Assembly: GCA_963827275.1 (NCBI GenBank)
Contig: CAWHAA010000007.1
Coordinates: 256,001-320,000 of the forward strand
From: an uncultured Spirochaetota bacterium
GTDB lineage: Bacteria; Spirochaetota; UBA4802; UBA5550
DNA length: 64,000 bases
Direction of reading: 5' to 3'
The translations under genes and the position numbers were made by a program. Below the pieces are notes generated by a model that was not told where the DNA came from, did not search any database, and was given only the letters and a program-made list of their open reading frames with translations. Below, in pieces: positions 1-64,000 of the stretch; positions within the stretch are counted from its first letter, which is position 1, and every line of letters starts with the position of its first letter.

Positions 1-829
1 CGTACCGTATGTACCGCAGGGCCCTGAGCGGCTCGATCAGCCGGAGCCAGGCGGCATCGAAATCGCGGAACTGCCGGTAGGCATCAAGGAACACCTCGCG
101 CTGCCGCAGCCCTTCACGGTCCCGTGCCGGCACGAGCATCCACATGTCCTGGACGGCCGGCCCGGTCAGGAAGTCATCGAAATCGAGAAAGAACCATCCC
201 TCGCTTCCGTGCAGCAGGTTGCCGAGATGGCAGTCCCCGTGAATACGGTGGAAGGGGACGCCCTTTGCCAGCGTCCCGTAGATATCCACCACCTCGAGGA
301 CCGCGTTCCGGTACCGGGCCCTGCAGTGCGGCGGAAGGAAATCGTGCTCTTCCAGGAAGGCCAGCGGCTGCAGCCCGTAGGATTCGCCGGTCAGGGCGAT
401 ACGGTGCGCGGCCGTTTTAGCCGCGCCGTTGTTATGGATCCGCGCGCACAACCTGCCCAGTATCCCGATCTCTTCGTCGCTGAGCTCGTCGGGGACCCTC
501 CCGCCGGTCCTGGGCCATATCGCGTAGAGTATCCCCTCGACCTCGCGGAGGGTGCCGCCGCCGGGGAAGGGGAGCGGCGCGCATACCGGGATCTCGTCAC
601 TTCTGAGCTCGTGCAGAAAGGCGTGCTCCTCGAGGATCTGCTCCCTGGTCCACCTGCCGGGCCGGTAGAACTTGCTCACGACATGCGATCCGTCCTCCAG
701 CATGAGGTCGTACACCCTGTTCTCATAGCTGTTCAGGGCAAGGCAGTGGCCGGTCGGCTCGAAACCTCCCTGTTCAACCGCCCTGATGACGATATCGGGG
801 GTCAGGTTAAAGAAAAAATTGCTCATCAT
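1..829 (-). CDS. srkA: Stress-response Ser/Thr kinase SrkA/RdoA (YihE); 3' end runs off the window
   Basis: Absent from the ORF track. Manual minus-strand translation gives MSNFFFNLTPD..LNSYENRVY..KFYRPGRW..ILEEH..IHGDCHLGNLL..LDFDD..GPAVQDMWML..LIEPLRALR, the YihE/RdoA motif set. Confidence 0.92.
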   Translation of the reverse strand, partial: MMSNFFFNLTPDIVIRAVEQGGFEPTGHCLALNSYENRVYDLMLEDGSHVVSKFYRPGRWTREQILEEHAFLHELRSDEIPVCAPLPFPGGGTLREVEGILYAIWPRTGGRVPDELSDEEIGILGRLCARIHNNGAAKTAAHRIALTGESYGLQPLAFLEEHDFLPPHCRARYRNAVLEVVDIYGTLAKGVPFHRIHGDCHLGNLLHGSEGWFFLDFDDFLTGPAVQDMWMLVPARDREGLRQREVFLDAYRQFRDFDAAWLRLIEPLRALRYIRY

Positions 830-924
830 TATTGATCACACATAGACCATGGCGGTTGATAATGCAAACAGATATTTATCCCGTATTGAATTCTTTGCCG
901 CGGACGGCGCGGGCGTTTCCGCCC

Positions 925-1563
925 TCAGGCGGGAAGCATCAGGAGCATCGCGGCGTAATGCAGCGCTGCGCCGGCAAGTATGAACAGGTGAAAAATCTCG
1001 TGGAACCCGAACCTTCCGGGGCACGGGTCGGGCTTTTTCAGGGCATAGATAACGGCGCCGGCCGTGAAACATACCCCCCCGCCGATAAAGAGCAGGAAGA
1101 CACTGGCCGGCATCGCGATGAAGAACTTGTGGATCGGCACCACGGCAAGCCATCCCATGAGCACATAGATGCCCGCCGAAAGCCGCCGGGGCGCGGACAG
1201 GTAGAACAATTTGAAGAAAAAGCCGAAAAGGACCAGCGTCCACTGGGCGGCAAGCATGAACACGAGCCATCCGCCGGCGAGGTAGGCCCAGGACGGCGGC
1301 GTGTAGGTGCCGGCGATCATGAGGAATATCGCCAGGTGGTCGAGCTTCCTGAATACGGTCTCGTCGTTTTCCGCGGTCTTTGATGCGTGGTACAGGGAGC
1401 TGGCGGAGAACAATGCGGTCGCCGAGAGGCCGTATATCAGCATGGTCGCGAAGACGGGGGCATCGCCCCAGCTCCGGTAGAGCAGATACGCGGTGCCGGC
1501 CGCGGCCGCTATCGCGCCGGCGAAGTGGGTATAGAATGATACCGTTTCTTTTTTACTGATCAT
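925..1563 (-). CDS. trhA: Hemolysin III / PAQR family membrane protein
   Basis: About 7 TM segments with SSLYH, LDHLAIFLMIAGTYTP and GFHEIFHLF motifs. Confidence 0.9.
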   Translation of the reverse strand: MISKKETVSFYTHFAGAIAAAAGTAYLLYRSWGDAPVFATMLIYGLSATALFSASSLYHASKTAENDETVFRKLDHLAIFLMIAGTYTPPSWAYLAGGWLVFMLAAQWTLVLFGFFFKLFYLSAPRRLSAGIYVLMGWLAVVPIHKFFIAMPASVFLLFIGGGVCFTAGAVIYALKKPDPCPGRFGFHEIFHLFILAGAALHYAAMLLMLPA

Positions 1564-1610
1564 GTTCGGACCGCCTGTTCCATGTAGTCAGAATAGTCAA
1601 GGTGCGGCAG

Positions 1611-2417
1611 TTACTTCACCAGCAGGAAATAGCATAATACTGCGATGCCCAGAATGATGCGGTAATACCCGAACGGGATGAAGTTGCGCCTGCTGATGAA
1701 CTTCATGAACCCGGCGATGACCAGGAGCGCCACGATGAATGACACGGCGAACCCAACGCCAAGGACCAGGTACTGGTCGCTGGTCGGCGCGGTGTCCGCC
1801 TTCAGCAGCGAGTATGCGGATGCGGCGCACATGGTCGGGACGGCGAGAAAAAACGAGAACTCCGCGGCCACGATCCGCGAAGCGCCGATGAACATGGCCC
1901 CGATGATGGTCGCGGCTGACCGGGACGTCCCCGGCACCATCGCGAGGCACTGGATGAGGCCGATGAGAAACGCGTTCGCATACGTGAGGGAGGCGATCGT
2001 GTTTATCGTGCTTTCCCTGTTTCTTCTTTCAAGGTAGATCAGGACAACGCCGCCGATGACAAGGGCCACGGCAACGGTCACGGGATTAAAGAGGTTCTCC
2101 TTTATGTAGCCGCCCGCGACAAGGCCGATTCCCATGGCCGGTATAACGCCGACGATGGTTTTTTTCCACAGGTCGATCGTCTCCCTCCGTCCGGCGGCGC
2201 CCTTGCCCTTTGCCAGCGGGTTCAGCTTGTTCCAGAAGTACACGACGACCGAAAGGATGGCGCCGAGCTGGATGACGATGTCAAACAGGTAGGCGAATGG
2301 TCCGGTGAAATCGACGAACTGGTTTACGATGATCAGGTGGCCGGTCGAGGATATGGGAAGAAATTCCGTGATCCCCTCAACGATGCCGAGTATGATGGAT
2401 TTTACAATGTCGTTCAT
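1611..2417 (-). CDS. uppP: Undecaprenyl-diphosphate phosphatase (BacA)
   Basis: GIVEGITEFLPISSTGH and PGTSRSAAT motifs. Confidence 0.96.
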   Translation of the reverse strand: MNDIVKSIILGIVEGITEFLPISSTGHLIIVNQFVDFTGPFAYLFDIVIQLGAILSVVVYFWNKLNPLAKGKGAAGRRETIDLWKKTIVGVIPAMGIGLVAGGYIKENLFNPVTVAVALVIGGVVLIYLERRNRESTINTIASLTYANAFLIGLIQCLAMVPGTSRSAATIIGAMFIGASRIVAAEFSFFLAVPTMCAASAYSLLKADTAPTSDQYLVLGVGFAVSFIVALLVIAGFMKFISRRNFIPFGYYRIILGIAVLCYFLLVK

Positions 2418-2541
2418 GGCCCCCGCCCGGTTGTATTACAGATAAATGTTCAAGCCGCCTGAACGGCAGCGGTGCGATGGATGGTCGGCATGATGCCGAT
2501 ATTTGTCAAGAAATTATACCCGGAGCCGCCGGGATTCCTTT

Positions 2542-3990
2542 TCAGATGCCGTAGTCGGACCGGAACGCTTCCAGGAAGCGTGCGGTAAGGGCGCGCGTCT
2601 CTGTAAACAGCTTCCTGTTCGATAGTGTTGATTTGCTCCAGATCCTGAGCCCGTATTTTATAAAATAATTGTCAATGAACTCGCTGACGGCATTGAAGCG
2701 CAGCGTCGTTTTGCCCGGGGTCCGCGTGTTCCATTCAAAAGAGACCATCGACCCCGCGCCATCGTTCGCCTTCAGCATGACGCGGGACACGTCGTAGACC
2801 AGCTGCTCCATGTTGGAGGGCACGAACATGTCGATCAGCCACCGGGGAATGATGTGGTAGTAGCTCCCGGTAATGCGCGTTTTGGAGACGTCCTCAAGGG
2901 CCATGGTCCACTGGCCTTTCCCCGGGGTGTCCCGGTACTTGCACCGGACGACCACGCTGTCCGTGATGAACTTCAGCCCGTGGACATCGTGGAGCATGTC
3001 AAAAGCCATGGAATACGTGATGTCCCGCATCGCCGGCAGGGCCAGCGCTTCGGCAAAGACCGGGTCCCCTTCATCGTTCCACGGTATGAGCATGCCGCCG
3101 CGGGTATTCAGGGCCAGTCCCAGCACGTCGTCGCGGCTGTCAAAGACAATGGCAAGGACGGTATGGCCCCTGTCATTTTTTACTTTCATGTTGATGGAGT
3201 AGAGCCCCTTGATGTTTTTGATGGACCTGGCAAGCTCCGGGAAGTCTTTTTTCAGGGCTTCCAGCCGGTACCCGTACCGGAGGGACAGGTTCGTGTAAGG
3301 AATGCCGTTATGGCTCTTTATCGTGAGAAATGACCGGAGGAGCGAGTACCGGCTGAATAATTCCGACACGCGCGGGAACAGTCTGTAGAATTCATCGATT
3401 ACGTTCCGCGACTCGCCCTGGATGTCGGGGTAGAGGCCGCACGCCGGGGCATGCAGTCTCCGGATGTTTACCGGATCGATCACTTTGAGCAGGGCCTCCA
3501 CGAACAGCAGCGCGTTCCTGTGGGAATAGCGCCCGGTGGCGGTCGTCGAATCTATGGAGCAGATGAAAGACCGGCCGCCGGCTATGCAGGCGCCGTTTTT
3601 TTTCAATGCGTAGTGTGTCGTAAAATCCCAGATGCGGGATTCCGCGCACCGGTCGCTGTTGTCAGTTACAAAGTTCAGCAGGTAATAGGCATCGGTATTG
3701 CATCCCTGGTACGTGAGTCCCCGGAACCCGTTATTCATCTCTTTCAGGTACGGGCTTTCGTAGATTTTGTTGAAATCGAAATTTTCCATGGTCGAGCGCA
3801 TGAATTTTCTCAACGCGTCGGTTTCCGGGTCGCTCCGGTAGTGGACGTCGGTCTTTTCGAGAAGGCCCACGATTTCCTTCACGGCCTCCCTTCCTTTCCC
3901 GCCGGGGACAATGTCCCTGAGCGTGTCATTGAACGTGTAGGCGGCGATGTTCACCCATGAGACGATCGCTGCAATCATCAATCCTGTCAT
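2542..3990 (-). CDS. Hypothetical protein, 482 aa, possibly exported
   Basis: Long ORF with host-like codon use and a short hydrophobic N-terminus; no family recognised. Confidence 0.65.
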   Translation of the reverse strand: MTGLMIAAIVSWVNIAAYTFNDTLRDIVPGGKGREAVKEIVGLLEKTDVHYRSDPETDALRKFMRSTMENFDFNKIYESPYLKEMNNGFRGLTYQGCNTDAYYLLNFVTDNSDRCAESRIWDFTTHYALKKNGACIAGGRSFICSIDSTTATGRYSHRNALLFVEALLKVIDPVNIRRLHAPACGLYPDIQGESRNVIDEFYRLFPRVSELFSRYSLLRSFLTIKSHNGIPYTNLSLRYGYRLEALKKDFPELARSIKNIKGLYSINMKVKNDRGHTVLAIVFDSRDDVLGLALNTRGGMLIPWNDEGDPVFAEALALPAMRDITYSMAFDMLHDVHGLKFITDSVVVRCKYRDTPGKGQWTMALEDVSKTRITGSYYHIIPRWLIDMFVPSNMEQLVYDVSRVMLKANDGAGSMVSFEWNTRTPGKTTLRFNAVSEFIDNYFIKYGLRIWSKSTLSNRKLFTETRALTARFLEAFRSDYGI

Positions 3991-4175
3991 TTCATCAATA
4001 CCGATATGAGGTTGTAATCATATTTTTTCAGATTCGCGTGCGGCTGCGCTGCCGGGGTGAGGCCAATTCCGGGGCGCCCCGGTGCGGCGCGGGCCCTGCG
4101 GCAACGGGGCATTAAACAACGCGGTTGGAAACACGTCTAATACTTTTTGGGAGCGGTAAACAATAATAAGGGGTG

Positions 4176-5108
4176 TTATATTCTCTTGCACATCTTGTTC
4201 TGATACATCAGCTCATCCGCCCGCGCGATCATTTCATCGAGTTCGGCACCCGCGGCCGGGTCCCATTTCACTATACCCCAGCTCATGGAGATGATGTACT
4301 GGTGGTCGGCGTACTCGTTGTAGCTGTTGATGCAGCTGATGATCCGTTCGTCAATCGCCTCGAGGTTCCCCGCGTCAGCGTTGATCATCATCACCAGGAA
4401 TTCATCGCCGCCCCAGCGGGAGATAACATCAGAATTACGAAATACTTTTTTTAAGATGCCTGCCGCGGCGATTATGGCGGCGTCGCCGGCATCATGGCCG
4501 AAAGCGTCATTGATATGCTTCATGTGGTCCAGGTCGAAGAACCCGATGATCATGGCCCGCCCGGTCCGTTTCGCGATATCGACATGCTGGCGGGCGAGAT
4601 GGCGGAATCCCCGTCGGTTATATATCCCCGTGAGGTCGTCCAGCAGGGTTATCTCCTGCATCCGTCTCTCAAGGTCCCTGCTTTTAATGAGCTCCTTCGT
4701 CAGGACCTGGTTTTTTTGGAGCATTCCCATGTCAAAGCGGTGGCGGTGCCTCGTCATCTCGATCTGGATGATGAGCTCCTGGGCGCGGTACGGCTTGAGT
4801 ACAAACCCGTACGGGATCTGGGTTGCGGCCCTGTTTACGAACTGCTCATCGGTGTAGGTGGTGAGGAAAATTATGGGGATGTTGTTCTCATGACGGATCT
4901 TTGCCGCAGCATCAATCCCGTCCATGTCGCCCTTCAGAATAATGTCCATGATGATGATGTCAGGCTTCAGCGTCCGTGCGGCCTGGATCGACTTTTCCGC
5001 GGTATCGACAGTGTCCACCACACTATAGCCGCACTTCTGCAGTGTCAGGCTGATATCATGGGCTATCAATGCCTCATCTTCAACAATAAGAACTTTGTAA
5101 TCCTTCAT
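4176..5108 (-). CDS. Response-regulator diguanylate cyclase (REC-GGDEF)
   Basis: REC domain (IVEDE, IIMDI, KP), then DDLTGIYNRR, I-site RNSD and active site RWGGDEF. Confidence 0.93.
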   Translation of the reverse strand: MKDYKVLIVEDEALIAHDISLTLQKCGYSVVDTVDTAEKSIQAARTLKPDIIIMDIILKGDMDGIDAAAKIRHENNIPIIFLTTYTDEQFVNRAATQIPYGFVLKPYRAQELIIQIEMTRHRHRFDMGMLQKNQVLTKELIKSRDLERRMQEITLLDDLTGIYNRRGFRHLARQHVDIAKRTGRAMIIGFFDLDHMKHINDAFGHDAGDAAIIAAAGILKKVFRNSDVISRWGGDEFLVMMINADAGNLEAIDERIISCINSYNEYADHQYIISMSWGIVKWDPAAGAELDEMIARADELMYQNKMCKRI

Positions 5109-5303
5109 GACTTGTACAAATTATTAATCCATACAGACGGTTATTTTGTATGGACTTATTCACTATCTATATTTTGTCAATATATTTATAAAAAAAATGA
5201 TCATTTTTAATTATTATACATAAAACAACCGGCGGGCTAATAGTACAGTGATATTTGCAGAACTATTCACTCTTTCGTATTGATGATGCCTCTGATCAAT
5301 TCT

Positions 5304-7473
5304 TCACGCCTCGATGGACTGGTCCTGGCTTTCAAGCTTCATGCCGGGCAGGGATATAAAAAATGTCGAGCCCTTCATATACTCCGAGGTGAACCAGATT
5401 TTTCCCTTGTGGGTTTCGGTAATCATCCGGTGCACCACGTAGAGCCCGATACCGGAGATGGATTTTTGCTTGTATGATGACTTTGTCGTAAAATAGGGCG
5501 CGAATATCTTCTTCCTGTCCTCCTCGGCGATACCGATGCCGTTGTCCGTGACCTCTATGAGAATTGAGTCCTGGTCCCGGGTTAGCCGCACGGTTATACG
5601 CGGGTGGTATTGTTTTCGTTCCTCCGTGGTCATGTGGTTTTTCATCTTTTCATTGGTCGCTTCGTACGCGTTATCGATGATGTTGTACATCGCTTCCATC
5701 AGCTGGGTCATTATCCCGTAAATGAGATCGTCATCCCCGGCGTCAAGCGATATGGGGATGTCCTCGATCCCGTGCTTGATCCTGACGAGGTCCTTCGCCC
5801 CTTCCAGCAGCTCCCTGAAGGAGATGCCGGAGAAATAATTCTGCTTATCGTCGGAAAACGTGAAATTCAGTATCCCCTGGATAACGCCGTTTGTTTTTTT
5901 TACATTGTCGATTATCGATTCCCCTATCTCATTTAAGGAACCGAACACCGTCCCGACATCGGGGTTCTGCTCGACCAGCGTTGAATTCCTGCGCATAAAA
6001 TCATCCACCTCGAGCCGTATCTGCATCGCGGCGAGCGAAAAATGGTTGAGCCTGTTGCGGATCTGGTGGGCGACCCCCTCCGCCATGCCGCCGACGAGCG
6101 CGAGCTTTTCAGCCTGGAAAAGCCGCTCCTGGGTGCTTTTGCGCTCATCCATGTAGAGGCAGTTTTCTATCGCAAGCGCGATCTGGTGGGAGAGAATATC
6201 AAAGGTGTCGATGTCATCAGTGGAGTAATACGACCCGTCGATCTTGTTGCCCAGGACCAGGAAGCCCAGCAGGCGGTCTTCGATGAGAGAGGGCACCAGG
6301 ATGCTGGTCTTTGTCAGGGGCGCGCCGGCAACGATGCCGGGCTCCATCTCCGGGGAGACCGGTTTTTGCTGCTTTCGCATAAGCTCGACGACCGGGTCGT
6401 CGTAGCTGAATTTTGCCCCCGCGGCAAAGACGGTGTCATCGCTCGCGCTTGCCAGCCGGAAATATCCGTTGACCGGATCGTCCAGGAAGATCGCAGCATA
6501 GTCGATCTTGATAACGGACCTGACCCCGTACATGACCAGCTTTCACGAGGCGCTCGATATTGTGGACGCGGAGGATCGTCTTGGCGGAGTCATGCAGTAT
6601 CTTCTGGTACTCGCGTTGCCGGGAAAAAATCACGTCCTCCGCCTTCACGTGGAGATAGCGGTACAGGATCGGGCCCATTGTTGCAAGGACGAAGAGCGTG
6701 AAGAAGGAGAGGAACCCGAATTTCGTGTGAAAGCCTATGATGAACGGGATACCGAGTACCATGGCGTATACCGCCAGGAAAATCCCGGTCCGCGAGAGCA
6801 CCACCTTGATGTCCAGCAGACGGTAGCGGGCGATGGCGTATCCCATAAGCCCGACATAGGTCCCGACGAGGATATTGGCGTAGGGAGGGAAATCAAAGCC
6901 GTACCACATCGGCCAGTTGGAGGCGCCGCCAAGGAATCCGATAATCCCCGATACGATAGTATACTTCGTCTGTTCCCGTTTGATCCCCGTTGCTTTTTTT
7001 AAATAGCGCACCAGCAAAATGAAGATATAGAGGGCTTCCCACACCCAGAAAGCGAGATACCCGTTGAACAGCATGGTGGTGTCGGGCCACAGTCCCAGCC
7101 CGTGCCGCGGTTCGAGGCCCGTGTAGAGAAATGGGCCAAGGTTCAGGGCGAGGAATATGGCGTTTATTAGATAATAGGCAATAATTTCTTTTTTTTTCTT
7201 TTCGAAGGTGCTTACCAGGCATAACACATAGTGCAGCAGGGTCACGTTTATAAGGATTATGCCGATAAAGAGCGCTTTGAACCAGAAGAGTGCGGTTGCC
7301 TGTTCATGCGAGAGCTGCCAGAAAAAATATCCGAGGCCGTACAGGCCGACGCTCAGGCTGAAATAAAAGAAGTGCCTGTTCTGCTGACCACGGGGATTTT
7401 TTATGAATACAAATGTGCCGAATACTACACTGGTCAGAAAATTGATGAGACCGGTTATTGCAAGAAACGTCAT
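5304..7473 (-). CDS. Sensor histidine kinase: N-terminal 7TM domain, GAF, HisKA, HATPase (~722 aa); one +1 frameshift near 6541
   Basis: ORFs 6436-7473 and 5304-6533 join (RLVKLVMYGVRSV) if one base is removed from the T run at 6541-6543. H box AHQIRN, N box NIIDNA, DNGIGI, FTTK, GIGL. Confidence 0.88.
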
Positions 7474-8624
7474 GTCGTTTTTTCAATAATTATAAAAAAG
7501 ATTATGTTCGTATCCGTTTCCCGCTCCACGCTCAGGTTGTAACCCCGCATGCCGGTTGATTTCACGAGATCGACGGTTTCCTGCATGTCGCGCAGATGGA
7601 AGGTCCAGTCGCACCACCAGTCCGGGGCGAGGGGGCTGTAGTTTTTTGAGTCCTTATGCGCGAAGACCAGTTTCCCGCCAGGCTTGACGACGCTGAAGAG
7701 GAACGCGATGAGGTCCTTGAGGCGCTGATCGGGGATGTAATCCGCGAGGCCGATCGTATAGACCAGGTCCTGGTCAGTGAGGAGTTTCCTGTACTTATCC
7801 GGCTCCTTGAGATAGTCATATACGCTGTGGCAAAGGGGGGTATATACGACATGCGCCGGGGAATGCGAGAGCGCTTTCAGCGAGAAGTCGATCGCCTCCT
7901 GGTCCTGGTCAACGAGCGTGAATTCGATTTTTTTCGATGCGTCAACGGTGTTTTGCTCAAACAGCTCTTTTATCTCCCGGCATGAACCGCAGGCGATATT
8001 GAGTATCCTGAGCGACGGACCGGGGGCCTCTTTAATGAAGCCGGCGAGCATTTCCCTCATCATCGTTTTCCTGCTCCGGACGGCCCGCGCGTAATCGTCA
8101 TTTAAAAAGCGCTTGTCCGCGCAGTATCCTATGCCCCGCGAGGAGATTTTATTGTCATACACGATCTCAATGATGCCGTAGTCTCCGGCGTATCCCCGGG
8201 GCTTTGAAAAGGCGTGCATCATGATATCTGACTTCATACCCACAGGGATGCCGCATTCACGGAACAGCTGTTTGACTTTTTTTATTAACGCGGGGTCTTC
8301 CAGCGAGTCTTCGAGCTTCTTTCCCTCCTGGAGTATGGCGTCCGTCATGGCTGCAACGGTCCCGCTTGCCGGTTCTTCCTGTAGCCTGCCGTCTTCCATC
8401 GCTGCGTCAAGGGCGAAAATCACCCCCATGTAGTGGGCGGCCTTCTGCCAGAATCCCATTACCTGATCGCGGGCGCTGTCCGTTGAAATTTCATCAAGCA
8501 GTGGAGAAATTTTTTCCAGGGTGCGCTTGCATGCCGACGCGTCAAAATATTTTTCATTTTTTCCCGTGTTCAGGCAATTCTGGAGCTTCTCTTCGGTAAT
8601 GGTCTGATTCCGGGAATTATTCAT
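7470..8624 (-). CDS. Class I SAM-dependent methyltransferase, PhcB-like (3-OH fatty acid methyl ester signal synthase family)
   Basis: KPRGYAGDY motif, ILNIACGSCRE SAM motif, LVDQDQEAI, GLADY, VKPGG. ATG 8624 has an AGGAAAGG RBS; the stop overlaps the kinase start (ATGA). Confidence 0.75.
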   Translation of the reverse strand: MNNSRNQTITEEKLQNCLNTGKNEKYFDASACKRTLEKISPLLDEISTDSARDQVMGFWQKAAHYMGVIFALDAAMEDGRLQEEPASGTVAAMTDAILQEGKKLEDSLEDPALIKKVKQLFRECGIPVGMKSDIMMHAFSKPRGYAGDYGIIEIVYDNKISSRGIGYCADKRFLNDDYARAVRSRKTMMREMLAGFIKEAPGPSLRILNIACGSCREIKELFEQNTVDASKKIEFTLVDQDQEAIDFSLKALSHSPAHVVYTPLCHSVYDYLKEPDKYRKLLTDQDLVYTIGLADYIPDQRLKDLIAFLFSVVKPGGKLVFAHKDSKNYSPLAPDWWCDWTFHLRDMQETVDLVKSTGMRGYNLSVERETDTNIIFFIIIEKTT

Positions 8625-9141
8625 TATGTAACCTTTCCTGTCACTCGTTAAACTTATGATTATAGTAGCAACATTATCACTGCGAGCATCTACTCGCCAT
8701 CGCTTCTGCTGGCCCATCCGCACGGCAGGTTGATAATTGTATATGGTTTATTGTTCGAGAAAAACCGATCAGGCTTGAGGGTAAAGCATTCCAGCGCTAA
8801 ATGCAAGAAAAAATTATTTTTATAGACACAATTGTCTGAAATTTTGATATTTGCATAATATGTTATTATTTTATGTCGCATGATGCTTCACACTTGTTGA
8901 TGGTACGTGGCGTTGAGAGAAACCGGCATAAAAATCCTGCTGCCGCTATCGATACCGAACGGCGGATACCGGTGCGTGATACAAGCAGGGGCATGCTTGC
9001 GTGCCTTACATCAATTATGGTATATGAGCACGGCGCGGCATGATTTGTCAATTGATATTTAACAATCGTTAAAAGTCGTTTTTGGCCTGCTGGCCAGGGA
9101 GCGTTTTTTAGCTTCATGATCACAACGGGTCCCAAAATTTC

Positions 9142-9170
9142 TTGACGGTCACTGAAGATCCCTTCATGAT
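9142..9170 (+). promoter_or_regulatory. Candidate sigma70 promoter for htpX
   Basis: TTGACG-17 nt-CATGAT, followed by an AAGGAG RBS. Confidence 0.4.
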
Positions 9171-9206
9171 ATAAACATAAAAAGCCCCCGCAAGGAGCAC
9201 AGCACC

Positions 9207-10025
9207 ATGCTCATGACTTTTTTTCTTCTGTTTATCCTGACCGCTTTCTTTATCATCGTCGGAAAGATCATCGCGGGGAACAAGGGTATGATCATCGCCT
9301 TCGTTCTCGCCTGCTTCCTTAACCTGGGCGCCTACTGGTTTTCCGATTCGATCATCCTTTCAACGTACCGGGCGCAGCCCGCGCCGGCGGGCCACCGGCT
9401 GGAACGGATCACCCATGACCTTGCGCGCAGGGCGGGCATGCCACTCCCGAAGGTGTACATTTTACCGGGCGCTTCCCCGAACGCGTTCGCGACCGGGCGC
9501 AGTCCCGGTCATGCGGCGGTGGCCGCGACTGAGGGTATCCTCGCGATCATGAATGACGGCGAGCTGTCGGCGGTCATGGCGCACGAGATGGGGCACGTGA
9601 AGAACTACGACATGCTGAGCGGGTCGGTCGCCGCCACCATCTCCGGGGCGGTAATGATACTTTCGCGCACGGCGATTTTCTTCGGCGGCGGGAGCAACTC
9701 GAGCTTCGGGAAGCGGCTTGCCGTGTCCATCCTTGCGCCGCTCGCGGCGACGGTGATCACCATGGCGATATCCCGCGACCGCGAATACAAGGCGGACGAG
9801 TTCTCGGCGCGGCTCACGAAGCGCCCGATGGACCTGGCCGGCGCGCTGCAGAACCTGGAGCGCGGCGTGCGGAGGGCGCCCCTGCAGGACGGCAGCCCCC
9901 AGACGGCCCACATGTTTACCGTCCATCCTTTTTCAGCATCGAGCATCGGCGAGCTCTTTTCAACACACCCGCCGGTGGCAAAGCGGGTTGAACGCCTGGC
10001 TCAACTGGCCAGGGAAATCCAGTAA
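9207..10025 (+). CDS. htpX: Zinc metalloprotease HtpX (M48)
   Basis: PNAFATGR, HEMGH, SRDREYKAD, FSTHPP. Confidence 0.93.
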   Translation: MLMTFFLLFILTAFFIIVGKIIAGNKGMIIAFVLACFLNLGAYWFSDSIILSTYRAQPAPAGHRLERITHDLARRAGMPLPKVYILPGASPNAFATGRSPGHAAVAATEGILAIMNDGELSAVMAHEMGHVKNYDMLSGSVAATISGAVMILSRTAIFFGGGSNSSFGKRLAVSILAPLAATVITMAISRDREYKADEFSARLTKRPMDLAGALQNLERGVRRAPLQDGSPQTAHMFTVHPFSASSIGELFSTHPPVAKRVERLAQLAREIQ

Positions 10026-10036
10026 GGAGCGCGATC

Positions 10037-10447
10037 ATGAACCTGATTTCATCTATCAAGCTGTATCTGATAATGGTGCCGGTATTTTTCGCGGTGGACA
10101 TAGTCTGGCTTGCCCTCATAGCGAAAAATTTCTACCAGAAGCACCTCGGCTACCTGATGGGTGCGTCGGTCAACTGGCCGCCGGCGGTCATTTTTTACCT
10201 GCTCTACATAGCCGGTATCCTGTTTTTCGCCGTTATACCCGCGTTTGAAAAGCAGTCCCTCCTCAGGGCCGTGGGCGCGGGCGCCTTTCTCGGCCTGGTC
10301 GCGTATGCCACGTATGATCTGACCAACTACGCGACCATCCGCGACTGGCCGTTCATTGTGGTCGCCGTTGACCTGGCATGGGGCATGGCCTGCTCGGCGA
10401 TTGTCAGCGCGGCCGGGTATCTGGCCGCAGTGCGACTGTTTTCGTAG
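10037..10447 (+). CDS. DUF2177-like small membrane protein
   Basis: DIVWL, YATYDLTNYAT..W..VDLAWG motifs; about 4 TM segments. Confidence 0.8.
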   Translation: MNLISSIKLYLIMVPVFFAVDIVWLALIAKNFYQKHLGYLMGASVNWPPAVIFYLLYIAGILFFAVIPAFEKQSLLRAVGAGAFLGLVAYATYDLTNYATIRDWPFIVVAVDLAWGMACSAIVSAAGYLAAVRLFS

Positions 10448-10491
10448 GGGGAGGGTGGTCCGGGCCTTTTACAGGGGGATGTACAACCAGC

Positions 10492-10515
10492 AGGCGGGGT
10501 CACGCGACCCCGCCT
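10492..10515. terminator. Perfect 10-bp hairpin between convergent genes (terminator or REP-like)
   Basis: AGGCGGGGTC-acgc-GACCCCGCCT; no clear U tract. Confidence 0.5.
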
Positions 10516-10530
10516 ATGAGTCAGGTCACA

Positions 10531-13500
10531 TTATTCGATTTTTCGGATGCAGTGGTTACCAAGATCAATTAAATAAAGGTAGTTGCCATTTATAGTGATG
10601 CCAACTGGGGCCCAAAATCTCGCAGCATTACCTATTCCGTCATCTGAAGCATAAGTACCTGCGAGTCCGGCAACTGTGCTAACCTCTCCCGTGGCTATAA
10701 CTATCTTTCTTAAAGTATTATTGTTATGGTCAGCCACGTAGAGATTAATCCCATCACTCACGATTCCAGTGGGATGGTTAAATAATGCTGCACTCCCGAT
10801 TCCATCTGTTGATCCTGCAGTACCCGCCATCCCGGCAATGGTGGTAACCTCATTAGTGACGATCACTACTTTGCGGATGGTGTGATTTAATGTGTCAGCC
10901 ACAAACAGATTAGTACCGTCAGTGGTTATACCCAGTGAGCCTCGAAATCGTGCGGTCGTGCCAATGCCATCGGCAGAACCAGATACACTTGATCCAGCGA
11001 TAGTTGTCACCTGGCCTGTTGCAATCACTACCTTGCGAATTGTATTGTTGTCAGCCACGTAAAGATTATCGCCGTCAATCGTTATGCCCCTAAATGATCT
11101 GAATCTTGCCGCACTCCCGATACCATCATTATATCCATAAGTACCTGCCAAACCGGCAAGGGTCGTGACTTCGGCAGTAGCGATTACTATTTTGCGTAAG
11201 GTATAGTTCAATGAATCCGCCACATAAAGATTCTTCCCGTCAGTAATGATTCCTTGAGGAGCAGTAAATTGAGCCTCACTGCCAATCCCGTCGCTTGATC
11301 CAGAAGATCCTGCAGTACCTGCAAGCGTCGTCACCTCGCCTGTAGCTATCATTATCTTGCGTATTGCATGGTTGTTTGTGTCAGCCACATAGAGATTTTT
11401 TCCATCGGTAGTAATGTCATACGGGCTATTAAACCTCGCAGAAATCCCGATTCCGTCCGCTGTTCCACTAGTTTTTGACATGCCTGAATATGTGGTAACT
11501 TCCCCGGTAGTTATTAAAATTTTCCTTATTGTATTATTGGATGTGTCAGCCACGTAGAGATTGGTGCCGTCAGTAGTTATTTTCGATGGTTGATTAAACA
11601 GTGCAGCGTTTACGGTTCCGTCCGTTGATCCGATAGTGCCCGAAAACCCGGCGATAGTGGTCACAAAACCTGAGATAATATTTATCGTACGAATCGTGTG
11701 GTTTTGAGTGTCAGGAATATATAGATTGATTCCATCAGTTGTTATCCCATTGGGTTGATAGAAACGTGCCGTAGATCCTATTCCGTCCGTCGATCCACTA
11801 CTACCAGCCAGGCCGGCAAGAGTGCTGACTTCACTGGTGGCTATCACTATCTTTCGTATTGTATGATTTTCTGTGTCAGCCACGTAGAGATTGGTTCCAT
11901 CGGTAGTGATGCCTCTTGGTCCATATAAACGTGCTGTTGTTCCTGTTCCGTCCGTCGATCCACTAATACGAGCTTGACCGGCAAGTGTTGTGACCTCACT
12001 GGTGGCTATCACTATCTTACGGATTGTAAAATTACCTGTATCAGCGACGTATAGATTAGTACCATCAGTTGTGATCCCTCTAGGAACATTGAATCTAGCC
12101 TCACTCCCTATTCCGTCTGCATATCCTGAAGTACCACCACCGGCGAAGGTAGTGACCTCACCAGTGGCGATAACGAGCTTGCGGATTTTATTGTTTGCCA
12201 GGTCAGCTATATAAAGATTTATTCCGTCAGTTGTTATATCCCAGGGGTAGAAAAAGCGAGCAGCAGTTCCTATTCCGTCCGTCGATCCATTAATGCCAAC
12301 TTGGCCGGCAATAGTTGTGACTTCACCTGTGTTAATAACTATCTTTCGTATTGTATGATTGTTTGAGTCAGCCACATAAATGTTGTCGCCATCATTGGTC
12401 ATGCCATTAGGATAATTAAACTTCGCCATGACTCCAATACCATCCGAATAGCCTTTACCGCCGATACTTCCTGCAAAATGGCTTACAATACTTTGTATAT
12501 CTAATGTTACCTTAACAATGATTGTATAATTTTTAGTACTTCCATCCTCCGCGATTACCGTATATACCAGAAGGTTGGTGAAATCATTGGCCGTGACCCC
12601 GCTCTGCTGTAACACTCCACCGACAGTAATGCTTGTGCCGTTTGTTGAGAATATAGCGATAAGGGATCCTGTATCAATCCCGGTTGGCAATGTAAGTGAT
12701 ATAGTATTGCTATTAATTGTACCAATTACTCCATTGATCGAAAATGATGTAATATCTTTCAAGGGACTCAGCATCCTCACCCGCACCGTGTAATCCTGCG
12801 TCGATCCGTCCTCGGCCGTGACCCGGTAGACCACCGGGTCGGTGAAGTCGTTCGCGGACACGCCGCTCTCCTGGACGTCGCCATCAACGGTGACGCCCGT
12901 GCCGCTTGTGGTGAATGCTGCCACCAGTCCTGTCACGTCCGTGCCCCAGGGGAGCGTCACGGTGATAAAGGGATAGGCGATCACGCCGGCGGTCCCGTTT
13001 ATAGAGAATGCCGTCATCTCCTTGGCCCGGCTCTGCACGTACACGTTCTGCGTGTCGGTCGAATAGGCGAGGGAGGCGGTCACCACGCCGGGGCCGTGAC
13101 ACCCGGTGGTGTCAAGGACGCCGTCCGGGTCCATGAAGCCTATGGAGGCGTCCGCCGACCATACCGGTAGCACCGGGATGGTGTTCCCGTACCCGTCGCG
13201 GCCGATCACGTCAAAAGCGTACGAAGTGCCTTCGCTGACGGCCAGGTCGCCCGGTATGGAAATGCCGTTAGTGTTGAGGACCTCGATCGATTCGAGCTCT
13301 CCCGTGTAAATGTTGATGGATGCTATCGCGCTCTCGCCGTCAAACCCGGCAACGAGCTGGTCTGGCGTACCTGCCGGTGTCCGGGTGATGGCCCTGAGCA
13401 GAATGCCCTGCGCGAAGCGGTTCGTGAGCGCGGCGCCTCCGTATGCCATGGTGAAGGTCTCGGGAACGAGGCTGAAAGCGGTGCCGTTGTTGTCCACGCC

Positions 13501-14496
13501 GCGCACCAGCAGGAAGCGCTCGAACCCGGCGGTTATGTCCAGCGTTGCCGGGTTGATGTTCGCGCTGCCTGCCTCGTAGGTGCGGGTCACGTCGTATCTC
13601 CTGGTCCCCGATGCCTGGACCGCGCCCAGGTTGTCGGTCGCCTCGATTCGGTACTCGATGTCGTTGCCGGCGCCGATGTCGGCGGCGGTGAGGAATGAGG
13701 CCGGTATCAGGTAACCGTAGGTGTGGAGCGTTGCCTGCGGGTTGGCCTCTTTCGTCATGCGTGCTTCCTGCCACACGCCCGCGCCGGCGCCGTGGAGCTT
13801 CCGGTACCGGAGCGTGACCCCGGCAACGGCGCCGTCATAGTCCCTGACCGTGGCGCGCACGTAGATCGGCGCGCCCGCCCTTATTGTGGTTGGCCAGGGC
13901 GCCTGGAGCCCCACGTACGGCTCGTTGTTGGTCGGGAGCAGGGCCTGCGCCATTGGCAGGTACACGGTGAAGTGCTCGATCAGGGCGGTGACCCTGTTGT
14001 GCGCTGTGTCAACGATGCTGTTGACCGGCACGTAGCATTTCAGGTCTTCATCGTAATAGCAAATCTGTATTGTCTCAGGGCTGAGGCCCAGCCGGGCCAG
14101 CTCCGCGCTGTCGTAGTACATCTCGAGCACCGCCGGCTCGCCCAGGTCAAAGCCGGTGCCTTTCGGCAGGAACCGGTACGCCTGGCCGAAGGAGGTGAGC
14201 CCGTCAGCGTCGCCCGCGGGGATGTCGCCTGTTCTTTCTATGGATATGGTCAGGTCGTCCGCAAGGGCCTCTGCAGGGACCGTGAGGGTCAGCTCATCGT
14301 TCAGCTGAACAACGCCGCCGGCCTCGGCCGTGATGAGGGTGCTGCCGCCCTTGTCGCCTCCCGCGCCGAGGAATAGCGCGCCCAGCATGGAATTGTTCGA
14401 TTGCTGCCCGCAGCCCGGCAGGAGGAGCAGGGAGAGTGTACAGAGCGTCATAACGATTGCCGCGGCCGTATTCCTGGCAGAATTAGCTGTTTTCAT
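10531..14496 (-). CDS. Large surface lipoprotein: ZU5-like/Ig-like N region, two cadherin-like beta-sandwiches, 12 NHL repeats
   Basis: Lipobox LLPGC; GGGAGG RBS before ATG 14496; two VYxVxAEDGST domains; 12 copies of FxxPxGITTDGxNLYVADxxNxTIRKI. Confidence 0.85.
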   Translation of the reverse strand: MKTANSARNTAAAIVMTLCTLSLLLLPGCGQQSNNSMLGALFLGAGGDKGGSTLITAEAGGVVQLNDELTLTVPAEALADDLTISIERTGDIPAGDADGLTSFGQAYRFLPKGTGFDLGEPAVLEMYYDSAELARLGLSPETIQICYYDEDLKCYVPVNSIVDTAHNRVTALIEHFTVYLPMAQALLPTNNEPYVGLQAPWPTTIRAGAPIYVRATVRDYDGAVAGVTLRYRKLHGAGAGVWQEARMTKEANPQATLHTYGYLIPASFLTAADIGAGNDIEYRIEATDNLGAVQASGTRRYDVTRTYEAGSANINPATLDITAGFERFLLVRGVDNNGTAFSLVPETFTMAYGGAALTNRFAQGILLRAITRTPAGTPDQLVAGFDGESAIASINIYTGELESIEVLNTNGISIPGDLAVSEGTSYAFDVIGRDGYGNTIPVLPVWSADASIGFMDPDGVLDTTGCHGPGVVTASLAYSTDTQNVYVQSRAKEMTAFSINGTAGVIAYPFITVTLPWGTDVTGLVAAFTTSGTGVTVDGDVQESGVSANDFTDPVVYRVTAEDGSTQDYTVRVRMLSPLKDITSFSINGVIGTINSNTISLTLPTGIDTGSLIAIFSTNGTSITVGGVLQQSGVTANDFTNLLVYTVIAEDGSTKNYTIIVKVTLDIQSIVSHFAGSIGGKGYSDGIGVMAKFNYPNGMTNDGDNIYVADSNNHTIRKIVINTGEVTTIAGQVGINGSTDGIGTAARFFYPWDITTDGINLYIADLANNKIRKLVIATGEVTTFAGGGTSGYADGIGSEARFNVPRGITTDGTNLYVADTGNFTIRKIVIATSEVTTLAGQARISGSTDGTGTTARLYGPRGITTDGTNLYVADTENHTIRKIVIATSEVSTLAGLAGSSGSTDGIGSTARFYQPNGITTDGINLYIPDTQNHTIRTINIISGFVTTIAGFSGTIGSTDGTVNAALFNQPSKITTDGTNLYVADTSNNTIRKILITTGEVTTYSGMSKTSGTADGIGISARFNSPYDITTDGKNLYVADTNNHAIRKIMIATGEVTTLAGTAGSSGSSDGIGSEAQFTAPQGIITDGKNLYVADSLNYTLRKIVIATAEVTTLAGLAGTYGYNDGIGSAARFRSFRGITIDGDNLYVADNNTIRKVVIATGQVTTIAGSSVSGSADGIGTTARFRGSLGITTDGTNLFVADTLNHTIRKVVIVTNEVTTIAGMAGTAGSTDGIGSAALFNHPTGIVSDGINLYVADHNNNTLRKIVIATGEVSTVAGLAGTYASDDGIGNAARFWAPVGITINGNYLYLIDLGNHCIRKIE

Positions 14497-14709
14497 AAAA
14501 AACCTCCCCATGGATAATGAGCAAGGAGCTCACCGGTAATAGAAACAGGGGCTGGAACATGCCCTTCAGGATAATGATTGGATGCAATGGAAAAATGTGT
14601 TATGTGGATTAATAATTACAATGTGGTTTAAAATCAAGGATTATTTCAAAATCCAGCCAGGCTCTTTTTTGATCCGATCAGAAATTGGCTGCAGGTATGG
14701 CGAGGGGAT

Positions 14710-14740
14710 AAAAAAGGGCGCGGTCCGATGGACCGCGCCC
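14710..14740 (-). terminator. Rho-independent terminator of the giant lipoprotein gene
   Basis: GGGCGCGGTCC-gat-GGACCGCGCCC with an A6 run on its left (U tract on the minus strand), just past the stop at 14754. Confidence 0.85.
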
Positions 14741-14753
14741 CGGGGGTTCTATG

Positions 14754-17700
14754 TTATCTGGCCGGGAAGCAGTGGGCGCCCGGACCGGCGGTGTAACCGC
14801 CTGGCAGGCTGTCTGATCCATCATAAATGAAGCTCATGGTAAACGGATCGAATATCGTCGTCTCTGATTGGTAAGCACCATGTACTATCATGTACATTCC
14901 TTTATAGGTGCCGCCTGTTATTGGAAACGCGAATGCCCCTTCACCTATATGATATCCATTGGTAAATGACGGTCCATCAGCGATTGTTCCAATCCCTGAA
15001 TCCGGAGAGTAGATGGATGTGGTATATTCATCGCCGCCGTGCACAATGAGCACTTGACCGGCGTACGTACCACTTTTAATCGGTATGCTGAATGACCCTG
15101 TTTTCGGGGTGTTTGCGGATGGGATATTCGGCCCGGAAGTAATTGTCGGTGTCGAAGTCGGCTCAAAGAGCCAGGTGCGAGCGGATCCGCCTTCGATGAT
15201 CAACATCCATCCGGCATAAGCTCCTGAGGTAAGTTTGACACAATGACCACCGTCACCGATACTCGCAGTGCCATCTATCATATATGTTGGCGAGAGCGTT
15301 CCCGCGCTCTGGTTAAATACCTGGTAAGTATAGTTGTTATTGCCGTGAACGATTACCAGATTGTTGTCAAGGTTCTTGAAAATGAAGGACCCAGATCCTA
15401 TGCCCGGACTGAATGTATACCCGAAACTATTGAACGAACCCGGCATATCCGGATCAAACCGCCTCATCCCTGGGCTGCCGCCGCCGTTTATGACAATGAA
15501 GTCGTTGGGATATGCGCCGCCTTCCATCATGAAAGAGTGCGCGCCATATGAAATGACAGCGCCCGTTCCCGCTGAGTAGTTCGTTATCGAAGGGCCGCTC
15601 GGATCGTACAGGGTGGCGCCCATCCCGCCGCCGTAATTGCCGTGTATAACCATGTATTGGTTGGCATAGGTCCCACTGGGTATCCGGAAGCTGTGGGCGC
15701 CAGATGATACACCGTTTGACATTGAAAGAAAGTCATCACTGAAGGTATTGTCAATCGGATTGTATACGGATGTTGACCCGTTACCGCCGCCATGAACAAC
15801 CCTGAGCGGCATCACGCCAGCCCCGATCAGGTGGATCACATACGGGTTCTCATCCGGGTCGTCGTTCGGAATCTCGATGACCGCAGAGCGCAGACCTTCG
15901 CCGCCGGGCGTGAACGTGACGTCAAAGGTGCAGGTGCCGTTGCCGTACGCGACGGGCCCTCCATAGCTGGTCGTATCGAGAGTATAATCACCATCGTGCA
16001 CGCCGGATAATATCGGGAAATTCGGATTTAGATCGGCGCCGGTCCCGAAATTTTCCACCGTGAAGGTCACGGTGACGCCTGAGCCCCCGATCAGTTCGTC
16101 GCCGAAATCGAACCAGGTGTCCGACGGATAGTATTGCGAATCGGCCTCGATGTTGATGTCCGGGACCGGCGACGAGACAGAGCCGCCGTTGAGGTTGAGC
16201 GTATAGGGCTCAGTATTGGAATTGATGGTGAGCACGGTCGAGTATGGCCCGGTGTCGCCCGGGGCAGCGAAGGTGACGGTGAATGTTTCCATGCCCGAAG
16301 GCGGAATCAGTGTAGTGGCCGGCCCGGAGACCACGAAGACAGTATTGTCCTCCGCATCCACCAACAGATCATAGATGTCAAGGTCGATGTAGCCGTTGTT
16401 GGTTATGGTGAAGGTGACTGGCCCGTTGATTTCGCCTGCACCGGCAAAGCCGAAATCGTACAGGCTGCCTGTCGGGTACTCCAGGCCGTCGATGGTGATA
16501 TCAAGGGTCGGGAGCGGACTCCCGTTGCCATGGCCGGTGAGGTTAATAATGTAATTATTTTCATACCCCGTGTCCGGGTCGTTTGAAGTGATGGTGAGAA
16601 CGTCATTCTCGGGTGACGAGGATAGCGGTCGGTACTCGACCGTGAAGGTCGTGGCGCCGCCGCCCGGTATGCTCATGGCACCGGGGCCGGTCACTGTGTA
16701 ACGGGTGCCATCTGCCAGGGATATGCCCGAGATCTCGAGGCCGCCGATGCCGCTGTTCACTATCGTGAACGTTGCCCGCGATACATCGGTATTCATCACC
16801 GTGTCGAATGTATAGGTGTCGCCCGACAGGTATTCCACCGCGCCGGACCTGACGTCGATATCCGGGACCGGTGCGGCGACGCCCTCACCGGTGAGCCCGA
16901 TGGTGTAGCTGCTCTCATCCAGGTCGGTGGAGGAGATATCCAGAAATACCTCGGGAGAGGTGCCAAAGGTGCCCGTCGTCTGAGGGGCGAAGGTGACGGT
17001 GATGGTGGTGCTGGTCCCCGCGTCAAGCTCAGCGAATTCCGGGCCGGGAACCGTGACCGAGAAGTTGGTCGTGTCCGAGACCCCCACCGAGACGAGGCTG
17101 AGCGTTCCCGTTCCCGCGTTCTCTACCGTGAAGGTGACCGACTTGGACTGGCCGACCTGCACCCTGCCGAAGTCATAGGTGCTGCCCGTAGCCGGGTAAT
17201 TGACTATACCCCTCCTGACGTTGATGTCCGGGCTCACATATTCTATGCTGTACTGCGGCGCGGCAATATTGGGATTGCCGGCCGTATCAGTGACGGCGCC
17301 GGCGTTGATATCCACGGTGACCGTGCCGTAGGCTGCTGGATAGATTTCCGCTGTGTAGTTGGCGCCGGAGCCCATGAGGTTGGACACGGAACCGTTAGTG
17401 ACGGTTATGCTTCCCGCATTGAAGCCGGTCACGTCTTCGCTGAAGGTGATAGTTATCGGTATGGGCGAGGTGCCGGTGGAGGCGCCCGGGCCGGTGATGG
17501 CCACGGTCGGCGCGACGGTGTCAACATAGGTTATGCTGTACTGCGGCGCGGCGGTATTAAGATTGGAGGCGGCATCCTGTGCGACGCCGGCGTTGATATC
17601 CACGGTAACGGTGCCGTAGGCGGCCGGAAAGATATCCGCCGTGTAGTTGGCGCCGAAGCCCATGAGGTTGGACACGGAACCGTTCGTGACGGTTATGCTT

Positions 17701-20700
17701 GCTGCATTGAAGCCGGTCACGTCTTCGCTGAAGGTGATAGTTATCGGTATGGGCGAGGTGCCGGTGGAGGCGCCCGGGCCGGTGATGGCCACGGTTGGCG
17801 CGACGGTGTCAACATAGGTTATGCTGTACTGCGGCGCGGCGGTATTAAGATTGGAGGCGGCATCCTGTGCGACGCCGGCGTTGATATCCACGGTAACGGT
17901 GCCGTAGGCGGCCGGAAAGATATCCGCCGTGTAGTTGGCGCCGAAGCCCATGAGGTTGGACACGGAACCGTTCGTGACGGTTATGCTTCCCGCATTGAAG
18001 CCGGTCACGGCTTCGCTGAAGGTGATAGTTATCGGTATGGGCGAGGTGCCGGTAGAGGCGCCTGGTCCGGTGATAGCCACGGTCGGCGCGACGGTGTCCA
18101 CATAGGTTATGGTATATTGCGGCGCGGCAATATTGGGATTGCCGGCCGTGTCAGTGACGGCGCCGGCGTTGATATCCACGGTGACCATGCCGTAGGCTGA
18201 CGGATAGATCTCCGCCGTGTAGTTGGCGCCGAAGCCCATGAGGTTGGACACGGAACCGTTCATGACGGTTATGCTTCCCGCATTGAAGCCGGTCACATCT
18301 TCGCTGAAGGTGATAGTTATCGGTATGGGCGAGGTGCCGGTAGAGGCGCCTGGTCCGGTGATAGCGACCGTCGGGGCGACGGTGTCCACATAGGTTATGC
18401 TGTACTGCGGCGCGGCAATATTGGGATTGCCGGCCGTGTCAGTGACGGCGCCGGCGTTGATATCCACGGTGACCATGCCGTAGGCTGACGGATAGATCTC
18501 CGCCGTGTAGTTGGCGCCGGAGCCCATGAGATTGGACACTGTGCCGTTGGAAGTGATATCGGCCGCATTGAAGCCGGTCACGTCTTCGCTGAAAGTGATA
18601 GTTATCGGTATGGGCGAGGTGCCGGTAGAGGCGCCCGGGCCGGTGATGGCAACGGTCGGCGCTATCCCGTCAACGACAAAGTTTTTGTTGTCCGCCAGGT
18701 TGGTACCTGACGGCGGGGCCATGACTGCGTTGTTGCTGTAGGGGTCCTGCAGGGTGGCCGTGCCGATCAGCTCCATGCTCGCAACATTGAGATCGTTTGA
18801 TACATCGCCGGCTCCAACGGTATACGTGGCGTTCAGAGTGTTCACGTACGAGCCGGTTGGATTTATATCGACCGAAGCACCGCTGTCAAGATGGACCCGC
18901 AGCACGTCGTTCACGAAATATGCCGATTCACTCAAGGTCAGGGTGAAGGTTATTGTTTGGCCTGCCCTGAAGTATCCATCCGAGAGGCCCGAGGTTATAG
19001 TGGTTATGCGCGGGCCAGCGGTGTCCGTATGTACAGTTATTCCGGTGCTCGGCACCATCTCGTTACCGTTCATATCCTGGAATCCGCTGATATTGTAATA
19101 ACTGTTTTCTTCAATATCCTCGTTATTCAGGGTAAAGCTCCCTGTCCAGGTGTTGTTTGAAGGCTCTGCGTTCATGCTGCCTGATATATTGTAGGTTGTT
19201 CCATTTAACGTCAATGTTGGCGTGGGCGCAGGTATGGCGTTCATGGGTTCGCTGAAGGTGATGGTTACTGTGACGACCTGTCCTCTGTTGAAACCGGTCA
19301 GGAACGTTGGCGTTGCGCTGAGAGCTGTCGGCTGTTCGGTATCCACATAGGTTATGCTGTACTGCGGCGCGGCAATATTGAGATTGCCGGCTGTGTCAGT
19401 GACGGCGCCGGCGTTGATATCCACGGTGACCGTGCCATAGGCTGCCGGATAGATTTCCGCCGTGTAGTTGGCACCGAAGCCCATGAGGTTGGACACGGAA
19501 CCGTTAGTGACGGTTATGCTTCCCGCATTGAAGCCGGTCACGTCTTCGCTGAAGGTGATAGTTATCGGTATGGGCGAGGTGCCGGTAGAGGCGCCTGGTC
19601 CGGTGATAGCGACCGTCGGGGCGACGGTGTCCACATAGTTTATGCTGTACTGCGGCGCGGCAATATTGGGATTGCCGGCCGTGTCAGTGACGGCGCCGGC
19701 GTTGATATCCACGGTGACCATGCCGTAGGCGGCCGGATAGATCTCCGCCGTGTAGTTGGCGCCGAAGCCCATGAGGTTGGACACGGAACCGTTTGTGACG
19801 GTTATGCTTCCCGCATTGAAGCCGGTCACGTCTTCGCTGAAGGTGATAGTTATCGGTATGGGCGAGGTGCCGGTAGAGGCGCCTGGTCCGGTGATAGCGA
19901 CCGTCGGGGCGACGGTGTCCACATAGGTTATGCTGTACTGCGGCGCGGCAATATTGGGATTGCCGGCCGTGTCAGTGACGGCGCCGGCGTTGATATCCAC
20001 GGTGACCATGCCGTAGGCGGCCGGATAGATCTCCGCCGTGTAGTTGGCGCCGAAGCCCATGAGATTGGACACGGTGCCGTTGTGACGGTTATGCTTGCCG
20101 CATTGAAGCCGGTCACGTCTTCGCTGAAGGTGATAGTTATCGGTATGGGCGAGGTGCCGGTGGAGGCGCCCGGGCCGGTGATGGCCACGGTCGGCGCGAC
20201 GGTATCAACATAGGTTATGCTGTACTGCGGCGCGGCGGTATTAAGATTGGAGGCGGCATCCTGTGCGACGCCGGCGTTGATGTCCACGGTAACGGTGCCG
20301 TAGGCGGCCGGATAGATCTCCGCCGTGTAGTTGGCGCCGAAGCCCATGAGGTTGGACACGGTGCCGTTCGTGACGGTTATGCTTCCCGCATTGAAGCCGG
20401 TCACGTCTTCGCTGAAGGTGATAGTTATCGGTATGGGCGAGGTGCCGGTAGAGGCGCCCGGTCCGGTGATGGCGACGGTCGGCGCGACGGTGTCAACATA
20501 GGTTATGCTGTACTGCGGCGCGGCGGTATTAAGATTGGAGGCCGCATCCTGTGCGACGCCGGCGTTGATGTCCACGGTAACGGTGCCGTAAGCGGCCGGA
20601 TAGATTTCCGCCGTGTAGTTGGCGCCGAAGCCCATGAGGTTGGACACGGTACCGTTAGTGACGGTTATGCTTCCCGCATTGAAGCCGGTCACGTCTTCGC

Positions 20701-23700
20701 TGAAGGTGATAGTTATCGGTATGGGCGAGGTGCCGGTAGAGGCGCCCGGGCCGGTGATGGCCACGGTCGGCGCGACGGTGTCAACATAGGTTATGCTGTA
20801 CTGCGGCGCGGCGGTATTGGGATTGGCGGCCGCATCAGTGACGGCGCCGGCGTTGATGTCCACGGTAACGGTGCCATAGGCTGCCGGATAGATTTCCGCC
20901 GTGTAGTTGGCGCCGAAGCCCATGAGGTTGGACACGGAACCGTTCGTGACGGTTATGCTTCCCGCATTGAAGCCGGTCACGTCTTCGCTGAAGGTGATAG
21001 TTATCGGTATGGGCGAGGTGCCGGTGGAGGCGCCCGGGCCGGTGATGGCCACGGTCGGTGCGACGGTGTCAACATAGGTTATGCTGTACTGCGGCGCGGC
21101 GGTATTAAGATTGGAGGCCGCATCCTGTGCGACGCCGGCGTTGATGTCCACGGTAACGGTGCCGTAGGCGGCCGGAAAGATTTCCGCCGTGTAGTTGGCG
21201 CCGAAGCCCATGAGGTTGGACACGCTGCCGTTTGTGACGGTTATGCTTCCCGCATTGAAGCCGGTCACGTCTTCGCTGAAGGTGATAGTTATCGGTATGG
21301 GCGAGGTGCCGGTAGAGGCGCCCGGGCCGGTGATGGCCACGGTCGGCGCGACGGTGTCCACATAGGTTATGCTGTACTGCGGCGCGGCGGTATTAAGATT
21401 GGAGGCCGCATCCTGTGCGACGCCGGCGTTGATATCCACGGTAACGGTGCCGTAAGCGGCCGGATAGATATCCGCCGTGTAGTTGGCGCCGAAGCCCATG
21501 AGGTTGGACACGGAACCGTTTGTGACGGTTATGCTTGGCCGCATTGAAGCCGGTCACGTCTTCGCTGAAGGTGATCGTCACCGGGATAGGCGCAGTGCCG
21601 GTGGGATCGGGCGCCGCTGAGGTTATCGCTACCGTCGGCGGCACGATGTCGATGTAGGTTATGGAGAAGGTCGGTGCGGCAGTGTTCCAGTTCAAGGCGG
21701 CATCCTGCGCCGCATTGGCCGCAACGTCGACCGACACGGTCCCATACCCGGTCGGCGTGATGTTGGTGGTATAGACCGCGCCGGAACCAGCCAGGGTCCC
21801 CGCGGTCCCGTTCGTGACGGTTATATCGGTATTAATAAACCCGGTCACCGGCTCGCTGAAGGTGATCGTCACCGGGATAGGCGCAGTGCCGGTGGGATCG
21901 GGCGCCGCTGAGGTTATCGCTACCGTCGGCGGCACGATGTCGATGTAGGTTATGGAGAAGGTCGGTGCGGCAGTGTTCCAGTTCAAGGCGGCATCCTGCG
22001 CCGCATTGGCCGCAACGTCGACCGACACGGTCCCATACCCGGTCGGCGTGATGTTGGTGGTATAGACCGCGCCGGAACCAGCCAGGGTCCCCGCGGTCCC
22101 GTTCGTGACGGTTATATCGGTATTAATAAACCCGGTCACCGGCTCGCTGAAGGTGATCGTCACCGGGATAGGCGCAGTGCCGGTGGGATCGGGCGCCGCT
22201 GAGGTTATCGCTACCGTCGGCGGCACGATGTCGATGTAGGTTATGGAGAAGGTCGGTGCGGCAGTGTTCCAGTTCAAGGCGGCATCCTGCGCCGCATTGG
22301 CCGCAACGTCGACCGACACGGTCCCATACCCGGTCGGCGTGATGTTGGTGGTATAGACCGCGCCGGAACCAGCCAGGGTCCCCGCGGTCCCGTTCGTGAC
22401 GGTTATATCGGTATTAATAAACCCGGTCACCGGCTCGCTGAAGGTGATCGTCACCGGGATAGGCGCAGTGCCGGTGGGATCGGGCGCCGCTGAGGTTATC
22501 GCTACCGTCGGCGGCACGATGTCGATGTAGGTTATGGAGAAGGTCGGTGCGGCAGTGTTCCAGTTCAAGGCGGCATCCTGCGCCGCATTGGCCGCAACGT
22601 CGACCGACACGGTCCCATACCCGGTCGGCGTGATGTTGGTGGTATAGACCGCGCCGGAACCAGCCAGGGTCCCCGCGGTCCCGTTCGTGACGGTTATATC
22701 GGTATTAATAAACCCGGTCACCGGCTCGCTGAAGGTGATCGTCACCGGGATAGGCGCAGTGCCGGTGGGATCGGGCGCCGCTGAGGTTATCGCTACCGTC
22801 GGCGGCACGATGTCGATGTAGGTTATGGAGAAGGTCGGTGCGGCAGTGTTCCAGTTCAAGGCGGCATCCTGCGCCGCATTGGCCGCAACGTCGACCGACA
22901 CGGTCCCATACCCGGTCGGCGTGATGTTGGTGGTATAGACCGCGCCGGAACCAGCCAGGGTCCCCGCGGAACCGTTCGTGACGGTTATGCTTCCCGCATT
23001 GAAGCCGGTCACGTCTTCGCTGAAGGTGATAGTTATCGGTATGGGCGAGGTGCCGGTAGAGGCGCCCGGGCCGGTGATGGCCACGGTTGGCGCGACGGTG
23101 TCCACATAGGTTATGCTGTACTGCGGCGCGGCGGTATTTGGGTTGCCGGCCGTGTCAGTGACGGCGCCGGCGTTGATATCCACGGTGACCATGCCGTAGG
23201 CTGCCGGATAGATCTCCGCCGTGTAGTTGGCGCCGGAGCCCATGAGGTTGGACACGGAACCGTTTGTGACGGTTATGCTTCCCGCATTGAAGCCGGTCAC
23301 GTCTTCGCTGAAGGTGATAGTTATCGGTATGGGCGAGGTGCCGGTGGAGGCGCCCGGGCCGGTGATGGCAACGGTCGGTGCAACAGTATCAACATAGGTT
23401 ATGCTGTACTGCGGCGCGGCGGTATTAAGATTGGAGGCGGCATCCTGTGCGACGCCGGCGTTGATGTCCACGGTAACTGTGCCATAGGCTGCCGGATAGA
23501 TATCCGCCGTGTAGTTGGCGCCGAAGCCCATGAGGTTGGACACGGAACCGTTCGTGACGGTTATGCTTGCTGCATTGAAGCCGGTCACGTCTTCGCTGAA
23601 GGTGATAGTTATCGGTATGGGCGAGGCGCCGGTGGTGGCGCCCGGTCCGGTGATAGCCACGGTTGGTGCGATGGTGTCAACATAGGTTATGCTGTATTGC

Positions 23701-26700
23701 GGCGCAGCGGTATTAAGATTGGAGGCCGCATCCTGTGCGACGCCGGCGGCGATGTCCACGGTAACGGTGCCGTAGGCTGCCGGCATGATTTCAGCAGTGT
23801 AGTTGGCGCCGGAGCCCATGAGGTTGGACACGCTGCCGTTTGTGACGGTTATGCTTCCCGCATTGAAGCCGGTCACGTCTTCGCTGAAGGTGATAGTTAT
23901 CGGTATGGGCGAGGTGCCGGTGGAGGCGCCCGGTCCGGTGATAGCAACGGTCGGGGCAGTGCCGTCGAGAACAATGCCGGCCGGCAGGTTCGTCGGGATA
24001 CCAAAGTCAGTCATGATGTTCCCGGCCTCGTCTACAATCTGTCCGCCGCCGGATGTGGCGATGCTGACAGCCTGAAGATTGGATGAATCGTAGCCTGGTT
24101 GAACAGTGTATCCCATGCCAATGAAATTAGTTGGCCCCCATGAAGCATTGAAATTCATCACGACGTTGGTAGGCGCGGTGTTCAATGTTACGTCCATCGA
24201 CCCGCTTGCCAATCTGATAGTTTCATTAAACTGCACCTGGATAGTGATGGTCTCGCCCAGAGAGTATACGTTGTCCGCCGGCCATTTTTCCACATGGTCG
24301 ATGGTTGGCGCGGTGTTGTCGATGGTGACGCCTCCGGGAGCGGTGTCGGAGTCAAGATTGCCCGCCAGGTCGGCAACGTTTATGTTGTAGCCGACGACCT
24401 CGTTAGATCCGGACGCGACCGCGTATGTCGCCTCCCAGGTCATGCCGGTCCCGCCGCCGGTCGGATCGGTTATCGTCGCGGGATATGTCCCTATAAAAAC
24501 AGTCGGCAACGCGACCGCTTCGTCGGTGGTGAACTGCACTGTTATCGTATGGCCGTCCCGTGCGTATGTGCTGTTGATGGGGTTGCTGGACAGAAATGTC
24601 CCCGGCGTAATGTTCGGCGCTGTCGCGTCCACGGTGAAAAAGACGCTCGGACCAGCGCCGAGATCGGTGTTGCCCGCCGTGTCGGACGATGTGCCGGGGT
24701 CGATGGAGAGGCGGACCGTCCCGGTTCCCGTGCAGTTTGAAAGGGTCACCGTCGGCGCCATGGAGGCGCCGTTGGTGACGTTGAAATTACCGCAGTTTGC
24801 GCCGCCCGTGGTGCTGAGGCTGAGGTTAAGAATGGTCAGGTTTACCGTGTCTGCGCCGGAGTAGTTGACGACAAAGTCAACGCTGCCGGAGCCGTTGATC
24901 AGGGTCTGCGACGGCGTGCCGATGGAGACTTCGGGCACTGTCCGGTCAAAGGTTATGCTCGTTGAGTCCGTTGTGGCGGTCACGTTCGGCGCGGGGGTGC
25001 CCAGTAAGCTCTGGATATTTGATATTTCAAACGGGATCACGCCATCGGTATCGCCACCTGCCATTGTGTAGGTCGCCTGCCAGTTTGTGCCAAAGCCGGT
25101 CACGGAAACGCCGTCCAGCTCATCGTGCCCCGCGATCGATACGCTCGGGGCCTGTATTGCGATGTCTGATACGATTGTAAGGGTCACGATGCTCCCCGGT
25201 ATCGCGTACAGGGGGTTGCCATTGCTGGATGAGATTGATACTGTGGTCAGCTGCGGCGGCACTGTCCCGTGCAGGTAGGTAACTTCGTCGCCGTACGCGG
25301 TCCCCGCGCCATTGATGGCGTATGCCCTGACGTGATAGGTGGTCCCGGCAAGAAGAGTTGTCATGGTCGAGGTAAAGGCGCCGGTTCCGCCCGGTCCATC
25401 AGTGGTGCAGCTGTCGCCTGTCGTGGGGCTGCCGGTTAAGTTCCAGCACACGCCGCGCTGCGTGATGGCGCCGCCGCCTGTGTCCGTGATAGTGCCGCCG
25501 GTGTCAGCCTGGGTGAGTGTGCTGTACACCGGAAGGGTCGTGGTCAGCGTCACCAATTGCGGATTGACGGTGATGTTGATGTCAAAGCTCTGTGAACCGC
25601 CGGAGTTGCCGGCGGTAACGGTGTAAACGGTCGCGACCTGTTCCGCCGCAGGCACGCCGGTGATCTCTCCCGTGGAAGGATTCAGGGTCATACCGGTTGG
25701 GAGGGGCGGCATGACGGAAAATGCAAGCGGATAGGCATAGGTCGTCGGGTCAAGTGTCGGCATTATGTTAATGCCGATACCAACTACCAGGTTCTGCGGC
25801 GAGGCATAGGAAAGCCCTGCCAGCGGCGGATAATTCGTTGTAAAGGTCACTTCGGCGCCGTAGGAGGTGCCGCCCGCGTTGGTTGAGTACGCGCGGACAT
25901 AATACATGGTATTGGGCGTGAGGCCGGCGATGCTGCTCGCGTAGGTGCCGGTAGTGTTGCCGTCGGAGGTACGGCTGTCCGCGATAGTCGGATTGCCTGC
26001 CGTGTTCCAGCATGTCCCCCGTTCGGTTATGGCCGCGCCGCCTCCGTCGGTGATGGTGCCGCCCGATGTCGCGGTCGTGTCAGTGACGGAAGAAGGCGCC
26101 GCGGTGGAAACCTCCGCAAGGGTGGTGAACATGATCTGGTTGCCGTACGCGGTGCCGCTCGCGTTGGTGGCGTAGGCGCGCACATAATAGAGCGTGTTGG
26201 AGGTGAGCCCAGTGATATTGCTGGTGAATATACCGGTGCCGCTTCCGTCAGAGGTCAGGTTGTCGGAGATTGTCGGCGAGCCTGACGTGTTCCAGCAGAC
26301 GCCGCGGGCGGTAACGGCCGTACCCCCGGCCGATGTTATATTTCCACCGGACGTGGCGGAAGTGTCGGTTATTGACACGGCCGCTGTCGTGGAGAGCGTG
26401 GGGAGCGTCGCGTCGTTATAGGTGACGCCGGTGCTGGCCGCGGCGCCGCTGTTGCCGGCCATGTCGGCCCCGGAGAACTGCACTGAATATATGGTCCCGC
26501 TGTTCAGCGTTATAGTGCCGAGGGTGAGATTGTGCACGCCGGTGGTCAGCTCAGTGCCGGAGAGCGCGTACGTATGGACTGCTGGGGCCCCCGCCGGGTC
26601 GTCGTTGCCGCCGGTTTCCGTCCAGGTAATCGAGCCGGAAGCGCAGGCCTCGGACAGTCTATAGGCAACGTTGTAGTCGCTTGTAACCGAGTTGGACGCG

Positions 26701-27758
26701 GGTGATATGCCCGAGAAGCCGGGCGCGGTCCTGTCAAAGACTATCCCCGGCGTTCCGGTGATGTCCGCCGCTGCGTTTCCCGCCAGGTCCCGCAGGTTGG
26801 ATATCGCATAGCTTATCTGGCCTTCCGCATCCGAGTCCAGCATGACGCGCGTGGTGTTCCAGTCGGTTGTGGGGCCCGTCACGGTGGACGCGCTTCCTGA
26901 CACGGTGACCGTCGGCGTCTGGATCGTCTCGTTCGTCTGGAAATTGATGATGATGGTGTCGCCCGTTCTCGCGTATGTGGGGATCGCGTTGGTGCTGGTT
27001 ATCAATTGCATGGTCACGGAGGGCGCGGTCATGTCGAAGGTGACCGAACTCCCATCGTCCACCGTGGTTTCGTTCGCCGCGGTGTTCCCGGCGAGGTCCT
27101 GTATGCCTGAAATCTCGAAGGTGACCTGGACTTCGGGATCGGTATTGGTCATGACATATGACGCGGCCCAGTTCACCGGCCCGCCGGATATGGTAGCTGT
27201 GTGCCCGTTGATGGTCGCCGCTGGCATCAGCAGCTCCTCGCCCGCGGTAAAGCTGACGGTGACCCTGCTGCCGACACGCGCGTAGTCGGGATTGGTATTG
27301 TTGGAGTGTATTGAGGCCGTTATCGGGTTCACGGCACTGTCGTAAATCACGGTTGATGGCGGGATGTAGCCGGTAGGCTCGCTGTCCGGCTTCAATGCAG
27401 CGCCGTCGGCAACACCGATGGTGATCTGCCCGTCGGCGGTCGGGGTTATGGTGATCGTGTACGTGGTGCCGTCGGCGCCGACCGGCGTTATGGATGTCAC
27501 GGTGGCGCTGCCGGTGCCGCCGATAATGATGTCGCTAATATCAAAGCCGGTGACCGGTTCGCCGAATGTGATGGTAAAGGTGATGGTCGGGTCATTTGTC
27601 GGCCCGGTAACGCTGGAGGTGATAACCGCGTCGTACGCGTTGAATAGCGTGATGAAACTTAAGAGATTATCTTTAGACTTATTGTCATAAATGCCGCCCC
27701 GCATACAGGAAGTGGAGGCCAAAACGAGCAGAAACAGCGACATTATTATTTTTTTCAT
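14754..27758 (-). CDS. Giant repetitive surface lipoprotein/adhesin (~4,334 aa): Ig-like, FN3-like and putative-Ig domains, 21 tandem Ig units, 4 choice-of-anchor-D-like domains, C-terminal 7-blade propeller; two compensating frameshifts
   Basis: Three ORFs join into one. Comparison with sister repeats shows an extra G at ~21537 and a missing base at ~20081. Span 13,005 nt = 4,335 codons. Lipoprotein signal MKKIIMSLFLLVLASTSC. Confidence 0.85.
17240..18665 (-). repeat. Five ~288-bp (96-aa) type-A Ig repeats
   Basis: TVAPTVAITGPGASTGTSPIPITITFSEDVTGF.. x5; boundaries approximate. Confidence 0.9.
19340..21560 (-). repeat. Seven type-A 288-bp Ig repeats plus the A half of a hybrid unit
   Basis: Same 96-aa unit, near-identical with scattered substitutions; boundaries approximate. 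Confidence 0.9.
21561..22967 (-). repeat. Type-B 291-bp (97-aa) Ig repeats: 4 full units and 2 half units, apparently identical
   Basis: GTGATCGTC recurs at 21571, 21862, 22153, 22444 and 22735 (period 291). Confidence 0.92.
22968..23965 (-). repeat. Three type-A Ig repeats plus the A half of a hybrid unit
   Basis: Same 96-aa unit; boundaries approximate. Confidence 0.88.
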
Positions 27759-27838
27759 AAAAATAATCCTTAAATATAAATGAGATGAATATGAAAAATA
27801 AAATAATAAAATGCCGCAGTCAAATAATAATATAATAA

Positions 27839-27867
27839 AAGTTACATAATTTTATTCCTTTTGTCAA
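27839..27867 (-). promoter_or_regulatory. Candidate sigma70 promoter of the giant lipoprotein gene
   Basis: Minus-strand TTGACA-17 nt-TAACTT in a very AT-rich intergenic region. Confidence 0.5.
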
Positions 27868-27943
27868 AGTAAAAAATAGCCTGAACAGGTTATTTTTAGA
27901 AATTAATAATGTATACAATATTTAAATAATGTACAAAATATAT

Positions 27944-28486
27944 TTATTTAATCACAAACGTCCTGAGGACCATTATACCCTTATCGTTCTTGTACTCATA
28001 GTTCTTCTTGGTGTTTTTATCTTCCAGGCGTACATTAACGAAATTATCGCTGATCTTTGATGATACCAGGGTAAGGTTTTTTTTCTTTATGCTGAACCTG
28101 TCTTCAATCATTTTTTTGATCGACTCAATGTTGTGCTGATAGGCGCTTTCATTTCTTATGATGCTCTTTGCGTATTTCGGCGCAATCAGGTTCAGGATGA
28201 TATCGCTTTCAATTTTAAATGCCATGTCCTGATCGCCGTCCGACATCTCGACCGTGAAGGACTGTGTCTCCGATGCCGCGCCTTCGAGCTCCTGCGAGAG
28301 GGAATAGCGGATTTCAATGCTGTAATGGTCGCCATGATTCTGCTGGAGCCATGTATGCAGGGCGTCCTTTATCTCCTTGATCTCCCTGTCGGAGAACTTG
28401 AACCCGAGCTGGAACCGGATCTCCTGGACCAGTTCCGATCTGATTTTAAGAAAAATTCGCTTGTAGATGGTAATTGAGAAAACCAT
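27944..28486 (-). CDS. Hypothetical protein, 180 aa
   Basis: ORF preceded by GGAGG; co-directional with the upstream gene. Confidence 0.7.
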   Translation of the reverse strand: MVFSITIYKRIFLKIRSELVQEIRFQLGFKFSDREIKEIKDALHTWLQQNHGDHYSIEIRYSLSQELEGAASETQSFTVEMSDGDQDMAFKIESDIILNLIAPKYAKSIIRNESAYQHNIESIKKMIEDRFSIKKKNLTLVSSKISDNFVNVRLEDKNTKKNYEYKNDKGIMVLRTFVIK

Positions 28487-28539
28487 GGTTCTTCAAACCT
28501 CCATTGTGCTGTTGGTATGCCGCGATCGCGGCGGCCGCG

Positions 28540-29400
28540 TCAAAGCTTCTCCCACCGGTCTGTGTTATACATCATTTTTATCTGCAGAAGCACGTGGTCG
28601 GCATTGTCGGGGCTCAGCGGGGGCGATACCATCATCCGGACATAGGGGTCGTGCCGCTTTACCTGGATGAGGGCCTCCTTGTCCCTGGTGGTCACGGTAT
28701 CGCCGATGACAATCAGCTTTGCGTTGGTCTTGATATATTCCTCCAGCAGCCTGTCGGGCGAGTTGACGCGGTGGATATCGGTGTTGGGGATGAAATCGGG
28801 AGAGACCTCGAACTTTTTGTCGTACCGGTGCGCGAGCATCATGCCGAGGAGGTCCATCTTCCGGCGGTACCCTGATTCGTCCACGAATTCTTCTGATTTT
28901 ATTGTGCCACAGACGATGATGCCGATTTCTGAATCACGGAGAAAAAACTTCTCCTGGCCGTCTATGTAGATCCTGTTTGCCTTCCATTTCTGCGCATCAA
29001 GCTTCTCGTCGTGCCGGAACACGATTTCCTTCATCGCGGTCTTGCGGTCGCTCCGGTACACGTCCCCGACGACGTAGAGGAAGCGCTTGCGCCTCGACTG
29101 CGCGTTTGCCAGGTCCAGCTCTTCAAGGATGCGGTTCATGGCCCCGTAGTCGACCCAGCGGACCGGCCGTCGGTAATCGCCCGGGAACTCCCTGGTAAGG
29201 TATTCATACAGGGTAACGTTGTACCGTATCTCGATCTCCTTGACGCCGGACTTGATCAGGTGGTTTACATCGAGGAGCAGCACCTCGCTCCCGGCCTTGA
29301 ACTTTTTGCCCTCTATGGCGACATCCGAGTAATAGACGCAGCTGAATTCATCAATGTATTTGTTGATGAGGTAGAGAAGTTTTTTTGTTTCAATTTTCAT
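28540..29400 (-). CDS. Hypothetical protein; C-terminus weakly receiver-like
   Basis: Host-like codon use; start MKIETKK chosen over 29424. Confidence 0.65.
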   Translation of the reverse strand: MKIETKKLLYLINKYIDEFSCVYYSDVAIEGKKFKAGSEVLLLDVNHLIKSGVKEIEIRYNVTLYEYLTREFPGDYRRPVRWVDYGAMNRILEELDLANAQSRRKRFLYVVGDVYRSDRKTAMKEIVFRHDEKLDAQKWKANRIYIDGQEKFFLRDSEIGIIVCGTIKSEEFVDESGYRRKMDLLGMMLAHRYDKKFEVSPDFIPNTDIHRVNSPDRLLEEYIKTNAKLIVIGDTVTTRDKEALIQVKRHDPYVRMMVSPPLSPDNADHVLLQIKMMYNTDRWEKL

Positions 29401-29529
29401 CGCATACCGGGCATGCGGCCGCATTCAGGCCCGCCGGGGAAGTATGCAATCCGGGGGGGATAAAATCAAATCATTTTTCGGTTACGGACCAAATAGGGGG
29501 TTGGATATAATTAATTGAAAAGACAGGGT

Positions 29530-29558
29530 GCGCCGGCAGGTGAGGTCCCTGCCGGTGC
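29530..29558 (-). terminator. Candidate terminator hairpin after the propeller lipoprotein gene
   Basis: GCGCCGGCAGG..CCTGCCGGTGC immediately past the stop at 29563. Confidence 0.5.
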
Positions 29559-29562
29559 CGAG

Positions 29563-31236
29563 TTATTTGACGAAGTATTCCCAGAGCTCCGCGCCGTTTG
29601 TCGGGTCGGTTCCCTGGAAATAGAGCACATCCCGCACGCCGTTGTTGAATACTTTCGGATACCCCGGCAAGATTGGTTCCGCGGACGTGACCGGCCGAGG
29701 ATTGGGGAACCAGGGATCGCCCGGCGATACGGGCATGGCGTCATCGTAGACCCATAACCGGTGGCCGCCGCCGTCGATTGCGCTGAAGTAGAGCTTATTG
29801 TCATACACTACAAATTCACCAGGGCCCGATCCGGACGTCCCTGGGTTGATATCCGCGATCATCTGGGGAGGGACCATCGGCGTCCTGTCGTCGTACATCC
29901 AGAGCTCGGCGCCGCTGGCGGCGTCGGTTCCCGCGAAATACAGCCGGTTGTTATAGACTGCCATGTTGAGGGGGTTCAGGTGCGGATACACCGTGTCATG
30001 AACGGGTTCGGCTTGCAGTGTTGGTGATGCTGAATTAAAAGAATAGAGCTGTCTGCCATACGTCGTATAATGGTCTTTGTCCGCTGAAAAGAACAGCTTG
30101 CCGTTGTACACTATAAGGCCCTGCGGTTGGGGGTTCGGTGATGTCGAATGAGGGTTAATTATCTGTGCGAGATAGAGAGGCTCGTCGTACACAAAGATAT
30201 TCCGCATGGACCCGTTATCGGTCGCAGTAAAATAGAGCCTGTTGTTGTACACCGTCAATTCCATCGGCATAGATTCGTTTGGATAATCCCCGGTCCCGTA
30301 ACCGGCGTATAGATCATAGGAAAGGGTAGCTGATGTTCCGGTTGTCGAATACAGCTCTGAACCGGTGCCGGTGAATTGTGTGGAATTGCTCGCCTGGAAA
30401 AACAGCTTGTTGTTGAATATGGCGAAATACGACGGATTTGAGCTGACGCTGCCGGGCATGATATCCTGCACCAGTGAGGCGAACCCCGTCGCATCGCAGC
30501 TGAGAAGTTCGTACCCCTGGGCGCCATACTCCGCGCCGAAATAGAGCTGATTGTTGTATACTCTCATCCCCGTAAAGGAGGAAGTGTTATAACCGCCGCC
30601 GATCAATGTGGGAGACGGGTTCGTTCCGTCATACGCGAATATCCTGAAAATGGAGCCGTCGTATGCGTTGTAATGCAGCCTGTTGTTGTATATTGTCAGA
30701 TATCCGGGATTTGATGAACCGGTGGTGTTCAGGTCATATACCATCCGCGCGACCATGTCGGGGATTCTCAGGGCCGCTGGACGCGGTTGTTCTACCGGCG
30801 TCATTAAAATGGGGTCATAATAACATGAATAGACCAGCAGGTGGGTCGCACCGACCGGTATGTCTCCACCGACGTACATCGAGCTCACGGTCATCATGTT
30901 AGGGCTCTGGGTAATAATGGTATCACTGAGCTTGGTTGATGTGCCGGTCCCCCAGTAGACGCGAAACTCGTATACGTCGGGATCGGCGGGAGGCAGTACT
31001 ATCAGGTTCCCGGCGATCACATTTTCGTCTCTCGCCATGTCGATATAGCTCAGGCCCTGCGGCTGGTACGTGGCAGTGCCGAAGCCGAAAAAGGCCGCCA
31101 CGAGCGAGAACAGGGAGCCGTTCTTAATCTGATTCTGCGCGGTGTGGTATATATCATCGCACGCGGGGAGCGCGGCGGCGATGAAGGCAAGCATCAGTAT
31201 ATTGATTATCGCTCTGTTGATTGTGCTTTTATTCAT
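29563..31236 (-). CDS. Surface lipoprotein with ELWxxDGT-like beta-propeller repeats
   Basis: Lipobox ALPAC; repeats of VYNNxLYFxA..GxEL(W/Y)..DIxPG..SxP. Confidence 0.8.
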   Translation of the reverse strand: MNKSTINRAIINILMLAFIAAALPACDDIYHTAQNQIKNGSLFSLVAAFFGFGTATYQPQGLSYIDMARDENVIAGNLIVLPPADPDVYEFRVYWGTGTSTKLSDTIITQSPNMMTVSSMYVGGDIPVGATHLLVYSCYYDPILMTPVEQPRPAALRIPDMVARMVYDLNTTGSSNPGYLTIYNNRLHYNAYDGSIFRIFAYDGTNPSPTLIGGGYNTSSFTGMRVYNNQLYFGAEYGAQGYELLSCDATGFASLVQDIMPGSVSSNPSYFAIFNNKLFFQASNSTQFTGTGSELYSTTGTSATLSYDLYAGYGTGDYPNESMPMELTVYNNRLYFTATDNGSMRNIFVYDEPLYLAQIINPHSTSPNPQPQGLIVYNGKLFFSADKDHYTTYGRQLYSFNSASPTLQAEPVHDTVYPHLNPLNMAVYNNRLYFAGTDAASGAELWMYDDRTPMVPPQMIADINPGTSGSGPGEFVVYDNKLYFSAIDGGGHRLWVYDDAMPVSPGDPWFPNPRPVTSAEPILPGYPKVFNNGVRDVLYFQGTDPTNGAELWEYFVK

Positions 31237-31280
31237 GATCGGAATCCTCCGTAACGTGTGATAGCGCTGCAGGCCGGCTG

Positions 31281-32552
31281 TCAGAACCGGAACGTGACGT
31301 CCGCTGACAGGGCCACCATGTGCAGGAGCCCGCTCTTTTCAAAGATGATGCCGTACTGCGCGTTGATGCCGATCCCCACAAGGCCGGTCGGGAGAAACAG
31401 GAACTGTACGCCCGCCATGCCGATCGGGTTGAACGCGGTTACCGACTTTTTCGTTTTCAGCGGGACCCCGATCAGCAGCGCCGTGACGGGATTGGCGAAC
31501 GAGTAGCTCATGGCGCTGTAGGAGTATCCCGCGTCCAGCGCCGGCGCGAGCCGGAACCATGGCGCCAGGCTGATCTCGTAGCTGAACCTGAGGGTGATCG
31601 GCGCGATGATGTGGTTTGTCGTGCCGCCCTTGGGGAACAGGTACCATGCGCCGGCGTGGAGCCCCATCTTGAACCCGCTCCCTCCCACGTGGAGCCAGTC
31701 GATCCCGACGAGGCCGCCGGCCCCGATATCCGCGCTGTCGTTAAAGTCGAGGATCGGCACGATGACCGAAGGCCGCACCGATATGCCCACGTTCGCCGTG
31801 TCGGCGCCGGCCGGGGCGGGGGCCTTCTTTAGCAGCTCGCGCTCTTTCTCCGCGGCCTTTTCTTTCTGCGCTTTTTCCTTTTCGGAGGGCTCCGCTTCTT
31901 TCTCGCCGGTCTTCAGTGTTTTTGCCGTCACCTCGTTGCTGGGGGTTGATTCATAATTATCGTTATCCACGACCCGCACGATAAATGCATACAGCGTATC
32001 AGGTTCGAGGTCCCCGACGGTCGTGGTAGTCCGCCAGGTCTCGTCAATCGCCTTGTATTCCGGGTCTTTCTTTTTTTTCGCGTACACGATGAACTTCTTG
32101 AAGGAGCCGAGCGGCTTTGACCAGGTGAGCTCCACTCCCCTCGACGTGGGACGCGCCGTCAGCTCGCTGGGGCGCTTCTTTGCCGTGTAGGTCACGCGTT
32201 CTTTTGATATGACCTGCTCGCCGGTGTCATTCAGCTTTTTCCGTATCGTGTAGTCTTCCCTGGTCTCGTTGACGATGAAGCCCTCGAATTCATCGCCGTT
32301 GGTGAGCCGTATCACCAGCTTGGTCTTGTATTCGTCGGAATAGAGCATGCGGAGGATTTCCCTCCGGGCGAAGGTCTTTCTCGATCCGTCTCCGAGCACA
32401 AGGGTGATGATGGCGTCGTTTTCAATGGCGATCTTGCCGTCGAAGATCCTGCCGTCTTTCAGAAAAATATGCTCCGCTTCTGCGCCGGCCGCGGTCAGCA
32501 GTAAAAGGGCGCTCACGAGCGGAATGATTACCGCGTGTACACTGTTTTTCAT
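31281..32552 (-). CDS. Outer-membrane protein: two small N-terminal beta domains, FN3, charged linker, C-terminal beta-barrel
   Basis: Signal peptide; LTW..LEPDTLYAFIVR..ESTPSNEV (FN3); amphipathic strands ending DVTFRF. Confidence 0.72.
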   Translation of the reverse strand: MKNSVHAVIIPLVSALLLLTAAGAEAEHIFLKDGRIFDGKIAIENDAIITLVLGDGSRKTFARREILRMLYSDEYKTKLVIRLTNGDEFEGFIVNETREDYTIRKKLNDTGEQVISKERVTYTAKKRPSELTARPTSRGVELTWSKPLGSFKKFIVYAKKKKDPEYKAIDETWRTTTTVGDLEPDTLYAFIVRVVDNDNYESTPSNEVTAKTLKTGEKEAEPSEKEKAQKEKAAEKERELLKKAPAPAGADTANVGISVRPSVIVPILDFNDSADIGAGGLVGIDWLHVGGSGFKMGLHAGAWYLFPKGGTTNHIIAPITLRFSYEISLAPWFRLAPALDAGYSYSAMSYSFANPVTALLIGVPLKTKKSVTAFNPIGMAGVQFLFLPTGLVGIGINAQYGIIFEKSGLLHMVALSADVTFRF

Positions 32553-32573
32553 AGGGCCTCGTATGTTGCCGGG

Positions 32574-33560
32574 TTATTTCAGGATCCTGGATCCCTTGAT
32601 CTCGTTTTCAGGTATTGAAACCGTCCCGCCCGGTGTAAGTATGGTGTACCGGGCGCCGCGGGAGATGACGGCCCCCTGGATCACCCGTCCGTTGTACAAT
32701 GTGATTTCATCGATGCGGTTGAAAACTTCCCGTATCTCATCCATCGAACGTGTTTTTTTCTCCATGAGGGCTTTCAGTTTTTCCTGTTTCGCCTCCGCTG
32801 AAAGCGTGTCTCCCTCTTTCGCATCGGATTCTTTTTCCTTAACGGCGGCGTTTTTAACTTCGGACTCTATGGCCGCGGGGTCCTTTTTATACGCTTCAGG
32901 GACCACCGGAACGGATTCGATCTTCTTGAGCTCGCTCTTTTCGGACTCGGATATCGGGCGCACATTCAGCGCCAGCGGCGCTGCCGTCCCTGCGGAGGCC
33001 GCCTTTATTTCAGCGGTGTTGCCCGCTACCGCGAGAGTTTCTTCCGGTGCGGGTGCCTGCTTCCCGGCGTCATCCGCGCGCGCCGCGCTGACGGCGACCT
33101 TGCCCTCGCTGACGGCGACCAGGGTCGTGCCTTCACGGTAGTTCACGCTGAACTGGGTGCCGCGCACGCCGGCGACCGCGGTCGGTGTCCGTATTGTCGC
33201 GTTGTTGTTGCCGGTGCGGACCAGCTTCGCCAGTACCTGCCCCTGTTCGACAAATATTTCCCGATTGTTATCGGTGACCGCGGTCACCTTGAGTGTCGAT
33301 GTCTCATCCACCCGAACCACGCAGTTTTCGGCGAACTGGATCACGGCGGCTGATTTGTCGCCTGTCATGATCGTGTCCCCGGTGCGGACGGCGTCTTTGA
33401 TCTGCAATTCCACCGGCTGGCCGGCCGCCGGCTGTATTTTTACGGAACCGAGCTTGAAGGTTACAATGCCGGCATTAGAATCCGGCTTTTTTTCCTTGCA
33501 TGCGGTCATAAGAGCAGCACCGATAACTATCGTGAGGATGATGAATATGGTTCGTTTCAT
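32574..33560 (-). CDS. FecR-domain lipoprotein, LipL45-like
   Basis: Lipobox LMTAC; GDTIMTGDKS, IRTPTAVAGVRGTQF, VAVSEGKVAV. Confidence 0.82.
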   Translation of the reverse strand: MKRTIFIILTIVIGAALMTACKEKKPDSNAGIVTFKLGSVKIQPAAGQPVELQIKDAVRTGDTIMTGDKSAAVIQFAENCVVRVDETSTLKVTAVTDNNREIFVEQGQVLAKLVRTGNNNATIRTPTAVAGVRGTQFSVNYREGTTLVAVSEGKVAVSAARADDAGKQAPAPEETLAVAGNTAEIKAASAGTAAPLALNVRPISESEKSELKKIESVPVVPEAYKKDPAAIESEVKNAAVKEKESDAKEGDTLSAEAKQEKLKALMEKKTRSMDEIREVFNRIDEITLYNGRVIQGAVISRGARYTILTPGGTVSIPENEIKGSRILK

Positions 33561-33896
33561 GGGATAGTGACTCCTTGGTTTTGAGATGCACGACTAATAA
33601 TATACAGTATACCGATTAATAATTCAATTAAATTTTTTTAGACTTTCACCTGCCGATTTTATAAAATTGAGAACTATTTGCTTGCAGGAATGGTCTATTG
33701 GCCATCAGATATCTTATTCAGAATACATGAGAAGGGACCATTATTTAATAAATCCGCCAATTTTTTTGTTTGATGTGTCTTTAACGCAACACCAATAATA
33801 TGCCGGTGGTATAGTTGATATATAGCTGATTATATCGTATATTATATAGAAGAATCACTAGAATATAACCCGGCATGTATTATAAAGGGGGCCAGT

Positions 33897-35147
33897 ATGA
33901 AAAGAATTTTTATAGCCATTGTCATTATTTTGACCACCATGGCGCTCTATGCGGATGAAATCCACCTGGTGGACGGCACGATCCTCAAGGGGGCCATCAT
34001 CCAGATAACCGGCAGCGTTGTTGAATACGACCCGGAGGGACCGGCCGCCTTTGATACCGTGCCGCGCGAACAGGTTTCAAAGATCAAATATGACAGCGGC
34101 AAAGTACAGCGGATGCAGGTGGATACCATATACCTGTCAGGCGGGGAGACGATCAGGTGCTCCATCGTCAGGGTGACGAAGGACGCGGTCGTCTACACGC
34201 AGGAAGATGCCGTCACGGAGAAAACGATAGGACGGGACAGGATCGCCAGGATGGAGTTCGGCGACGGAAAGGTTATTGACCTGCCTGCCCCGGACCTGGC
34301 GGCGAGTGACGATGGCGTGGTGAAGAAGCAGACGGGCGGCTACCTTGATTCAATATTCAGAATTTCGGTCTTCGGCGGCGGGGGAGGGCTCCAGGGCGGA
34401 ATGCTCGACAAGGAGCGGCGTGTCTTCAGGGCCTATGAGCCGGACCTCATACTCGCGGATATTTTTCCCGATGAGCATTATCAGTTCACGACGTTCGGGA
34501 CCGGGGGCGTTGAAATTGAATTCATGGCGCCAGCGATAAAGTTTGCGCAGAAACGGGGGTTCGATTTAACCGGCATCAAGTTCGGTCTCCGCGGGCGCTA
34601 CGGGTATGAACGCATCACCTCCCGCATCACGAGCAGCGAGTACGGCTGGGGCCGCGGGTACAGGGAGCTTCTCGGCACGCTGATGGACTACCACTACTGG
34701 ACCGCCGGCCCCGGGATGGGCCTGGTGTTTACGCCGCGGAGCAATGCGTTCTCGTTCATCCTGAACTTTTACGGGACCGCGGGCCAGGTGTTCGGCGGCA
34801 ACCTGAATCCCCTGACGGCGCTCCGCGATTCAAAATTGCTCTGGGGGCGCCTGGCCGGCGTATGGCCCGACCCGTGGAACCTTGTTCCCGCTCCCCTGAT
34901 GGGATGGGCCAATCTGTTTACCATGCCGGGCTTGAACAGGACCGGCATCCGCGGGTACACGATACGGGCCGGCTTCGGACCTGAGTTCGCGCTTAACCGG
35001 CATTTTCCGATCATCATAGGCACGCACCTGACCTATGCGTATACCGCCCTCACCATGGGGCGGGCGCCGGTCATGTACGCCGATGGGAACAGAAAGGCCG
35101 CGCACCACGAAGTGGGCGCAGAGATTTCCGTCGGCCTGCATTTTTAG
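33897..35147 (+). CDS. Putative outer-membrane beta-barrel protein with two small N-terminal beta domains
   Basis: Signal peptide; DEIHLVDGTILKG and DTIYLSGGETIR; ends ISVGLHF. Confidence 0.7.
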   Translation: MKRIFIAIVIILTTMALYADEIHLVDGTILKGAIIQITGSVVEYDPEGPAAFDTVPREQVSKIKYDSGKVQRMQVDTIYLSGGETIRCSIVRVTKDAVVYTQEDAVTEKTIGRDRIARMEFGDGKVIDLPAPDLAASDDGVVKKQTGGYLDSIFRISVFGGGGGLQGGMLDKERRVFRAYEPDLILADIFPDEHYQFTTFGTGGVEIEFMAPAIKFAQKRGFDLTGIKFGLRGRYGYERITSRITSSEYGWGRGYRELLGTLMDYHYWTAGPGMGLVFTPRSNAFSFILNFYGTAGQVFGGNLNPLTALRDSKLLWGRLAGVWPDPWNLVPAPLMGWANLFTMPGLNRTGIRGYTIRAGFGPEFALNRHFPIIIGTHLTYAYTALTMGRAPVMYADGNRKAAHHEVGAEISVGLHF

Positions 35148-35183
35148 CGCCGGTTTTTTACCTGCGCGCACGCCTATAATTTC

Positions 35184-35212
35184 TTGACACGTAACAGGCC
35201 CTTTTATAAGGT
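35184..35212 (+). promoter_or_regulatory. Candidate sigma70 promoter of the polyamine operon
   Basis: TTGACA-17 nt-TAAGGT. Confidence 0.45.
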
Positions 35213-35349
35213 TAAAGCCTGTCGAAACGGGACTGTCTGAAGCCCTTTGCCGCGCCTGCGTGTCCCTTTCAGGGGAATAATGGCGCGAGCACGATGGTCC
35301 GTCACTGAGTCTGTTACAATAATCATATACCATTCCAGGATGTGCGATC

Positions 35350-36535
35350 ATGAAACACGAGAACCCGAATTGCCCGGGAAAGCAGAAATATCTTTCCGGG
35401 AAAAGGATACTGCCCGCGCCGATAACAAAGGACACCGATATCGTGCAGCTGATCGACAACCTCGACGCCTACAACGGCGGCCGCCTCCGCGCCGCGTGCC
35501 AGCTGCTGCGCGACCGCTATTCAAAAGACGATGTCACCGTGGGCCTGAGCCTCGCCGGCGCGCTGACGCCCGCCGGGCTTGGCCCCTCCACGGTGATCCC
35601 GCTGATGAACCACGGCTTTGTCGACTGGATCACCGCCACCGGGGCGAACATGTATCATGACATGCACTACGCGCTTAATCTGCCGATGTTCAGGGGCAGC
35701 CACACGGTCGATGACGCAGATCTAAGGGACAAGGGCGTGACCAGGATCTACGACATCCTGTTCGACTATGAGGACGTCCTCATGGAAACGGACCGTGTTC
35801 TCAGGAGGATACTGCTGCGGCCGGAGTTCCAGAAGGAGATGGGGACCCGCGAATTTTACCACCATCTCGGGAAGGTCCTGGATGAATACGAGAAGAAGAA
35901 CGGCCTGGGCCAGGTGAGCATTCTGGCCGCGGCATACCGGAACGGCATACCCGTCTTCACCTCCTCGCCGGGGGACTCGACCCATCGGGATGAACGTGGC
36001 GGGGCTCGAGCTGCTGGCCGAGGCGGCGGGGTTGACGCATCTTTTTAAACTGAAGATCAATCCCAGCATCGATGTCAATGATTCCACCGCCATCATACTG
36101 AACGCGAAGCGGTACGAAAAGGGGAAGACCGCGGTGATACTCATCGGCGGCGGCAGCCCGAAGAACTTCATGCTCCAGACCGAGCCGCAGATCCAGGAGG
36201 TGCTCATGATCCCGGAGGTGGGGCAGGACTACGACATCAACATCACCGACGCCAGGCCCGATACCGGCGGTCTGTCCGGGGCGCCCCCCAGCGAGGCGGC
36301 AAGCTGGGGCAAGATCGATCCCACGAAGCTCGACGAGACCGTGACCGCGTACCTCGACGTGACGCTCGCCTTTCCCCTGCTGATGGCGTATGCCCTGAAG
36401 ACCACCAGCCCCAAAAAGCTGAAGCGGCTCTACGACCGGGGCGAGGAGCTGCACAGGAAGCTGATCGAGTCGTACCTGGAGAACAACAAGGAAGTCGATG
36501 AGCTGAAAAAGCTCATGGGAAAATTGCAGGCATAA
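35350..36535 (+). CDS. speY: Deoxyhypusine-synthase-like homospermidine biosynthesis protein (~394 aa); +1 frameshift at ~35981
   Basis: STGAN-like [37 protein letters not shown]. Removing one C at 35981-35983 restores SSPGDSTIGMNVA. Confidence 0.87.
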
Positions 36536-36553
36536 CGGCTGACGGCGGCGATA

Positions 36554-37684
36554 ATGAAAAAGAAGCTTTTAGAGATGGCCGAAAAATACGGCACGCCACT
36601 TTTTATCCTCGACCATGCCAGGATACGGGCGAACTACCGCATGTTCAAAAAGAACCTTCCGCGGGTCCAGTGCTACTACGCGGTCAAGGCGAACTCGAAC
36701 CCGGAAATAATCAAGACCCTCTTTGACGAGGGGTCGAGCTTCGATGTCGCGTCGTACAACGAGTTCATGCAGGTCCATGAATACATCAAGCATTTCGATA
36801 AGCATGAGAAAGAGTATTATATCTGGGACAAGATCATCTTTTCGAACACGATCAAGGACCGGGAGACGCTCCGGAAGATCAAGCGCTACCGTCCCCTGGT
36901 CACCTATGACAACATCGACGAGGTGAAGAAGATAAAGCAGTACTGCAATACCGCCGGGCTCGTATTGCGGCTCAAGGTGCCGGACATAGGGTCGCAGGTT
37001 GAGATGAGCTCGAAGTTCGGTGCCGAGCCGGCGGAGGCGTATGACCTGATCCGCCAGGCGGCTGAAATGGGACTCTCGGTGGAGGGGATCAGCTTCCACG
37101 TCGGGAGCCAGTGCACCAATTTCGACAATTACACCGCCGCCCTGGAGATAACCTCCGAGATATTCAATGACGCCCGCAAAAAGGGGCACGAGCTGTACCT
37201 CATAGACATAGGGGGAGGGTTCCCCGTGCCGTACGATGCGCAGGTCCCGCGCTTTGAAAAGCTCGCAGGGGTGCTGAACGCAGAATTCAAGCGCCTCTTC
37301 CCGGACGATATCGAAATTCTCGCAGAGCCGGGCAGGTTCATGGTGGCCACCGCCGCGACGCTCGTGACCGAGATTATCGGGAAAGCGCGCAGGGACGGAA
37401 AGCTGTTCTATCATATCAATGACGGGGTATACCACACCTTTTCAGGCGTGGTGTACGACCACTGGATCCCCAATTTCAAGCCGTTCCGGCAGGGGAAGCG
37501 CGAAGTGTGCGCCGTGGTCGGTCCAACCTGCGACAGTTTCGACAAGGTCTCGCTGTCCGTCCACCTGCCGCGCAATCTTGAGATCGGGGACTGCCTCTAC
37601 ACGGAAAACATCGGCGCCTACAGCACCGCTTCCACCACCAGGTTCAATGGCTTTGAGGGCGCAAAAATAAAGCATATCTACTGA
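36554..37684 (+). CDS. Fold-type III PLP-dependent basic amino-acid decarboxylase (probably ornithine/lysine)
   Basis: YAVKAN, KFG, SFHVGSQ, DIGGG, EPGR, GPTCDS, GAY. Confidence 0.9.
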   Translation: MKKKLLEMAEKYGTPLFILDHARIRANYRMFKKNLPRVQCYYAVKANSNPEIIKTLFDEGSSFDVASYNEFMQVHEYIKHFDKHEKEYYIWDKIIFSNTIKDRETLRKIKRYRPLVTYDNIDEVKKIKQYCNTAGLVLRLKVPDIGSQVEMSSKFGAEPAEAYDLIRQAAEMGLSVEGISFHVGSQCTNFDNYTAALEITSEIFNDARKKGHELYLIDIGGGFPVPYDAQVPRFEKLAGVLNAEFKRLFPDDIEILAEPGRFMVATAATLVTEIIGKARRDGKLFYHINDGVYHTFSGVVYDHWIPNFKPFRQGKREVCAVVGPTCDSFDKVSLSVHLPRNLEIGDCLYTENIGAYSTASTTRFNGFEGAKIKHIY

Positions 37685-37821
37685 TACAGTCGTTACTATC
37701 AATTTAAAAAATTCTTTTTGAAAAATTCTTATGAGACATAATATTTTTATTGACAAAAAAATATCAATATGGGCAAAATATAAGGTTGTCGAATATATAA
37801 AGAGACAATTGGAGGGGGCCA

Positions 37822-38196
37822 ATGAACATACGCGCAAAGAGCATTGGAAACATCACGGTTGTTTACTTGATCGGTCGGCTCGATATATTTGAGTCCGAGT
37901 CCGCGGAGATGGACCTGTTCGACATTGTGGAAGAAAATCCGGAAAACCACATGGTGATCGTCCTTGAAAAGCTTGATTACCTGAGCAGTTCGGGATTGCG
38001 GATATTCATCTCGCTCAAGCGCTTCCTTGAAAACAGGGGGAGGCGTTTGATCCTCTGCAACGACAGAAACAATGCGGTGAATATATTTTTCAAGATCGTC
38101 AATATCGGACAGATGTTCGATATTTTCAGGTCGGAGGACGAGGCGGCACGGTATATTGCCGCCGGGAAAAAGACGAAAGCGGGCCGCGTGGCCTGA
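37822..38196 (+). CDS. STAS-domain anti-sigma-factor antagonist
   Basis: GRLD..LDYLSSSGLR; GGAGG RBS; TTGACA at 37750. Confidence 0.88.
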   Translation: MNIRAKSIGNITVVYLIGRLDIFESESAEMDLFDIVEENPENHMVIVLEKLDYLSSSGLRIFISLKRFLENRGRRLILCNDRNNAVNIFFKIVNIGQMFDIFRSEDEAARYIAAGKKTKAGRVA

Positions 38197-38276
38197 TGCG
38201 TCCTTCCTGTTAACGCGCAACTGCCGCGCTACCGCTGCCGGCGGCCCCGGCAGGCGGAAATCAATGGGTCCTGCCA

Positions 38277-38843
38277 ATGGAATATGCAGAGCTGCTGAAA
38301 AAACGTCGTTCCGTTCGCCTCTATGAAGACCGGCCGGTTACCGCCGGTCTTCTCCGTGAAATAATACGGGAAAGCACCCTGGCCCCGAGCTCGGGAAACA
38401 ACCAGCCGTGGCGCCTCGTTATCGTTGTCAACAGGGACATGATGCGGCGGATCTCTGATGAAAGCAAGAAGAACCTTGTCGCCAGGATCGAGGCCAACCC
38501 GGGTGATTACATCGTCCGCTACGAAACGGCGCTGAGAAACAGGGAGTACAATGTCTTCTACAACGCGCCGGCGCTTGTGATAGTCGCCGGACCGCGCGGG
38601 TACCGGAACCTTCTGGTCGATTGCGCGCTCTTTGCCGGGTACCTGATGAACGCCGCCGCGGCCCGCGGCCTGGGGTCGTGCTGGGTGAACCTGGGTTCCG
38701 ACGTGCGGGACCCGGGCCTCCGGAGCGAACTGGGGCTCGGTGAAGAGGACCAGATCGTTGCGCCGGTCATAATCGGTTATCCCGCGCAGGTCCCGACGGC
38801 GCCGGACCGGAAAGAGCCGGTCATCCTTTCAACCATCGAGTAA
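38277..38843 (+). CDS. Nitroreductase family protein
   Basis: RRSVR, APSSGNNQPW, GLGSCW, IGYP. Confidence 0.9.
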   Translation: MEYAELLKKRRSVRLYEDRPVTAGLLREIIRESTLAPSSGNNQPWRLVIVVNRDMMRRISDESKKNLVARIEANPGDYIVRYETALRNREYNVFYNAPALVIVAGPRGYRNLLVDCALFAGYLMNAAAARGLGSCWVNLGSDVRDPGLRSELGLGEEDQIVAPVIIGYPAQVPTAPDRKEPVILSTIE

Positions 38844-40201
38844 TGATACAGGACCAGCGCATACAATTCCTCAACAGCAAAGGGGCCCGTCCCGGGTCCT
38901 ATGTCCTTTACTGGATGCAGCAGTCGCAGAGGGCCGAGTGCAACCACGCGCTGGAGTATGCCATCGTGCGTGGCAACGAGCTCGGCCTCCCGGTCATCGT
39001 CTTCTTCGGCCTGACCGGCTCCTTTCCGGAGGCGAACGCGCGCCATTATGCGTTCATGCTGGAGGGCCTGCGCCGGGTGAAAAAGGACCTGGAGCGGCGC
39101 GGCATTCTCTTCGTCACGCGGATTGTTTCTCCGGAAAAGGGAGCGGTCGAGCTGGGGAAGGGCGCGGCGCTCGCGGTGACCGACAGGGGCTATCTCCGCG
39201 TGCAGAAAGAATGGCGCGCGGCCGCGGCCGAGCGGATCGCCTGCGGACTCGTGCAGGTGGAATCGGACGTGGTGGTGCCGGTGGACACCGCTTCCATGAA
39301 AGAGGAATACAGCGCCGGAACGTTCCGGCCGAAGATAACGCGCCTCCTGTACGGGTACCTGGCCCCGCTGAAAAAGCGCCGGTGCGGCCGCGCCTCCCTC
39401 GGCATGGACATCCCTTCCGACAGCATCGACGATACGGCCGCACTGCTCCGCACGCTCCGCGTTGACGACACGGTGCCGCCGGTCGTCAACCTCAGGGGCG
39501 GCACCGCTGCGGCGAAGCGGCTCCTGTCCGGCTTTATCGACCGGAAGCTTGCTTCGTTCGGGGAGTCCAGGAACGATCCGGGCGAAGACACCCTCTCCCG
39601 CATGAGCCCCTATCTCCACTTCGGCCAGATATCGCCGCTCCAGATCGCCCTTGACGTGATCGACTCCGGGTCGCCGGGAAAGGACCGGTACCTGGAGGAG
39701 CTTATCGTGCGCCGCGAGCTGGCAATGAATTTCGTGCACCACAACCCCGTTTATGACCGCTATGCCTGCCTTCCCGAATGGGCGAAGAAAACCCTTGCCG
39801 CCCACGCGCGCGACCGGCGTGAATACGTCTATTCGCGCGACGAGCTGGAGCGCGCGGCCACGCACGACCGGTACTGGAACGCCGCCCAGGCGGAGATGGT
39901 CCGCGACGGGAAGATGCACGGGTACATGAGGATGTACTGGGGGAAAAAGATCTTAGAGTGGACACGGGACCCGGAAGAGGCCTACCGCATCGCCCTCTAT
40001 CTCAACAACAGGTACAGCGTCGATGGGCGGGACCCGAACGGCTATGCGGGCGTCGCCTGGTGCTTCGGCAAGCATGACCGCGCCTGGCCGGAGCGTAAGT
40101 TTTTCGGCAAGGTGCGGTACATGAACGACAGGGGACTTGAGAGGAAATTCGACATGGACGCCTACTGCGCCCGCGTGGGACCCGCCCCGGTCCGCCCGTA
40201 A
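38843..40201 (+). CDS. phrB: Class II CPD DNA photolyase
   Basis: YWM..QR..N.AL.YA, SPYLHFGQ, EELIVRRELA.NF, HGYMRMYWGKKILEW, DGRDPNGY. Confidence 0.93.
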   Translation: MIQDQRIQFLNSKGARPGSYVLYWMQQSQRAECNHALEYAIVRGNELGLPVIVFFGLTGSFPEANARHYAFMLEGLRRVKKDLERRGILFVTRIVSPEKGAVELGKGAALAVTDRGYLRVQKEWRAAAAERIACGLVQVESDVVVPVDTASMKEEYSAGTFRPKITRLLYGYLAPLKKRRCGRASLGMDIPSDSIDDTAALLRTLRVDDTVPPVVNLRGGTAAAKRLLSGFIDRKLASFGESRNDPGEDTLSRMSPYLHFGQISPLQIALDVIDSGSPGKDRYLEELIVRRELAMNFVHHNPVYDRYACLPEWAKKTLAAHARDRREYVYSRDELERAATHDRYWNAAQAEMVRDGKMHGYMRMYWGKKILEWTRDPEEAYRIALYLNNRYSVDGRDPNGYAGVAWCFGKHDRAWPERKFFGKVRYMNDRGLERKFDMDAYCARVGPAPVRP

Positions 40202-40236
40202 GTTGTGCTGCCGGCCGGCCGGGCTGGGGCGATGGC

Positions 40237-40659
40237 TTACTCCCCGTCCGCGTCCCTGCGGCGCGAGATCTTCCGCAGGCCGTGGATCTTTTTTTCTTTC
40301 AGGCGCTTCTCCTTCTGTGACCTGCTCACCTTCGTCGGCACCCGTTTCCTGGGCACCACAAGCGCCTTCGCCAGCAGCGCGGCAAACTTGGCGATGACGC
40401 GCTCGCGGTTGGCGGCCTGTGAACGCCCGGTCTCGTCGTGTATAACGAGGGTCCCCTGGCGGTTGATGATGTTCTTCAGGCGCTCCCTGATCCGGTCTTT
40501 CTGCGCCCCTGACAGGAACGCCGTGGCGGTCACGCTGAACCGCAGGGTCACCTTGGTCGCGACCTTGTTCACGTTCTGTCCGCCGGGCCCCGAGGAGCGC
40601 GAGGCGGTAATGGTCACCTCGTCCTCGGGGATGGAGAGCGCGCTGTTGATCTTTATCAT
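40237..40659 (-). CDS. arfB: Alternative ribosome rescue factor ArfB (YaeJ)
   Basis: RSSGPGGQNVNKV, RSQ..NRE, basic C-terminal tail. Confidence 0.94.
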   Translation of the reverse strand: MIKINSALSIPEDEVTITASRSSGPGGQNVNKVATKVTLRFSVTATAFLSGAQKDRIRERLKNIINRQGTLVIHDETGRSQAANRERVIAKFAALLAKALVVPRKRVPTKVSRSQKEKRLKEKKIHGLRKISRRRDADGE

Positions 40660-40682
40660 ACCGGCAGAATCAGGTCACATTT

Positions 40683-41339
40683 TCAATAGGTATCATTAAC
40701 GCGGAACATGATGCCCGCCTTGCCGTCCAGGCCGAAGGCATGGCCCATGTCCTTCGAATCGTTGATATTGTAATTTCCCACATAACCGATCCCCAGGTCC
40801 AGGAAGAGCGTGACATACTGGCCGATATTGAAATTGAGGCCCAGGGCAAGCATGATATCCAGGCCCAGTATATCGAAGTCGATCTTGGTCTTGCGCGGCA
40901 GCAGGGTAAAGTATCCGAGGCCGACATCAAGGTCCCATGTCGTGAATGTTTTGTTCAGAAACAGGTAATGGAGGCCGATCCGCGGTCCGATCCAGAAGCG
41001 TACCGCCTGCGAACGCGCGATGCCGAAGCCGAAGGTGTGCGTCATGCCTACCCTGTGAATCGGGTCCGAGGTGTAATTCGAATCCGGGTCAGATACGACG
41101 TACTGCTCGTATCCCGCAGTGAAGCGGTAGTTGAAGAGCGTGTTCCGCGCCGCATTTGAATCAACGATCAGTCCGCCGCCGTAGAAGTAGTCGGTCGAGT
41201 TCCCGACTTTTTGTCCATCATAATACCAGGTTGAAAATGCCGCACCGCCCGTGCCGTACGCGCCGATGCCGGCCGCCCATGCGGATGTCACAGGGAAAAT
41301 GACTGCGAACAGGAAACAGATAGCAGATTTTTTGATCAT
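40683..41339 (-). CDS. Small outer-membrane beta-barrel protein
   Basis: Signal peptide MIKKSAICFLFAV..AWA after a GGAGGG RBS; alternating amphipathic strands. Confidence 0.65.
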   Translation of the reverse strand: MIKKSAICFLFAVIFPVTSAWAAGIGAYGTGGAAFSTWYYDGQKVGNSTDYFYGGGLIVDSNAARNTLFNYRFTAGYEQYVVSDPDSNYTSDPIHRVGMTHTFGFGIARSQAVRFWIGPRIGLHYLFLNKTFTTWDLDVGLGYFTLLPRKTKIDFDILGLDIMLALGLNFNIGQYVTLFLDLGIGYVGNYNINDSKDMGHAFGLDGKAGIMFRVNDTY

Positions 41340-41611
41340 AATTGTTCTACCCCTCCACTTGTGTTGATGAAAAAATGATTTTTTACAATTACCGCTATTA
41401 CACCCGGGAAAAGAATAGTGCAATCTATTTATCAAGGGTGCTTTTATAGTATGTCTGTCATATCTTATAAAATAAACAAAAAAATCAAGCACAATGGGAA
41501 TTTTATCCGGCGCGGTTATGCCCCGTATCAGGGGTAAAATTGCCCGGAAATGGCATTTAGGCTTGACAGGGACATCTGAATCGCATAACAATTACATGGG
41601 TATTCCATGTC

Positions 41612-43363
41612 ATGTCGAAAAAAAAGGATACATCACGTCTGACTGAATTCGGGCTTGTCAGAAAGATCGGCGCAATTGACAACCCGATACTCCGTCATTT
41701 CATAAAAAAACACGGCCTGGATGACCAGGACTCCCTTCTGCTCGGGGTCATACTGGACCTGACGGACCAGATGAAGACTCCCATCAAGACGACGTACCGC
41801 GCCCTGGCCGATACGGCAGGTCTTACGCCGATGCAGGTGTACCGCGGGATCGGCTCGCTGCACCGCCACCGCATCATCGAGTACAAGCCCACGGGCGATT
41901 ACGTGCATGTCTCTTTCCACGAGATCGACGAGTCGATCGAGGAGATCACACTCGCACACGCAAACGCGCGGAAGATAAAGAAGATCGAGGACTACCTGTC
42001 GTTTGTCAAAGCGCAGAACTACGTGCCGTCCGCCGAGCTGTTCGACCTGATATATCCCGTAGTCGGCAGGCTGATCGCGGCAAAAATAGCGGAAGCGTTC
42101 CGCGCCATGGTCAACTACGTCAATGACCGGCTTGAATCATCGTTGAGCCTGGCCATGTGGCGCTACCGCTTCAAGAGCGTCCGCAGCGGTGTGCCGCTGG
42201 CCGAGATCATCATGCGGGAATCACTTCCATACTTTATCGACGAGATATTCCTTATCACGAAAAAATCGTCTATCCTTGTCGGCCACGCGTCGAGGACTGA
42301 AGAAAAGTCCGTGGACAGGGACCTTGTCGCCGGCATGCTGTCGGCGATAAATGATTTTCTGAAGACCTCATTTAAAAACGGCGCGTCAGGCGCGAACGAG
42401 ATACAGTTCGGCGATTACCGCATCATGATATACGAAAGCGCGCATTTTTACGCGGCGGTGGTGGCATACGGCTCCCCGTCGCTGGACCTTGTCGGCGCGG
42501 TGAACAATGTCATGGACGAAATTCACGTGAAGTACCGCGCCGTGCTGAAGAATTTCGACGGCGACATGTCAAAGGTCGATGGTATAGACCAGCCTCTCCG
42601 CCACCTGATAGCGGAGGCCAACAGGGCCGCAACACCGCAGGGCGGCGGTTCGTTGATCAAGGTGAAGGTCGCGGGCGCCCTTGTCGCGGCGGTCTGTATT
42701 GCCGGTTCGGCCTGGTGGACCTATGCTTCAATCAGGGACTGGCGGCTTGAAAAGAGAATTAACGACCGCATTGAACAGAACATGCCTCCTTTCTCGCATG
42801 ATGCCGAGGTTTCCGTCAGCGGCGGCACCGCCGTCATACGGGGCTTCGTGAGCTCGCGTCAGGCCGGTGAGGCGCTGGCGAAAGAGGCCGGGGCGTTTGA
42901 AGAGATCAGCGTGGTGCGCAACCGGACCATCGCTGCCGATTACCGGTCGGTGGAGACCTATTCGAAAGACCTTGACGGGCTCCGCGCGGGGCTTGAATCT
43001 TTCAGGCTCATCGCGGTGCGGCAGGACCTGGAAAAAATCATTGTCCAGTTCCCCGCCGGAGCAACCGCAATGGGGAACCCCCAGGCGCTGCAGGTGAAGC
43101 GGGCCGTTGAAATATTGAAGCACTATCCGCTGGTGCATGTGGACATAGTCGCCTTTAACGACCCCGACGGCGGGTACGAGCTGAACCGGGGCCTGGCGGA
43201 AAAGCGCATGAAGGCGGTGCGCGACTCGCTGGCGTCGATGGGTATTGCCCCCGGGAGGCTTCACCTTCTTGATTTTGATCCGGACATCCTCTCGTCCGAC
43301 TCCCGGTTTGCTGAGTACCGGGACCGCAGGGGTATAATGCTGTTCGCCAGGTATGCTGAATAA
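41612..43363 (+). CDS. Membrane protein: winged-HTH-like N domain, longin/roadblock-like domain, TM, BON, OmpA-like peptidoglycan-binding domain
   Basis: TYRALADTAGLTPMQVYRGIGSL (HTH); IFLI..S.IL..DLVAGMLSAINDF..EIQFGDYRI; one TM; AVIRGFV..VVRN (BON); ND..G..N..LAEKR..AVRD.L..GI..RL (OmpA). Confidence 0.72.
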   Translation: MSKKKDTSRLTEFGLVRKIGAIDNPILRHFIKKHGLDDQDSLLLGVILDLTDQMKTPIKTTYRALADTAGLTPMQVYRGIGSLHRHRIIEYKPTGDYVHVSFHEIDESIEEITLAHANARKIKKIEDYLSFVKAQNYVPSAELFDLIYPVVGRLIAAKIAEAFRAMVNYVNDRLESSLSLAMWRYRFKSVRSGVPLAEIIMRESLPYFIDEIFLITKKSSILVGHASRTEEKSVDRDLVAGMLSAINDFLKTSFKNGASGANEIQFGDYRIMIYESAHFYAAVVAYGSPSLDLVGAVNNVMDEIHVKYRAVLKNFDGDMSKVDGIDQPLRHLIAEANRAATPQGGGSLIKVKVAGALVAAVCIAGSAWWTYASIRDWRLEKRINDRIEQNMPPFSHDAEVSVSGGTAVIRGFVSSRQAGEALAKEAGAFEEISVVRNRTIAADYRSVETYSKDLDGLRAGLESFRLIAVRQDLEKIIVQFPAGATAMGNPQALQVKRAVEILKHYPLVHVDIVAFNDPDGGYELNRGLAEKRMKAVRDSLASMGIAPGRLHLLDFDPDILSSDSRFAEYRDRRGIMLFARYAE

Positions 43364-43391
43364 AAAGGAAAGCGGGGTTCAAGGAATGAGC

Positions 43392-43922
43392 ATGGGCGCA
43401 TACAAATACAAAATTGTCATGCTGGGCGAGTTTGCCGTGGGAAAGACGAGCCTCGTCAAGCGGTTTGTCCATAACGTGTTCGACGATCTCTATCTCACGA
43501 CCATCGGCGTCCGGGTCATGAAAAAGGACGTGGTTATCAGCGGTCCGCCGGATGCGCGGGTTACCCTTCTCCTCTGGGACATCGGCGGGCTCCAGGATTT
43601 TGAAACGCTTATGCCGCAGTACCTGCAGGGAGCGAGCGGGGCCATCATAGTCGCCGACCTCACGCGGGTCAAGACGATCACGCTGCTCGAGTGGTATGCC
43701 GAGCAATTCAGGAGGACAAATCCGGACAGCGCCATCGCTGTCGCCTTTAACAAGGATGACATGTTCCATTACGAGAAGGCGTCAGCGGAGGTGAAAGGCC
43801 TTGTCGAATCCTGCGGGCAACAGTACGGCGATGCCGTGTTTCGTACGAGCGCCAAGACCGGGTTGAATGTGGAGAAGTTGTTCGGCTGGCTGGCCGGGGT
43901 CATCCGCGGCGGCCGATCATGA
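43392..43922 (+). CDS. Rab-like Ras-superfamily small GTPase (Rup type)
   Basis: G1 GEFAVGKTS, G2 YLTTIG, G3 WDIGG, G4 NKDD, G5 TSAKTG; AAGGA RBS before ATG 43392. Confidence 0.93.
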   Translation: MGAYKYKIVMLGEFAVGKTSLVKRFVHNVFDDLYLTTIGVRVMKKDVVISGPPDARVTLLLWDIGGLQDFETLMPQYLQGASGAIIVADLTRVKTITLLEWYAEQFRRTNPDSAIAVAFNKDDMFHYEKASAEVKGLVESCGQQYGDAVFRTSAKTGLNVEKLFGWLAGVIRGGRS

Positions 43923-45460
43923 TGAAGGGAGTGGAATCGGTACTCGGGAAAGGCTTCGGCATATATTTCGCCTTCGTCGATCCCTCGTTCATGCTGATTT
44001 TTTCGGATGATTCCATCTGCAAATACCTCGGCACGGGCGACATCCCCGGGCCAGTCCGCCTTGAAGAAGTCTTTCCGGAAATAGTCGGCCTCGAGGACGA
44101 GATCGGCAGGGTCATTTCCGGCGGGAAATCCCGGTTCACCATCAACACGATCACCCGCTTCCCTGAGAGGGACATATATTTCAATCTCAATTTTGTCAGT
44201 CCCGGACCGGGTGAAAACGGGTGTCTCCTCGTCCTCGAGGACGTGACCCTGGCCAGCATCTCCCTGCGCAATGTACAGCAGAAAAGGAATGAGCTGCTGC
44301 TGAAGAACCAGGAGCTCATTCAGCGCGAAGAATTTATCCGCACCCTCCTCAACACCATACCGAACCCGATCTATTACAAGGACATGGAGGGGAGATATAT
44401 CGGCTGCAACAGGGCGTTCAGTGAGCTCGCCGGCAGGCCGGAGGACCATATCATCGGTATGACCGCGACGGACATCTGGGGGCCCGAACGGGCCTCGCTT
44501 CTTGACGCAATGGACGGCAGGCTGCTTGAGCAAAAAGGGGGCCAGGCGTTCGAAACCTCCATCACCGACCTCGGGGGGGCGTTGCGTCACGTGGTGGTCA
44601 ACAAAGCGCTGTTTTCGGGTGCGGACGGGGGCCCGGCGGGCATAGTCGGCGTCTTCAATGACATCACCGCGCTGAGAAAGGTCATGGAAGACCTGGCGAG
44701 GAGCGAGCATGAGCTCCAGAAGCGGAACAGGGCGATGGAGCGGAGCCTTGTCATGGCGCGCAGGACCATGGCCGCCATCATGCAGGAAAAAATGCCGTCG
44801 TCGGAACACCTTGATATACATTGCCGGTTCCTGCCGCTCGAGGGCATAGGCGGGGATTATTGCAGCGTCACCGTGACCGGCGATTCAACGTCGGTTTTCA
44901 TATGTGATATTTCGGGACACGGGATAACCGCCGCCCTGTTCATCATGATGATAAAATATATTTCTGAACGCCTCATGGAAGTGTACGGGGGCGACCCGGC
45001 GGAATTCCTGGCAAAGCTCAACAGCGAGGTGAACTCGTACGGCCATTCGTATTACGTCACCGGACAGTACGGTATCTTTACGTTAGGCGCCAAAAAAAAG
45101 TTTGTCTATTCGAGCGGCGGGCATCCCAGGCCGGTACTGGTGAAACGCGGCGGCACGGCATCATTTCTGGATTGCACGGGCAAAGCGATAGGGATAATAA
45201 GGGACAGCAGCTTTGAGCGCATGGAGGTGGAACTGGAAACCGGGGACATGCTTTTTTTCTACACTGACGGGATTCCTGAAGCCAGGAACCATGCGGACGA
45301 AGCCATGGGGTTCGACAATACGCTGCTTCAGCTGTTTTCCCGTTCCATCAGGCGGACACTCCCGGAAACGATGGACGCGGTGATAGACGAGGTCAATGCC
45401 TATTGCGGCGGTATTGAATTCAATGATGATGTGCTCCTGCTCGGGTTTGAGGTGTTATAA
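43919..45460 (+). CDS. PAS-like + PAS + SpoIIE/PP2C Ser phosphatase
   Basis: GGDY, DISGHG, GHP, YTDG, DD motifs; ATGA overlap with the GTPase stop. Confidence 0.9.
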   Translation: MMKGVESVLGKGFGIYFAFVDPSFMLIFSDDSICKYLGTGDIPGPVRLEEVFPEIVGLEDEIGRVISGGKSRFTINTITRFPERDIYFNLNFVSPGPGENGCLLVLEDVTLASISLRNVQQKRNELLLKNQELIQREEFIRTLLNTIPNPIYYKDMEGRYIGCNRAFSELAGRPEDHIIGMTATDIWGPERASLLDAMDGRLLEQKGGQAFETSITDLGGALRHVVVNKALFSGADGGPAGIVGVFNDITALRKVMEDLARSEHELQKRNRAMERSLVMARRTMAAIMQEKMPSSEHLDIHCRFLPLEGIGGDYCSVTVTGDSTSVFICDISGHGITAALFIMMIKYISERLMEVYGGDPAEFLAKLNSEVNSYGHSYYVTGQYGIFTLGAKKKFVYSSGGHPRPVLVKRGGTASFLDCTGKAIGIIRDSSFERMEVELETGDMLFFYTDGIPEARNHADEAMGFDNTLLQLFSRSIRRTLPETMDAVIDEVNAYCGGIEFNDDVLLLGFEVL

Positions 45461-45480
45461 TTTTGATGGAACAATAACGT

Positions 45481-46752
45481 ATGGTACACACGTTTACAAG
45501 GGAAATGACGCTCCCGGGGCGTTTCGCCTTCGGCAAGACGGGCCTGGTCATGCTGGCGTTCATGTTTTGCGCCCTGCATTGCGATTCCGGCAGGCAGCTC
45601 AGGGAAAAAGATGAGCTGGGCATGCATATCCGGAGCGCGGTTGACAATAATGTCCCCGTCGCCGTACGGGACGCGCTCGATGAAGGCTTTAACGCAGACC
45701 ATGTCTTCACAGATGGGTGGAGGCTCCTGCATGTGGCGGCGAAATGGGACGAGGGGAGGGTGCTGCGCCTCTGCTTTGATGCGGGGAGCGGAATAACAAC
45801 CGCCGGCGTCAGTGCGGCGCGCAATACCGGCAGTGTCAGAGAGCGGTCAGGGGAAATTGTCTCTCTCCTGATCGGGAAACGGGCTGACGTAAATGGCAAG
45901 ACGGCAGAGGGGGCGACCCCGCTGCATATTGCGGTTGCATCGCTCAAGCGCGATGTAACAGATTTCCCCTCTATTTCTCCCGTGGAGGGCAGGATTTCGT
46001 CACGCTTCGGGTGGCGCGGCTCCCCGTTTGACAACAACAGCGATTATCACCGCGGCCTGGACATAAGCGCCAGGAACGGCACCCCGGTCCGCGCCGCCGC
46101 GGACGGCATTGTTGCCATGACCGGCATGAACGATACGGCCGGGAATTATATCGTATTACAGCACCGCGAGGGGGTCCAGTCGCTATACGGGCACTGCCAT
46201 CTTTTCGCGGTGCGGAAGAACGCCCGCGTCAGGCGGGGCGCCATTATCGGGTATGTCGGGAGCTCCGGCGCGGTAAGCGGCGACCACTGCCACTACGAGG
46301 TGCGTGTCAACGGCGCGCCCGTTGATCCTCTCGCATATATCAATCAGAAAGAACGATGCGATGTCCAGCACGGGATTGTGAGCGCCCTGGTCGGGGCGCT
46401 GCTGTCGCATAAAGCGGCGGTCAACGCGAGGGACGGCGACGGCAGGACGGCGCTCATCGAGTGCGCCGGCAAAAGCGACGCTATCTCCCGCCTCCTGGTC
46501 GAGCATGGCGCCGACATCAACGCGCAGGACGACAGCGGCATTTCGCCCCTTCATGAGGCAGCCGCGTTTGACGAGGGGCTGGTCCGCTATCTCATCGAGA
46601 AGGGCGCCCGCGCCACTGCCAGGACAAGCTGCGAATATTGCGCCATCGGCGGCCAGATCTATCGCTCCAGCACCAGCCCGCTTACCGTTGCACTGAAGAG
46701 CGGCAACACTGCGATCGCTGAGTTGTTGAAGCGCAATGGTGCAGTAGAATAG
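45481..46752 (+). CDS. Ankyrin-repeat protein with an embedded M23 peptidase domain, possible lipoprotein
   Basis: GATPLH, GRTAL and GISPLH ankyrin repeats flank HRGLD..HCHYEV. Confidence 0.8.
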   Translation: MVHTFTREMTLPGRFAFGKTGLVMLAFMFCALHCDSGRQLREKDELGMHIRSAVDNNVPVAVRDALDEGFNADHVFTDGWRLLHVAAKWDEGRVLRLCFDAGSGITTAGVSAARNTGSVRERSGEIVSLLIGKRADVNGKTAEGATPLHIAVASLKRDVTDFPSISPVEGRISSRFGWRGSPFDNNSDYHRGLDISARNGTPVRAAADGIVAMTGMNDTAGNYIVLQHREGVQSLYGHCHLFAVRKNARVRRGAIIGYVGSSGAVSGDHCHYEVRVNGAPVDPLAYINQKERCDVQHGIVSALVGALLSHKAAVNARDGDGRTALIECAGKSDAISRLLVEHGADINAQDDSGISPLHEAAAFDEGLVRYLIEKGARATARTSCEYCAIGGQIYRSSTSPLTVALKSGNTAIAELLKRNGAVE

Positions 46753-46989
46753 CTCCAGCCCTCCCTTCCCCGGGATAATAATCCTGGTAACCACCCGATT
46801 TTCTTTTGTACACATTCAGACAGGGACATTTTAAAAACGACATTTTATTAAAATATGTCGGAAATAACCCCGCAATGTTTTTATGGTTTTTATTTGAACA
46901 TATACAATTTTTAGTAAATTATATATATCTCATGATTCGACATTAACTATAGGGATAACTATAGTGTTTTACTATATAGTTGAAATGTA

Positions 46990-49230
46990 ATGCCGGGAAC
47001 CAACATGACAGCATCGAAAGATATTAAGAAGAAGCTTTTCATAAAGCTGTATTCAGAGAGCGATTCCAGGCTCCTGGTGCCGGGCAGTGAACGTGCCATG
47101 GAGCTGATACAGAATATCCAGCGTGATGACATCAGGAAAATATATGTCATTGCTTCAAGCCAGTCAATATCCCTGCCGTACCTGCACCTTTTTAAAAAGC
47201 AGATCCCCTGGCTCATGACACGGGAACTGCTCCTGGAGAAGGTAGAGCGCCGGGACATATATACGATAAAGTCGATTATTGACGACATCAATGCATCCAT
47301 CAAGACAGACCTGGGATGCGAGATCATTTTGTTCAACGGGAGCATTGCCGGTGTTATCCTGGCATGCTTCTACGTGAACGCGGGCAAGGACCCCGCGCGT
47401 GCAATCGAGCAGGTCAGGAGGACCATGCCGAACGTTCTCCTCTCGGGAAACGACATTTCATTCATCAACGAATTCGGCACGTTCGTCACTGAAGCCCCCG
47501 CCGCATCACCGGGACTTCGCGCCGCGGCGGGGCCGCGTCCAGCCGGGACAGTTGCGGCGCCGATACCGGTGAAAGGGGCGGTCCGGGAGCGTGAGAGCGG
47601 CGAGGTAGATGAGTTCGATTCGTTCCGGCGCCTCATCGACCGGCCGGAGCCGGCGGGCATGCTGATCCGTTTCAGGATCGCGACAAAGATTGTCGCACTG
47701 GTGGCGCTCCTCATCATGGTTTCACTGTCGTTGATGATCTTCCTCGGGACCGCCTCGTTCAAGCAGGACAGCCGGTCAAGGGTAAACGACACCAACGCCA
47801 TGACGGCCCGGTTGATCGGCGAGAGGCTGCAGGATGAGATCGCCTCTTCCATTGACAGGGCCCGCATCGCCGCGGAGATTTCCTCGGCCGGCCGGTCGTC
47901 CGGCAGCAGCGGGGACGTAATAAAAAGCATGCTGTTCGGTGACAGGGGCAATTTCATCTTCCTTGGCATAGCCGGAAGGGAGGGAAGTGAGTTCACGTTC
48001 AAAAAGGCTTTTTATAATGAAGAGTATATCGATAATAACCAGGTCTCCAAAGAGGCAATCCGGGCCCTGAACAGGAAAAATGCCGCGCATTTCACGCAAT
48101 CATTTGATAAAAAGATAGTCATACGCAACGTGTCGCCCGACGCGGGGACCCCGCTCCTGGGAATAAGTTTTCCGTACCGGGAAAAGGGCGGTGCGGTGAC
48201 GGCTGTAATCGTGTGCCATGTCCCGCTTGACCGTTTCATGGAAGCGTCGAGGATCTCCGGACCGGCGCGGACCTTCATGGTTAACGACAGCGGCGATTGC
48301 GTTGTTGACCCCGAGCGGAACAGGGTCCTTTCGAGGATGAACATGGCCGATGTCCCGATAGTCAAAAAGATGCTGCTCAGCACCGCGGGCAGCGGGACGA
48401 TGCGCTACCGGGACAGAGAGGGCCTGTATCACCTGGGGTCCTACAACAAGCTTGATATGTTCGGCCTGGGCGTTGTCGTCACCGCGGCGGAAGGCCCGGT
48501 GCTGCGCGGCGTGTACGATATCCAGAGGAGGAACTTCATCATCCTGGCGATCGTCCTGGTCGCAGCGGTGCTTGGCGCGTTTATATTCTCCAAGACGCTG
48601 TCGGCCCCCATCGACGAGCTGAACCGGCTTGCGGTTGCGGCGCCCCCGGGGGCGCTGAAGCTTTCCGCCCCCGCTGAAGGCGATGAGATATTTTACCTGA
48701 CGCACTCCTTCCGGGAAGTGCTCCGCTCATATCTCGATTCGCAGGCGCGGCCCGCTGATTACCGGCGGGCCGAACAGCCCGCTGCCGGTGAAACGGCTGG
48801 CGGCGCGGGGATGGCTGAGCCGGGACCCGCGCGTGACGCGATGACCCAGCATTTCAGCACCGAAGGCCTGAAGATCCAGGTCACCTATGACGGCCCGGAA
48901 GTCTCCATGATCTGGATGGGGAGGGGGAACATGGGGAACCCCGGCGAGCTGCTCAATCCCTATCTTGAAGGGATCATAAACTCCATGCGGGGAAGGGAGC
49001 TCACCTGCGATTTTTCCTCGCTCGAGACGATGAATGCCCAGATCGTCCAGTCCATCATCAAGTTCGCGCATATAGTGGATGAAAACCGCATACGGGCCAG
49101 ATTCGTCTATAACAAGTCGATCGACTGGCAGGACGCTTCGTTTGAGGCGCTGAGCGCTGTCGTGAGCGAGATGGATACAATATCCCTTGACGGCAGAATG
49201 CTGGAAAAGAACATGTTTATTTTGCAGTAA
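46990..49230 (+). CDS. Membrane sensor: degenerate PTP/DSP-like N domain, TM-dCache-TM, degenerate HAMP, SiaC/STAS-like C domain
   Basis: LACFYV..G.DP..AIEQVR; two TMs around a ~270-aa Cache-like region; DFSSLETMN..Y..DWQ..SF.AL. Confidence 0.55.
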   Translation: MPGTNMTASKDIKKKLFIKLYSESDSRLLVPGSERAMELIQNIQRDDIRKIYVIASSQSISLPYLHLFKKQIPWLMTRELLLEKVERRDIYTIKSIIDDINASIKTDLGCEIILFNGSIAGVILACFYVNAGKDPARAIEQVRRTMPNVLLSGNDISFINEFGTFVTEAPAASPGLRAAAGPRPAGTVAAPIPVKGAVRERESGEVDEFDSFRRLIDRPEPAGMLIRFRIATKIVALVALLIMVSLSLMIFLGTASFKQDSRSRVNDTNAMTARLIGERLQDEIASSIDRARIAAEISSAGRSSGSSGDVIKSMLFGDRGNFIFLGIAGREGSEFTFKKAFYNEEYIDNNQVSKEAIRALNRKNAAHFTQSFDKKIVIRNVSPDAGTPLLGISFPYREKGGAVTAVIVCHVPLDRFMEASRISGPARTFMVNDSGDCVVDPERNRVLSRMNMADVPIVKKMLLSTAGSGTMRYRDREGLYHLGSYNKLDMFGLGVVVTAAEGPVLRGVYDIQRRNFIILAIVLVAAVLGAFIFSKTLSAPIDELNRLAVAAPPGALKLSAPAEGDEIFYLTHSFREVLRSYLDSQARPADYRRAEQPAAGETAGGAGMAEPGPARDAMTQHFSTEGLKIQVTYDGPEVSMIWMGRGNMGNPGELLNPYLEGIINSMRGRELTCDFSSLETMNAQIVQSIIKFAHIVDENRIRARFVYNKSIDWQDASFEALSAVVSEMDTISLDGRMLEKNMFILQ

Positions 49231-49252
49231 CCGGGAAAGGTGAACCATCGGT

Positions 49253-49639
49253 ATGAATTTGTATGCGAGATTACATAAATGGGAAAAGGCATTGTTAGTG
49301 GTATGCCTTGTTCTGTTTTTTTCACTCGTGACCCTGCTGTATTTTGATTTAAAGAAAGATTGTGAAAGGTCTGCGCGCGAGCTCGGGATTATCGGTAAAG
49401 TCATTTTTATTGAAAATGATGTCAGCCGTAAATACTCTCATGCCACTGCCGGGGCAGGATTGCAGCAGGGGAGCGACATACTGTACAACGACAGCATCAC
49501 AACCGGCCTAGATTCTTCAGCCGGTATCGCGCTGAAGGACGACACACTGATCGAGTTGTGTGAGGATTCAATTGTGACATTCGGCCTGTCAGGCAACGAG
49601 ATACTGGTGAATCTTGAAAAGGGATGCGCGGGCGTAAAT
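49253..49639 (+). pseudogene. N-terminal fragment of a TM-FecR-domain protein, cut at the junction
   Basis: TM segment, then IGKV..NDV.RK..YNDSITTG.DSSA.I.L.D.T.IEL.EDS..VNLEKG (first half of a FecR domain). Confidence 0.7.
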
Positions 49640-51523
49640 GAGCCGTTGATCCAGACCGCTTTCACTGCCATTGCGCTGGCTGTTGCCGCCATACCCGAAG
49701 GTTTGCCTGCGGTAGTTACGGTAACGCTGGCGCTGGGTATGCACCGCATGGCTGGTCAACGCGCCATCGTCAAGCGTCTTGCGGCCGTGGAAACGCTAGG
49801 GTGTACCACCGTAATATGCACCGACAAGACCGGCACTTTGACGGTCAACCAAATGACCGCCCGGTCGCTTTTCTATAAAGGCCGGAGCTATAACGTGACG
49901 GGTGAAGGGTATCATGTGAGCGGGGAAATTGTGCCGGTCACGGACAACGATGCGCCTGCCGGCATGAGCGATTTATTGCTACCGCTGGCTTTGTGTAATA
50001 ACAGCGAATTACAGGAAAATAAGGTGTTGGGCGATCCGATGGAAGGCGCGTTGCTGGCGCTGGCCGCTAAAGGTGGAATGACCAAAAAGGAAGCTATTGC
50101 CCAACTGCCGCGTATGGCTGAAATCCCTTTTGATGCCGAACACAAATTCATGGCGACATTCCACCATCATGATGATGGCATGAAAATATTCATTAAGGGT
50201 GCGCCCGAAGTATTGCTTGACCTATGTGGCTTCAATCTTGATGAACAGGGTAATACTGTGGCTATTCAAAAAGAGCGTATCCTGGAACACAATGCGGGCA
50301 TGGCAAGTACCGGACTCCGGGTATTGGCTGTTGCCGTCACGCACATTAAGTTACCCCGGCAGGAAGAAGCTTCTAAAGAAATGGATTTAGCAGTAGTAAA
50401 CGGTGATTTATTTAAATATATACAAGGACTTACCTTTGTCGCGCTGGTCGGCCTGATGGACCCGCCGAGAGCGGAAGCGCGTGAAGCTATCACGCTTTGT
50501 AAACAGGCAGGTATTGCCGTCAAGATGATTACCGGCGATCAAAAAATAACCGCAACGGCGATTGCCGGCGAATTGGGACTGACAGGCGACGTCATTGAAG
50601 GCGCGGAATTGGCTGCCATGGATGACAACACCTTGGCCGCTTGTATCAATTCCATCTCAGTGTTCGCTCGCACTGCGCCCGAACAGAAAGTACGCATTAT
50701 CAAAGCCTTAAAACTGGATGGGCATATTGTCGCGATGACCGGCGATGGCGTCAACGATGCGCCGGCGCTCAAGAGCGCGGACATTGGCATAGCAATGGGT
50801 ATCACCGGCACCGATGTTGCGCGGGAAGCGGCGGCCATGATTCTGACCGATGACAACTTCGCCACGATAGTTAAAGCTGTCAAGGAAGGCCGGGGTATTT
50901 ACGAAAACATGATCAAATTTGTCCGTTTTCAGCTGTCCACCAATATCGGCGCAATTCTGACAGTAGCCGGCGCCCCCTTATTGGGTATGCCCGTACCGTT
51001 CACCGCCGTGCAATTGTTATGGATAAACATCATTATGGATGGTCCGCCCGCGATGTCGCTAGGGGTTGACCCCATCAGCCCAGACAGCATGAACGAAGCG
51101 CCGCGTGATCCCGATGCGCGGATATTGTCATGGCGGCGCTTCGGTAATCTTTTTAGCTATGGCTTGACCATGGCTATCGGTACGCTGGGCGTTTTATTTT
51201 ATGGCTTGAAGACCGGCGAAACCAGCCATGCCACTACGCTGGCTTTTAACACGTTTGTGCTGTTCCAGATCTTCAACGTTTTTAATGCCCGCTCGGAAAA
51301 AGGCAGCGCCTTTAATGGACATTTCTTTGCCAATAAAATGTTCTGGCTGGCAATCGCCTCGGTGACGTTGCTACAAATACCCGTTATTCATTGGCCACCT
51401 GCTCAGTCCATATTCCATACCACCGCATTAACACCCACGGATTGGATCATTGCAGCAGGTGTTGCGTCATCGGTATTAACTTTTGAGGAATTGCGTAAAT
51501 TGTTATCGAGGCAAAAGCATTAG
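49640..51523 (+). pseudogene. C-terminal ~627 aa of a type II cation-transporting P-type ATPase (no TM1-3 or actuator domain), fused in frame to the FecR fragment
   Basis: IPEGLP, DKTGTLT, KGAPE, DPPR, TGD and GDGVNDAP are present; TGES is absent. Confidence 0.85.
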
Positions 51524-51581
51524 TGCATGTTACTTTGGAACGTGCATGAAATAACTTGAACATCTTACCCCCTCTCCCTCC

Positions 51582-52904
51582 CTTACAAGTGTAGGTTTTT
51601 TCACTCACCGCCTCCCGCCACGCAATTAGCCAAAGGCGTTTCGTAGCTATCGGGCAGCCTGGGCCATGTTTCCGGTCGGCCAGGTTTAACGGGGAGAAGT
51701 TGATGGTTAAGCAAAGCTGCAATAATCAATGACCAACCGTGTTGGAAAATACCTATTATCCGCCAACGTTTTCCGCGTCGCCTTACCGCACCTGGAACCG
51801 AAGGTTCTTTGATGTCCAAGGGCGTGTCGGCTTGAGCTTCCGCTTCACCACCGACAGACAACAGCCACCACGTGGCTATAGCAATCGCCATCCATAATCG
51901 CTCTGCACGGGCCGGGTCATCCATGCGCGTGTGTTGCCACTGCCAACCACTCCGTTTACTGTGTTTGAAGCCTTGTTCTATCCAGGCTCTCAAACCGTAC
52001 CAGCAGGCATCTGCGCAGTCGGGAGCCAAATCGGTTAGCACCAGCCAAGGGTCTTGATGTTCTTCGCCCCAGTAGCCCAGCAGCGTGCAGCGCAATTGGC
52101 TTTTCTTGCCCTTAAATGCGGTTCCCCGTCCCTGCCAACGTCGGCCCTTGGCAGGCACCCAGTAGGAAAACGGCTTCCAGTGATACCAGCCTTCGCGACG
52201 AAACGTGCCTTGGCCGTTGACACGCAGAAACGGATGCCATTTTAGTTCGACGATGGCTTCAAACAACCACTTCGCGTATAAGCCACGATCCGCCAACACA
52301 ATGACTGTCCAGCCTTTGGGCACAAGACCTTTAAACCGCTTCAACAACGCCTTCCACTCCGGCTTCCAGGCGTGCTTCTCCTCGGCCTTTAAAACTTTCC
52401 AGGCAACGGGCACGGCACAACCTCGATACACAACACTAATCGCCAGTACCACAAAACGATCCCCTAAACTCGTCGCATCCATGGCAATCGCTAACTGTTG
52501 ACCCGACCAGCCATCCAGTAGCCACGCCAGCCAAGGTGCCCAACATTCGGTAACATCGAGTTCGACGCGCTTCTTTCCAGCTTTGGCGTCCGCTTCCCGG
52601 TAAGTATCGCGCAGTCTTTCACGCACCGTATTGTATGACTGCCCCATGAGCGGTGCCAACACATCCGCCACAGCGGTTAAACTGCACGAGCGGGCAATGA
52701 CCATGCCGAAACTCCATAACGCCAGGCCCATAGCCTGCGGCTTGCTAAGCGAGGGAAATCGCATGACAACGGTGTCGATCCATTGGTATAGTTCTGGGTG
52801 GCGAGACATGGCGGTACCTCCGGTAGATGGATGTTGATGACACTCATCAATTTACCGCAACTCCATGTCTTGTCACACTTTTTTAAAAAACCTACACTTG
52901 TAAG
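51582..52904 (-). mobile_element. Insertion sequence, 1,323 bp, IS4-like DDE type
   Basis: Perfect 20-bp TIRs CTTACAAGTGTAGGTTTTTT / AAAAAACCTACACTTGTAAG; flanking direct repeat TCTCCCTCC (51573-51581, 52906-52914). Confidence 0.9.
51601..52809 (-). CDS. DDE transposase (IS4-like)
   Basis: IAMDAT, LADRGL and Y.LR.WIE..FK (YREK-type) motifs. Confidence 0.9.
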   Translation of the reverse strand: MSRHPELYQWIDTVVMRFPSLSKPQAMGLALWSFGMVIARSCSLTAVADVLAPLMGQSYNTVRERLRDTYREADAKAGKKRVELDVTECWAPWLAWLLDGWSGQQLAIAMDATSLGDRFVVLAISVVYRGCAVPVAWKVLKAEEKHAWKPEWKALLKRFKGLVPKGWTVIVLADRGLYAKWLFEAIVELKWHPFLRVNGQGTFRREGWYHWKPFSYWVPAKGRRWQGRGTAFKGKKSQLRCTLLGYWGEEHQDPWLVLTDLAPDCADACWYGLRAWIEQGFKHSKRSGWQWQHTRMDDPARAERLWMAIAIATWWLLSVGGEAEAQADTPLDIKEPSVPGAVRRRGKRWRIIGIFQHGWSLIIAALLNHQLLPVKPGRPETWPRLPDSYETPLANCVAGGGE

Positions 52905-52969
52905 TTCTCCCTCCGGGAGAGGGCCGGGGAGAGGGGACATAAATAATCAAGTTATTTCATGCGCGTTCA

Positions 52970-55643
52970 TTATTTTGAATTTAGCGGTTCGTCTCGATAA
53001 ATCCAGCCCCTGCGTCGCATCCACTTCTCGATTTCCACCACAAAGAACACGACCGAAGAAAGCGCCAGACAAAACAGCAGTTCATTGCGGCTTAAGGCTT
53101 CGGTCTTGAAGATGGGCTGCAAGACTGGCACATAAAGCACCGCCATCTGCATACCAAAAGTCAACAGCACAGCGCCCAGGAGCGGCTTATTGGAAAACAG
53201 CCCCTGACTAAAGAGAGATTCCCGTTCCGACCGGATCGCCAAGACATGCCCCATCTGTGATAAAGTCAGCACGGTGAACACCATGCTCTGCCAGTGAGTG
53301 GAACCGGTGAAATAAGCCCAGCCTTGGGAAAACAAAGAGACTCCACCCATCAGGAGGCCGATCCACAGGATGTGCTGCCACATACCTTGGGCAAAAATAC
53401 TTTCCTGGGGTGGGCGAGGCGGGCGTTGCATGACGCCATGCTCTTCCGGTTCGACGGCCAAAGCCAGACCCGGCAAGACCATCGGTGACCAGATTGATCC
53501 AGAGAATGTGGATGGGCAGCAAAGGGATCGGCAATCCCAAAAAGGGTGCCAGAAACAGCGTCCATATCTCCGCCGAGTTACTGGTCATGGTGTATTTGAT
53601 GAATTTGCGGATATTGTCAAAAATCCGCCGTCCTTCCCGCACTGAAGTCACGATGGTCGCGAAATTATCATCCAGCAACACCATGTGTGACGCTTCTCTT
53701 GCCACGTCCGTGCCGATTTTTCCCATGGCGATGCCGATATTGGCGGAGCTGAGCGCCGGCGCATCGTTGACGCCGTCCCCGGTCATCGCCACAAATTCTC
53801 CCTGGTCCTGCAGTGCCTTGACGATCATGATCTTCTGCTCCGGTGCGACCCGAGCATAAACACGCACTTCTTCGACCTGTTTCTTGAACTCTTCAAGACT
53901 CATGTCGCGCCAGTTCCGGCCCCGTCAGCACCTTGCTGCCGGCATCGGCAATACCAACCCGCATGGCAATAGCCCGGGCGGTTGCCGGGTGATCGCCGGT
54001 GATCATGACCGGTTTAATACCGGCGCTCTTGCACAGTTCCACCGACTTCCCTGGCCTCCGGCCTGGGCGGGTCCATGAGCCCTACCAAACCCAGAAAGCA
54101 CAGTTCGCTTTCGATCACGTCGGCAGTCAGCGTTTGTGGGTCGCTCAGGGAATTGACGGTAGGCCAGAGCCAGCACGCGCAGTCCATCGGCGGCCATTTG
54201 ATCTGGCGACCGCCAGTATCTTCTTGCTTTCTAAGGGTTGTGTGGCGGTCGCCGGCCCATAGACTGACGCAACGCGGCAGCAGAGCCTCGGGCGCGCCTT
54301 TGGCGTAAGCGATGAACACGCCATTTTCCTGATGAAGCGTGGTCATGAGCTTACGCTCGGAGTCGAAAGGGATTTCATCCAGCCGAGGCGCTTTTTTGGC
54401 AAGCTCCGTGCCTTCGTAGCCCGCGCTTCCGGCCGCTTCGTACAAGGCGATCTCGGTTGGATCGCCCAGCAATTGACCGTTCTGGTCGCGGCGGGCATCA
54501 TTGTTCAGGGCGAGCGCCCGCAACAGCCGGGGCGGAAAGTCAGGGGTGATGCCTTCCTTTAAGAGACCGTCGACATAAAACATTTCGGCGTGCATGCGGT
54601 TTTGCGTCAGCGTGCCGGTCTTGTCCGAGCAGATAAAGGTCACCGAGCCCAAGGTTTCCACTGCGGGCAGGCGCCGGATCAGGGCGTTCTTCTTGACCAT
54701 CCTGCGTGCGCCCAAAGCCAGGGAAACCGTGGCTACGGCAGGCAGAGCCTCGGGGATGGCGGCCACGGCCAGGCTGATGGCGGTCATAAACATCAATAGG
54801 GGCGGTTCACCACGCAGCACGCCGACCACGAAAAGGATGGCGCAGATGGCTAAAACCAATAAAGCCAAACGCTGGCCGAAACGTGGCCAGGCGCTGTTGC
54901 AACGGGGTCTTGCTTTCTTTTTCCTGGCGCAGGAGTTCGGCGATTTTACCGAGTTCAGTGTCCATCCCCGTGGCAATGACCACGCCGACGCCACGGCCAT
55001 AGGTTGCGATAGTCCCTTTGTAAGCCATGTTGCGCCGGTCGCCGAGTGGCGAATCCAGCTCCCGTATGAGAGCCCCCGACTTTTCGACCGGCAGGGATTC
55101 GCCGGTTAGCGCGGCTTCCTCCACCTTCAGGCGTGTGACATCCAACAGTTTCAAATCGGCCGGAACGACATTGCCGGCCTCGAGCATGACCAGATCGCCG
55201 GGGACCAGCTTCTGCGCCGCTATGGTTTGGATTTTTCCCTCCCGTAACACCTGTGCGGTAGGACTGGCCAGCCGCTTGAGCGCAGCCACTGCCCTTTCCG
55301 CACGGTATTCCTGGACAAAACCAATGATGGCGTTCAATACGACGATCACGATGATGGCAATCTCATCCGTCACATCGCCGATTAACCCCGATACAATGGC
55401 AGCCATGATCAGCACGATGATCATGAAATCGGCGAATTGCCCGAAAAACATCCGAATGGGTCCTCGCCGTTGCTGCTCCCGGATGGCGTTCGGTCCGTGG
55501 GCCGAGAGTCGATCTTCCACTTCCTCGCGGCTCAAGCCTTTTTCAGGATCGACCTTGAGCCACGCGGTCGTCTGCCAAGGCTCCAGGAGATGCCATGGCG
55601 GCGTGGAAAGTTGGCTTTTAGGGGGCTTTTGTCGTTTTGTCAT
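52970..55643 (-). pseudogene. Type II cation-transporting P-type ATPase (~890 aa) with at least five frameshifts (sequence error or decay)
   Basis: [34 protein letters not shown] and WINLVTD are spread over consecutive ORFs in different frames. Confidence 0.88.
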
Positions 55644-55961
55644 GGCTTGAACTCGTGAAAAATGGACACTGCTGGAATCTTATAAGATATAAACGCATAG
55701 AGTCAATGCAACACGGCTTAAAAAATTACAGGGTATCAGTTTGCGTCTACTAGAACAAAACAGAGGCTATTCAGTAAAAACATTTAACAGGTTAACGCAT
55801 GAAAAAGGTTAATATATCAAAGTGGTGAATAAAAAATTACCTGGGTGAGATAGCCATAAATGGGGGTAATAATACATCCATCATCGCGTTAGACCCTATC
55901 ATTCAGCTTACTCTAAATATGAGTGCAATGTCTCAATTGTTACTGGAATTACACCTGAAAT

Positions 55962-57284
55962 ATGAATAATCTTTTCCTGATTATTGTCGCGATAGTGCTG
56001 GTTGCGCTCAATGGCTTTTTTGTGGCGGCAGAATTTGGTCTCGTCAAACTGCGGCAGACACGGATTCGCGAGATTGCCAAGACAAAAGGCTGGCGCGGCC
56101 GCATCCTGGCGAAAGTACACGCAAAACTCGATGCCTATTTATCCGCTTGCCAGTTGGGTATTACGCTGGCTTCACTGGGCTTGGGCTGGGTCGGGGAACC
56201 TGCCTTCGCCGGCCTGCTGGAGCCCGTATTTGTCAGGTTTGGGGTGACCTCGCCGGAATTGGTACACGGCATTTCCTTCGCGTTCGCTTTTACTATCATC
56301 TCGTTTCTGCATATTGTCGTCGGTGAGCTGGCGCCGAAATCCATGGCGATTCGTAATCCTGAACGGATCGGGTTAATGAGCGCCGCGCCCCTCTATGGTT
56401 TTTATTGGCTGATGTACCCCGCCATCTGGTTGCTCAACTCCAGCGCCAACCTGGTCCTGAGGGTATGTGGTTTGGGCAATGTCCATAGTCACGATGCGCA
56501 TTATTCCGCCGATGAACTCAAACTGATTTTGCGCGGCAAGGACCAGGATGACCGGTTTACCCGCGATGAATGGAATATCCTGGCAAAATCGCTCGATTTC
56601 AGCGAACTGGAAGTGTCCGACCTGATGCGCCCAATCCAGGAAATTACCGCGTTGCACCGCTCCCTGTCTTTGCAGGCAAACCTGAAAACGGTCTACGCCA
56701 AACGCTTCAGCCGTTATCCTTATTTCGACACCAACGGTATTGATGTGCTGGGGGTGATCCATTTGAAGGATTTGTTTTTTGCCCAGCAGGAAGGCAGGGC
56801 CATTGAAGATTTGCATAAATACCTGCGGCCGATCCAGTATATTTCACCGGATACCCCCGCACTGGAACTATTCCGTCATTTTCGTATGGGCGCCGCGCAT
56901 TTTGCCGTCATCGGACAAAAAGGGCAAAAGCCGGAAGGCTTCATCACGCTGGATAATTTATTAAGCGCCATGGTCGGCGAGATACGCGACGAGTTCCGTC
57001 AAAACATCAATGACTGGTCCCGGCTCGATGACGGTACGTTGCTGGTCAAAGGCAGTCTGCCGATATTCTCGCTGGAACGGATACTGGGAATCGATATTGA
57101 AAACGAAGAACTCGAATTGGAAGACGAGGTCTCAATCGGCGGGCTGATCATGTCGAAGCTACAGGATATTCCCGTAGAAGGCCAGAAAATAGAATTCAAT
57201 CAATTCGATATCATCGTCAAAAAAATGAATGGTCCACGAACTCTCTTTGTTCAAGTTTACCCTGATAAAATCAGCGATTTTTAA
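55962..57284 (+). CDS. CNNM/CorB (TlyC, hemolysin-family) transporter: DUF21-CBS-CorC
   Basis: NGFFVAAEF, QLGITLASL.LGW.GE, GELAPK, FSRYP, GEIRDE. Confidence 0.92.
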   Translation: MNNLFLIIVAIVLVALNGFFVAAEFGLVKLRQTRIREIAKTKGWRGRILAKVHAKLDAYLSACQLGITLASLGLGWVGEPAFAGLLEPVFVRFGVTSPELVHGISFAFAFTIISFLHIVVGELAPKSMAIRNPERIGLMSAAPLYGFYWLMYPAIWLLNSSANLVLRVCGLGNVHSHDAHYSADELKLILRGKDQDDRFTRDEWNILAKSLDFSELEVSDLMRPIQEITALHRSLSLQANLKTVYAKRFSRYPYFDTNGIDVLGVIHLKDLFFAQQEGRAIEDLHKYLRPIQYISPDTPALELFRHFRMGAAHFAVIGQKGQKPEGFITLDNLLSAMVGEIRDEFRQNINDWSRLDDGTLLVKGSLPIFSLERILGIDIENEELELEDEVSIGGLIMSKLQDIPVEGQKIEFNQFDIIVKKMNGPRTLFVQVYPDKISDF

Positions 57285-57396
57285 AAGCGTACCACATTCT
57301 TTGTCTCAGTAGGCTGAATAGCTTATGGCTTAGGATGGCTTGCGCTGAACGTATAAGCTAAACTAGATCGACTTATCATTTTATTGGAGTGCGCTC

Positions 57397-58770
57397 ATGA
57401 CGCAAACGTATCGCGTGGAAGCGCTTGCATTACATCAAGTAGGCGTATTCGACGAAGTTTCTATCGAATTTAAGCCCATAGTATCCACGGAACGGGATGC
57501 CGAGAAAGCGGAAATTCATTTGTTTACCGGGCCGAACGGCTGTGGAAAAAGTACCTTGTTGTATGCGCTGGCGGAGATTTTTGACGCATACAATAGCAAT
57601 AGTCTTATTCTCCGCAGGTTTCGCGGTCCGGAAAGTTCTGTGGATTTCCTTTTCAGAGGGCAAGCGGGCAAATATGGTGTGCGACATTCAAATTTAGTAA
57701 GTCCAAGTTCAAACCGCTATGGAAATTTTTTGATCGCCAATTACGAACCATCAAATGGTCGTTTTTTTGGTTACGGCAAAAAGAGTTTTGAAGAAAACGG
57801 GTTAAGTTTATGGAAGCAAAATACGGATATTTCTAATCCATACAATCTCCATCCCATGACTCGCTTCAAGTATGCCGCCTTTGCCTATTCCGGCCAAAGG
57901 ACACTACGCGACACACCGCTGTACGCAATCCAGCAAATCACCACCTCGCCTTTTGACGCCGCGCTGTCTTTCGACGGCAGTATCCGGCCCCAGATTTTAT
58001 TGCAATGGATAGCCAACAATCGTACCCAATCCGCCCTGGCAAAAGCGGACAAGGATGACAAAGCCGCCCAGACCTACGATCTGGCGCTGAACAGAATCAC
58101 CACATTAATTCGCGACATTTGCGACCTGGAACTGGAATTTCGCCTGGAACGCTCGCCGCTGGCGGTGACCGTGCGAGTGAATGGTGACACGCTCCATTTC
58201 GACAGCCTGCCCGTCGGTTTAAAATCCATTATCAGCTGGGTAGCGGATTTGTCGCTACGTCTGGAAGCCATTCCCTGGCAGGAAGAGCGTGACATTTTTT
58301 CCCAGAACATTATTTTGCTGCTGGATGAGGTGGATATTCATCTGCATCCCAAATGGCAACGGCGGATTTTACCCGCGATTCAAACCCTGTTGCCCAACGC
58401 CCAGATTTTTGTATCGACGCATTCGCCGTTTGTCGTGGGATCGGTGGAAGATGCCTGGATTTATCGCTTGCCGGAACCGGCTCAGGGTAACGGCATTATC
58501 GAAGGTATACCGTCAGGTGCCGGAAAAAGTTACCGGCTTATTCTGGATGAAATCTTTGGTGTCGATGAGGAATTTGATGTCGAGACCGAAGCACTATTCG
58601 ATAAATTCTACCAGCTTAGAGAACTATTCATGAAGGATCAGCAATCGCCGGAAGTCTTGCTGGAAACTGCCGCCAAGCTGTCTGCACGTGGCGATGAGGC
58701 AGCCCAGATCGTCAGCCGAGAACTGCGCCAAATTGCCAGGGTGACCGGACAGGAGCTGAATCTTGCGTAA
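57397..58770 (+). CDS. ABC/AAA_21-type ATPase, PtuA-like
   Basis: Walker A GPNGCGKST; LLLDEVDIHLHPKWQ; STHSP. Confidence 0.85.
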   Translation: MTQTYRVEALALHQVGVFDEVSIEFKPIVSTERDAEKAEIHLFTGPNGCGKSTLLYALAEIFDAYNSNSLILRRFRGPESSVDFLFRGQAGKYGVRHSNLVSPSSNRYGNFLIANYEPSNGRFFGYGKKSFEENGLSLWKQNTDISNPYNLHPMTRFKYAAFAYSGQRTLRDTPLYAIQQITTSPFDAALSFDGSIRPQILLQWIANNRTQSALAKADKDDKAAQTYDLALNRITTLIRDICDLELEFRLERSPLAVTVRVNGDTLHFDSLPVGLKSIISWVADLSLRLEAIPWQEERDIFSQNIILLLDEVDIHLHPKWQRRILPAIQTLLPNAQIFVSTHSPFVVGSVEDAWIYRLPEPAQGNGIIEGIPSGAGKSYRLILDEIFGVDEEFDVETEALFDKFYQLRELFMKDQQSPEVLLETAAKLSARGDEAAQIVSRELRQIARVTGQELNLA

Positions 58771-59131
58771 ACTCGATAGGTGCTCGCAACCGGACTGTTT
58801 GGAAACCAATGCCGTTAAATGGACGGAAGCCTTCGTTACAACTCGTCAGCAAAATCCCAAGCATCGATTTAGTTGGCCCAAGCCGGACTGCTATAAAGCG
58901 GTTCGAAAACACTTATCGGAGATGAACCAGGCTCATTGCGCTTTCTGCGATGGACAAATAGGCACTGAAAGCAGGGAAACAGTTGAACATTTTCGTCCAA
59001 AAAGCCGGTTTCCAGGTTTTGCGTATCTATGGGATAACTTGTTTCCTTGTTGCGATATGTGTCAATCGCAAAAACGTGAACAGTTTGATGACTATAACTA
59101 CCGTTTTTTCCTGGACGATAACCAAGCATGA
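58763..59131 (+). CDS. HNH endonuclease, PtuB-like, short (122 aa)
   Basis: CAFCD..VEHFRPKS..WDNLFPCCDMCQ..K; TTG start overlaps the ATPase end. Confidence 0.78.
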   Translation: MRKLDRCSQPDCLETNAVKWTEAFVTTRQQNPKHRFSWPKPDCYKAVRKHLSEMNQAHCAFCDGQIGTESRETVEHFRPKSRFPGFAYLWDNLFPCCDMCQSQKREQFDDYNYRFFLDDNQA

Positions 59132-59144
59132 AACCGGACGACTG

Positions 59145-60380
59145 ATGACGCAAGGAGAAAACGAAGAAGAAAGTAGAGGGCGATTCCGCTGGAAAACAGG
59201 GATAGCAATCATCCTGTCGCTTGCGGTAGCGGTCTATTTAATCAAGCTGATCAGTCCTCAGCCGGAAGACGATCATAAAAAACCGGAAAAATTCGCCGAT
59301 TCTGTTGTCGCGGTTGCCGCTGTTGCTGCGACGCAGGGCGATTTCCCGGTTTACCTGACCGGTTTGGGAACCGTTACTGCGCTGCGCACGGTCACGGTAA
59401 GATCACGGGTTGACGGGGAACTTATCCGTATCGCTTTCAAGGAAGGTCAAATGGTGCAGCAGGGCGATCTCCTGGCTGAAATCGACCCGCGCGCCTTCCA
59501 GGTACAGCTTATGCAAGCCGAAGGCCAGTTGCTCCGGGATGAAGCGCTGTTGAAAAACGCCCAGACTGACCTGATTCGCTACAAAACCCTGCTGGCGCAG
59601 GATTCCATCGCGGCACAAGAGAGCGTGACCCAGGAATCACTGGTCAATCAATATAAGGGGACTGTAGCAATAGATCGTGGACTGGTTGCAAACGCCAAGC
59701 TCCAATTGAGCTATACGCGCATCACGGCGCCGATTTCCGGGCGTCTGGGCTTACGCCTGGTCGATCAAGGCAATATGGTGAAGGCTTCCGATGCCAACGG
59801 CCTCGTCGTCATCACGCAAATTCAGCCTATTGCGGTGGTGTTTACCTTGCCCGAGGATGATTTACAGGCCGTGATGAAGCCGTTTCGTTCCGGTAAGGGC
59901 CTGACACTTGACGCGTATGACCGTAGAGGCGAGGTCAAGCTTGCCGAGGGGCAACTGGTGGCGGTGGACAATCAAATTGACACCAGTACCGGAACCGTCA
60001 AGCTTAAAGGCCAGTTTGCCAATGAAGACGGCGCTTTGTTTGCAAACCAGTTTGTTAATATCAAGATGCTGATGGATACTCTGCGTTCGGTAACGGTCAT
60101 ACCCACCGCAGCCATTCAAAGAGGGACAACGGGGCCTTTCGTTTATGTGGTCAAGGCCGATCAGACGGTGAGCGTGCATCCGGTGACTGTAGGCCCGGCG
60201 GCGGATGAACAGGTTGTTGTGCTGGCAGGTCTCCTACCTGATGAAGTGGTCGTAGTGGATGGTGCCGACAAGCTGCGTGAAGGGATGAAGGTTAAGCTGA
60301 TCACTCGAGAATCAGCGGCTTCTTCTGGAGAAGCGCTCTCCCAGCAGAGCAATAAAATCCATCAGGACAAGAACCAATAA
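59145..60380 (+). CDS. mdtA: RND efflux membrane-fusion protein MdtA
   Basis: GLGTVT..TVRSRVDG, APISGR.GLR.VD.GN, DNQID..TGT.KLK..F.N; start chosen at ATG 59145. Confidence 0.9.
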   Translation: MTQGENEEESRGRFRWKTGIAIILSLAVAVYLIKLISPQPEDDHKKPEKFADSVVAVAAVAATQGDFPVYLTGLGTVTALRTVTVRSRVDGELIRIAFKEGQMVQQGDLLAEIDPRAFQVQLMQAEGQLLRDEALLKNAQTDLIRYKTLLAQDSIAAQESVTQESLVNQYKGTVAIDRGLVANAKLQLSYTRITAPISGRLGLRLVDQGNMVKASDANGLVVITQIQPIAVVFTLPEDDLQAVMKPFRSGKGLTLDAYDRRGEVKLAEGQLVAVDNQIDTSTGTVKLKGQFANEDGALFANQFVNIKMLMDTLRSVTVIPTAAIQRGTTGPFVYVVKADQTVSVHPVTVGPAADEQVVVLAGLLPDEVVVVDGADKLREGMKVKLITRESAASSGEALSQQSNKIHQDKNQ

Positions 60381-60397
60381 CCCTGGAAAAGCAGTTG

Positions 60398-60799
60398 GTC
60401 CACGAAAAACACAAAAAGCACGCTTATATTCAAAGGGATGCCGAGTTGAAGATCGTACTCCGAAGGGTCATCGCCATTAAGTTAAGAAAAACAGCGTCAT
60501 CTCGGCAGGGATTGCCGAGATCCAGAAGCCAAGGAGGGTAATCTACGAACATATCCTCGTGTGCTGGATTCCGGCACAAATCTGTCTGGAACAGATTTGC
60601 ATTAACCTAACGATCATGAAGATGCTTTCATCACCCAGAAAAATAAAAGTCAGTTGTGGGAGCGACGCCTACGTCGCGACTAAAGGTGTTCGCGCTAGTC
60701 GCGATGTAGGCGTCGCTCCCACGAAATGTGTTAACGACTTTTATGGTAAATCATTGACAGATGTTGACTTTTTTCGTGTCTTTCGTGATTTTCGTGGAT
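60398..60799. repeat. Intergenic cluster of nested palindromic (REP/REPIN/MITE-like) elements
   Basis: Outer imperfect IR TCCACGAAAA.. / ..TTTTCGTGGA; ATCTCGGCA-ggga-TTGCCGAGAT hairpin near 60499-60521; 27-bp IR 60656-60682 / 60696-60722. Confidence 0.7.
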
Positions 60800-60816
60800 A
60801 ATCCGGCGCATTTTCG

Positions 60817-63800
60817 ATGAATCCTTCCCGCCTGTTCATTCTGCGTCCGGTCGCTACCTCCCTGTTAATGCTGGCGCTGTTGCTGGTCGGCATCGTCGCC
60901 TACCGTGAACTGCCGGTTTCAGCCTTGCCCCAGGTTGACTACCCGACGATTCAGGTGGCTACCCTCTATCCCGGCGCCAGCCAGGAAGTCATGACGTCGT
61001 TGATCACCGCGCCCCTGGAGCGCCAACTCGGCCAGCTGCCCGGTTTAAACCAGATGTCCTCTTCCAGTTCGGGCGGCGCGTCGGTGATTACGCTTCAGTT
61101 CAACCTGAGCTTGAGTCTCGATATTGCCGAACAGGAAGTGCAGGCGGCCATCAACGCCGCCAACAATTACCTGCCCAACGATCTGCCGATGCCGCCGATC
61201 TACAGCAAAATCAACCCTGCCGATGCCCCGGTCCTGACCCTCGCAATCAGTTCGAAGACACTGCCTTTGCCCAAGGTCGAAGACCTGGTGGATACCCGAT
61301 TGGCGCAAAAACTGTCGCAATTGTCAGGCGTGGGTCTGGTCACTATCAGCGGCGGTCAACGGCCGGCCATCCGCATCCAGGCCAATCCGAGCGGCACTGG
61401 CGGCTTACGGTTTAAGTCTGGAAGATCTGCGCACAGCGATAGCCGACGCCAATGTCAATCAGCCGAAAGGCATGTTCGATGGCCCCACCCGCGCGGCGAT
61501 TATCGACGCCAATGACCAGCTTCGCTCAGCCGCGGAGTACCAGGCGCTTATCGTCGCCTACCGTAATGGCAGTCCGGTGCGCCTGGCGGATGTCGCCGAG
61601 GCCAGGGACGATGCCGAGAACGTGAGACTCGCTGCCTGGGCGAATGGGACAGCGGCCGTGATTGTCAATATTCAGCGGCAGCCGGGCACCAATGTGATCG
61701 ACGTTGTCGACCGCATCAAGCACCTGCTGCCCAAGTTGCAGGAAGCGTTGCCAAACGATCTTGATGTGGCCGTGTTGACGGATCGCACGATGTACGATCC
61801 GCGCCTCGGTGCGAGACGTGCAAACCGAGCTCTTGACCGCGCTGGCGCTCGTGGTGCTGGTTATTTTCCTGTTTCTGCGCAATGTGTTTGCGACCGCTAT
61901 TCCGGGCATTGTCGTGCCGCTGTCGCTGGTGGGTACCTTCGCGGTCATGTACCTGGCAGGGTTCAGCATCAACAACCTGACCCTGATGGCGCTGACCATT
62001 GCCGCTGGCTTCGTGGTCGATGATGCCATCGTCGTGATCGAAAATATCAGCCGCTATCTCGAACAGGGCGAATCCCCTTTGAATGCGGCGCTCAAGGGCT
62101 CGGAACAAATTGCCTTCACCATTATCTCGCTGACGTTCTCACTGGTGGCCGTGCTGATCCCGTTATTATTCATGGGGGACGTGGTCGGGCGCTTGTTCCG
62201 CGAATTTGCCATCACCCTGGCCGTGGCCATTCTTATCTCCGCCGTCATTTCACTGACCCTGACGCCGATGATGTGCGCGAAAATGCTGCGTCCGCTTTCC
62301 GAACAGCGAAAAGGCCGGTTTTATCTCGCCAGTGGACGGTTTTTCGACAGGGTCACCAACGGCTACGGCAAGATGCTCGACCGCGTTCTGGAGCATCAGC
62401 AAGCAACGCTGTGGGTGGCAGTGATGACTCTGGCGCTCACCGTGTTGTTGTACGTTGTCATCCCTAAAGGCTTCTTCCCGATCCAGGATACCGGCGTTAT
62501 CCAGGGTATCTCTGAAGCCTCGCAAACCATTTCCTTTGCGGCCATGTCCGAGCGGCAGCAAGCCTTGAGCAAGGTCATTCTTGAGGATCCGGCCGTCGAG
62601 AGTGTGTCTTCGATTATAGGCGTAGACGGCACCAACCCCACGCTGAATGCCGGACGCTTGATGATTACGCTGAAGCCCTTGGCCGAACGCGGTATCAATA
62701 TCACGGACGTTATTCACAGACTGAAACCCAAACTTGATCAGGTGCAAGGCATCACGTTGTACCTTCAGCCGGTGCAAGATCTCACCATTGAAAATCGCGT
62801 CAGCCGCAGCCAGTACCAATTGACGTTGGAATCCGCTGATCGTGAGGAACTGAGCCGCTGGACAACGCGTATGGTCGAGCAACTTGCAAAACAACCGCAA
62901 TTCGCTGATGTGGCCAGTGATCTTCAGGATCAGGGGCTGCAAGCGTTCGTGGCGATCGATCGCAGCACCGCAAGCCGCATGGGTATCAGCATTGCCGCAA
63001 TAGATAACGCGCTTTACAACGCGTTCGGGCAGCGGCTGGTGTCCACGATCTTTACCCAGTCCAACCAGTATCGCGTGGTACTCGAAGTGAAACCCGAATA
63101 CCGCCGGGGTCCGGATGATTTGAAAGCGATTCGGGTGGCTTCCTCGAATGGGACACAGGTGCCCTTATCGGCGATTGCCAGCGTGTCCGAACGGGTGGCC
63201 CCGCTCGTCAGCCATCATTTGGGACAATTTCCCTGCCGCCACCATTTCCTTTAACCTGGCCCCCGGCGCTTCCCTCGGTGCAGCGATTGACGCGATCGAA
63301 GAGATCAAAGGGCAGATAGACCTGCCTCCGGGCATTCAGGCCAGTTATCAGGGCGCCACGCTGGCCTTTAGCGCGTCACTGTCGGGCACGCTGTGGCTGA
63401 TTCTTGCGGCTATCGTAACGGTGTATATCGTGCTGGGAGTGCTCTATGAAAGCTATATCCATCCGGTCACGATTCTGTCGACATTGCCTTCAGCCGGTGT
63501 CGGCGCGCTGCTTGCGCTCATGCTCACAGGTAACGATCTGGGGATCATCGCCATTATCGGCATTATTCTGCTCATCGGCATCGTCAAGAAAAACGCCATC
63601 ATGATGATCGATTTCGCCCTGGATGCGGAACGCAGGCAAGGCCTGCCGGCGCGGGAGGCCATTCGCCAGGCCTGTCTGCTGCGTTTTCGCCCGATCATGA
63701 TGACGACAATGGCCGCATTGCTAAGCGCCCTGCCTTTGATGCTGGGCACGGGGGTGGGATCGGAACTGCGGCATCCTTTAGGGATTACGATGGTCGGCGG

Positions 63801-63939
63801 GTTGATTCTGAGCCAGTTGCTGACGTTGTTTACAACCCCGGTGATTTATCTGGCTTTCGACAGGCTGAGCCGGCGTCTGGCTGGGGCTCCTCATCGGGAG
63901 AGCCAATCCGGTCCTGATCCCGGCCAGGATAAGCCGTGA
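60817..63939 (+). CDS. mdtB: RND efflux permease MdtB (~1,039 aa); three +1 frameshifts (~61391, ~61793, ~63232)
   Basis: [47 protein letters not shown]; removing three bases gives 1,040 codons. Confidence 0.92.
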
Positions 63940-64000
63940 ACCTGTCGGCTTATTTTATCTACCGTCCGGTTGCGACCACGCTGCTCACCCTGGCGGTCAC
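63936..64000 (+). CDS. mdtC: Start of MdtC (runs off the window)
   Basis: GTGA overlap with the mdtB stop; [21 protein letters not shown]. Confidence 0.8.

What the first reader, a model, noticed from the sequence alone, without database searches (positions are those of the whole stretch)
41612..45460. Trans-envelope small-GTPase module: wHTH-longin-like-TM-BON-OmpA protein + Rab-like GTPase + PAS-PP2C
Seen: three tightly packed genes (28-nt gap, then an ATGA overlap). The GTPase has all five G motifs, but G3 is DIGGL, lacking the catalytic Gln of DxxGQ. Known: prokaryotic Rup-type Ras GTPases occur with OmpA-domain and PAS signalling genes and are functionally uncharacterised. Longin/roadblock folds act as GEFs/GAPs of small GTPases (eukaryotic Rab GEFs, MglB). 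Unusual here: the OmpA partner starts with an apparent winged HTH (aa ~35-105), so one chain could span DNA, GTPase regulation, membrane and peptidoglycan. Inference: a cell-wall-sensing switch or nucleoid tether that signals through a partner-switching phosphatase, possibly to STAS proteins such as 37822-38196.
Basis: partly seen in the sequence, partly recalled or inferred. Interest (0 to 1): 0.8.

Follow-up and report, generated by a model that had tools for sequence, protein, structure and literature searches.

The report
Spirochaete Rup GTPase operon with winged-helix
These three genes are a spirochaete variant of a bacterial Rab-like GTPase signalling operon described by computer in 2014; its membrane protein has lost the usual coiled-coil partner and gained a predicted winged-helix domain, and the neighbouring phosphatase is predicted to grip the GTPase and likely lends it the catalytic residue it lacks.

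Summary
Observation confirmed. The locus is a Group 1 Rup small-GTPase system (Wuichet & Sogaard-Andersen, PMC4316618): DUFX-TM-OmpA protein, Rab-like GTPase without the G3 Gln, and an output protein with a conserved N-terminal Gln. This scan met the system before on other DNA (19 notes, one spirochaete). What is special: in one spirochaete clade the wHTH is always present and the canonical coiled-coil gene (DUFY) was never found (69 wHTH loci, 0 with DUFY; redundant loci). A complex model supports binding of the GTPase to the output's PAS-like N-domain (ipSAE 0.83, best control 0.31) and puts invariant Gln121 and Asn124 against switch I and the P-loop, making the 2014 trans-glutamine GAP guess directly testable. 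Longin-GTPase binding was not modelled. Nucleoid tether and the STAS link are not supported: the wHTH is neutral, no shared operator, presence patchy (3 of 16 congeners), STAS not syntenic, and relatives often use HD-GYP output instead. New variant of a known, untested kind; interest 0.5.

The parts
41563..41592 (+). sigma70-type promoter-like site (TTGACA-18-AACAAT) in front of the operon
   Evidence: 10 of 12 matches; count not above shuffles; a TTGA-type hexamer lies at a similar distance in most wHTH-type loci by eye
41612..43363 (+). ORF1, 583 aa: wHTH - helical stalk - longin - TM - BON - coil - OmpA-like (DUFX:OmpA of Group 1 Rup, wHTH-bearing variant)
41669..41923 (+). winged-helix domain, aa 20-104; most conserved domain of the protein; invariant L27 R28 L36 L44 Y62 Y77 H84 R85 F102
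41930..42223 (+). conserved helical stalk, aa 107-204 (N-terminal half of DUFX), low model confidence
42224..42631 (+). longin domain, aa 205-340 (b-b-a-b-b-b-a-a); conservation peak on helix 1 (D235 D237 M242 A245 I246 D248 F249)
42656..42727 (+). single transmembrane helix, aa ~349-372
42743..42934 (+). BON domain, aa 378-441
   Evidence: OsmY Z 11.2, rmsd 1.5 over 69
43013..43354 (+). OmpA-like peptidoglycan-binding domain, aa 468-581, with invariant D517 and R532
43392..43922 (+). Group 1 Rup small GTPase, 176 aa, G3 DIGGL without Gln
43919..45460 (+). output protein, 513 aa: PAS-like GTPase-binding domain - signalling helix - PAS - coil - SpoIIE/PP2C phosphatase
44276..44293 (+). QQKRNE motif (aa 120-125) of the output; Q121 invariant; predicted to reach the GTPase active-site cleft
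44879..45451 (+). SpoIIE/PP2C domain with its four Asp-bearing motifs (GGD 311, CDISGHG 329, TDG 449, DD 503)

Best explanation
This is a three-gene Group 1 Rup signalling operon in which a membrane protein likely anchored to the cell wall would load the Rab-like GTPase with GTP through its predicted longin domain, and the GTPase is predicted to bind the N-terminal PAS-like domain of the phosphatase, which likely acts as both its effector and its off-switch by lending the missing catalytic residue. Step by step: (1) shown by sequence/fold: ORF1 spans the inner membrane once, with BON and OmpA-like domains on one side and wHTH, stalk and longin on the other; (2) inferred: OmpA binds DAP-type peptidoglycan and relays envelope state through the TM helix; (3) inferred from fold and from conserved acidic/small residues on longin helix 1: a longin dimer is the exchange-factor platform, as in Mon1-Ccz1 or TRAPP; (4) predicted by a controlled complex model: Rup-GTP pairs its interswitch strand (38-42) with output strand 76-79 and takes the QQxxNE helix across switch I and the P-loop; (5) inferred: this binding re-tunes the helix into PAS-PP2C (or HD-GYP in relatives) and Gln121/Asn124 trigger hydrolysis, giving a self-timed pulse; (6) inferred, about even odds: the wHTH is a protein-binding/oligomerising module that took over from the lost DUFY coiled coil rather than a sequence-specific DNA reader.
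For: Family identity: section 18 and Table S2 of PMC4316618; DUFX homologues number 2028 clusters at E<=1e-30; GTPase groups with DUFX-linked Rups (support 0.992, 98 of 163 sequences) apart from Asgard/eukaryote Rabs. Longin: Foldseek Mon1-Ccz1 5ldd_B E 3.6e-4 and GATOR1 7t3a_K E 5e-4; VIA Z 12.6 CPLANE (rmsd 2.4, 124 aligned), 12.5 Vamp7, 12.0 Sec22, 11.5 Mon1-Ccz1, 11.0 TRAPP, 10.0 MglB over a shorter range. Complex: ipSAE 0.83 (runs 0.77, 0.84, 0.83), best of 3 controls 0.31; mark reached by 116 of 157 solved and 2 of 215 mismatched pairs; runs share at least 93% of contacts, partner pLDDT at least 88. The interface holds 3 of 5 invariant output residues (E54, G57, Q121) plus Q120, N124, E125, and invariant GTPase K7, Y34, G39, V40, G80; contacts Q121-T36, N124-T36/F14/A15. 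No solved relative of the output N-domain by profile (best E 0.82). Same N-domain sits on PP2C, HD-GYP, sigma54-activator and kinase outputs. A Rup-HD-GYP fusion exists as 8 full-length members of a 10-member cluster from several sources. OmpA D517/R532 invariant in 25 of 25; host MurE has the DNPR motif (meaning of both recalled). wHTH and DUFY never co-occur in 90 loci. An HTH-family protein acts as GEF in the actinobacterial conservon (PMC11343762).
Against: All mechanism is from models; no biochemistry exists in the papers found. The complex tool does not score the nucleotide, so 'Gln121 at the gamma-phosphate' is read from neighbouring contacts only; the job used my alignments and a ligand, unlike its calibration, and Rab-helix effector complexes could bias it. 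The output alignment is 46 of 47 spirochaete rows with near-duplicates; two Helicobacteraceae outputs have Asn in place of the Gln. Longin-GTPase binding was not modelled, and longins also serve as GAP platforms or cargo adaptors. ORF1 model has pTM 0.32, so inter-domain geometry is unknown. Four other Spirochaetota DUFX genes have neither wHTH nor DUFY, so the wHTH need not be a DUFY substitute; my DUFY profile came from 9 sequences and could miss divergent ones. Charge flanking the TM did not give a clean positive-inside signal.
Confidence: 0.55

Rival explanations
1. Same GTPase cycle, but the wHTH binds DNA: ORF1 is a membrane-tethered, wall-anchored DNA-binding protein (ToxR/CadC-like regulator or local chromosome tether) whose DNA state is coupled to the GTPase.
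For: Top fold and feature matches are DNA-binding CRP, MarR, ArsR, TrmB, HTH_36, DnaD_N proteins; it is the most conserved domain (65% pairwise vs 53% longin, 58% OmpA); invariant exposed-type residues R28, Y62, Y77, H84, R85 and K/R59; basic N-terminal helices (mean +2.4). Longin plus wHTH also occurs in Npr2/Npr3, where chromosome tethering was speculated (PMC3521125 passages).
Against: Mean net charge -0.03 over 33 sequences; first half of the recognition helix is acidic (E/D75 in 25 of 33), wing net negative; no shared palindrome in upstream regions (window's 6-bp inverted repeat is not in the others); gene is patchy (13 of 60 relatives; 19 of 79 in the order), unlike a segregation factor; fold hits include non-DNA wHTHs (kleisin, Rio2, proteasome PCI).
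Confidence: 0.3
2. Roles reversed: the longin domain is the GAP platform (MglB-like or GATOR1/FLCN-like) and the output N-domain is only an effector, or a GEF of the Sec2 coiled-coil type.
For: MglB and GATOR1 appear among fold matches; R186 in the stalk is conserved in 167 of 203 sequences and could be an arginine finger; MglB GAPs work without donating a catalytic residue (recalled).
Against: No Gln or Arg conserved at 70% within the longin; best longin matches with full coverage are GEF or adaptor longins; the GTP-containing model places the invariant Gln and Asn of the output at switch I and the P-loop.
Confidence: 0.2
3. Partner-switching pathway ending on the nearby STAS protein 37822-38196.
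For: SpoIIE-type phosphatases classically act on STAS anti-anti-sigma factors (established knowledge); the gene is a STAS 3.4 kb upstream.
Against: Not syntenic in 35 loci; four unrelated genes lie between; at least 10 STAS and 34 PP2C-like ORFs in the genome.
Confidence: 0.12

Closest known systems
Group 1 Rup system, DUFY > DUFX:OmpA > Rup > DGC/PDE or kinase (Wuichet & Sogaard-Andersen, PMC4316618)
   Same: DUFX-TM-OmpA protein, Rab-like GTPase lacking G3 Gln, adjacent output with an invariant N-terminal Gln; GTPase falls in the DUFX-linked clade.
   Different: No DUFY coiled-coil gene (26 of 27 published rows have it); N-terminal wHTH on DUFX; phylum Spirochaetota is absent from the 27 rows; outputs are PP2C and HD-GYP; the paper did not assign a longin fold to DUFX or a PAS-like fold to the output N-terminus in the parts I read.
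Longin Rab-GEFs Mon1-Ccz1, TRAPP, CPLANE (Fuzzy/Inturned)
   Same: Longin fold over 120-135 residues, Z 10.4-12.6, next to a Rab-like GTPase.
   Different: 8-13% identity; single bacterial inner-membrane protein with periplasmic BON/OmpA; GEF activity and dimer not shown.
Actinobacterial conservon CvnABCD / MfpEDCB
   Same: Membrane protein + roadblock/longin-type domain + HTH-family module + small GTPase; MfpC (DUF742, HTH) has GEF activity (PMC11343762).
   Different: MglA-family GTPase, separate polypeptides, kinase sensor; DUF742 was not among the Pfam hits of the 33 wHTH sequences.
TBC-domain Rab GAPs (Gln and Arg fingers) and RapGAP (Asn thumb) (details recalled; cited generally in PMC4316618 introduction)
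   Same: Catalytic residue would come in trans; output motif is x-Q-x-x-N-E here and L-Q-x-A-R-E in several distant outputs.
   Different: Unrelated fold (PAS-like plus helix); activity untested.
GATOR1 Npr2/Npr3 (longin + tandem wHTH; PMC3521125)
   Same: Longin and wHTH in one chain; GATOR1 chain among Foldseek hits.
   Different: wHTH is N-terminal and single; independent fusion in one bacterial clade.

Membership tests
Group 1 Rup system | small GTPase under 240 aa with Ras-like G1-G5 and no G3 Gln | tested here: met
   176 aa
Group 1 Rup system | GTPase clusters with Group 1 Rups | tested here: met
   clade of 98 with support 0.992 containing the DUFY-DUFX-linked GTPases of L025-L034, apart from Asgard/eukaryote Rabs; the paper's own sequences were not in the tree
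Group 1 Rup system | adjacent DUFX(-TM-OmpA) gene | tested here: met
Group 1 Rup system | adjacent output with invariant N-terminal Gln | tested here: met
   Q121 in 47 of 47; the paper's logo (figure) could not be seen, so equivalence of the Gln is inferred
Group 1 Rup system (canonical four-gene form) | DUFY coiled-coil gene | tested here: not met
   no hit in the 92%-complete genome or in 69 wHTH-type loci; hence filed as a variant
Longin domain | five-stranded sheet, order b-b-a-b-b-b-a-a | tested here: met
Longin GEF | binds nucleotide-free GTPase and speeds exchange | not tested
Winged helix-turn-helix fold | a-b-a-a-b-b core with wing | tested here: met
DNA-binding wHTH regulator (MarR/ArsR/CRP/ToxR type) | basic recognition helix and wing; conserved operator | tested here: inconclusive
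   neutral domain, acidic helix start, no shared palindrome, but invariant H84 R85 Y77
OmpA-like peptidoglycan-binding domain | fold plus DAP-binding Asp and Arg | tested here: met
   Z 12.8; D517, R532 invariant; role of the pair recalled; Pfam score 20.9 is under the 27.2 cut-off
SpoIIE/PP2C phosphatase | Pfam domain above cut-off and metal-binding Asp motifs | tested here: met
   130.6 bits vs 25; motifs
Partner-switching module | linked STAS and anti-sigma kinase genes | tested here: not met

The most novel reading that the evidence does not exclude
One bacterial chain physically joins peptidoglycan, inner membrane, a Rab-GEF-type longin and chromosomal DNA, so that envelope-to-nucleoid geometry sets a Rab-like switch whose effector is also its trans-glutamine GAP: a DNA-coupled, eukaryote-style GEF-GTPase-effector/GAP relay in spirochaetes.
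Probability: 0.18. Interest if true: 0.85.

Novelty: new variant of a known kind. Interest (0 to 1): 0.5.

Why it matters
Group 1 Rup GTPases are the bacterial proteins most like Rab/Ras and, in the papers searched, have no tested regulator. A longin partner would be a bacterial case of the longin-Rab pairing central to eukaryotic trafficking, and the model names the residues (output Q121, N124; GTPase T36, I38-V42) that turn the 2014 trans-glutamine guess into a two-protein assay. The wHTH-for-DUFY swap in one clade is a natural experiment on what the fourth component does. It is an accessory module of uncultured spirochaetes, so the direct biological reach is modest.

Tried and rejected
STAS link: rejected. 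Shared operator upstream: none; three rows (L040, L041, L047) were mis-extracted and dropped. Assignment of the wHTH to a named family: no Pfam family in more than 8 of 33 members, no PDB profile hit better than E 0.7, Z values tied at 7-8.7; DUF742 not listed. DUFX-OmpA-Rup 'fusions' (7 proteins) rejected as Rosetta evidence: internal GTPase start motifs, garbled linkers and a cluster of mixed lengths suggest frameshifts; single-member Rup-kinase fusions not counted. My output-domain profile did not detect the middle of the P0241 fusion; its LQRAR motif was matched by eye. Downstream Ank-M23 gene not syntenic. No RNA holder listed. Atlas search of aa 107-345 gave only unnamed clusters under 0.9. 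Literature searches without a paper on this variant or on longin/PAS assignments: (open-licence library only; subscription papers and supplement file 1 of PMC4316618 not seen).
Full report
Observation. The three ORFs are at the stated coordinates: ORF1 41612-43363 (583 aa), a GTPase ending at 43922 (28-nt gap if it starts at ATG 43392; ATGs at 43386 and 43353 are in the same frame) and ORF3 43919-45460 (513 aa) with an ATGA overlap. The GTPase has all five G motifs, G3 being DIGGL; Pfam Ras E 2e-26, nearest solved sequences Rab6. ORF3 has PAS (144-253) and SpoIIE (321-511) domains above cut-off with the Asp motifs intact. A sigma70-like site lies at 41563-41592, though such sites are no more frequent than in shuffles. 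Homologues are labelled Spirochaetota; the region's tetranucleotide profile matches the rest of the genome.

Family. PMC4316618 (I read the abstract, outline, search passages, section 18 and the 27 'Rup Group 1' rows of supplement file 3; file 1 was not searchable, figures not held) describes Group 1 Rup neighbourhoods: coiled-coil DUFY, DUFX often with TM and OmpA, a Rup lacking the G3 Gln, and an output (DGC/PDE or kinase) whose N-terminal region has an invariant Gln, guessed to act in trans. 26 of its 27 rows have DUFY and DUFX; none is a spirochaete. ORF1's middle is this DUFX: a profile search gave 2028 clusters at E<=1e-30, and the 12 non-spirochaete loci fetched (L023-L034) show coiled coil > DUFX-OmpA > GTPase > output (9 of these 12 coiled coils built the profile, 3 were found by it). 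In a FastTree of 163 GTPase domains the window's protein lies in a 98-sequence clade (support 0.992) with those DUFX-linked GTPases, apart from Asgard and eukaryotic Rabs. The scan has noted this system 19 times in at least 18 genomes (8 shown), once in a spirochaete; word searches for the winged-helix variant and for a trans-Gln complex returned nothing.

ORF1 anatomy. AlphaFold2 on 25 sequences (mean pLDDT 73, pTM 0.32) gives b-b-a-b-b-b-a-a for aa 207-339. Foldseek lists, among OmpA hits, Mon1-Ccz1 (5ldd_B, E 3.6e-4) and GATOR1 (7t3a_K, E 5e-4). VIA-align against 48,161 chains ranks CPLANE (Z 12.6, rmsd 2.4, 124 aligned), Vamp7 (12.5), Sec22 (12.0), Mon1-Ccz1 (11.5), a Lokiarchaeal longin (11.2), TRAPP and SRalpha (11.0), MglB (10.0, aa 208-314 only); OmpA Z 12.8 and BON Z 11.2 are confirmed too. 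In 203 family sequences conservation peaks on longin helix 1 (D235, D237, M242, A245, I246, D248, F249); no Gln or Arg within the longin reaches 70%, R186 in the stalk does (167 of 203). One hydrophobic segment dominates in 23 of 23 homologues; flanking charge is not decisive, so topology rests on domain type. OmpA D517 and R532 are invariant in 25 of 25 and the host MurE has DNPR; that these mean DAP binding and DAP-type wall is recalled.

The wHTH. A model of aa 14-108 has pLDDT 89.5. Foldseek's listed rows are all winged-helix proteins but none reaches E 1e-3; VIA gives tied Z 7-8.7 for CRP, TrmB, PerR, CodY, TFE and also kleisin, Rio2 and a proteasome subunit; Pfam gives weak HTH-clan hits in at most 8 of 33 members; Atlas features agree (0.93-0.94). 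So the fold is real but generic. It is the most conserved part (65% pairwise identity vs 53% longin, 58% OmpA). It is present in 20 of 20 spirochaete genome loci whose contig includes the N-terminus and 0 of 12 others. Over 90 loci with the DUFX start (redundant across searches): 69 wHTH with no DUFY (58 with more than 1.1 kb upstream), 15 DUFY with no wHTH, 6 neither (4 intact genes from other Spirochaetota, 2 truncated); 39 unique wHTH-bearing DUFX sequences form one clade with one truncated sequence (support 0.989, 114 sequences). DUFY is also not found in the own genome, 92% complete. DUFX occurs in 25 of 401 phylum genomes, 19 of 79 in the own order, and full-length in 13 of 60 close relatives, 3 of 16 congeners: an accessory module. 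For DNA binding: DNA-binding relatives, invariant R28, Y62, Y77, H84, R85, basic N-terminal helices. Against: mean net charge -0.03, E/D at position 75 of the recognition helix in 25 of 33, net negative wing, no shared palindrome upstream (three mis-extracted rows dropped). HTH-family modules beside bacterial small GTPases can be regulators: MfpC (DUF742) stimulates exchange on MfpB (PMC11343762, passages and section 9; PMC8510531 passages), and Npr2/3 join longin and wHTH (PMC3521125 passages). I put protein-binding scaffold at about 50%, DNA binding at 35-40%, nucleoid tethering as the purpose near 10-15%.

The output and the missing Gln. Among 22 spirochaete genome loci, 19 have the GTPase and 19 the output N-domain downstream, misses being contig ends. 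Outputs swap: PP2C in 9 of 22, HD-GYP in 13 of 13 short outputs examined, often both, sometimes with a second GTPase; kinases, GGDEF-EAL and a sigma54 activator elsewhere. The shared N-domain is PAS-like (Atlas 0.96-0.98; few Pfam hits; no PDB profile hit) followed by QQxxNE: Q121 47 of 47, Q120 46, N124 42, E125 45 (46 rows are spirochaete, some near-identical). Distant outputs read LQxARE, and two have Asn for Gln. The GTPase has Gln after the G3 Gly in 1 of 44. A Rup-HD-GYP fusion has 8 full-length members of 10 from several sources. The complex model of output(1-140) x2 + GTP + Mg + Rup scored ipSAE 0.83 against a best control of 0.31; the mark was reached by 116 of 157 solved and 2 of 215 mismatched pairs; runs agree in at least 93% of contacts, partner pLDDT at least 88. 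It supports binding, it does not show it; the job differs from the calibration (own alignments, ligand). One output copy makes all listed contacts: strand 76-79 with GTPase 38-42, Q121 with T36, N124 with T36, F14 and A15. By recalled Ras numbering these are P34, G12 and G13, the cleft entered by a catalytic Gln, Arg finger or Asn thumb. Distance to the nucleotide is not reported, so GAP activity is inference. Longin-GTPase binding was not modelled.

STAS. No homologue of the 37822-38196 STAS in 35 loci; four unrelated genes intervene; the genome has at least 10 STAS and 34 PP2C-like ORFs. A STAS substrate is plausible in general, this one is not singled out.

Mechanism. Shown: gene order, motifs, conservation, distribution. 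Predicted: folds and the GTPase-output interface. Inferred: wall binding, longin as GEF, output as effector and trans-Gln/Asn GAP, control of PP2C activity, wHTH as DUFY substitute. Overall confidence 0.55; family identity about 0.95.

Print status. Searches returned only the 2014 paper for this system (other rows seen as listings only); the library lacks most subscription papers.

Verdict. New variant of a known but untested kind; interest 0.5.

Noticed in passing
window 49253-64000 (to contig end): ORF 49253-51523 joins a ~130-aa unrelated start to the C-terminal part of a P-type ATPase; from about 50 kb the tetranucleotide distance to the genome rises from 0.02-0.03 to 0.09-0.26 and several genes are frameshifted (P-type ATPase 52970-55643, RND pump 60817-63939), with a DDE transposase at 51601-52809: possible misjoin or foreign island.
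   Followed up: partly
window 35350-36535: Deoxyhypusine/homospermidine-synthase-like gene split over two frames, followed by an ornithine/arginine decarboxylase.
   Followed up: partly
window 45481-46752: Ankyrin-M23 peptidase-ankyrin gene 20 nt after the phosphatase; a wall hydrolase beside a wall-binding sensor, but not syntenic in relatives.
   Followed up: partly
L115-L118: DUFX genes in four other Spirochaetota with neither wHTH nor DUFY; in L115 and L116 the GTPase lies on the opposite strand.
   Followed up: no
L001 7724-10740, L002 7738-11908, L069, L070: Operons with two Rup GTPases, each placed before its own output, under one DUFX-OmpA gene.
   Followed up: partly
L023-L034 upstream genes: DUFY coiled coils and canonical DUFX proteins begin with a similar short helix (e.g. 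QVRDLLFG vs KLRQLLFE); both are gone in the wHTH clade, suggesting they pair through it.
   Followed up: no
proteins P0192, P0202, P0205 and others: Many Rup-like GTPases fused to TIR_2 domains fall in or near the Group 1 clade of my tree.
   Followed up: no
window 46990-49230: 746-aa membrane signalling protein with dCache domain and uncharacterised N- and C-terminal parts.
   Followed up: no
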